Of a DNA stretch of 49,823 nucleotides, positions 1 to 49,823 are shown piece by piece (position 1 is the stretch's first letter; every line of letters starts with the position of its first letter). The notes below the pieces were generated by a model, which did not search any database, had not been told where the DNA came from, and saw nothing but the letters and a program-made list of their open reading frames with translations. Position numbers and translations under genes: made by a program. Source of the stretch: Nemertoderma westbladi (lineage: Eukaryota; Animalia; Xenacoelomorpha); assembly GCA_032718475.1 (NCBI GenBank), contig JAUCBJ010004971.1, positions 1-49,823 of the forward strand. The letters are read 5' to 3'.

Positions 1-45
1 TACTCCTTTGAAGTTTGCCGACACTTGTATTTTAGACAGTAAGGA

Positions 46-3000
46 ATGCCTTGCTGCGCCTGCAACGTTAAGGCGGGCACTAGGCGGTGTAAAAACTGTT
101 TGTGCGTAAAGGAGGGTCGCCGTTGCTTCAACTGCGCACCAGGTAAGAAGGGCTTATGCGAAAATGAGGGGGTTTCATCGTCACAGCCGTTGCCCATACA
201 GAGCTTAGTCAGTATGCTGAAGCCGGCGTTTCTTTCTCAACCAGCGGCTCCGAATACGGATGGTGGGGATAATACGTTGACCGATGAGGACGACACTCTG
301 GTGGATACCCCTCCCTTTGTTTCTCCACTCACGTCACCGTGTGGGTTGCCATCCACAGTGGCGCTTATTTTCGCGACGCCCTCGTTTACAGTAGCCACGC
401 TGTCTACCGGACCCCGTACTGACGCCACGCTGTCTACCGGACCCCATACCGACGCCACGTTGTCTACCGGACCCCATGCCGACGCCACGCAGTCTACCGT
501 ACCCCGTACCGACGCCACGCTGTCTACCGGACCCCGTACCGACGCCACGCTGTCTACCGTACCCCGTACCGACGCCACGCTGTCTACCGGACCCCGTACC
601 GACGCCACGCTGTCTACTGAACCCCATACCAACGCCACGCTATGTACCGGACCCCATACCGACGCCACGCTGTCTACCGGACACCGTACCGATGCCACGC
701 TGTCTACCGGGCCCCGTATCGACGCCACGCTGTCTACCGGACCCCTTACTGACGCCACATTGGCTATCGAATCCCATACTCGTACCGGCGCCACACCGCC
801 TACTGGATCCCAGACCGGCGCCACACCGTCTACCGGATCCCAGACCGGCGCCACACCGTCTACCGGATCCCAGACTGGTGCCACACCGTTTACAGGACCC
901 CAGACCGGCGCCACACCGCCTACCAGACCTCGTACCGGCGCCACACCGTCTACTGGATCCCAGACCGGCGCCACACCGTCTACCGGATCCCGTACCGGCG
1001 CCACACCATCTACCGGAGCCCGTACTGGCGCCACACCGTCTACAGGGACCCACGTATGGTTTGAGCTAAAGCTTCCACTGGTGGATATTTTGACGCCTTT
1101 AGATCTCATCTATAAGAAAATAGTTCACTGGCGATCCAATTTGTTTCTGGTGCCCCAGGGGGCGGTTGGTAGACAACTAGTAGTGGAGATGACACGTCTT
1201 GTGAACTTGTTTACAACGGGGTCCCCTTTACAGGAGGCTGCGTTAACAGCGTTGATGTGTCTGCCTGCGTTGCTCCTACAGAAACCTAGCCGATCGTCAA
1301 ACACGGCAACTCATCGAAAAGTTCTGGAACGCCGCTTAAATGATTGGAGAAATGCGCGTTTCACCGATTTGATGGCAGAAGCAAGCGCAATACAGGGACA
1401 TCTCCCGAGACCGCCTAGACAACCGGAATCCCAAACTGAAGCTACGAGAAAAGCGTTCGTTCGGCATATGTTGACTGGAAATGTGTCAGCCGCTACTCGA
1501 TGCCTAAGTCAGATCAACCGAGGTACTCCAATGAAACTCGATGATTCATTCGTCGACAAGGATGGTACAACGAAGGTAGTTTGTAATGTTCTGTTAGAAA
1601 AACACCCCGTAGCTACTCTGGCAGATAGTTCCATCCTGCTTACAGAATTCGATCGCGCACCAGAGCACCACAGGGTGGTGTTTGAACGTATCGACGGCCA
1701 GCTGATTCTTTCCTGTCTCCTCCGAATGAAAGGAAACGCGGCAGGCCCCTCGGGCCTTGACGTACAGGGGTGGAAACACCTGCTGACGAAGTTTCGAAAC
1801 TACTCCGTGGATCTCTCCAACAGCGTTGCAGACATGGCGAAGCGGATCGCACAGGAGATTGTACCGAGGGGGGTGTTGTCATCTTACCTTTCCGCACGTC
1901 TTCTCGCGTTGGATAAGTGTCCGGGGGTTCGGCCCATCGGCATTGGGGAGGTGTTACGGCGGGTAATTGGGAAGGCGGCGATGTTCAGCATTAGTGGGGA
2001 CCTTCAGTCCGTAGGCGGATCCACCCAGCTCTGTATGGGACAGAAATCTGGTATCGAATTCGCCATACACAGCCTTAATGACGCATTCGCCGAGGAAGAA
2101 TGTGAGGCGATACTCCAAATTGATGCAACTAATGCATTCAACGTTCTTAATCGGGAGGCCGCCACACACAACATTAGCCTTGTCTGCCCATTGCTGCACA
2201 CAATCGTTGTAAATTGCTACGCGGAGCCATCGAACTTGTTTGTGGGAGGTGAGTCTATTTTCTCCTCGGAAGGTTCCACTCAAGGAGATCCGGTGGCGAT
2301 GCCAATGTTCGCCTCCGGTTTAACTCCATTCGTAGACGAACTCGAGACAGCGTGTACTGTGAACCAGAAATGGTTTGCAGATGATGGAAATGCGGCAGGT
2401 TCTCTAGTTGAATTGCGGAAGTTTTGGGATGTTGCTGTGAGGATCGGTCCTCTATACGGATATTTCCCCTCGAAATGTCGGTTGACAGTGAAACCTGACA
2501 AGCTCGGTGAGGCTGAATTACTCTTTGCCGGCATGGACATTGTCATAGACTCGGTTGGCAGCAAGCTTCTTGGGGGGGTGATCGGTTCAAAGGAGTTCAA
2601 GGAGGAGTTTATCCTTTCCAAGGTAGATGAGTTCGCGGAGGAGGTGGATCGACTCGCTGATATCTCCATGATGGACCCTCATTGCGCGTACGCGGGTCTA
2701 GCTTTCGGACTGTCGTGCAGATGGCGGTTTCTCGCTCGGGTTATACCAGGCGCCGTCGAGCAGTTCGATAAACTCGAGAAATTGGTGACGGCCGCTCTCT
2801 GTCGGATAGTCGACCGGCCGGCGTTGACCACGGAGGAACGACAGTTGCTCTCCCTCCCAGTCCGTGCTGGGGGGATGGGAATCCCGGTTCCGTCCGATCT
2901 GGCCACTCAGTATGACCATTCCAGGTTGGTTTGTGAGCCACTGAATGGCGCTTCCTCTGGTGATATGGCAGACGTCAGGAAGGAACAGCTACTCGCCGCC

Positions 3001-3159
3001 AATCGTGTAAAGGTACAGGCTGGCCTGCAAACAAAAAATAAAATCGCAGTTTGTAACGGGGACCTACTGCAAACCCAACAAAAACTAAGGGAATTAGTTT
3101 CAGAAAAGGGGGCGTCAACCTGGCTGAATACTAAACCGGTTACCGGACCTGAATACTAA
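46..3159 (+). mobile_element. CRE-clade (RLE-type) non-LTR retrotransposon ORF, RT intact, 3'-truncated before the endonuclease (CRE-1)
   Basis: 1037-aa ORF with N-terminal Cys cluster, CRE-type RT motifs (GPSGLD, ALDKCPGVRPIGIGEVLRR, IDATNAFN, GSTQGDP, WFADD, LSLPVRAGGMGIP, EKGASTWL). It stops before the zinc finger/RLE seen in the paralog at 5177-5860. Confidence 0.9.
391..1050 (+). repeat. Coding 30-bp minisatellite in CRE-1 (DATLSTGPRT repeats followed by GATPSTGSQT repeats)
   Basis: gacgccacgctgtctaccggaccccgtacc and cagaccggcgccacaccgtctaccggatcc tandem units, in frame with the ORF. Confidence 0.95.
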
Positions 3160-3349
3160 ACCGGTTATCTATGGTCTAACTATGTACTATCTATGTACTA
3201 TCTATGTACTAACTTTCTACCATCTCTATGTGCAAAATGCATACTTGACAACTGTAATAGTAGTAATGCCGGCTTAACAAAAACATTTCGTCACCACTAT
3301 GCAATCTACAATTGGCAAGCCCAATGAAGCGTGCATTAAGAATGATATC

Positions 3350-3530
3350 CCGGTTTATCCCCCGCCACAACTCCCTATCGCCCATGACTTTCGCGAGATT
3401 GTCCTCATCATAAAGGCCAGTGTCCTTTAGGAGGCATCTCAAGAAAGACATGGGCTGTCCACTATGCTTGTTTTCTCCATGGGGCCGCCAAAGTACAAGA
3501 TTATGCACAGTCTGGTCCTCATGGTGAAAA
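3350..3530 (-). mobile_element. 3' fragment of an RTE-like LINE ORF2
   Basis: LVLWRPHG...GQP...LLKDTGL...VMGDRELWR resembles the C-terminus of RTE-type LINE ORF2 proteins. Confidence 0.6.
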
Positions 3531-3740
3531 CAATGCACTTCACAGCGGCAAAGTGCATACTAGAGTTGAGCAATTGAGCATACTTTAGTGTTTACTGCAT
3601 ACTTTAGTACAGTAAATGTAGTTTACATATTAGCAATGCACTTCACAGCGGCAAAGTGCATACTAGAGTTGAGCAATTGAGCATACTTTAGTGTTTACTG
3701 CATACTTTAGTACAGTAAATGTAGTTTACATATTAGCAAT
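3531..3740. repeat. 103-bp direct tandem duplication
   Basis: caatgcacttcacagcggcaaagtgcatactagag...acatattagcaat occurs at 3531 and again at 3634. Confidence 0.9.
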
Positions 3741-3839
3741 TTTTAATCAAATTTAATTACCGAAATTCCCACTATAGTAGGTGGAATATGACCTAGAACT
3801 AGCTAGTCCCTATTGTTTTTTTGACCTGGACATAAAGAC

Positions 3840-3862
3840 ATGACATGTGGAAAATCCTACAA
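3840..3862 (+). CDS. Possible first coding exon of the SLC35G-like gene (MTCGKSYK)
   Basis: ATG at 3840, phase-2 GT donor at 3863, 49-nt intron to AG 3910-3911. The phase matches the next exon, but the intron is very short. Confidence 0.3.
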
Positions 3863-3911
3863 GTATATGACGTTATTTAATATATTTTATTATACAGTAT
3901 ATTACTTGCAG

Positions 3912-4036
3912 GAAGTCGTTATGTAATTCTCTTCTCGGTTTACTATTCGCCGCCATAGCAACTGTACTCTACAGTCTAACAGCTGTGATTTATAAAAAGT
4001 CAGGTCTTTCCATCGGATCCTATTTTCTAATAAAAG
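3912..4036 (+). CDS. Coding exon of SLC35G/EamA-like transporter (TM1)
   Basis: ttacttgcag|...aaag|gtaag boundaries. Encodes KSLCNSLLGLLFAAIATVLYSLTAVIYKKSGLSIGSYFLIK; the phase-1 end joins gt-ctt-aaa at 19202 to make Gly in frame. Confidence 0.75.
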
Positions 4037-4337
4037 GTAAGAAATTTATTAAACAGTTCAATATGCCCATTACGTCCAATGACCAATAGGTCTCATTACG
4101 CCTTACAGAAACTTATTGGTATGTCTGTTTAACTTATAAAACTTTAAAAAAGGAAATGTCTTAGAAGCTGTATATATAATATATTGGTCACACCATTACT
4201 TATAATTTTTTCGAAGTATAAGATAATATCTGAAATGTTAGGAAGATCCATTTATGAAAATGCATTTATATACGACATATTGCACTGCTGTAGTGTCATT
4301 AGGCCAACTGTAATACTGACGAATAATGCCGTGCAAT

Positions 4338-4576
4338 GATTCCAAATATGTAAAAACATTTGAATTTGGTTGGGAAATAGCTGAGATATGGGCATTCGAA
4401 AGTTGCATGTATTTGCTTCATTTGCAGGCCATTTATTCTATTTAATAAATACACAATGTTCTAGAACATTTTGTTTATCTCGTATGTAGCTGGAGGTGTA
4501 ATACTATGCAACATATGAACGCATGTATCTCAGCTATTTTTCAACCAAATTCATATAGTGTTACATATTTGGAATC
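4338..4576. mobile_element. MITE-like remnant with ~60-bp imperfect inverted repeats
   Basis: gattccaaatatgtaa...tgaatttggttgggaaatagctgagata versus tatctcagctatttttcaaccaaattca...ttacatatttggaatc. Confidence 0.55.
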
Positions 4577-4655
4577 CTTATATGGCCAGCTTTCCACTAG
4601 AACCTACAAATCACTATAAGGTTGAAGAATAATAACTGGAGTGTAAAGATTGAAC

Positions 4656-4974
4656 TGTGACGGGATCATAGATCCCCACCGGGTTAGTGATGTACGCGTG
4701 ACCGTTTCGCTGAAGTAGCTGTGCTATAGTGATTTTGGCCGAAGGCCGTCGGGGAAATAATCGAGTTTGTGTTTATCAATATTAATCTTCCGAAATGATA
4801 ATAGCACAGAACTATGTATGTAATTAATACCACGATACAAAATAACAGCAGAAAATACACAGATATTAATTGGTTATGTTGGTAGCGGTGACGGTCATAA
4901 ACTATGACTGGTCTGCAACTCTGTGATTAGTGAACTGACCGGTAAATCAGTAATACAGAATAATATATCATTGA
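4656..4974 (-). repeat. Distal part of BEL-A 3' LTR (ends ...CCCGTCACA on minus)
   Basis: Near-identical to 18597-18915; abuts the poly(A) tail of CRE-2. Confidence 0.85.
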
Positions 4975-5176
4975 TTTTTTTTTTCTCACAAGTCTTGTTT
5001 AATTACAGAATATTAAAAACTTTCAAAAATGCACACATAAAACAACACCAATCACCTATTTACATTGAACAAACAATTAAAATGGAGCGGGAAATTTAAA
5101 AAGTTTAAAGTTTATGTATTTAACAGTTTGAACCCGCTACCTACCAAATACACTGATACCTCCCCGGCCCCACAAC

Positions 5177-5860
5177 CTACACTGACACCTCCAAGTCCGC
5201 ATTAACGAGGATGTTTGAAGTGTCGGCGACCTGGTGTACTGGCCGGTTGCGCGCCGAACGCGATCCACGGAGGCACATGAGGCTGGCCCGTAGGAGCGCG
5301 AAGCTAACCTGCCGTCTCACCCAGTTGCAGCACTCAGCGTACCGGATGTTGCGTTTCTCGGCCAGCCTCAAACTTAAGTGTTTGAAGAACTGCCTGGTAG
5401 TAGGTGACATCCCACCGAACGCGGAGAAAATCAGAGGAGTGAAAGTTGCGAGCTCCAACTCGCGAACCCGTTCCTCGTACTTGTTCCGCTTCCTCGTCTC
5501 GTGGAACGAGTGCGCACCCTCCAGCGACATTGCGGCATTGGTCACTGCTAGGGGGTTGAACACAGACACGTCTATGAAGGTCTTCTGGAACCGGTTACCC
5601 CAGAAGCCAGAAGCTGATACGTCCAGACGTGCCTGCTGGTCGATGGAAGTGGATTGGCGGTCGAATATCTCACCCGTAATTGGCAGCAGGTGCGGTTCCA
5701 CGGTGACATTGTGGGCAACCTCAGTCTGCGTATCGGCCACGAAATCCCTGATCTCGTTGTGACGGATTGATGGGAATCCACCTGTAGGACACGACAGAAT
5801 ATGTTGAACTTAAAATCGTGTCCCACAGGCACAACAAGCTGGAAGAGACTGGGGTTGCCA
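5177..5860 (-). pseudogene. Zinc finger plus restriction-like endonuclease (RLE) domain of CRE-2
   Basis: CACG...HILSCPTGG...RHNEIRD, then ARLDV...FIDVSVFNP...HETRKRNKY...FTPLIFSAFGG, the PD-(D/E)xK-type RLE signature. Confidence 0.85.
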
Positions 5861-7559
5861 ACCATACTGCAGACAGACAGCGTCGCAGAACTCCTCCTTA
5901 TTAAGGTGGGTACTGTTGAGGGTTATCGGTCGCGAGTTGATCCACGTCGACGCTCCCTTCTCGGACACTAACTCGTTCAACTTCTGCTGCGGGTCGCTGA
6001 GTTTGGCACGACACACTATGATGTCCCACATCTTCCACAGCTCCAACAACGTACCCACGCCGTTACCTTCATCAGCGTACCACTTCTGCACCACATCAGA
6101 AACGTCATCCACCTCGCCAACCAGAGGGAGCACACCCGCGGCGTACATTGGCATCGTGACAGGGTTGCCCTGGGTCGATCCTTCCTCCGATAGGAGAAAC
6201 TCTCCACCGATGAACAGCTTGGTTGGAGTGGAGTATCAATTGGTGACCATGGTATGTAGGGCCAGACAAACGTGTTGGATATTGTGCACGGCTGTGGCGC
6301 GGTTGAGCGAATTAAATGCATTGTTTGTGTCTATCTGGAGGATCGCCTCGCACTCATCCACAGCGAAAGCGTCATTGAGCACATGGATCGCGTGTTCGAT
6401 CTCTGCCTTCTGTCCCACACACAACTGCACCATCCCGCAAACAGCCTGGAGATCCGCCGAGATGCAGTGGATCGTCGCCTTCCCAATAACCCATCGGAGC
6501 ATTTTGCCGATTCCTATCGGTCGGACGCCTGGACATTTATCCAATGCAATTAATCGCGCTGCCAATAGTGATGAGAGGCTACCTGGCGATACAATGGACT
6601 GAGCAATCTTCTTCGCTAAATTTGCAAAGGTCCACTGATGAGTTGCGGAACTTGGTGGCGAGGTGTTTCCACCCTTGGGCATCCAGCCCTGACAGTCCGG
6701 CCGCATTACCGTGTATTCGCAGTAAACAGTTGAGAACGAGTTGCGCATCTATACTCTCAAAGATGACACAGTGGAACTCAGGTGCTCCTGGAAACCGACT
6801 GAGTAGAATCGAGGGGTCGGCTGGCGATGCGGCCGGGTGCTTATCCAGCAAAGCTTCCTGAACCGACTTGGTTACTCCGCGCTTATCCGTCACCATCTCA
6901 TCTAAACTAAGAACACGATTTCTGGCAAGCTCGTTCAAACATCGCGTTGCTGCCGCTACGTTTCCAGTAAGCATATGCTTACAAAACGCCTTCTCTGCCG
7001 ACTCGTTCCGCTGTTTAAAGGCTCGCGATGTTGACTTAAGTAGGTGGGCTTGGATCGGCCTCGCCGCAACCAGTAATTCGTCGAACCTGGCCAACTTCCA
7101 GGAAGTTAAACGCCGTTCCAGAACCTTCCTATATGTTGCAGTGTTCGAAGAACGGCTTGGCTTCTGCAGTAACAATGCGGGGAGAATCATTAACGCTGTA
7201 ATCGCAACTTCCTCCATTAATGAACCCGAAATAAACAAATTCATGAGGCGGGACATCTCATCCACTAACTGGCGCCCAATTGCACCGGGTGGGAGCAGGA
7301 ACAGGTTGGGGCGCCAGTGAACTATTACATCATACACTTTATTAATCTTGTTAGATAATTCCAAAACAGGAACAATGTTTGTAAACCATTTGACTGACGT
7401 AGTAGCAGCGGTTGATTGAGCCAACATGGCATTCGGGGTTCCAGTCAGTGTAGTTGCACCACCAGACACTGTGGGTGCCCAGGGGACAATACCAGGCAGC
7501 GCGGGGGCCCGAGGGACAACACCATATACCGCGGGGATCTGAGGGACAACATCAGACTC

Positions 7560-8770
7560 TGTGGTGACGTCCTGGGTCGAGGGGACAGATACACAGTCAT
7601 CCGGGGCCAAGGGGATGGAAACACCATCATCCGGGGCCGAGGGGATAGATACACTTTCATCCTGGGCTGAGGGGACAGATGCACCGTCATCCTGGGCTGA
7701 AGGGACAGATACACAAACGTCCAGGACCGAGGGGACAGATACACCATCATTCTGGGCTGAGGGGACAGATACACCGACAACCGAGGCTGAGGGGACAGAT
7801 ACACCAACGTCCGGGACAAAGGGGACAGATACACCGACATCCGGGATCGAGGGGACAGACACACTGACATCCTGGGCTGAGGGGACAGATACACCAACGT
7901 CCTGGGTCGAGGGGTCAGATACACCGTCATCCTGGGCTGATGGGACAGAAACACCGTCATCCGGGGCTGAGGGGACAGATACACCAACGTCCGGGACCGA
8001 GGGGACAGATACACCATCATTCTGGGCTGAGAGGACAGATACACCGAAAACCGGGACATCATCCTGGGCTGAGGGGACAGATACACCAACGTCCGGGACA
8101 AAGGGGACAGATACACCGTCATCTGGGGCCGGGGGGACAGATACGCCAACATCCTGGGCTGAGGGGACAGAAACACCGTCATCTGGGGCCGAGGGGACAG
8201 ATACACCAATGTCCGGGACTGTACCAACCCCAGACAGACAGGGACCTACTCCAGACGGCTCGAGACCAACTCCAGACTGACTCGTACCAACACCAGACAA
8301 CCCTGTACCAACCGATGACAATCCTGGGCTAAAACCGGACTGACTAATACCAACTGCAGACTGACCGGGACCTACTCCAAACAGCTCGGAACCATCAGCA
8401 GACTGATTCGTACCAACCCCAAACAACTCTGGGCCAACACCAGACTGATCAGTACCAACCTCTGGACCAACACCAGACAGACCAGTATCAACCCCAGACA
8501 ACCCTGGGCCAACACCAGGCTGACAAGTACCAACCACAAACAGGCCAGGACCTACTCCAGACGTCTCGAGACCATCACCAGGCTGACTTGTACCAACCCG
8601 AAACAACCCTGGGCCAACACCAGACTGACAAGTACCAACCCCAGACAAACAGGGAACTACTCCAGACAGCTCGAGACCATAACCAGACTGACTCGTACCA
8701 ACCCCAGACAACCATGGGCCAACACCAGACTGACCAGTACAAGCACCAGACAGCTCGGGACCATCACCGG
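7560..8770 (-). repeat. Coding minisatellites in CRE-2 (30-bp DVGVSVPSAQ array and 21/42-bp SGVGPGL/SGVGTSQ array)
   Basis: gaggggacagatacacc.. units every 30 bp at 7560-8220; Gly/Val-rich 7-aa units at 8220-8770. Confidence 0.9.
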
Positions 8771-9159
8771 TGTGACTAGGAATTGCCCCAGACTTAACGC
8801 CAACAGATGAAGATGAGAGAGATAATAACGTTCCATCATTGTCCAACAAGGTTTCATCTGCTGATGGAGAACATGTATCTAATGGCTGAGAAAGGAACGT
8901 CCTCGTTAACTGAACAGCACTGCCCCGGTCCGGCAGTGGCTGGGAAGATGACGGCTGAACTAATGACGTAACGACGTTTTCACAATTCCCGTTCTTCCTC
9001 GCGGCGCAACTGATACTACAGTTTCTACATGCTTTCGCGCAGATGCACTTCCTGCACCGACCAGTCTTCCCGTTGCAGCCACAACAGGCTGCCATCTAAG
9101 AACAACTAGGCAACGCGTGTGGCGAGTAGCTGCCGATTTCCGTCCAAGTGGTGTCAAGC

Positions 9160-9619
9160 AGTCTGGCAGTCAGATTACAGTAGGCCTTTTATATCAGTAA
9201 GTCAGTGCCAGTACAGTCAGTTGAATTACTAACACACTACTCATACTACTCATACTTGATACACACAGATATTGGTTTTACCTCTTACTCTACTTGGCCT
9301 TCTGTACCCAGTGGATGCTTTCCTATCTCTGATCACGTGCTTCCCTCCCTGCTATTGGCTAATATACGAATTGTCACTTTGGCACTCCCTGTGAGTTTTT
9401 CCCCCTGCTGCTAGCCTCTACTAGCTGTGTTCTCCCTCCGAGTGGTTTGACCTCTCACCACTCTCTGTGGCTTTAGGGCTTGTGTCGCCCCCCCCCCCCC
9501 CCCAAAGTTGGTTATGAGGCGAGATTATTATTGGTAATCTCGTATCCCCAACTATATTGATAAAATGCCACTGGTCCCATTCTAAGGTGGATAATGTAAC
9601 ATAATTGAATCCGCTTACA
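9160..9619 (-). repeat. Proximal (U3) part of BEL-A 3' LTR with TATA box
   Basis: Starts TGTAAGCGGATTCAATT after a PPT and aligns with the start of the LTR at 37929 (TGTGAGTGGATTCAATT). TATAAAAG at 9193-9186. Confidence 0.7.
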
Positions 9620-10399
9620 CTGCCCCCATGCTATCTTCCCGGTGAGAAGAGAGCATCAACCTTAAGTGCGCTTCAATTCCGCTGGAACCCAATCTAATAT
9701 CGGGTGTGGGGTGGAGTTCTTTTCTCGGGGTTGGCTTTCCTGACCGCCCCCCCTGGGTATGTTATTACTACCCCTGCTTGGTGCAATAGCGAGCTATGTT
9801 GCACCAAGGTATCTGGTGTCTCTGTTTGAGACAATTGTGCTCTCTCGTCACACAATTTTCTACAACCTCACTCTAATCTTACTCTCGGACCTCTCTGTCC
9901 TTTACTCTCTCTCTCACGGACCTCGTCATCCCTTACTCTCTCTCTCACGGTCCTCGTCGTCCCTTATTCTCTCTCCAGTCCCTTGGGACTCTTCCTCTCT
10001 CCCTGCTCGCTCCCCACGCTTGAATTGCACTCCTCTCATTTCTACGCATGTCAACACCTCCTCTCCATACTTCCCCCATTCTCCTATACTCAACCCATCT
10101 TTTCTCCACTCACCCCTGACGAGCCTCATCCTCCCCTTTGTGCCGTCGCACTCAAGAAGCGTGATCCGTCTAGTGCCTTGTCCTCCTGTCATAGTCAATT
10201 GGTCCCCAGTCCCAGTAGCTAATTGGAAAAGGTTGTATATGACTATAGTAGTTAGTTTGATTATATATTTATATTGATCTGATCATATTGATTATCTACA
10301 TATGTACATACTAATTGCACTTAATTATTTTGCACTTAGGAGTTCGTATTTATTCTCAAATGTGGTGCCTTCCAGGCGCGCCCATATCTCACTCTCTGA

Positions 10400-12435
10400 G
10401 TTCTAGTTCGCTCCTCCCGTCTTCGGGTACCATCTCAGTTCCTTCCCCCTGTCATCGTCTTGTCTGGGCCGCTTCCTTCCCTCCAGCTTCTCCTCCCTGA
10501 GACTTCTCATTCTTGTCGTTACCGCCTTGCTAATCCCCATCGTCGATTCTTTGGGCGCTGGATTCTTTGGAACTCCCGGTAATGCTTTGCAGGTGGCCCT
10601 TCCGAGTGCCCTTCCTGCTTCCCCCCGGTAGCGTCCCACAGGATCATTTTCATCGCTTGCAGCACGTGTTGCGCCAGAAAGTCCCTGAACTCGCCCATGT
10701 TCTCTGGCATCCATCTATCCAAGTATCTCTGCATGTTGACGACTCCTCCATACGATGCCTCTGTCGCTACCTCCTGGTATATGAATGGCAGTCTCCTCTT
10801 GATAATCTCCTGGTGGGCTCACGGATTGATGTTGAAGAAGCCCCACCGGAACTCCTGGGCCTTCATCCTCTGCCGCGTCATGACGCCGATGTCGGCCCAC
10901 TCCTCGAAGATCTTAAACTTCACTTCATCATTCATCCAGTCGCACTGGCACCCATAGTGCCCTCAAAAGTTACACTTTGAGCAGCGGTTGTGCAGCCTCA
11001 GACATGCACCCATCCTATGGGTCGACTCGCGGCAGTAGAGGCAACTCGTCCCCTTCTGGAATCGATACAAACCGCTCTTTTCCTGGTGAGTCAGCCCCCC
11101 GCAGTAGTCACAGCCGTGTATCAACGCGTCCCGCCCCACATCGTCCTTTGCCCCGAGCAGTCTCCTAGGTTTGTGGAGCCGTTGATAGGCAAACATCTGG
11201 ACATTATGGTCCCTACCCATATCCACGTCCTCCTCCCCCTTTGGCATCGTCTCCCCCAACACTACCTGTGGTGCCGTTCCCGGCTGCTCGCCCAACCTGA
11301 TGGTGCTCCACGCGAAATTCATCGCTGGCGCCTCGTGCACCCAGGCCCGTTTGCCGGGTTTATCCCAGAAGGCTCTCGCCCCGCTGGCCGTCACCACTCT
11401 CCTGCCCACCCAGTCCGTATCTGAGTGGCCAATCCTCTCAATGGGCGGCATCTCCCCGAACTCGTCGTCATCTTCCTCCCTTGCTGGGAGTGGATCCGGG
11501 CCCAGTAGCCCGGTAGATCCACTGTGCCCCTTTCCGCCTCGGTTTCAACCCGTAACTTTCCACCCTTCCTACTCCCTTGGTCTCTTCCTTGCGAAATCGC
11601 CCTCGGAGCCCCCTGGTATGAGCATCACTTGCAATCCCGATGTCGACTGTTTCGGCGATCCCTCCTTCCATCCCAGTTCCTCCCCCAGAAACTCGCCCGA
11701 GCTCCCTGATCCCCACCTTAGCTCGTCCAAGTCCTGGGCTTCGAACCCATACTCCTCTCCCCTTATATCTGCCTCTCTCTCATCTGCTTCTCTCCTTTCT
11801 CACCTGGCGATTTTTTCCAGCCTCTTCTCCTCGACTCTATCCACTCCTGTCTTCTCCCACCTCTTGTATGGTGTGTCCACCTCTCTATCTACTAGGTGCC
11901 GGCTATCGTAGTACACTGACTCGCCCTTCAGCCCCGGGTGGTCTACCAGACCTTTGAAGGCCACCTTAAAGGCTCTCCTGTAGTTTAGAGGTGCTCCTGA
12001 TAGCAGAAACGCCGTTGGCTCTCTTCCGATAACCATGGCCATGAATAGGTTTAATAAACCTATCATTATCCAATCCTCCTGTAAGATATATCTCTTCTGA
12101 TATATCTTTATCGCTCCCCTTCGGAACGGATATACCTCCTGTTTCTCTGGCCTCACTCCCCATTTCAGCGAGTTCGTCAGTTCCACTCCGTACTCCTCTC
12201 GGAACTTACCCCAGTCCATCGGCTTGTGGCAGACAAGCCCCATGAGCTGGCCCATCGCCACTGCTCCACAATATCCTGTGCCCACTCCGTGCTCCTCCCG
12301 GAACTTACCCCAGTCCATCGGCTTGTGGCAGACAAGCCCCTTGAGCTGGCCCATCGCCACTGCTCCACAATGTCCTGTATTCTCTACCACCCCCAAAGTG
12401 CCAATTTTTCTTAGTTTTATTTTTAATTTTATCAA
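10400..12435 (-). pseudogene. Degenerate extra ORF of BEL-A with tandem CCHC zinc knuckles, unknown function
   Basis: Reading through TGA stops gives CLYCRESTHRMGACLRLHNRCSKCNF*GHYGCQC...FEEWADIGVMTRQR...WGFF. Confidence 0.55.
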
Positions 12436-13030
12436 TGTTGCCCCCTGTCTGTGCTATCATCCTTTCTACCTTCCTACTTCCTTCTTACTATGTACCCTAT
12501 TACTACTATGGTATGCCTACATACCCTTTACTTTCTTACTACGTGGCGCTCTTGGTGCCCACAACCCCTCTGCTACTACTTCTAGAGTATACCTACATAC
12601 CATACCCTTTACTCTCTTACTACGTGGCACTTTTGGTGCCCACAACCCCTCTGCTACTACTTCTATGGTATACCTACATACCATACCCTCTACTCTCTTA
12701 CTACGTGGTGCTTTCGGTGCCCATAACCCCTCTGATACTACTTCTATGGTATTCCTACATACCATAGCCTCTACTCTCTTACTACGTGGCGCTTTCAGTG
12801 CCCACAACTTCTAACTCTCTCGGTACTATGTACCCTACTACTACTCTCGTGGTATGTCTATATACCACACTCCCTAATCTCTAACTTCTAACTCTTCTGC
12901 TACTACTATCATGGTATGTCTATATACCACACTCCCTATTCTCTAACTTCTAACTCTCCACTTACTCTTACTAACTTCTAACTCTTACGGTACTATGTAC
13001 CCTGCTACTATTCTCATGGTATGTTAATAT
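12183..13030. repeat. Internal tandem repeats of BEL-A (2 x 99 bp, ~4 x 81 bp, further short duplications)
   Basis: ggaacttaccccagtccatcggcttgtggcagacaagcccc occurs twice; ctcttactacgtgg...ggtgcccacaacccctctg occurs four times. Confidence 0.85.
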
Positions 13031-13204
13031 ACCACACTCCCTACTACTACTACTTAGTGCTACGTACTATCTACTACTATTACTTTCTACTATCTCACTT
13101 CTTATTTTATTATTTTCTTATTATTTATTTTTATATTTTGTGTGGGAAGGGCGTCTCACCCTCATTCCCACCCCCCTCAGTCCAACATATTGGACGACTA
13201 AACT

Positions 13205-16200
13205 TCAAGGGTGATTCTTCCAGCAGGCATTCTCCCACTGCCCACTTATCCACTTATCCAGTCCACTTATCCTTCGCCCCACTCTCCTTGTCAATTCCAA
13301 CTCTCTAGGAATTGATTCTCCCTCCTTCACCACCCTAAAATCGGGTCTTTCGGTCGCCTTCTTGATTTCCTCATGGTCCCCTGGCAGCAGAGTGCCACCC
13401 TTCATCTTGTCGTCACCTGGTGTTAGAATGAAAAAAAATCGAAAGAATAGATAAAATAGAATGGATAATAGTAATCCTATCCCTTTCCACCCTGTCTTCT
13501 TATTTGACCTCCCCCTTTTTGGTATGCCTCTCAACTGGACCGGCGTCTCCTCCAGACACTTCTCTGGACATCTCGCCGTCCACTCTTCTCCATCCTCATA
13601 CCGATACTTGTCAGGAACATCCTTGTTCCATCCCATTGTCTCTAAGTCTTCTGCGTCTAATCCATTCTCCTCCGCCCACTCTCTTGCTGTTGCTTCCCCT
13701 CCTAATTCATCTACCGACGGTATTTCTCTGGAACTATCCTCTATCCTTTCACCACACTCCACTATGCATGGTTCCAGATCCATACCCAACTCCTTGTATC
13801 CTTCCCCGGGCCACTTCTCACATGGGACCTCCCCATCACCCGTCTCTGGTATCTCCTCTACGTCCTCAACAGTGCCTGACAGCATGCATCCTGATGTCTC
13901 GGACACACCAAACGGTATCCTCGTCTTAATTGGGCCAGTGAGCGTCCATCCAAATTGCGTGAGAATGGCCATCGGGTCTCGCTCCCTGTCATTGCTGAAT
14001 ATGGTCTGAAGTTTCTCGTGGGCTGTCGGGCAGTCCATGCCGACTGAGAGATACCTTCGGGATGTCCAACTCGGGCACGGAGAAATCGATGTTGTCTAGG
14101 TACCGGTATTGCTCTATCTCGATATTCGTCGGTCGCCTGGCGTTGATATTAATCGATTCTATTATTTGGATGGGTTCGATGGTAGCCCCATAGCCGCAAC
14201 CTGGTGCTATTGCTGATATCTCGCACCGTCCCGTTCTCATCTCCAGGACCTCGTCCTTGTTCGAGATAGTAGTTACCGCCATCTTACTCGGCCTCGTCTG
14301 CAACCCTATCTCTTCGGCCACCCAATTCTCCATTAACGTGAATGCTTCTCCACTATCGACCAACATTAGTGTTATGGCCGATAGCCCATCCTTTCCTGTT
14401 ATTCTCACTGGTACTACCCCGAGTTGTACTGTCCTCTTCCTCTTTGCTTCCATCGTGCTTGTAGCCATAGTTTGGCCTCCAGTCTCGTCATATTCTATCG
14501 GTGTTTCTCTACACTCTCCAAATCTGTGTCTTTCTACCACGCATTGATGACATAGTCCATTTGTATCCGCATAGGCTACCCGATCTTGTTTAGGCAACAC
14601 CTGCCAATGCTTACAACTCATGGTCTTAGGGGTTCCATCTCTATGCAATTGACATTTGTTTCCTGGATTGTAGCGTTCCTTGTATAGCCTTTCACGTATC
14701 GCGCCTAGGTTCATATCTACCAGTTTAGTGTTTTGGTTATTTGGACTCGGCCTACTGGGTGTGTTGGGATTATATTTGTTCGTGTTGTTATTTTGTCTCT
14801 GTCCCTGCCACGGTGTGTCCCTACTCCCAGCTATCTGTGGACTTGTAGTCCCCTGCGTGGCCGCATGTGGTAGTGACTGTCTCACTCTCGGGAATGCATC
14901 TGCCGGATTATGTTCTGGTTTCGGCCTGTTGTATTCAGTCCTCAGCGCCCTCCCCAGACTATCCTCCTTGGGTCCGTGATTAGTTCCGCCTCATAATTAA
15001 GGAAGTTCGACATCTCCTCTAGCCCTGGCTCCGCACCTTTCTTCTCCCGAGTGGAGAAGGCGATCTTTCTCCACTTGTTTCTTAGCCAGATCGGCAGTGC
15101 CTGCGCTATTGTGGTGATGTTATTCGATGCGTTGAGTTCGTAAGGCGCATCCAAGGTCTTTAGCACAATCAGCGCCTTTTCGACTTTATTCGCGAAAGTC
15201 CTGATGCTGACAGGGTTATCATGTAGTCCACCTGATGTTATTTCCCTCAAGGTTTGCCGGATGATCTTAGCAGGGTGTCCGAATTCCCTGTCTAGGGCCC
15301 GCCATGTAGTCGTGAATCCACCCTCGATACCTTGGTACTGCCTTACGATGTCGTATGCTGGCCCCCCTGTGTAAACTTGTAAGTATTTTAGGCACTCCGC
15401 CTGCATCAGATTCTTTTTTAATATCTCGTTACTTTACATACGCCGGAATTGCAGATATTCCTCTGGTTTGCTTCCATCGAATTTGAACGGCTCCACTGGT
15501 GGCAGCTCGATCCTGGTCTTAAGCGCATCGATGAGTGTCGCCATTCCCTTCGCCTGTACTTCTAGTGCGCTCGATGGATGCTGTACAGATTCTCCTGCTG
15601 CTGGGTGCGGTTCGCCCGTCGGGCCTGTCGACCTCTTTTGCGTCGGATATATCATTGGGGGTAACGGTCCCCTCCATATCTCTGTATCACACGATCTATT
15701 TTGGTCCGAGGGGTTTGGTGTTTTTGTTCTTGGTTGAGTATATTGCTGATATTGTAATGGGGGAATGTCACCCTGCCCCCTCCCCACCAGTATTATATCT
15801 GGTATTGATGTTACCATGTTAGGGCCTATACATCTATCGGCAATAGCTCCCCCCACCCCTGGGTATATGTTATATCCTTGCATATTATAGTCATACTGGT
15901 GTGCAGGTACCGGTATAGGCCTATCCACTCCTTGCCTATCTACCGGTATGTATGCCGCGACTTCCGGATCTAATCCCGTTGTCCTAGCTACCCTATCGCC
16001 TACACTATCTCTTCCAGCATGGCCTATAGTATGTGCAGTAAGGCCTACAGTATGTCCTGCAGTCTGCCTGTGTCATTCCGGACCGAAGTTTAATCTCTTT
16101 GAATATTCCAAGAAGTCCTCCCCACAACTACAGTACTCTCTATCGGCAGCTATGTCCCATCGGGAAGTTTCTCTTTGATCCCCTCTCCTGTCCTCGTCCT

Positions 16201-18548
16201 CGTACCGGTACATCCTGTACCCTTCTCCCGGTGTGTGGTATATCTCACCAGGCTGCGTCTCTCCGGGGCGATGGCAATCTCCCGGAGTTCGACCCCACTG
16301 ATTCTCTAACTCCATCTCTGCTACCGACGGTTCACTGTCCGTCCTTCCTCTCCGGTTGCTCGTAGCAACGCTTCTTCTATTCTCTTCGCTTCTTCTCTCT
16401 TCAGTGTAGCGATCCCCTTCATGAGATCTTGCTTCGACCTCCCGGATAAACTCCACTGTTCTTCTTCCGTCTTCCGACTGGGCTCGACGTCTTGTCGCTT
16501 GCCCGCTCACGGCGCCAACCTCTCTCTCTCTACCCGGTTGGATGCTCCTGGGGATATTCGCAATCCTATGTCTCAATCGACTATTCTCTGTCATCAGGTG
16601 CCGCGGTTCACCTAACTCGCCGCGCGCATTGTCCGCCGACACTTGCGGGACATTCTCTGCCCCCCCCCCTCTCGCCACTAATCTCTTGTGGTGGGGTGCC
16701 TGTAGCCCCCCCCCCCCCCACCTCTTACTTCGCTACCTCCCGCTTCACCTCTACGCCCCTCTATAGTCGAAGCAGTATCTCTACCCTGGCTGGGTCTACT
16801 CACACCCGCCTCTCCCTGTGCGACTGCGTGGCCTTGCAGGCTCCTGTTGGGTTGACTCACCCCCACTACTCCCTGCGTAACTATGTGGCCTTGCAGGCTC
16901 TCGCTGGCCGGACCACCTGTCCCCCCTACGTTTGTATTAATTACACAGTTATTGATAATATTATTTTGATTAATTTCCTCGGGATTATTATCTAACGCAA
17001 CATTGTTATCTTACTTATTTAAATTATTTTGTTCAGAATTAGGGCTATTATTTGGAATATTTTGCACATTTAAATTAGAATTATTATTTGGATTATTTTG
17101 CACATTTAAATTAGTATTATTATTTGGATTATTTTGCACATTTAAATTAGTATTATTTGGATTATTTTGCACCTTTAAATCAGAATTATTATTACTGGGT
17201 AAAATATTATTTCCTGCAACAAAGGTTTGATTAGGGTTGTCTACTACGGTACTATTAATATTAATTCCTTCTAACGTATTATTATTACCCCCCCCCCCCT
17301 GCCCGTACGGTTATACCAGTCCTGGGTCTGTTGTCCGGTACCTGTAAGTGGGGTATTAACAAACGTTTCCATTACTTCTGGCTCCTCGTAAATACTACCC
17401 AAACCAGCCTCACTCTCCGATAATCCCAACTTTGCCAGTTCTAACTGGCGCTTTTTCTTCGCCTGGTATTGCATGAGCCCCCTCAACCGGGTATGCATAT
17501 CATCCCGCATACGCTTTGCCGCTCTCTCTCTCTCCCTATCCTCCCTAACGCTTTGGTCGGCTAACTCTGCCTCTCTCGCAACCCTCTTCTCTTCGCTCTC
17601 TCTAAAGTTTCTCGCTACCCTCTCAGCCCTCCCTTTGCTCTCTCTCGCTAACTCTCTCTCCCTCTCCAATAATGCAGTTCCCTCATCTAATTGTCTTTCC
17701 AACTCCTTTTGATCCAGCGCCACAATGTCTAGTTTACATGCCAGATCTATCTCTAACACCCTTCTTGCTTTTGCAGAGGATGTAGCAGACTTATCGGTGG
17801 TGACGGACTCCTGTCGCCTCTCTGTCCTACTAACTTTCCCCCGCTTTCTGGGGTTCTTGCTAACCAATGACACCGAATCCTCGGGGTTAACCTCGGGTTC
17901 GGCGTCGTGCAGGTCCGTCCATCCCACTAACTTAATTCCCCTTGCATCCACTAAGTAAGGCCCTACGTACACTACGTCTGGCTCCATTACCTTGGACCGC
18001 CACAATTCAAACAGTTCCGTGGCGACCCCCCTTGCTCTCTCATCCGCCAGTACTCCCTGTCCAAAACGGACTACATAGCGAAAATGTTTATTTGACTCAC
18101 CTAGACTCTGGTATAGTTTAGGCTGGTCTACCTTTCTCCCCTCCTTGGCCTCTTTGAGTAGTTTCTTGGTGGTGTTGTAGGCCTGTCGTAGCCGATCACT
18201 TGTCCCGACGTCCTCTTCGTCGACTCTACCTTCTCTCCTCGTCCGGCATCGAATCGGCGGCCCCACCGTCGCCGTTCCGGTGGGCCGTCCGTCGCCCTCG
18301 GCCTGTGGCTAGCCGGCAACTTCGGTACTCCGACCGCTGTCGTCGTTGTGCGTCGACCCATCTCCTTCTCTCCTCCGCAGCTGACGGCCGCCCTTCACTT
18401 GGGCTACCGGATCATCCCTCATTGGCGAATCCGGCGTGGCAGGCTGATACCATCTCGTCACGGCCTCTCGGATCGTTTGGTTGGTGTCGTCCGGGGTCCG
18501 CGGCGGCATTCTCTCTCCCTCTGATAATCGGGGCTCCTGATCGCTCAT
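13205..18548 (-). pseudogene. BEL/Pao gag-protease, multiply frameshifted
   Basis: ELPPVEPFKFDG, LKYLQVYTGGPA...FGHP, zinc knuckle LCHQC...H...C, protease VVPVRI...LVDSGE, AILTQFGWTLTGP. Confidence 0.85.
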
Positions 18549-18596
18549 CTTTAAATTTCTAGGCAGTCACAGTTTGTCAGTTGGTCAGTTTATGAC

Positions 18597-18915
18597 TGTG
18601 ACGGGATCATAGATCCTGACCGGTATAGATATGTACGCGTCACCGTTTCACTGAAGTAGCTGTGCTATAGTGGTTTTGGCCAAAGGCCGTCAGGGAAATA
18701 ATCGAGTTTGTGTTTCTCAATATTAATCTTCTGAAATGATAATAGCACAGAACTATGTATGTAATGAATATCACGATACAAAATAGCAGCGGAAAATACA
18801 CAGATATTAATTGGTTATGTTGGTAGCGGTGATGGTCATAAACTATGACCAGTCTGCAACTCTGTGATTAGTGAACTGACCGGTAAATCAGTAATACAGA
18901 ATAATATATGATTGA
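18597..18915 (-). repeat. BEL-A 5' LTR (recognisable part; U3 not found)
   Basis: Matches 4656-4974 and lies just upstream of the gag ATG at 18548. Confidence 0.85.
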
Positions 18916-19201
18916 CCCACGGAGGAGGAGGGAGGAGAAACTAACTCTGTTTCGAATTTAATGAAATCTCGTTAAGATTTGTAGAATTTTTTTTTTTTTT
19001 GGGGGGGGGGGGGTCGGTTGGCCATGTACTTGAATACGACACTATATTCCTGGACATGGTGTGTTGTTTACACGATTATCAGTAATTCTATACTGTAATC
19101 ATATTATGTTGATTTCCATAGATATAATCAGATATAATTCAGTTGTGTTCATACCCAAGTTATAATTCCATATAATTTTCAAAGATTCATTTATTTTGCA
19201 G

Positions 19202-20013
19202 GTCTTAAATGTTTGTTGCTCGCTCACATAATATTGTTGTACAAACATGTGCCATGCACTGTGGCCGCGACCAAACAGACATTGTTCTTGATCCTTCGAA
19301 CAGCATTCTCAACTATTTCATGGGTGTGCTTTTTAATTTCAATTCAGTTCAGTCCAATAGCCGACGCGTACACTCTATACAACACAGCGCCAGCATTCAC
19401 GATAATTCTCGCTTTTATTGTGTTGAAAGAAAAACCTGGTTTTTTCGGAATTATAATTTTATTTCTAACTTTAATTGGTGTTATGCTGGTTTCTCGCCCA
19501 GAGTTTATATTCGGGGCTACAAATCAACCAACTGATTACCCATACCACGGCTACGCTATGATATTCGCTGTTACAGCGGCTGCTCTTAACTCCATGGCCC
19601 ATATTATAACAAGTAAAATCTCCACAGTATTCCATTACTCTGTATTTACTTTCTATTTGTCTCTGTTTACTGCCGTTATCGGATTGATTGCTATTACATC
19701 GTCACCATTCGAAACGCCAATTGGCTGTTCGCTGTTCGTACGTTTAACCCCAATTGGAACTGCCATCACAGATTTTATAGGTGTAATTTTCTATGTTATG
19801 GCTTTTCGCCGGGAAAAAGCTGGTCTCATATGTATTGTTCTGAGTCTGGATGTGGTGCTCGCTTTTCTGTATCAGATAATATTTTTTCACAGCGAAGTCA
19901 TTGGTTACACCTCGATACTTGGTGCCAGTTGTATATTTTTTTGCACTGTGTCGATTTCGGTTAAAAAGTACATTGACACCATGATTCAAGCGAAAAAATT
20001 AGCTTCTATTTAG
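19202..20013 (+). CDS. Terminal coding exon of SLC35G-like (EamA/DMT) transporter
   Basis: ttattttgcag| acceptor; multi-TM ORF with LILRT, PIADA..L.NTAP.FT.ILAFIVLKEK, GVMLVSRPEFIFG, A.RREKAG, DVVLAFLYQIIFF, SILGA motifs typical of SLC35G1-like proteins. Confidence 0.88.
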
Positions 20014-20133
20014 GTAAAACTAACTAATGTTTGGCTAATAGCCATAAGTGTAGAATTCTATACCGAACACAGATTTGGTAGGATATATCGTTGCTTTTAT
20101 GATATCTCTCTAAACGGGATAGAGATTGGGATT

Positions 20134-20540
20134 GATGTTAGGACAATTGCAACCTGGACAATTGCGACCCGGACAATTGCACCCCATCAATTTTTTCTAA
20201 AATGGGTCACAATTGACCGGTTCGCAATTGCCCGGGTCGCAATTGTCCAGGTCACAATTGTCCTAACATCAATCCCAAACTCTATCCCGTTTAGAGAGAT
20301 TGTCCGGATCCAGATAAAAAGATGTAATGTATATCATTGATAAATATCATTGTATCATTGTATATCATTGATAAATATCATTGTATCATTGTATATCATT
20401 GATAAATATCATTGTATATCATTGACAATTGCGACCCGGACAATTGCGACCCATAATTTTTATTTAAAAACATGGGTCGCAATTGACCGGGTCGCAATTA
20501 TCCGAGTCACAATTGTCCGAGTCGCAATTGTCCGGACTCC
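20134..20540. mobile_element. Foldback MITE with repeated ggacaattgcgaccc TIR motifs and 9-bp TSD (Mutator-like)
   Basis: Flanks attgggatt (20125-20133) and actggggtt (20541-20549); the paralogous empty site has a single actgggatt at 36494-36502. Internal (atcattgtat)n tract. Confidence 0.7.
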
Positions 20541-20919
20541 ACTGGGGTTACCAATTTAATTTCAATGACTAATTTATGTTCAAAATTGTTGTTTAACTTA
20601 ATTGACTCGACTAAACGAGAGTTTAACTTAATTGACTCGTTAAAAATTGATAATCGTTAAATAATTGACTATTGGTTTTTGACTCCCCGCCTCATAATTC
20701 ATAATCACCGATTAATATTTTTAATTGCCAAATGTTATTTTCGCTTACCAACCCTATCACAACAATAATACATGTGTTATTGATATTGTATAAATTGTAA
20801 ATATTGTAATATATATATGTAAATTGTTTTGGTTATATTTAATTAATGTTCATTTATTTAAGGTGCATTGTTTATTTAAGGTTCATAAGCTTTAATATTA
20901 TATTTCATGCTTAAATCAT

Positions 20920-22199
20920 TGTTCACGCTTTTAGACCTTAACAGTTTAACCTGCTAATTTTTTTGCTTATTAATACCTGACAGCCCAATACAAATGAACA
21001 CAGCTGAAGCCAGTCTAGCGCGGCGTATAACCCACCGGAGCGCAGAGGTGGGGGACTGGATTCAATAGCAGAGAGAGCCGTAGGACACCTTGTATTATTC
21101 GATTGATCTTTCATATATAATCTCCAAAAACTATGCTTATTTTCAGTTAAATACTGACAGTTCCTTTTAGGTGCTGCGCTCCAAATACTACGCAGAGAAA
21201 TGACTTATACTATTTACAATGGGTGGGCATGAGATAACGCAAGTGTTTACATCCTTCAGGGATGTATTTATTGAACGTACACACATAAGCACGAATGGAC
21301 AATAGTGCTGAAACACGCTAATTTGCCAACAGTCACCGATTTTACTTGCATATAGGGAGAACTTAACTCATGTACGTTGGGGACTATGAAACAGCATATA
21401 CTCATACAAACCACTGTTATTTGAACTATGCAATTGTGAATAGTAAACCCCTCCGCTTACCTCAATAAATCATGAAATCCAAGAGATCTACTGGTTATTC
21501 GTAAGTATTCTCCAACTATTAACATTAATCCATATGTTACAAATTACAACAGATTATAACAGCATAAATCAGTATAAAATTGCGGTGTTGCGGCAATATC
21601 AGACAGTCAGTATGTGTCGCAGTGCAAGTATGCAAAGTCTGAGATATTAACGCGATGCAAACGTATAGATGTGTTAATATTGTGTTAACGTGTAATAGAT
21701 TTGCGTTCTGTATCTCTCTAGCCACTGGTGTTTCTGGGTGCAAAGTCAGGAAGTGTATAAACACTCACACTGAGGGGCTGCAAGAATATTCTTGCCTAAG
21801 TAGTCCACAAAGCATGAATCACATCGAATGCTGTAGAATGTATGGAATCTGCAAGAACTTCCAATCAGGGACCAGTAACCATGCCATCAACCCGTAACTA
21901 ATGGATCCGGTAATTCAGGCTATGGAGTGACGTAGGGGGGAAAGTATACTGATTGGATGGTGAACAACACAGAAGGATGTAAACAAAGATAATAGTATCC
22001 AATGGCTGGTGATTTCGTAATCTGAGCATCTGGGTTTCCATAGGAGTACACGGGAAAGTGCTATACTTAGAATAAATGCTGGAGGGAGTAAGTTCACATT
22101 AGTTCATAAAATACAAAGTTCTTAAGAGTTTTTCAAGGGTTCAGAGTAACCAGTGCATTGTGTAATAATGGGGAGATTTTGGCCACAAAAGCTTTAACA
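20920..22199 (-). repeat. LTR-B 3' LTR (1280 bp)
   Basis: Aligns with 34729-35623. Confidence 0.88.
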
Positions 22200-22283
22200 C
22201 CGCTCCCAGAAAATGGGACTTAAGTTTATAAAATATACAATCATAGAGTCACAATTTCTTAATATAATAACTACTCTAAACAA

Positions 22284-24236
22284 TCAATCTTTCTTTCTAG
22301 AATGACATTTACGGAGTTTCTTGAACCTTTGGGCAGTGGTTGTCTTCTTCCCGTCACTACGAGCCACTTTACTCGGAGGACTATAACTCCTCGGGGAGGG
22401 GTACAATATAATTGCATCAGAAGTATTGGGGTTGCAGTCAGTGTGTCCGCCGGTCGATGTACCTGGTTGGTCGATATCCATGGAGGATGCACTTCTCTCC
22501 TGGGAAGGTGTTTCAGTATCGACACATCTACCAGAGGTTCGAAGGGGTTGAGGTCGCATGATCTTTAATGCTCGTCTCAGGATAGCAGCTTGGACTGGTC
22601 CCGCTTTGGTCGTCTGCATGACTGCCATTGGTAGGCCGCGGGTCGTGAGGAATTTACGGGGTTTTACAGTTCTTACTAGCTCCCGTTCCCTCGCCTTATA
22701 CTCATAGGGGCGTCGGTGGACCTCTTGCAACTTGGGATGTGCATTGATAAATGTCTCACCGTATTCCAGGTCTCAGCCAATACAACCAAGTAGATTATAT
22801 GAGTCCAGGTTGTTCGGGTTGATATTTTTCAAATATTTGGTGGAAATGGACTCACCTACACGTTTGAGTAGTTCATAACTGGGAATACGAGTTTTCTGTT
22901 CGATTTGGGGAAATATATAGGGGTGAAATGCGTACACTCCCTCATATGCGCATCCGGGATATTAATGGTGGCGCGAATCGCAGTGGAGGTCTGCACTAGC
23001 TTCCCAAGATTGTATGTATCGCAATACAATCAACTCGTTACGCTCTCCAAGTCGGGGCTAAAAGGGAAATCCCAACAAGCGTGTCCCTTTAACTGACAGT
23101 AATGGCATTGTGTCATTAACTGTGGGCAAACTGCGAAGATCTGCTTATCATTGACTTGACAATAAGCACAATATATATCCATTGGTAGTTGATCTTTGAA
23201 GTAGGAACAGAGTTCATCGGAGGTCAACGGAGTAGTGTGATCACGAGAGGCATATAAACGCCAAAGGTTCCTAAACACGTAGCTGGCGTGTTGGTAATCA
23301 TAGGCAGTGAGACGTTGTGGGCCTTGATACCACTCCAGTGTGTGATCATCATCACTACTACGAGGGACTCTCGGTTGGATTTCATCCGCTTCCATGCAGG
23401 TGGGTTCCTCGTCAGTCGGCAGAATTTCTATGGGTGTAGTCATTCTTTGCTTGGGTTCTGCAGTTTGTAATTCCATAACCGAATATCCCGAAAGGATTTT
23501 AGGTCTCTGCAGAACATTAGAATGCATATTCTGTATGCATACATCTTTGAAGATAGCGAATCCAGCACTAGCTAATTTCTCAGCAGCGGAATCTCACAGG
23601 CTGAGTTTGGTCAGTGTGCAGTCTTTAAACTGACTATCAACATTCCGAAACAGAGTCAGAAAGCGCCTGAAACATTCAAATCGGATGAATTTGTTATGTT
23701 CATCTAATTTCGCGAGTTTGGTTCCCAGGATTAAGGGGTGGGAGCATATGGTTCGACTGCACACATCGACTAACCATCCGGAAAGTGTTATATTTTCGAA
23801 TATGGTATAAATGGCTGAGGAAGGATGAAGGGGCATACTCATAAAACTATAAACCGCTCCAGGTGCCTTCAATGGTCCATCTACATATAAACAGGAATAA
23901 TGGTCACCATAAACTTGCTGGTAGTTGAGCTGATTCCCAACCTTAAAGTTCCATCCATACTCTTGATATGCTAAATGTCCGATATAAGTTTGTTGAACTT
24001 TGTTGATCCAGGTTGATCCTTTGTTGAGGCATAGTGGCATACATGGTTCGGAAAATTCCTCTGCCTTCCGCCCAAGGTGCTATTAGCTGGGTATCGATGA
24101 ATGGATATGGAATATTATTCATATTCCTAAAATCATTCTGAAGATCTCCATAGATCGCAGAACCGAATTTAATTTTTCTCTCGTCGAATAACATATCGAG
24201 TACAGGTTTCGGAAGCATGGATCCATCTATTCCCAT
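22284..24236 (-). pseudogene. Degenerate ~2 kb ORF of LTR-B with zinc-knuckle-like module, unknown function
   Basis: ORFs 23943-24236, 23594-24040 and 23030-23527 join via one frameshift and in-frame TGA; contains CAYCQVNDKQIFAVCPQLMTQCHYCQLKGH. Confidence 0.5.
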
Positions 24237-24610
24237 ATCTGGTTTCCGCTTGGTATCCTGGATTAAGGGTTGTGAACAACCAGATTTACAACGCGCAATG
24301 GTACCAGTTGTTCACAGAAGTTTCTCACTTCCTTTTAGTCCTTATGTCAATGGTTGTGACTATGAGGAAGTTGGTGGTTTGCTGACTATCAAATCAATGT
24401 GGAGAGGGTGGAGGTGGAGATGGTTGATACTTTAAAATATCAATACAGTGATACATGGGCAGGATATATGGACTGGATAGGACACCATTATAAGCATCCA
24501 GTCAAACAGTAAGGGGGTGGAGAGGCTTTATAGAAGAGGGTATGTTAGCACCACGATAGAGCTATGACTGGTCAATATTTCTCAACCCGTTCCCTTGTTC
24601 CATCTGTGAT

Positions 24611-24831
24611 TGCATAAAAAATAAAAATTCTATTATTCAATTAATGCCGATATTGTATTGTTATTGCCTACACAGTGTTCTATACAGTGCAACAATAATT
24701 AGGCCTATATAGTTATAACCTGAACAATGCTTAATAAATACTGAAATATATTCTGCACACTCTGAATGTTTCCATCTTTCGGTGGCCCCTTATTCTTGTT
24801 TTATAATGCTGTTGTGGGAAAAGACCCCACA
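24611..24831 (+). repeat. Gypsy 5' LTR (first ~14 bp missing)
   Basis: Nearly identical to 33285-33505; ends gaccccaca. Confidence 0.9.
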
Positions 24832-24834
24832 AAT

Positions 24835-24848
24835 TGGTGACCCGGACG
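24835..24848 (+). promoter_or_regulatory. Primer binding site, tRNA-Trp type
   Basis: TGGTGACCCGGACG 3 nt after the LTR, one mismatch to the tRNA-Trp 3' complement TGGTGACCCCGACG. Confidence 0.85.
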
Positions 24849-24996
24849 AGCAGACTACCAGGCAACTGGACGTCTTCCAACTACTGAACTACCGGTACAA
24901 CTACTAGATTCGATAATATACTTCCTTTGATCCGTTACCGTACCTGGTACCGGTACTGCAGTATACTGCTGTAGTATATTCGAAGCGTACTTTAAT

Positions 24997-26235
24997 ATGT
25001 CGCTCGATCAACATCGAAAAGCCGAATTGTTACAAACTCTCGACAAACTTACCTCACATATTCCGGACTACAAAATGCCAAATACCAAGAAAGACATTAT
25101 CGAAGAATTACAGAAAGAGAACCCATACGCCGTTCCAGTTATTTTAAGTCAGCTAACTCAAGAAGACTCTATCGATACCGGTACCAAAAGAAAAACAGAC
25201 GACAAAACGGACGTACAGAGAACGCGACTTCCTGATTTTTTTCCGAAGGATGCAAGAATCTGGTTTCAGCAAGTTGAAGCTATTATAGAAGGGCAGAAAG
25301 AACACTCTAAAAAGGCGAATCTTCTCACAGCAATTCCGATGGATACAATCCTCGAATCAGGGGTTAAAGTCAATGATACCTTTGATACCATAAAAACTAA
25401 TATTGTATCGCACTTGGCAGACAGCGATGAAAAGCGATTACGCAAACTTTTAGAAGAACAAGAACTTGGTGATCGGAAGCCATCTGCAGCCCATCGGCAG
25501 ATGCAACGCATTGCAGCAGGAAATGGCAACGATCAAATTATTCGATTGCGGTTCCTAGAAATCATGCCTCCAATAGTAAGTACTGTACTGAGTACACTTC
25601 CAGAACTGTCTTTGGAGAAACTCGCCCAACTTGCAGATAAAATGATTGAACAACAGAGTTCTAATTCTCACAACTCCTCTACTCCATCTTCATCTCCAAT
25701 TTCCCAAGTTGCCGATAACAGTTATCGCCAACAAACCTCGAAAATAAAATTACTTCCACAAAACCTACTAATGGAATCCCAAAGAGCGCTCACAGAGCAG
25801 GTTGTTGAAATAAGTGCGCAACTTCGAGCTATGTCCAACTCAAATGCGCGGGACTCTCGTTCGAGGAATCGGGATCCGAGCTCATCAAGAAGCCGGACAC
25901 CATATCGCACTCGCTCGCAATCGCGTGGACGGGAATAAAACCCCCAAGGATCCTGGTGCTACTACCACTTCCGTTTTGGCCATGAAGCTTCTAACTGTCA
26001 GCCGCCATGTGATTACAGGCTTGGTAACAACAATTCGCGCTCAGTTCCAAAACCATCAAATCCACATATGGGTGATTCCAAATCCAATCATAATACTACT
26101 AATAATGTTTGCTCAGTTCAAGTTAAAGCTGACCCTGTAGGACAGTTTTTAGTTGATTCGGGCAGCGATTTTTCAATTATACCCCAGTCATATAGTAACC
26201 TTTTGGTTAACTTTTCACAACAGTCACATACTAGA
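24997..26235 (+). pseudogene. Gypsy gag and protease N-half (in-frame TAA at 25936-25938)
   Basis: RLPDFFPKDARIWFQQVEA, LGDRKPS; after the stop, WCYYHFRFGHEASNCQPPC and then FLVDSGSDFSIIP in the same frame. Confidence 0.88.
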
Positions 26236-26487
26236 TTTATTATTGATAGTAACAATGTGTTGGCAAGCTGTATTTTTCGAGGTATTTGTTATTATACATT
26301 TATTATTAGGAAGGGATATAGGGGTCTTAACCTCGAGTGATAAATTTATTTTACCGAAAATAACTTATCTTTTATTGGCGCAATTGTAGGACTAATCCCA
26401 TCACATGCGTACTTTTTAACCGGGTATTGTACAAATTTGGGAATCGCGTATTTTTTTTCTTGAAATTAATATCTCATATCTCTCCAA

Positions 26488-26530
26488 ACCACATACGCGT
26501 TTCGACCTTACTGGGTCTCATCAGCGTGGT
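26488..26530 (-). ncRNA. Minimal type I hammerhead ribozyme copy 1
   Basis: ACCACG-CUGAUGA-GACC-CAGUAA-GGUC-GAAAC-GC-GUA-UGUGGU (G:U pair in helix I). Confidence 0.85.
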
Positions 26531-26900
26531 GTCGGATTAGAACCTGGGACCTCGAGGTGGAAGCCGAGACTACAACCACTAGGCCACAGGGTCTTGAGAT
26601 ATGGAGTATTAATTTCAAAGCCAGCTGCCATTTTATTAGCCCCTGATTTTTATTATTGATAGTAACAGTGTGTTGGCAAGCTGTATTTTTCGAGGTATTT
26701 GTTATTATACATTTATTTTTAGGAAGGGATATAGGGGTCTTAACCTCGAGTGATAAATTTATTTTACCGAAAATAACTTATCTTTTATTGGCGCAATTGT
26801 AGGACTAATCCCATCACATGCGTACTTTTTAACCGGGTATTGTACAAATTTGGGAATCGCGTATTTTTTTTCTTGAAATTAATATCTCATATCTCTCCAA

Positions 26901-26943
26901 ACCACGTACGCGTTTCGACCTTACTGGGTCTCATCAGCGTGGT
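26901..26943 (-). ncRNA. Minimal type I hammerhead ribozyme copy 2
   Basis: ACCACG-CUGAUGA-GACC-CAGUAA-GGUC-GAAAC-GC-GUA-CGUGGU. Confidence 0.88.
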
Positions 26944-27320
26944 GTAGGATTAGAACCTGGGACCTCGAGGTGGAAGCCGAGAGAACAACCACTAGGCCAC
27001 AGGGTCTTGAGATATGGAGTATTAATTACAAAGCCAGCTGCCATTTTATTAGCCCCTGATTTTTATTATTGATAGTAACAATGTGTTGGCAAGCTGTATT
27101 TTTCGAGGTATTTGTTATTATACATTTATTATTAGGAAGGGATATAGGGGTCTTAACCTCGAGTGATAAATTTATTTTACCGAAAATAACTTATCTTTTA
27201 TTGGCGCAATTGTAGGACTAATCCCATCACATGCGTACTTTTTAACCGGGTATTGTACAAATTTGGGAATCGTGTATTTTTATTTTTTTTTCTTGAAATT
27301 AATATCTCATATCTCTCCAA

Positions 27321-27363
27321 ACCACGTACGCGTTTCGACCTTACTGGGTCTCATCAGCGTGGT
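27321..27363 (-). ncRNA. Minimal type I hammerhead ribozyme copy 3
   Basis: Same core and helices as copy 2. Confidence 0.88.
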
Positions 27364-27640
27364 GTCAGATTAGAACCTGGGACCTCGAGGTGGAAGCCGA
27401 GACTACAACCACTAGGCCACAGGTTCTTGAGATATGGAGTATTAATTTCAAAGCTAGCTGCCATTTTGTTAGCCCCTGATTTTTATCACTCGAGGTTAAG
27501 ACCCCTATATCCCTTCCTAATATGTATAATAACAAATACCTCGAAAAATACAGCTTGCCAACACATTGTTACTATCAATAATAAAAATCAGGGGCTAATA
27601 AAATGGCAGCTGGCTTTGAAATTAATACTCCATATCTCAA

Positions 27641-27703
27641 GACCCTGTGGCCTAGTGGTTGTAGTCTCGGCTTCCACCTCGAGGTCCCAGGTTCTAATCC
27701 GAC
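27641..27703 (+). promoter_or_regulatory. tRNA-derived Pol III internal promoter (A box TGGCCTAGTGG, B box GGTTCTAATCC) directly 5' of the hammerhead
   Basis: gaccctgTGGCCTAGTGGttgtagtctcggcttccacctcgaggtcccaGGTTCTAATCC with tRNA-like spacing; present in all four units. Confidence 0.7.
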
Positions 27704-27746
27704 ACCATGCTGATGAGACCCAGTAAGGTCGAAACGCGTACGTGGT
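27704..27746 (+). ncRNA. Minimal type I hammerhead ribozyme copy 4 (inverted unit)
   Basis: accatg ctgatga gacc cagtaa ggtc gaaac gc gta cgtggt. Confidence 0.88.
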
Positions 27747-27944
27747 TTGGAGAGATATGAGATATTAATTTCAAGAAAAAAAATACGCGATTCCCAAATT
27801 TGTACAATACCCGGTTAAAAAGTACGCATGTGATGGGATTAGTCCTACAATTGCGCCAATAAAAGATAAGTTATTTTTGGTAAAATAAATTTATCACTCG
27901 AGGTTAAGACCCCTATATCCCTTCCTAATAATAAACATACTAGA

Positions 27945-29739
27945 TTGACTGCTGCGAATTCATCCAATATTAGAACATACGGACGTGGCGAATTAATATT
28001 TACTATTCCTACTTTAGGAAATAAGCAATTTAATTGGAATTTTATTGTGGCAGACGTGAGCCAGCCTATACTAGGTTTGGATTTTTTGAAATATTTTGAT
28101 ATAAATATTGATTGTAAAAACAGTACTATAATCATGAAACCATCAGTAAGCAGTGAAACGAATCACATACATTGTGATAATGAAGAAATATTTACAGAGT
28201 GTGAAACGGATAATTCCACTTTTACTAATATTTTTTGCGTAAAAAAATATTTCTTGATTTTTGTTGTATTGTTTATGAATTTAACATATTTTCTCGCCAA
28301 CAACAGAGCAATGTTGTCAAGTATTTTATTGACTTTTGGAGTGGGTATGTGTTTTTCAAGCATACTTGGTATAACCAGTGACATGTGTGCTGTAGGGAAT
28401 ACTGCAACTTATAAACTCAATTTAATCAGTTTAGCTCAAGTATTGTAAATAATTTTAATTCAACATCGAAAATGAGACATTCACTTAGTGAACACAAATC
28501 GGTGTTTACAGAAATATCAGCTGATGACATAATAAAACACCCCATCAAACATCACATAATAACCAGTGGTCCACCGTGTAACACTAAACCAAGACGTATG
28601 TATGGCGATCGTCTAAATGCTGCTATTAAATAATTTGATTTTCTACTGAATCGGAATGTAGTAGAACGCCGAGAATCACCCTGGTCATCAGCATTGCACA
28701 CAGTTGTAAAACCCGATAACTCTATAAGGCCCTGTGGTGATTACAGGAGATTGAATAAGCAAACTTTGCCTGACACATATCCTATGCCCAATATCTCAGA
28801 CATAACTAACAATTTTCGTGATTGTATAATTTTTACAAAAATTGACTTAACCAAGGCATTTCACCAAATTCCAATGGCTGAAGAAGATGTCCCTAAGACA
28901 TCTATAACAACACCTTTTGGAATGTTCTGTTACCTAAAAATGCCATTTGGACTTAGAAACGCAGCACAAACCTTTCAAAGATTAATGGACACTACATTAT
29001 ATGGGCTAGAATGTGCTGTAGGTTATATGGATGATATTTTGGTTGGAAGTAAGAGTGAAGAGCAGCATTACCATGATGTTAAACTGGTTCTAGAACGTTT
29101 AGAAAAATTTGGTCTTAAAGCCAAACTGTCAAAATGCATATTTTTTACACAAGAAGTTAATTTTCTCGGCTATATTGTATCAAAGACAGGTGTTCGCCCA
29201 AATCCATCAAAAATTGAAGCCATCAGAGTATTTCATGAACCGACATCAATAAAATCATTAAAACGGTTCATTGAGATGTGTGGTTTTTACCACAGGTTTA
29301 TTCCACATTTCTCTGAGATTTCTGCACCCCTTACCGATCTCACCAGAGATAAAAAAAAGAACCAAGATTTAGTTTTAACGCCAGAAGGAAATTGCGCCTT
29401 TGTAAAACTGAAACAGGCTCTTGCAAACGCAGTAACCTTATCATTTCCAAAAAGAGATACCCCAATAACAATCACAACTGAGATGCATCCAACGTTGCTC
29501 TTGGTGCTGTTATTCACCAGGAAGTAGATGGTAAATTAGAGCCACTAGCTTTTTATTCAAAAAAATTAACACCGAATGAGTGCAGAAAATCTACCTTCGA
29601 TAGAGAACTATTGGCTATTTACTCTGGGTTAAAACATCACGAATGGCTGCTCGGGCAAAATCTAACCATACTAACTGATCATAAACCTCTAACTCGATGT
29701 CTAGAAATGAAAAATCCGACTCCCCAGCAATCTCGCTGG
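27945..29739 (+). pseudogene. Gypsy protease C-half, RT and RNase H (stops and frameshifts)
   Basis: PILGLDFL, RPCGDYRRLN, MPFGLRNAAQTFQR, YMDDILV, LTDHKPL. Confidence 0.92.
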
Positions 29740-29744
29740 ACGGT

Positions 29745-31610
29745 CAGGGCCCTAAACCGATTAGGTTCTCTGTTCGCAGAACACCGAACACTATTCCGGC
29801 CACGGAACTAGTCCAGCAGAATGCCTTTATAGAATCCTGGGATTTGGGGGACGAGAGGATCTCAGCATCTAAGCGAAAACGAACAATAGGATGTTCCTAG
29901 ACCCCCCCCCAAAATTTATCCAGACAACTTTTCGCCATACATAATGTGTTAAAAAAGGCTCAAGGCTTGCTCCAATCGAAAAACTTAACATTACAAAAAG
30001 ATTCAGCGACCCCACATTAGTCATGATTCCCGTTAAAAGATTTAAAAAAAAGTGAATTTTTCCCGGTCAAAACGTAAGATCATGATCGCGCAAAGATCGG
30101 ACTTCGTAAAATCGTAACTAAGCATTTTGGATATAAACAATTACTGTAGGAAACGTTCAGAATACGCCCTGAGTCGATTGAAAAAAAAATTGGCTCGATC
30201 GGACAACCGGTTCTCGAGATCTGATACCTGATCATTAAAGATCATATTTTTCGGTTTTTTCCAATTTTCTCGAAAACTTTGTTTGAGACCCCCGATTTTT
30301 TTTTTACGAATCGACTTCTATTAAGAAGGGGCAACTTTTGGGCATTTCGAAATTTTCAAAAAGCGATTTGATCAGGCCATGATCAGGAAAGATCATGTTT
30401 TCGGTTTTATTTCGAAGACCAAGTCCTGTGAGTTCACCGTATGAAAAAACTTAACATTACAAAAAGATTCCTCACCCTCGAATTAGGGGGGGTAGCCAAA
30501 ATTTGACCATAAAAAAGTTCAATTCTAGGGGGTCAAAAGATCATGATCGCAAAATGATCAGTTTTTTCGTAATTACTTCTGAGCATTTTGGGGCAAAACT
30601 TTCAAACTAAAAAACATTCACTGGAGTGTTCTAAGTAGATTAAAAAAAATTTCGACTCAATAGGCCTACCGGTACCGGAGATATGGTCGTCCAAAGTCTG
30701 CTTCCGGTAATTCGAAAATATTTCGAAAACCCTTGATCGAATTTTTTCCTTGAAAATATGTGAATGTACAGTTAGTGGACCCGCATCTAACGATATATCA
30801 CAATCCATATTTCGGATGACAGGTACCGGTGAAATCAGACTTTACCGAAAAAAATTCAAATTTTTGCTACTCATGTCTGACTATCTCGAAAACTATAATA
30901 GGTATGGAAATACTTTCACTGCAAGAAATGTTCGCCTATCCAATGCGCTTCTATCTCTGTGCTCGGATTTTGCATAGTTTCAAAACCTACAACTTAACCC
31001 CCCCAGCGGAGGGAACGGAGTGACCGGAGCGCCAGTACTATCTTTCATTATTATGAAGTAATAAGGGCGGTGGGTGGGGTAGGTGGTGAACACTATTTAT
31101 AGGGTGGAGGGAGGGTCTAGTATATTACTTTAGGATATTTGATTTCTTTGCAATATAGTTTAGCTGCCTCAGTCTTATTTGTAATATGTTATACATTATA
31201 CCAAATTATATCAAGTTTTAACATACTGCATTGTTTACCTGTAGGAGAAATATACAATGTCGGGCTCATAATATATTTATAAATAGATTTAGTATAATTT
31301 ACATTGTATAACAGAGTTAATTGATACTATTACGGTATTATACTAAAGACGCCGCTTTGATATATCTGATCAAATGGCAATTTCTTGTATATTATCTATT
31401 TCACTATCTTGGGTATATCATTCAATTTCTAAAACTATAATAATAAACATTTACTTCACTTCTTGTTTACTCGCATGGATATATTGATATAAAACACTTC
31501 AGTATAATATCTTATAGGGCCAAACGCAGATTAATCGGAATAATATGTTTAATTATTATTACAATTGGCACATTGAAGTAAGTAGTACATGAGTTTGATA
31601 AAATAATGAA
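29745..31610. mobile_element. Non-coding insertion(s) interrupting Gypsy RNase H, probably DNA-transposon-derived
   Basis: Pol breaks at QQSRW (29739) and resumes at NIVADALSR (31620). The insert begins CAGGGCC and has a duplicated aaaaacttaacattacaaaaagattc; no matching TIR was found. Confidence 0.45.
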
Positions 31611-31619
31611 TGATAATAA

Positions 31620-32853
31620 AATATTGTGGCCGACGCCTTATCCAGACCATTAGCATTGATTACATTTGATAATATGGTTCAATTAGCCAATTAACAATTG
31701 GAGGATCAACATTTGCAGCAATTTTTCAGAACAACCTCATTGCCATTAAAAAAAAGTTTATGTAAATGAAGAAAAGTTCGTGTATTTTGATGACTCTACA
31801 TCGGTCCTCAGATCATATCTTCCCTCTAACTTGCGAAGAAAAGTATTCAATAATTTTCATTCATTGGCCCATGCTGGACCCAAAGAAACACTTAAATTAA
31901 TAGCAGCTCGTAATACATGGCCTGGCATGAATAAAGAAGTCAAACAATGGGCGAAGCAATGTCTAGCCTGCCAGAAATGTAAAATAACTGTCCATGTTAA
32001 GACACCTATTGGTTCAATCCCAACATGTTCCAGATTGGATTCTGTACATTTGGATATAGTGGGACCCCTTCCTCCTTCATGTGGGCACAAATATCTATTG
32101 ACTATTATAGATAGATTCACAAGATGGCCAGAAGTTGTCCCATTGCAGAATATTTCCACTGATGCAATTGCGAATGGTTTTATGTACTCTTGGATTAGCC
32201 GTTTTGGGGTACCTTATAAAATTATAACCGACAGAGGTTCTCAATTTGAATCTAGACTGTTTGGCATTCTCATTAAAAAACTAGGAATAGAGCGTTCTAG
32301 AACAACGTCTTATCACCCTTCATGTAATGGTATGATAGAGAGATGGCACAGGCAATTAAAAGCTTCGCTCCGTGCAAAATGTGTAAATTACAATTGGTAT
32401 CACGAGCTGCCATTAGTTCTACTTGGTCTACGATCTGCCATGGGAACTCATGGTTACTCCCCCGCTCAACTGTTATACGGCACAGAGTTACGTCTTCCAG
32501 GACAATTTCTAGAACCCGAAAACGTTGAATTGTTACCTGACTATGTTTCGAAATTATACAAAAGAGTAGACTCCTTTCAACCCCCAACAAGACTTCATAA
32601 GTCTAAGTCTTATGTTCCTAAAGATTTACACACTGCAACACATGTCTGGGTAAAGGATTCTAGAAAGCGTGGTTCCCTCACACCCTGTTACACTGGTCCA
32701 TATGAAGTTGTTGCTATGGATGAAAAAACTGTTACAATCCGAATCCGTGGTAAGAAAGAAATTGTCTCACTCGATCGCGTCAAACCAACAATAATGGCGA
32801 ATGAAGTATTGGCCTCGTCGCAGCAAAAACGAGTCAGGTTCAAATTAAACTGA
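31620..32853 (+). pseudogene. Gypsy integrase
   Basis: HHCC (HSLAH...CLAC), HLDIVGPLP, IITDRGSQF, NGMIERWHRQLK, GPY module. Confidence 0.92.
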
Positions 32854-33270
32854 TTTCTGCATAAAAGACCAAAATCTATGGTGTAAATTTGATAATAAAT
32901 ATAACAATAAAATGATTATAACAAAATCATTGATATATAATGAGAAATTCAATAAATATTTATCGCAACAAATATCAAATATGAAAAAGTTCAACTTAAA
33001 CAAAAAAATTAATAATTAACAGTTAAAAAAATAATTACTGTTTAGTAAAATAAGATACAAGATTAAATAGTAGTAAAGATTATGTATATTATTAGTAATA
33101 TATCAGTAAGATATTTTGGAATTTTGAGTGCTAATTTACGCTAAAGTGAAAATTTTTTAAATTGATACTAATTGAAAGGCTTATTGGTGTTATTGTAATG
33201 TAAGTTGTTTATTTTCATTATAAGAAAGATTTTTTAATTTATGCGCTCCGCTTAAAATGAAAGGAAGTTA

Positions 33271-33505
33271 TATAGGGATCTAAGTGCATAAAAAATAAAA
33301 ATTATATTATTCAATTAATGCCGATATTGTATTGTTATTGCCTACACAGTGTTCTATACAGTGCAACAATAATTAGGCCTATATAGTTATAACCTGAACA
33401 ATGCTTAATAAATACTGAAATATATTCTGCACACTCTGAATGTTTCCATCTTTCGGTGGCCCCTTATTCTTGTTTTATAATGCTGTTGTGGGAAAAGACC
33501 CCACA
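33271..33505 (+). repeat. Gypsy 3' LTR
   Basis: Purine tract gaaaggaagtta, then tataggg (TGT start apparently mutated) ... ccccaca. Confidence 0.88.
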
Positions 33506-34130
33506 ATGTCCACCGGGTCACTCAGGTCGGACCATTCCCGGACGTCAAGAATTTCATCAAGATCTAGAATATTGGAAACTGATCGCATTCTGAGCGATAA
33601 GATGGGAATCCTACAATGCACTCAAGAACAAGAACAAACTAGAAAACTCAAAGAATATGAGGCCTGAAGGTACGCTGAAATGTTGGAAAGCAAAAATAAA
33701 AAATTAAAACTTCAAGCGGAACAACAAAAGTCCGAAACAAGACGTAAAACAAAAGATCAAAGGTTAGAAATAAATAAACAAAAACTAGAGATGGAACATC
33801 AAACAGAACAAAAATATTGTAAGTGGTACTCCAAGCGGAACGAAAAAGGCGATTTCCAACAGGAGGAACAACTAAGAATGGCGGAACAACAAAGAATAGA
33901 CTGGGCGCTCCAATTACATCATAAAGAAAGGGAACTTGACTGTAGCGCTCAACTCTTTATGTGAAACACAAGTCGCTACAGAGTAAAGAATTAGTATGGA
34001 GGAAGTTGAAGTTAAAAGGAGTGAAGGAGAAGATGTTCCAGAACCCACTATTCCGAACATTACCCTAATAGACACTAGAAGCTTCCTAGACCATCTTCAA
34101 TACGAACCTATACTACACTTATAGATGAAT
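33506..34130 (+). pseudogene. Degenerate Ser/Arg plus coiled-coil ORF (gag N-terminus-like)
   Basis: SRTSRISSRS followed by E/Q/K-rich heptads broken by stops and frameshifts. Confidence 0.35.
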
Positions 34131-34728
34131 CGACGAGTAATGATAATGAAGGTTGCAAATTACTTGCATAAACTCTGAATAATAAGTATTATGCTACCTT
34201 TACAGATTATCAAAACAAAACACAAACTGAAATGCTGACAGACCACCACCAAATCTAAAATAAACTACAGTAGATGAAGTTTCTGAAATTATTAGTTATT
34301 ACACGTTCCAAACTACGTGGTACGACTTATTCTTTAATGGGGGGTTTACCTTACAGCAATGGATGCCCCAACTACCTAACTAGCACTTTATCATACCAAT
34401 AACCTACAATACCGTAATCTACGTCAAATCCAACAATAATCAGGCCTATGGATTACTTCTACAATCTGAGCAGGATTACACACCTTCTGCTCAATATTAC
34501 ACTTACAGATAAATAAACAAAGTTGACAGAAATAAGTAAAATCTCAATAAAAAACCAGGGCTGCAGTCCCTGATTAACTACTAAGACCTACTGATATATA
34601 ATTATCACAATAGAATTAATACTGCTATACGGCACCAGACCAACACCGCTAGGCCTACACGTTACCGTTTGACCGGTAAAGTACAGGTTTATTGTCCTAC
34701 GGAACAATAAAAAGAATAAATCTATTAC

Positions 34729-35623
34729 TGTTCGCGCTTTTAGACCTGTAACAGTTTAACCTGCTAATTTATATGTCTATTAATACCTGACAGCCCAATA
34801 CAAATGAGCACAGCCGAAGCCAGTCTAGCACGGCGTATGACCCACCGGAGGTGGGAGACTGGATTCGATAGCAGAGAGAGCCATATGACACCTTGTATCA
34901 TTCGATTGATCTTTACTATATAATCTCCAAAACTCCCAACTATTTACATTAATCCATATGTTATAAATTACAACAGATTATAACAGCGTAAATCAGTATA
35001 AAATTGTGGTGTTGCGGCAATATCAGACAGTCAGTATGTGTCGCAGTGTAAGTATGCAAAGTCTGAGAAATTAACATGATGCAAACGTATAGACATGTCA
35101 ATGTTGTGTCAACGTGTAATAGATTTGCGTTCTGTATCTCTCTAGCCACTGGTGTTTCTGGGCGCAAAGTCAGGAAGTGTATAAACACTCACACTGAGGG
35201 GCTGCAAGAATATTATTGCCTAAGTAGTCCAAAAAGCATTAATCACATCGAACGCTGTAGAACATATGGAATCTGCAAGAACTTCTAATCAGGGACCAGT
35301 AACCATGTCATCAACCCATAACCAATGGATCCGGTAATTCAGGCTATGGTGTGACCTAGGGGGAAAAGTATACTGATTGGACAGTGAACAACACAGAAGG
35401 ATGCAAACAAAGAGAATAGTATCCAATGGCTGGTGATTTCGTAATCTGAGCATCTGGGTTTCTGTAGGAGTACATAGGAAAGTGCTATACTTAGAATAAA
35501 CGCTGGAGGGAGTAAGTTCACATTAGTTCATAAAATACAAAGTTCTTAAGAGTTTTTCAAGGGTTTAGAGTAACCAGCGCATTGTGTGAAAATGGGGTCA
35601 TTTTGGCCGCAAAAGTTTTAACA
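34729..35623 (-). repeat. LTR-B 5' LTR with ~380-bp internal deletion
   Basis: Lacks the segment ~21131-21509 present in the other LTR. Confidence 0.88.
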
Positions 35624-36330
35624 ATCATTTACATTTATATTTAAAATTTATATATATTTATTATTACTATAATGCTATATATTGGTTATTAAATTCTGTA
35701 TTATGTTGTCTTTAGTTTATCACATTTTCATTTGATCAAATTATGAAGTGGACAACACGTCATATGCTGAATGGCATCTAATCTAATATACTTAGTTAGT
35801 AACAAAGCGTTTTATACTTGGGTTGATTGGTGTGGCCAGGGTCTGGTGTGGGTTGGTTGATTAGTTGCCAGGGTAATATGTTCTAGAATAACGACATAGA
35901 AACAATTGACATTTTCAAATAAAAAAAATGCAGAGAGCTGCTGAGCTGAATATTTAAGAAGACGGTTGAACCAAGCCCGAATTTCATGTCAGGCAAACGA
36001 GACTTACTGCTGCGCCTGTACTTCTATCACTTTCCGTTCACTAGTACCAAAGGTATTGTCCATGGTAATTTCCTGCACATTTAAGGCCCGGGTTCTTACC
36101 TTGAATCAATCCTTGTGCCCCGCGCTCAGGCCCTTCGCGATTTCAGGTACCCCCCCCCCCTTGCTATTATTATTATTTTTTTTTATCTTTATTTGATTGC
36201 TATTTTCACTTAATTAACAGCTATAATTTCTTTGCATTGCAGTTATTAATTTTTGCAGATTATAACACCAGAAATGTCTGAAATGCAGGTTAAAGTAACC
36301 AATAATAACTAACGCACGTAGGCCATTTGA

Positions 36331-36545
36331 TTAAAAAGTACATTGACACCATGATTCAAGTGAAAAATTAGCTTCTATTTAGGTAAAACTAACTAATGTT
36401 TGGCTAATAGCCATAAGTGTAGAATCCTGTACCGAACACAGATTTGGTAGGATATATCGTTGCTTTTATGATATCTCTCTAAACGGGATAGAGACTGGGA
36501 TTACCTATTTAATTTCAATTACTAATTTATCTTCAAAATTGTTAT
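36331..36545 (+). pseudogene. Duplicated 3' end and 3' flank of the SLC35G-like gene
   Basis: Matches 19961-20133 plus 20550-20590, has a 1-nt deletion in the coding part, and lacks the MITE. Confidence 0.85.
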
Positions 36546-36789
36546 CTAAAATTTCAATTATTTAATTTTGACTAATAATTATAATTATTATTACATTATT
36601 AGCGTCGACGCGCAAAAAATTGTTAAAAAATTGTAAAAATGTCTAAATGTCGAAAAAAATGTATATGTTATTAGCTAAGGGAGAGTCATTGTGGTTAACC
36701 AGAGAGAAGAATGGCGTCTCCATTATGGATCTCATATCAGATGGGACACCTAGAAGTGGTCAAGGAGCTTCTTAAATCCGGTGCCTCTT

Positions 36790-36970
36790 TGTTCCACTTT
36801 ATTCAGTAGAAGTTGTACACCTGCTAGCGTATTAGAGAGCACGTCAATGTCATCCGCAAAATCTGTACCTGTGACTATATGAACGAGTTCTTGCATTATG
36901 AACCCAAGATTGTCACCAGTTATGGCAGTGCTCACTGCATAATCCACAATTATGATTAGTAGTTGTCTCC
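36790..36970 (-). mobile_element. RTE-like LINE RT fragment
   Basis: IIIVDYA..AITG..LGF...TDFADDIDVLSNTL..VQLLLNKVE. Confidence 0.65.
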
Positions 36971-37928
36971 TTTGTAAAAGTATTTGCGGCAAAAATGTGT
37001 CCTTTTGTGCAATACGTGAAATACTCTAAATCCAGCAATGTCTCAAGAGATTTGATACATCACATATGAAACGACCTGTAGCGTTTATTTTTAGTATAGA
37101 GCTCTAATGATGAAATCGCCAGGCATTGGTCAATATTTTTCTTTGTTCCATAGCTCCTGTGCTATTTGAACAGCCAATCAGCACAATTTTCACTTTACGG
37201 ATTCCTGAGAGTTTGTTTACATATGAATATGCCGCAATGCTACAAAATCATTCAATCTGACTTCTTCCCTAGACCAATGAAATGACACAATGACCAATGA
37301 CACAATGAAATTATGCAAGTTGATGTAGCACATAGATCCTATCGTGTTTCAATCTGAAACCCAACCTTGGTGCATGACCTACTATAGATACGACCCGCCA
37401 AGCTGCTGCAAAGGCCCTAACTTTAGTGTGCCAGTTATTTCTCTTAGATGGAACCCCTGAAACAATAGGTCTTTCGACGAAAGTACTTGCCCCTAACGAA
37501 AATTATATCCTCTTTTAGATGAGATAAATAAAAAGTCAATAGCTCTAGTAGTTTTCCAGATATGAGGAGTTCCTAGCACCCATACCATTTCGGAACCTTT
37601 GGGAATTGATAAAATTACACAAAATACAATCACCCTTCAAAGACTTGGGTATAACCATGAAACCATACTATGATTTTTTGGTTTGTTGAATTCATTATTA
37701 GTAATCGAAAGTAAGATTAGAAGCAAAATTTTCATTTTTTTATCAATATATACTAAAAGAGCACCAAAAGTGGAAGTAGCACTTTTTTCAAACGTTGTAA
37801 ATTGGGCATACAGTTTGGCTACTGAGGTTTTAGAAGGTTTATTCCTCTACCTAAATCAAACATATCGAAGAGTTGTGTAATATAACAACATAGGCATGTT
37901 GTTATATTTAGTTATTAGTCAGTTATTT

Positions 37929-38523
37929 TGTGAGTGGATTCAATTCCGCCTCACCAACCCCCATAAATTTGGAAAGGGCGCCTTTAAGCAATATTGGGAA
38001 GTACGAGGTTGATTACCAATCAACCTCGTATCACCCCCAATAACGGGCACAATACACAGCCCCAAAGAGCCACCAATAGAGGTTAGAGGTCAAGCTACCT
38101 CAAGGAGAGAGAGTAACAGCAGCGGGGGGGAAGCACTCCCACAGAGGTGAAGGCGAGAAGTAGGTTATCAACCAATGGGGGGACAGGAAAGGCATCCGCT
38201 GAGTAGTAGGGCCAAGGTAATGTAGGGTGATTAGATATATATTACCGGTCGGTGCCGATAACATTTAGTTTTACTCAGTAGTTTGCTCAGTCACTTAGGG
38301 CAGAACGGTGACACTTTAAGACCATCACTGCCGTCACCAATCCATACACATTGTCATTACCGGTCAACCGTGCTATCTCAGTATCTGCTATCACCTATAT
38401 TATATATATATTACCGTTCAAGTTTATTAACAACACTGGAACAACAGACTCTCTTTTTCCATCACACGGTGCGGCTGACGCGTACATAAACCAAACTGGT
38501 CGGGATCCTCCAATCCCGTCACA
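37929..38523 (+). repeat. Complete LTR of a BEL-A relative (BEL-C)
   Basis: TGTGAGTGG...CCCGTCACA; the 5' half aligns to 9619-9290 (rc) and the 3' end to 18597-18660 (rc). Confidence 0.8.
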
Positions 38524-38587
38524 GTCTTAAAGTATAAGAACTGCCAAATTGTGACTGCCAGCCACCAGAGAAGAACAGAGTTAAGAG

Positions 38588-39997
38588 ATGAGTCAAGAAG
38601 GAGAGACGACACCGCCGCAGACACCGGACGACGACCTAACGATCCGCGAGGCCACGACGCGACGGTATCAACCCACAACGCCGGGTTCGTCGACGATAGA
38701 CGATCCGGCAATCCAAGCGGAGGGGGGCCGTCTACAACGAGGGATGAGCGAGTGGAGAGAAGGGAGAGACGAGTCGACGCACGACGGTGCACGAGGTACC
38801 GATGTCGCCGAGGCCGAGGGCGATGGACGGCCCACCGGAACGGCAATGGTGGGGCCGCCGGTATGACGCCGACCACGGAGAGAAAGAGGGGACGTCGGCG
38901 ACGAGGACGTCAGAGTCAGCGACCGGCTCCGACGAGTCTACAATGCGACGAGGAGGCAACTGAAGGAAGCCAAAGAAGGAGCAAAACTAGATCAGGTGAA
39001 ACTAGAACAGCGACTAGGTGAGTCGAACAAACATTTTGACTATCTAGTCCGCTTTGGGCAAGGAGAGTTGGCAGGTGAGAGAGCGAGAAAGACCGCCACC
39101 GAACTGTTCGAACTGTGGCAATCTAGGGGTATAGAGCCTGGTGTAGTGTACATAGGGCCATACTTAGTGGATGCCAGGGGAGTTAAGTTAGTGGGTTGGG
39201 CGGGACCGCACGAGGGCGAATCCGAGGTTGACCCCGAGGATTCGGTCTCGTCGGTCAACGAAAACCCCGGAGAGCGGGGGAAAGTTAGCAGGACAGAGGG
39301 GCGACTGGATTCCGTCGCGATCGATAAGTCTGCTACATCCTCCGCGAAAGTAAGAAGGGTGTTAGAAATCGATCTGGCGTGTCAGCGTAAAGAGCGTGAG
39401 GAGAGAAGGGCGAGCGAGCGTAAAGAGCGCGAGGCGAGGTGGCTTGAGAGGGTTGCGAGAGAGACAGAGTTGGCCGAGCAAAGTCTACGAGAGGATAGAG
39501 AGAGAAAAACGTTTGTTAATACCCCACTTACAGGGACCGGACGACAGACCCAAGACTGGTGTAACCGTACGGGCGGGGGGGGGGGGGGGGGGGGTAATAA
39601 TAATACCTTAGAGAACATTAATATTAATAGTACCGTAGTAGATAACCCTAATCAAACTTTCATTGCAGGAAATAATATTTTGCCCGACAGTAGTAATTTA
39701 AATCCGAACGATTCTAATATAAATGTACAAGGTAGTCCGAATAATTTAAATAATAATTTAAATTTAAATACACAAAATAATTTAAATAATAATCCCGTTT
39801 CAAATTCAAATAATTCTAATAATTTGGATAATTTGGAAGATAGTGTTGGTAGTGGCGCTATTAATGTGAACGTGTCGGACGCGGGTGGCCCGGCAAATGA
39901 GAGCATGGTGGGCCACGAAGTCGGTGGGCGGGGAGTGGCGGGGGTGAGAAACCCCAATGAGAGCCTGGTAGGCCACGCAGTTAGTGCGCAGGGAGAT
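38588..39997 (+). pseudogene. BEL-C gag N-terminal fragment, truncated
   Basis: LGESNKHF.Y.VRFGQG, GPYLVDARG.KLVGW, PEDSVS and TFVNTPLTGTG.QTQDW are shared with 17271-18266. Confidence 0.85.
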
Positions 39998-40728
39998 TGA
40001 TCATTGATCTGACTCTGTGTGGCATCAGCCTGACGTTGCACTTTATCAGTCAGTTGTTTCAGCTGATCTCTAGTCGTATCAGCATCCTTATTAAGCTGAT
40101 CACGAGTCATATCAGCCTGTTGTTTAACCTGATCTTGAGTTGCATTGTCTCGGTGTTGAGCATTCTCAGCGAGTTGCTGCATGAGTGACATTAAGGAATT
40201 TAGAGTAATTTCAGGAGGGCTGGGTACAGCTGATTGTTCTGGAACATCCACTACTTCAACTGGTTGTTCTAGAATACTTTCAAGGGATTCAGTAAATGAC
40301 TCATCGCCAGACTGTACGGGAGTAGTAGCAGGTTTTTCCTCAGGAATTACTAGGATGCAGTCCTTCAGAGCTACATGGTCAGACAATGCCCCGAAGCGTG
40401 CTTCAATAGAAACTGCAGCAATTGTTTCCCATGCATAGCGTATTTTATTATTTAGTATAACATTAGCAGAGTTTATCGTACTTTGAAACTCAGAATTAAT
40501 TTTAACTTCTGGAAGGGCCGAATCAAATAATTTGAAAAAACTAGCTATTTTCTCGTCATAAAGACTATTGACTTTACTTACTGTGAGAACTAAAAAATCC
40601 AACTCAAGCTGCTGTGTTTCAGCAGATTTGCCCTTTATTTGTTTTATAATAGTGTCAACCTGGCGTGTAAATGCACCTTTAATAGAGCCGCACTTTAAAT
40701 TAATGCTGGCTAATTGGTTGTCAGCCAC
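39998..40728 (-). pseudogene. Truncated gag-like coiled-coil ORF of another LTR element
   Basis: MADNQL...GSIKGAFTRQVD N-terminus and QQL/DQL heptads; abuts BEL-C tail-to-tail. Confidence 0.45.
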
Positions 40729-41340
40729 AGATGTTGGCCTTATGATTTATATATTTTTAAAACAAAAAATATATAGAAAGAAGTAATTATTTGCTTTAAT
40801 ATATATTAGTTTAAATTAATTTAATCGAAATTAAATTAACAATTAATATAACAAGACAGACGGCCGGCAAAGGCACCCTACCTTTAACCGACGCCAGACA
40901 AGCACACAATGGGAGATCAAAGGGAGGGGAAGCAGCATCTTAAGGTTTGCGATAGAGAATGTTTTAAAGGCTTACTGTGTAGGAAAATACGAATACAAGA
41001 CATACAGTCGGACTAGGAGGGGATAACAGGAGAAATTCAGGACTGTCTTTTGTCCTGAAAACTTGCATAGGTTGGGGGGATGAACCTCTCCCGAGAGGTG
41101 CATCCACCACCATGGGCAAACCAAAAACCGTCTGGCAAGCCCTGCCTCGTTCCTAAACCGACATACCGGAGTCGGCCAACGAGACACAATGGTAAACCGT
41201 ACCAGAGATACAATTATAAAAAAAGGAAATGCTTTATTTACCAGGGGGGGGGGGGGGGGGGGGGGGGGGGTGGTACCGGTATTCTTGGAACTAAGGTACC
41301 ATGATGAGAACTCTCAATAATAAAACTGTAACCTGTTCTA

Positions 41341-44300
41341 TTGGCGAATATGACATATTTATACACTATTTGATTTTTAATCAATAAATAATCATACATA
41401 TTTATATTAAACACTCGAATAAAATAAAAACTTTGTGAGAATGGGACACGGCGAATCTACCCATGTTAATTTTATACCAGGTGGGATAAATGTTAGCCTT
41501 CTAAATCATTAATTACCGATAGAAGAACAGAAATAATTCGATAAATTTCGCCCGAAAATCAAGAAAATCGCCCTCTAGCGGCAGACGGGCGAACTTCAGA
41601 CGGCTCTGAGTATTACGTTGCAACGAGTTAGGGCGAGACCTTTCTAACGAGCTATAGCAAGCGAGATTTCATCGAGATGGGTTCGATTGTATAGCCGATG
41701 ACAAACACACAGACAGACAGACAGACAGACAGACAATCGATATTTATATATATTAGACTAGAAAGCCTGTGGCCCTTCGGGCCACAGCTTTCTAGTGCAT
41801 GTGCAGATTATATATGAATATGTGTGGGAGATTGGAGAACTGCATACGGAACAGACACCATCATTAAATAAAACACCACCCCCATAAGAGATAACTGTCA
41901 AGTTTCAACTTTAGGCAGATTGTAAATAACAAAATTTCCAGAAAATGATCACTTTCAGATCCACCCTCTACCTGCGGACTGGTGAAATGCAGACGACGCT
42001 GCAGTTTGGTAAAGATGGGGTTTATGGTGAAGTAAAATGCCTGCCTTTCAAGTTTCAGCTTAAACAGATTGTAAATAACAAAATTGGTGTAGATGTTCAC
42101 ATTCAGACATTTCACCCTCTAGCGGTAGACTGAAGAACTGTAGACGACTCTGGGACTCCGTAAAGATACAGAATATGCTGTAGTAGATTCCTGCCAAGTT
42201 CCAGCTCAAAGGGATTAAAAAGAACCAATTGGGATGAGGTGTTCACTAACAGACAATTCGCCCTCTAGCGGCAGATAGGGGAACTGTATACAACTCTGCG
42301 ACTCAGTAAATGTAGAGCCTATGCTGTAGTAGATGCCTACCAAGTTTCAGTCTAAACCGTTTGTAAATAACAAAGTTGGAGAAGATGTTAACTTTCAGAC
42401 ATTTCACCCTCTAGCGGTAGACCGGGGAAGTGTATAGGACTCTGCAACTCCGTAAAGATAGAGCCTATGATGTAGTAGATACCAACCAAGTTTCAGCTCA
42501 AAATGATTAAAAAGAACCAAATGGGATGAGGTTTTCACTATCAGACAATTCGCCCTCTTGCGGCTGACTGTGGAACTGTAGACAACTCTACTACTCCGCA
42601 AAGATATAGCCTATGCTATAGTAGATGCCTACCAAGTTTCAGTCTAAAAGGATTGTAAATAACAAAGTTGGAGAAGATGTTAACTTTCATACATTTCGCC
42701 CTCTAGCGGCAGACGCGGGTACTGTAGACAACTCTGCGCGACTCAGTAAAGATATAGCCTATGCTGTAGTAGATGCCTACCAAGTTCAGTCTAAATGGAT
42801 TATAAATAACAAAGTTGGAGAAGATGTTAACTTTCAGACATTTCGCCCTCTAGCGGTAGACCGGGGAATTGTAGACGACTCTGCTACTCAGTAAAGATAC
42901 AGTCTATGCTGTAGTAGATGCCTACCAAGTTTCAGTCTAAACGGATTGTAAATAACAAAGTTGGAGAAGATGTTAACTCTCAGACATTTAGCCCTCTAAC
43001 GGTAGACTGGGGAACTGTAGACAACCCAGTGACTCCGGAAATAATACAGCCTATGCTGCAGTATATAGCTACCAAGTTTCAGCTCAAAAGCATTAAAAAC
43101 AACCCAATAAGATCAGGTTTTCACTATCGGACAATTCGCCCTCTAGCGGCAGACGGGGGAACTTCAGACGGCTCTGAGTATTACGTTGCAACGACTTAGG
43201 GCGAGACCTATCTAACGAGCTATAGTAAGCGAGATTTCATCGAGATTAGATGTATACTATTAGATAAAATAATAATACAGTAAGTATAGGCCTACAGAAA
43301 TAATTATTTTCCTTTTAATATTCATAACAGTAAAACAAAAATGTTATAAACCTCTCCTTCCATGCAGCCAATGATTGAAAAAGCAGAATTACTCTGAGCA
43401 ATTAGCAATAGACAACCCAAACCCCACCCCAATCAACACTCCAGCCTGCTTGCTCCTTATCTGTGCCCAGCCAGCTAGCTGCGAGTTCAATAATTACCTT
43501 AACGTTGCTATGATACAGAAAACAATCCTTCCCTATATTCACTACAGCACTAAGAATAGGCCAATTCGATCGTGCTTGGCGAATATGACATATTTATACA
43601 CTATTTGGTTTTTAATCAATAAATAATCATACATATTTATATTAAACACTCGAATAAAATAAAAACTTTGTGAGAATGGGACACGGCGAATCTACCCATG
43701 TTAATTTTATACCAGATGGGATAAATGTTAGCCCTCTAAATCATTAATTACCGATAGAAGAACCGAAATAATTCGATAAATTTCGCCCGAAAATCACGAA
43801 AATCGCCCTCTAGCGGCAGACGGGTGAACTTCAGACGACTCTGAGTATTACGTTGCAACGAGTTAGAGCGAGACCTTTCTAACGAGCTATAGCAAGCGAG
43901 ATTTCATCGAGATGGGTTCGATTGTATAGCTGATGACAAACAGACAGACAGACAGACAGACAATCGATATTTATATATATTAGACTAGAAAGCCTGTGGC
44001 CCTTCGGGCCACAGCTTTCTAGTGCACATGCAGATGATATATGAATATGTGTGGGAGATTTGATAACTGCATACGGAACAGACACCATCATTAAATAAAA
44101 CACCACCCCCATAAGAGATAACTGTCAAGTTTCAACTTTAGGCAGATTGTAAATAACAAAATTTCCAGAAAATGATCACTTTCAGATCCACCCTCTACCT
44201 GCGGACTGGTGAAATGCAGACGGCGCTGCAGTTTGGTAAAGATGGGGTTTATGGTGAAGTAAAATGCCTGCCTTTCAAGTTTCAGCTTAAACAGATTGTA

Positions 44301-47300
44301 AATAACAAAATTGGTGTAGATGTTCACATTCAGACATTTCACCCTCTAGCGGTAGACTGAAGAACTGTAGACGACTCTGGGACTCCGTAAAGATACAGAA
44401 TATGCTGTAGTAGATTCCTGCCAAGTTCCAGCTCAATACGATTAAAAAGAACCAAATGGGATGAGGTGTTCACTATCAGATATTTCGCCCTCTAGCGGCA
44501 GATACGGACTGTATAGAACTCTGTGACTCCGTAAAGGTACAGCCTATGCTGCAGTAGAAGCCTACCAAGTTTCAGTCTAAACCGTTAGTAAATAACAAAG
44601 TTGAAGAAGATGTTAACTTTCAGACATTTCACCCTCTAGCGGTAGACTGGGGAAGTGAATAGGATTCTGCAACTCCGTAAAGATACAGCCTATGATGTAG
44701 TAGATACCAACCAAGTTTCAGCTCAAAATGATTAAAAAGAACCAAATGGGATGAGGTTTTACTATCAGACAATTCGCCCTCTGGCGGCTGACTGTGGAAC
44801 TGTAGATGACTCTACTACTCCGCAAAGATATAGCCTATGCTATAGTAGATGCCTACCAAGTTTCAGTCTAAAAGGATTGTAAATAACAAAGTTGGAGGAG
44901 ATGTTAACTTTCATACATTTCGCCCTCTAGCGGCAGACGCGGGTAATGTAGACAACTCTGCGCGACTCAGTAAAGATATAGCCTATGCTGTAGTAGATGC
45001 CTACCAAGTTCAGTCTAAATGGATTATAAATAAGAAAGTTGGAGAAGATGTTAACTTTCAGACATTTCGCCCTCTAGCGGTAGACTGGGGAATTGTAGAC
45101 GACTCGGCGACTCAGTAAAGATACAGCCTTTGCTCTAGTAGATGCCTACCAAGTTTCAGTCTAAACGGATTGTAAATAACAAAGTTGGAGAATATGTTAA
45201 CTCTCAGACATTTAGCCCTCTAACGGTAGACTGGGGAACTGTGGACAACTCCGGAAATATACTGGTGGAAACTCAGAGACTCCGGAAATATACAGCCTAT
45301 GCTGCAGTATATAGCTACCAAGTTTCAGCACAAAAGCATTAAAAACAACCCAATGAGATCAGGTTTTCACTATCGGACAATTCGCCCTCTAGCGGCAGAC
45401 GGGGGAACTTCAGACGGCTCTGAGTATTACGTTGCAACGAGTTAGGGCGAGACCTATCTAACGAGCTATAGTAAGCGAGATTTCATGGAGATTAGATGTA
45501 TAATATTAGATAAAATAATAATACAGTAAGTATAGGCCTACAGAAATAATTATTTTACTTTTAATATTCATAACAGTAAAACAAAAATGTTATAACCCTC
45601 TCCTTCCATGCAGCCAATGATTGAGAAAGCAGAATTACTCTTGAGCAATTCGCAATAGACAACCCAAACCCACCCCAATCAACACTCCAGCCTGCTTGCT
45701 CCTTATCTGTGCCCAGCCAGCTAGCTGCGAGTTCAATAATTACCTTAACGTTGCTATGATACAGAAAAAAATCCTTCCCTATTCAATAAGAATAGGCCAA
45801 TTCGATCGTGCTTGGCGAATATGACATATTTATACACTATTTGCTTTTTAATCAATAAATAATCATACATATTTATATTAAACACTCGAATAAAATAAAA
45901 ACTTTGTGAGAGTGGGACACGGCGAATCTACCCATGTTAATTTTATACCAGGTGGGATAAATGTTAGCCCTCTAAATCATTAATTACCGATAGAAGAACC
46001 GAAATAATTCGATAAATTTCACCCGAAAATCACGAAAATCGCCCAGCGGCAGACGGGCGAACTTCCGACGGCTCTGAGTATTACGTTGCAACGAGTTAGG
46101 GCGAGACCTTTCTAACGAGATATAGCAAGCGAGATTTCATCGAGATGGGTTCGATTGTATAGCCGATGACAAACACACAGACAGACAATCGATATTTATA
46201 TACTAGAAAGCCTGTGGCCCTTCGGGCCACAGCTTTCTAGTGCACGTGCAGATGATATATGAATATGTGTGGGAGATTTGAGAACTGCATACGGAACAGA
46301 CACCATCATTAAATAAAACACCACCCCCATAAGAGATAACTGTCAAGTTTCAACTTTAGGCAGATTGTAAATAACAAAATTTCCAGAAAATGATCACTTT
46401 CAGATCCACCCTCTACCTGCGGAGTGGTGAAATGCAGACGGCGCTGCAGTTTGGTAAAGATGGGGTTTATGGTGAAGTAAAATGCCTGCCTTTCAAGTTT
46501 CAGCTTAAACAGATTGTAAATAACAAAATTGGTGTAGATGTTCATATTCAAACATTTCACCCTCTAGCGGTAGACTGAAGAACTGTAGACGACTCTAGGA
46601 CTCCGTAAAGATACAGAATATGCTGTAGTAGATTCCTACCAAGTTCCAGCTCAATAGGATTAAAAAGAACCAAATGGGATGAGGTGTTCACTATCAGATA
46701 TTTCGCCCTCTAGCGTCAAATGGGGGGACTGTATACAACTCTGCGAATCCGTAAAGGTACAGCCTATGTTGTAGTAGATGCCTACCAAGTTTCAGTCTAA
46801 ACCGTTAGTAAATAACAAAGTTGGAGAAGATGTTAACTTTCAGACATTTCACCCTCTAGCGGTAGACTGGAGAAGTGTATAGGACTCTGCAACTCCGTAA
46901 AGATACAGCCTATGATGTAGTAGATACCTGCCAAGTTTCAGCTCAAAAGGATTAAAAAGAACCAAATGGGATGAGGTTTTCACTATCAGACAATTCCCCC
47001 TCTAGCGGCTGACTGTGGAACTGTAAACGAATCTACTACTCCACAAAGATATAGCCTATGCTATAGTAGATGTCTACCAAGTTTCAGTCTAAAAGGATTG
47101 TAAATAACAAAGTTGGAGGAGATGTTAACTTTCATACATTTCGCCCTCTAGCGGCAGACGCGGGTAATGTAGACAACTCTGCGCGACTCAGTAAAGATAT
47201 AGCCTATGCTGTAGTAGATGCCTACCAAGTTCAGTCTAAATGGATTATAAATAACAAAGTTGGAGAAGATGGTAACTTTCAGACATTTCACCCTCTAGCG

Positions 47301-49823
47301 GTAGACTGGGGAAGTGTATAGGACTCTGCAATTCCGTAAAGATAGAGCCTAGGATGTAGTAGATACCTGCCAAGTTTCAGCTCAAAAGGATTAAAAAGAA
47401 CCAAATGGGATGAGGTTTTCACTATCAGACAATTCGCCCTCTTGCGGCTGACTGTGGAACTGTAGACGACTCTACTACTCAGCAAAGATATAGCCTATGC
47501 TATAATAGATGCCTACCAAGTTTCAGTCTAAAAGGTTTGTAAATAACAAAGTTGGAGAAGATGTTAACTTTCATACATTTCGCCCTCTAGCGGCAGACGC
47601 GGGTACTGTAGACAACTCTGCGCGACTCAGTAAAGATATAGCCTATGCTGTAGTAGATGCCTACCAAGTTCAGTCTAAATGGATTATAAATAACAAAGTT
47701 GGAGAAGATGTTAACTTGCAGACATTTCGCCCTCTAGCGGTAGACTGGGAAATTGTAGACGACTCTGCGACTCAGTAAAGATTCAGCCTATGCTGTAGTA
47801 GATGCCTACCAAGTTTCAGTCAAAACGGATTGTAAATAATAAAGTTGGAGAAGATGTTAACTCTCAGACATTTAGCCCTCTAACGGTAGACTGGGGAACT
47901 GTAGACAACCCAGTGACTCCGGAAATATACAGCCTATGCTGCAGTATATAGCTACCACGTTTCAGCTCAAAAGCATTAAAAACAACCCTATAAGATCAGG
48001 TTTTCACTATCGGATAATTCGCCCTCTAGCGGCAGACGGTGGAACTTCAGACGGCTCTGAGTATTACGTTGCAACGAGTTAGGGCGAGACCTATCTAACG
48101 AGCTATAGTAAGCGAGATTTCATCGAGATTAGATGTATAATATTAGATAAAATAATAATACAGTAAGTATAGGCCTACAGAAATAATTATTTTACTTTTA
48201 ATATTCATAACAGTAAAACAAAAATGTTATAAACCTCTCCTTCCATGCAGCCAATGATTGAGAAAGCAGAATTACTCTTGAGCAATTCGCAACAGACAAC
48301 CCAAACCCACCCCAATCAACACTCCAGCCTGCTTGCTCCTTATCTGTGCCCAGCCAGCTAGCTGCGAGTTCAATAATTACCTTAACGTTGCTATGATACA
48401 GAAAACAATCCTTCCCTATTCAATACCAATAGGCCAATTCGATCGTGCTTGGCGAATATGACATATTTATACACTATTTGATTTTTAATCAATAAATAAT
48501 CATACATATTTATATTAAACACTCGAATAAAATAAAAACTTTGTGAGAATGGGACACGGCGAATCTACCCATGTTAATTTTATACCAGATGGGATAAATG
48601 TTAGCCCTCTAAATCATTAATTACCGATAGAAGAACCGAAATAATTCGATAAATTTCGCCCGAAAATCACGAAAATCGCCCTCTAGCGACAGACGGGCGA
48701 ACTTCAGACGGCTCTGAGTATTACGTTGCAACGAGTTAGGGCGAGACCTTTCTAACGAGCTATAGCAAGCGAGATTTCATCGAGATGGGTTCGATTGTAT
48801 AGCCGATGACAAACACACAGACAATCGAGATTTATATATATTAGACTAGAAAGCCTGTGGCCCTTCGGGCCACAGCTTTCTAGTGCACGTGCAGATGATA
48901 TATGAATATGTGTGGGAGATTTGAGAACTGCATACGGAACAGACACCATCATTAAATAAAACACCACCCCCATAAGAGATAACTGTCAAGTTTCAACTTT
49001 AGGCAGATTGTAAATATCAAAATTTCCAGAAAATGATCACTTTCAGATCCACCCTCTACCTGCGGACTGGTGAAATGCAGACGGCGCTGCAGTTTGGTAA
49101 AGATGGGGTTTATGGTGAAGTAAAATGCCTGCCTTTCAAGTTTCAGCTTAAACAGATTGTAAATAACAAAATTGGTGTAGATGTTCACATTCAGACATTT
49201 CACCCTCTAGCGGTAGACTGAAGAACTGTAGACGACTCTGGGACTCCGTAAAGATACAGAATATGCTGTAGTAGATTCCTGCCAAGTTCCAGCTCAATAG
49301 GATTAAAAAGAACCAAATGGGATGAGGTGTTCACTATCAGATATGTCGCCCTCTAGCGGCAGATGGGGGGACTGTATACAACTCTGTGACTCCGTAAAGG
49401 TACAGCCTATGCTGTAGTAGATGCCTACCAAGTTTCAGTCTAAACCGTTAGTAAATAACAAAGTTGGAGAAGATGTTAACTTTCAGACATTTCACCCTCT
49501 AGCGGTAGACTGGGGAAGTGAATAGGATTCTGCAAACCCGTAAAGATACAGCCTATGATGTAGTAGATACCAACCAAGTTTCAGCTCAAAATGATTAAAA
49601 AGAACCAAATGGGATGAGGTATTCACTATCAGAAAATTCGCCCTCTAGCGGCTGACTGTGGAACTGTAGACGACTCCACTACTCCGCAAAGATATAGCCT
49701 ATGCTATAGTAGATGCCTACCAAGTTTCAGTCTAAAAGGATTGTAAATAAGAAAGTTGGAGGAGATGTTAACTTTCATACATTTCGCCCTCAAGCGGCAG
49801 ACGCGGGTAATGTAGACAACTCT
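41341..49823 (-). mobile_element. Head-to-tail tandem array of a non-autonomous Helitron-like element (units ~2.22, 2.22 and 2.64 kb plus partials)
   Basis: Minus-strand junctions hairpin-ggctttCTAG|TCTAATATATATAAA at 41757/41758, 43984/43985, 46202/46203 (eroded) and 48845/48846; (GACA)n microsatellite near the TC end; taccaagtttc core. Confidence 0.8.
42050..43200. repeat. ~146-bp internal subrepeats (8 per unit; 11 in the third unit)
   Basis: ccctct(a)gcgg anchors at 42115, 42261, 42407, 42553, 42699, 42846, 42992 and 43139. Confidence 0.9.

Follow-up and report, generated by a model that had tools for sequence, protein, structure and literature searches.

The array and its host element

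The DNA analysed here (49,823 nt, hereafter the window) carries a Gypsy-type LTR retrotransposon, in which RT, RNase H, integrase and DUF7041 were identified by Pfam and whose two 222-bp repeats, at 24611 and 33285, differ by one base. An insert of 1,697 bp, lying between two perfect 12-bp duplications, occupies what we take to be the protease region of this element, the protease being assigned from sequence motifs. The Gypsy-type element is broken at other places too.

24611..33506, plus strand: host element, Gypsy-type LTR retrotransposon, not a member of the family described here
26226..26237, plus strand: left target-site duplication, 12 bp, ACATACTAGATT, ending in ATT, matched by the 12 letters shared at the empty-site joint in runs X1 and X3
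26238..27486, minus strand: long arm, three head-to-tail units of 413, 413 and 420 bp, ribozyme sense on the minus strand
27482..27486, no strand: head-to-head inversion junction with 5-nt microhomology
27487..27934, plus strand: short arm, 448 bp or 1.08 units, inverted
27935..27946, plus strand: right target-site duplication, 12 bp

Tandem Repeats Finder reports a 413-bp period with 3.0 copies at 26236–27486, and self-BLAST adds a fourth copy at 27482–27935, inverted and 97–98% identical, with no further pieces of the unit elsewhere in the window. The long arm both starts and ends in the motif AATAATAAA and contains exactly three units; the short arm terminates in another AATAATAAA motif, which in unit register precedes the first by 63 nt. 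The original prediction had already counted four units here, which is correct, but had missed the inversion of the fourth, the target duplication, the Gypsy-type host and the two-ended geometry. It had also described the array as having no coding ORF, and we found no Pfam family on the two array frames scanned (178 and 89 aa), nor is an LTR pair evident inside the insert. The GC content of the units is 37–39%. Non-LTR RT genes are present in another part of the window (43–3159), and searches with the window RTs either returned nothing or matched proteins of a sponge, schistosomes, spiders and a butterfly, at 36 to at most about 52% identity.

Contigs from two of four runs (X1 and X3) represent an empty site, joining 26225 to 27935 and skipping 1709 letters, with 12 letters shared at the joint. 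Mismatches to the window flanks number 13 in 526 letters and 3 in 566, and the site may represent either an allele or a paralogous copy of the Gypsy element. Among the contigs listed from the four runs, none shows the filled site. That no listed contig spans it, and that tandem and inverted repeats are hard for assemblers, would agree with a local satellite expansion or an assembly error, which we nevertheless consider very improbable in view of the perfect 12-bp duplication with its empty site, the 14 private substitutions and two indels found among the window units, and the placement of the junctions at motif-defined positions.

An abundant family and a variant template

The unit is an abundant, dispersed non-coding family. 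Contigs on a 474-bp unit numbered 2594 in X1, 1006 in X3, 70 in X5 and one in X4, of which 304, 283, 29 and one, respectively, matched it just partially. Summed depth in X1 was 1.0e4–2.8e5 over the array compared to about 90–130 on the flanks, a ratio that is not a copy number. The stretch or part of it occurs in seven of ten listed runs, which come from five studies and comprise two organism labels and one metagenome with a small share; the run that matches best may derive from the source of the window itself. None of the listed runs is recorded as RNA, though X4 may be. The target duplication, the empty site and the many copies bear out the proposal that this is a protein-free mobile element moved in trans. 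No homologues of the unit were recognised in the collection scans (19 viral loci in one viral scan and none in a second, four metagenome loci), and the two matches in a bacterial genome scan were both due to chance. The family may be undescribed, as judged against Rfam only.

All four window units depart from the family majority at 27695, 27783, 27795, 27807, 27890 and 27897 (units 1–3 by alignment), and these shared letters indicate that they were derived from one variant template. At 27643, only unit 3 carries the family-majority letter. The units differ from each other at 3–11 of 352–414 positions compared to 1 of 222 between the LTRs of the Gypsy-type host (P about 0.11). On these two grounds the sequences lean towards a mixed linear multimer as the template rather than one circle, although the comparison is not decisive.

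A hammerhead motif in every unit

26524, 26937 and 27357, minus strand: core starts
27710, plus strand: core start of unit 4
27704..27746, plus strand: type I hammerhead of unit 4, predicted to cut 3' of 27740
27321..27426, minus strand: head and hammerhead of unit 3 (hammerhead 27321–27363)
26901..27006, minus strand: head and hammerhead of unit 2 (hammerhead 26901–26943)
26488..26593, minus strand: head and hammerhead of unit 1 (hammerhead 26488–26530)

The four hammerhead cores are identical from CUGAUGA to GUA, confirming that each of the ~413–420-bp units has a full and invariant core, and the window contains no further core in which helix II is paired. Cuts are predicted 3' of 26494, 26907 and 27327 on the minus strand and of 27740 on the plus strand. 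Helix I (ACCACG/CGUGGU) has 6 bp and helix II (GACC/GGUC) 4 bp without a bulge, closed by a 6-nt loop, and the palindrome ACGCGU precedes the GUA cut site in every unit. Only one of 20,000 dinucleotide shuffles of the unit contained a core with a paired helix II. An Rfam scan, proposed earlier as a check, returned no match at gathering score; Hammerhead_HH9 nevertheless matched all four copies below it (24–26 bits versus 52, E 0.0009–0.0036). Measured by depth the core is nearly invariant across the family, apart from a multicopy variant with three changes to the core (record 20 of X5; seen in X1 and X3 too, at 27712). The helix I variants are real and G:U-compatible, as had been noted, but both are C>T changes at CpG and thus provide no evidence of selection, reflecting decay instead; CpG transitions, these two included, make up five of the 14 substitutions among the units.

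The motif is a hammerhead of the newt and axolotl kind, with a palindromic helix III, for which cleavage is predicted in the dimer only. Two isolated hammerheads cofold as a swapped dimer with a 6-bp helix III (-38.7 kcal/mol versus 2 x -15.2), whereas in two-unit transcripts the inter-unit helix III has a predicted probability of 0.01, 0.01 and 0.17 in the three tested, so that cleavage is predicted to be slow and to leave multimers. This would fit the dimer requirement of the axolotl Amex1 and newt hammerheads, as given in excerpts of PMC7229834, and the low activity of many such motifs according to excerpts of PMC4209133. In Xenopus, one of nine predicted retrozyme dimers was cleaved in vitro (bioRxiv 10.64898/2026.07.22.740005, in excerpt).

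A tRNA-like head upstream of the hammerhead

27641..27700, plus strand: tRNA-like head of unit 4 (A box 27648–27658, B box 27690–27700)
27666–27683, plus strand: Gly(UCC)-like anticodon arm of unit 4
27409–27419 and 27367–27377, minus strand: A box and B box of unit 3
26989–26999 and 26947–26957, minus strand: A box and B box of unit 2
26576–26586 and 26534–26544, minus strand: A box and B box of unit 1

In all four units an A box and then a B box lie ahead of the core, in agreement with the tRNA-like boxes described originally, but none of the four local B boxes is canonical. The A box is TGGCCTAGTGG and the B box starts 42 nt on, at tRNA spacing; it reads GGTTCTAATCC in three copies and has one further change in unit 3. 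The family-majority letter at 27695 is G in all four runs (328,597 of 328,729 depth and 58 contigs in X1), giving a perfect B box, GGTTCGAATCC. That the local copies carry a weaker B box counts against a strict need for the canonical one. The pair of boxes was found in 12 of 20,000 dinucleotide shuffles of the unit, using consensus motifs for the two boxes and leaving position 57 free.

Default ARAGORN found no tRNA in the head and Rfam gave no tRNA match to it, even on 131 bases. Relaxed ARAGORN recovered all four heads at -ps78 and below, and was discarded as evidence for a tRNA since 185 of 500 shuffles were also accepted at -ps76. When the head was compared by blastn with 50,697 phage records, the top match was an annotated tRNA-Gly(TCC), at 82.9% over 40 nt with a weak E of 2; 16 of the 17 matches are one tRNA-Gly(TCC) in related phages, and the anticodon arm is that of the phage tRNA save for one inserted T. 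A plasmid search of the head gave 18 short matches in protein genes. The acceptor and T stems of the cloverleaf are lost. We read the head as a putative tRNA-derived type 2 promoter, probably Gly(UCC)-like, although the isotype is uncertain.

Predicted fold of the unit RNA

27615..27638, plus strand: inverted repeat, upstream arm (also 27429–27452, 27009–27032 and 26596–26619, minus strand)
27752..27775, plus strand: inverted repeat, downstream arm, pairing with 27615–27638
27874..27878, plus strand: single T run of at least four letters in each unit, ribozyme strand, here five T, within a predicted hairpin

The two main helices of the inverted repeat have a predicted pair probability of 0.94–0.96; they prolong helix I to a rod-like stem of ~32 pairs, from which the head branches off. 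Distal helix I is itself predicted to be built from the 3' half of the B box (27698–27702 with 27747–27751, probability 0.96). Predicted folds of the circular monomer have z-scores of -3.1 and -2.6 on the ribozyme strand versus -1.6 and -0.5 on the opposite strand, with 0/60 and 1/60 shuffles as stable; the linear cut-to-cut monomer has a z-score of -2.97. At seven sites the family majority has a letter that is absent from all or most window units. With it, a predicted pair is strengthened at three sites (27643, 27890 and 27897) and broken at one, 27695 in the B box; the remaining three are unpaired. The T run is a possible leaky Pol III terminator; the scarcity of such runs on the ribozyme strand is not significant (one observed versus a shuffle mean of 1.2, P 0.64). 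Matches to miRNA families in Rfam correspond to the hairpin of the inversion and are far below their cut-offs.

These predictions bear on whether the head acts as a promoter at all. It could instead be a captured relic kept for RNA structure in a Penelope-mobilised retrozyme, the RNA being made by Pol II or by read-through. Consistent with this, the local units were mobilised despite their non-canonical B box, whose 3' half pairs as distal helix I (predicted, 0.96); the inverted repeat, which is conserved, relies on sequence lying upstream of where Pol III is predicted to start; RNA terminated at the T4 run would have neither of the priming sites proposed below; and transcripts of the newt satellite-2 hammerhead are ascribed to Pol II (PMC6765202, in excerpt). 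However, the family has a perfect A box and a majority-perfect B box 42 nt apart from start to start, G is kept at 27695 although U would pair better, and the loss of the acceptor and T stems while the boxes stay is the pattern of selection on a DNA promoter. We therefore regard a purely structural role as distinctly unlikely and prefer to view the head as a promoter.

The insertion scar and the probable mobilising enzyme

Entered from either flank, the insert runs antisense to the ribozyme strand, and both ends therefore look like cDNA starts on ribozyme-strand RNA. Each end falls in a AATAATAAA motif and shares letters with the duplication, 2 nt at one end and 1 nt at the other. Within the unit, 63 nt separate the two end motifs, both of which are predicted to be in loops. 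The outer end recurs next to unrelated flanks in at least nine contigs of X1 (at 27583), at least ten of X3 (at 27582) and at least one of X5, with an agreement of 0.44–0.45 (X1, X3). The inner end is found in at least 14 contigs at 27927, with an agreement of 0.56, mixed with read-through of the unit. When the arms are laid on one linear RNA, the gap between them is the segment between the two end motifs.

The inversion, the target duplication and the two-ended geometry are the best evidence on the mobilising enzyme. In the published accounts available in excerpt, Penelope-like elements form tandem plus inverted head-to-head copies with a one-sided tail (PMC8557442), and Penelope makes 8–10-bp duplications and its pLTRs alone are mobilised in trans (PMC3846280). 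The purified protein of the anole element PAc cleaves both strands at ATT and extends them, starting at a pair of internal sites on either side of the tail; it acts mainly on uncleaved RNA, and its start sites are not homologous to the cut DNA (PMC11167929). The scar agrees well with this layout and imperfectly with the tail length.

We propose that the array is one insertion of a non-LTR retrozyme, likely transcribed by Pol III and likely copied by a Penelope-type protein, and give this reading a probability of roughly 0.6. Pol III would start near 27641 in a tandem donor and read past the single T4 run of each unit to make multimers, in which the one stable helix III pair, under the palindromic ACGCGU loop, would allow only slow, dimer-only cleavage. 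Two neighbouring cuts would release a 413-nt monomer whose 3' end carries the promoter, in a closed and highly paired shape that could be circularised. A Penelope-type protein would nick both strands of AT-rich DNA with a 12-bp stagger, and cDNA synthesis would be primed at a pair of AAUAAUAAA sites separated by 63 nt. The cDNA made first would have copied three units before halting at the outer site; that made second would have begun at the inner site, covered 448 nt and been joined to the first at the 5-nt microhomology. The linear RNA would have held at least 4.2 units, and the skipped stretch is what a tail-bound protein would protect. Two ends in the same motif, 63 nt apart, are expected from double Penelope priming on multimeric RNA.

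Several observations count against this reading. A GIY-YIG or Penelope ORF was found in none of the 68 window frames scanned (29 of the 40 frames of at least 150 aa, and 39 frames of 85–149 aa beyond position 17000). The tail is 63 nt rather than 30–40, ATT is present only at the left nick, and both ends overlap the target by 1–2 nt, unlike PAc starts, a point that is weak either way. As the B box is non-canonical in all four units, either a weakened promoter or read-through would have produced the RNA behind this insertion. In two-unit transcripts the inter-unit helix III is predicted to form rarely (0.01–0.17), only one of nine Xenopus dimers was cleaved in the excerpted report (bioRxiv 10.64898/2026.07.22.740005), and the filled site is not among the contigs listed.

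The scar can also be set against a LINE-type enzyme acting by twin priming, with the unit an ordinary tRNA SINE and the hammerhead there by chance. Twin priming by LINEs produces inversions, microhomology and 10–15-bp duplications, marks that the array shares, and non-LTR RT genes are present in the window (43–3159). Against this, the insert has no poly(A) or simple-repeat tail and consists of exact multimers, the head lies within the unit, some 57 nt away from its boundary, and the same internal motif is found at both ends, the outer of which recurs across copies. We thus see little prospect for a LINE origin.

Classical tRNA-derived SINEs are LINE-mobilised, non-coding and dispersed, with A and B boxes in a decayed cloverleaf. 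The boxes, the decayed cloverleaf and the non-coding dispersed copies are common to both, but here the head is internal, there is no A-tail, the insert is multimeric and inverted, and a ribozyme is present.

The tail-like segment and a possible coding parent

27522..27585, plus strand: tail-like segment between the end motifs, with a 19-codon frame from ATG (also 27125, 26712 and 26299, minus strand)

The 19-codon frame is kept in all four copies, and a 33-residue frame ending in the tail, a weak query, found no proteins at E 0.001. A 600-nt contig of X5 (depth 512) matches 126 nt of the tail region with 15 other letters and one gap, has an ATG in the same frame within the 15 letters given at the joint, and departs from the unit some 10 nt short of the outer end to continue for 444 letters. 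A coding parent would be expected to look like this, and the contig may be one. Unit-to-unit joins are found elsewhere, running from 27927 back to 27522–27531 in X1 and X5, and the loose ends of a 441-nt contig of X4 are letters of a neighbouring unit.

It may be asked whether the unit is an independent family or simply the terminal repeat (pLTR plus tail) of a coding Penelope-like element with a tRNA-type promoter, the locus being a multimer of bare repeats. The ATG directly after the inner end motif, with a 19-codon frame that fills the tail in all four units, is reminiscent of the pLTR of Pen2a_Av, which together with the tail holds the first 22 codons (PMC3846280, in excerpt), and the X5 600-nt contig, departing from the unit for 444 letters with an in-frame ATG, keeps this alternative alive. 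Yet three exact, bare head-to-tail units are hard to obtain from one pLTR; the ATG frame of the hammerhead closes after 15 codons, unlike that of PAc; the 33-residue tail frame, albeit a weak query, matched no protein at E 0.001; and unit-to-unit joins occur elsewhere, in X1, X5 and X4 contigs. We judge this account improbable, if the strongest competitor of the retrozyme insertion proposed above.

Building on the retrozyme insertion, a wider scenario can be offered as a tentative and rather doubtful extension. The capture of tRNA promoters by Penelope terminal repeats would be recurrent, Penelope-dependent Pol III SINEs would have arisen independently of Sm-alpha, and the tail, as a protein-binding remnant with the first 19 codons of the parent ORF, would be all that the family kept of its parent, which may be the longer multicopy contig of X5. 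The insertion would then record twin priming in vivo on uncleaved RNA of at least four units, with the first cDNA stopping at the outer site and the second starting at the inner one.

Comparison with known elements

The promoter-plus-hammerhead architecture is already known and is not new as a design, its novelty having been overstated originally, since the Schistosoma SINE-like retroposons Sm-alpha and Sj-alpha already join a Pol III promoter to a hammerhead (PMC6765202, PMC2770079). As described in excerpts of these papers and PMC8490949, they likewise have a tRNA-derived Pol III-type promoter directly 5' of a type I hammerhead, in units of about 335 bp (here 413 nt) that are often tandem and of high copy number, and the cut puts the promoter at the 3' end of the monomer, as is predicted here. 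Sm-alpha-like copies score as tRNA-Gln(TTG), however, whereas the head here is Gly(UCC)-like (with a weak E-value and uncertain isotype), and helix III is weaker here, of the dimer type. A mobilising enzyme for Sm-alpha is not named in the excerpts of the three papers. The array works like Sm-alpha and is not filed in the Sm-alpha family.

As far as can be judged from sequence, the unit fits every testable mark of the metazoan non-LTR retrozymes. According to excerpts of PMC7229834 and bioRxiv 10.64898/2026.07.22.740005, these likewise consist of tandem units of 150–450 bp with GC under 50% and a hammerhead in each unit (complete and type I in all four here), encode no protein, are dispersed, have target duplications longer than 4 bp (12 here), form a highly paired monomer (predicted here) and have been proposed to depend on Penelope; the preprint argues that they are non-autonomous Penelope derivatives. 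The axolotl Amex1 hammerhead, with one pair capped by a palindromic tetraloop, has a description that the hammerhead here matches. Circles and cleavage have been demonstrated for these retrozymes; for the present family both are predictions. An internal tRNA-type promoter is undescribed for them in the excerpts, PMC7229834 containing neither 'Pol III' nor 'SINE' in the parts available, and a two-ended inverted scar is unreported in the excerpts of both sources.

EN+ Penelope-like elements and pLTR insertions, in excerpts of PMC11167929 (Poseidon PAc), PMC3846280 (Adineta Pen2a/Pen3a) and PMC8557442, likewise show tandem and inverted head-to-head copies with a target duplication and ATT at one nick, as well as a palindromic helix III (PMC4209133) and a short frame beginning in the terminal region. 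Their one-sided tail between two start sites, of 30–40 bp, may have a counterpart in the one-sided extension of 63 nt seen here. They differ in their RT-GIY-YIG ORF, which the insert is without, and in their TATA/Inr promoter, which is of tRNA type here; the minimal PLE hammerhead has a helix II of 7–8 bp with a bulged base, whereas that of the unit is of canonical size with a 6-nt loop. In the open-licence literature we found no tRNA-headed hammerhead element outside schistosomes and no Penelope-dependent Pol III SINE. PMC7761336 and PMC6155905, also seen as excerpts, provide general background.

Significance of the locus

Two questions are left open in the literature cited, as excerpted: the way in which the tandem and inverted insertions of Penelope-like elements arise, and the identity of the enzyme that mobilises animal retrozymes and SINEs of the Sm-alpha type. 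The locus gives exact nick positions, two start sites, a skipped segment and a compact 413-nt template, and yields a direct prediction for an in vitro Penelope assay. It also suggests that retrozymes may carry their own Pol III promoter outside schistosomes. Its main value is an unusually readable two-ended scar together with a testable promoter.

Elements and repeats around the array

The four-unit array lies within a Gypsy-type LTR retrotransposon, and the remainder of the window contains further elements, a transporter frame and repeat arrays.

Features of the window (coordinates; strand; description and basis)
24611-33506; +; Gypsy-type LTR retrotransposon, host of the array (repeats and domain matches)
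43-3159; +; non-LTR RT frame, first of two related (sequence comparison)
6579-9095; -; non-LTR RT frame, second of two related (sequence comparison)
13205-16732; -; decayed LTR element (DUF1759 and aspartyl protease matches)
17080-18642 and 38476-39996; opposite orientations; element in two inverted copies (74-77% identical)
19138-20013; +; EamA-type transporter frame, 291 aa (domain match)
20104-20535; palindromic arrays, 15-bp unit, MITE-like
41341-49823; arrays of a 146-bp unit within a higher-order repeat of ~2.2 kb (91-96% identical)

The 222-bp repeats of the Gypsy-type host differ from each other by a single base, yet several stops interrupt its frames; no target duplication is evident at the matched ends of the element. 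The two non-LTR RT frames, which we take to be CRE-like from their motifs, have 242 relatives at ~36-42% identity (one of these is named from a sponge), and the N-terminal parts of both are enlarged by unrelated in-frame tandem repeats on a 30-, 21- and 15-codon scale. The decayed LTR element is presumably BEL/Pao-like. The 345- and 377-aa frames of the inverted pair matched no Pfam family, and the EamA-type frame had no relatives at E 0.001 among 4600 candidates.

Hammerhead-like motifs elsewhere

Two viral contigs and two from metagenomes also hold hammerhead-like motifs, all unrelated, that came up in the pattern scans.

Hammerhead-like motifs from pattern scans (locus; coordinates)
L007; 1501-1549
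L016; 1501-1549
L020; 1492-1540
L023; 3001-3046

Boundaries and length variation of the unit

In three contigs of the public sequencing run X5 the match to the unit starts at the 27545-27547 register and is preceded by unrelated sequence; the outer end motif lies 38 nt downstream of this second boundary. Two longer X5 contigs, both multicopy, share parts of the unit and run on downstream: one of 1831 nt (depth 401), in which the hammerhead core is mutated, and one of 600 nt (depth 512), which retains an ATG at the start of the tail, the segment between the two end motifs. The 5-nt deletion at 27521, in the lead of the inverted short arm, coincides exactly with the inner end motif, and it is at this motif (27521 register) that the family is variable in length.
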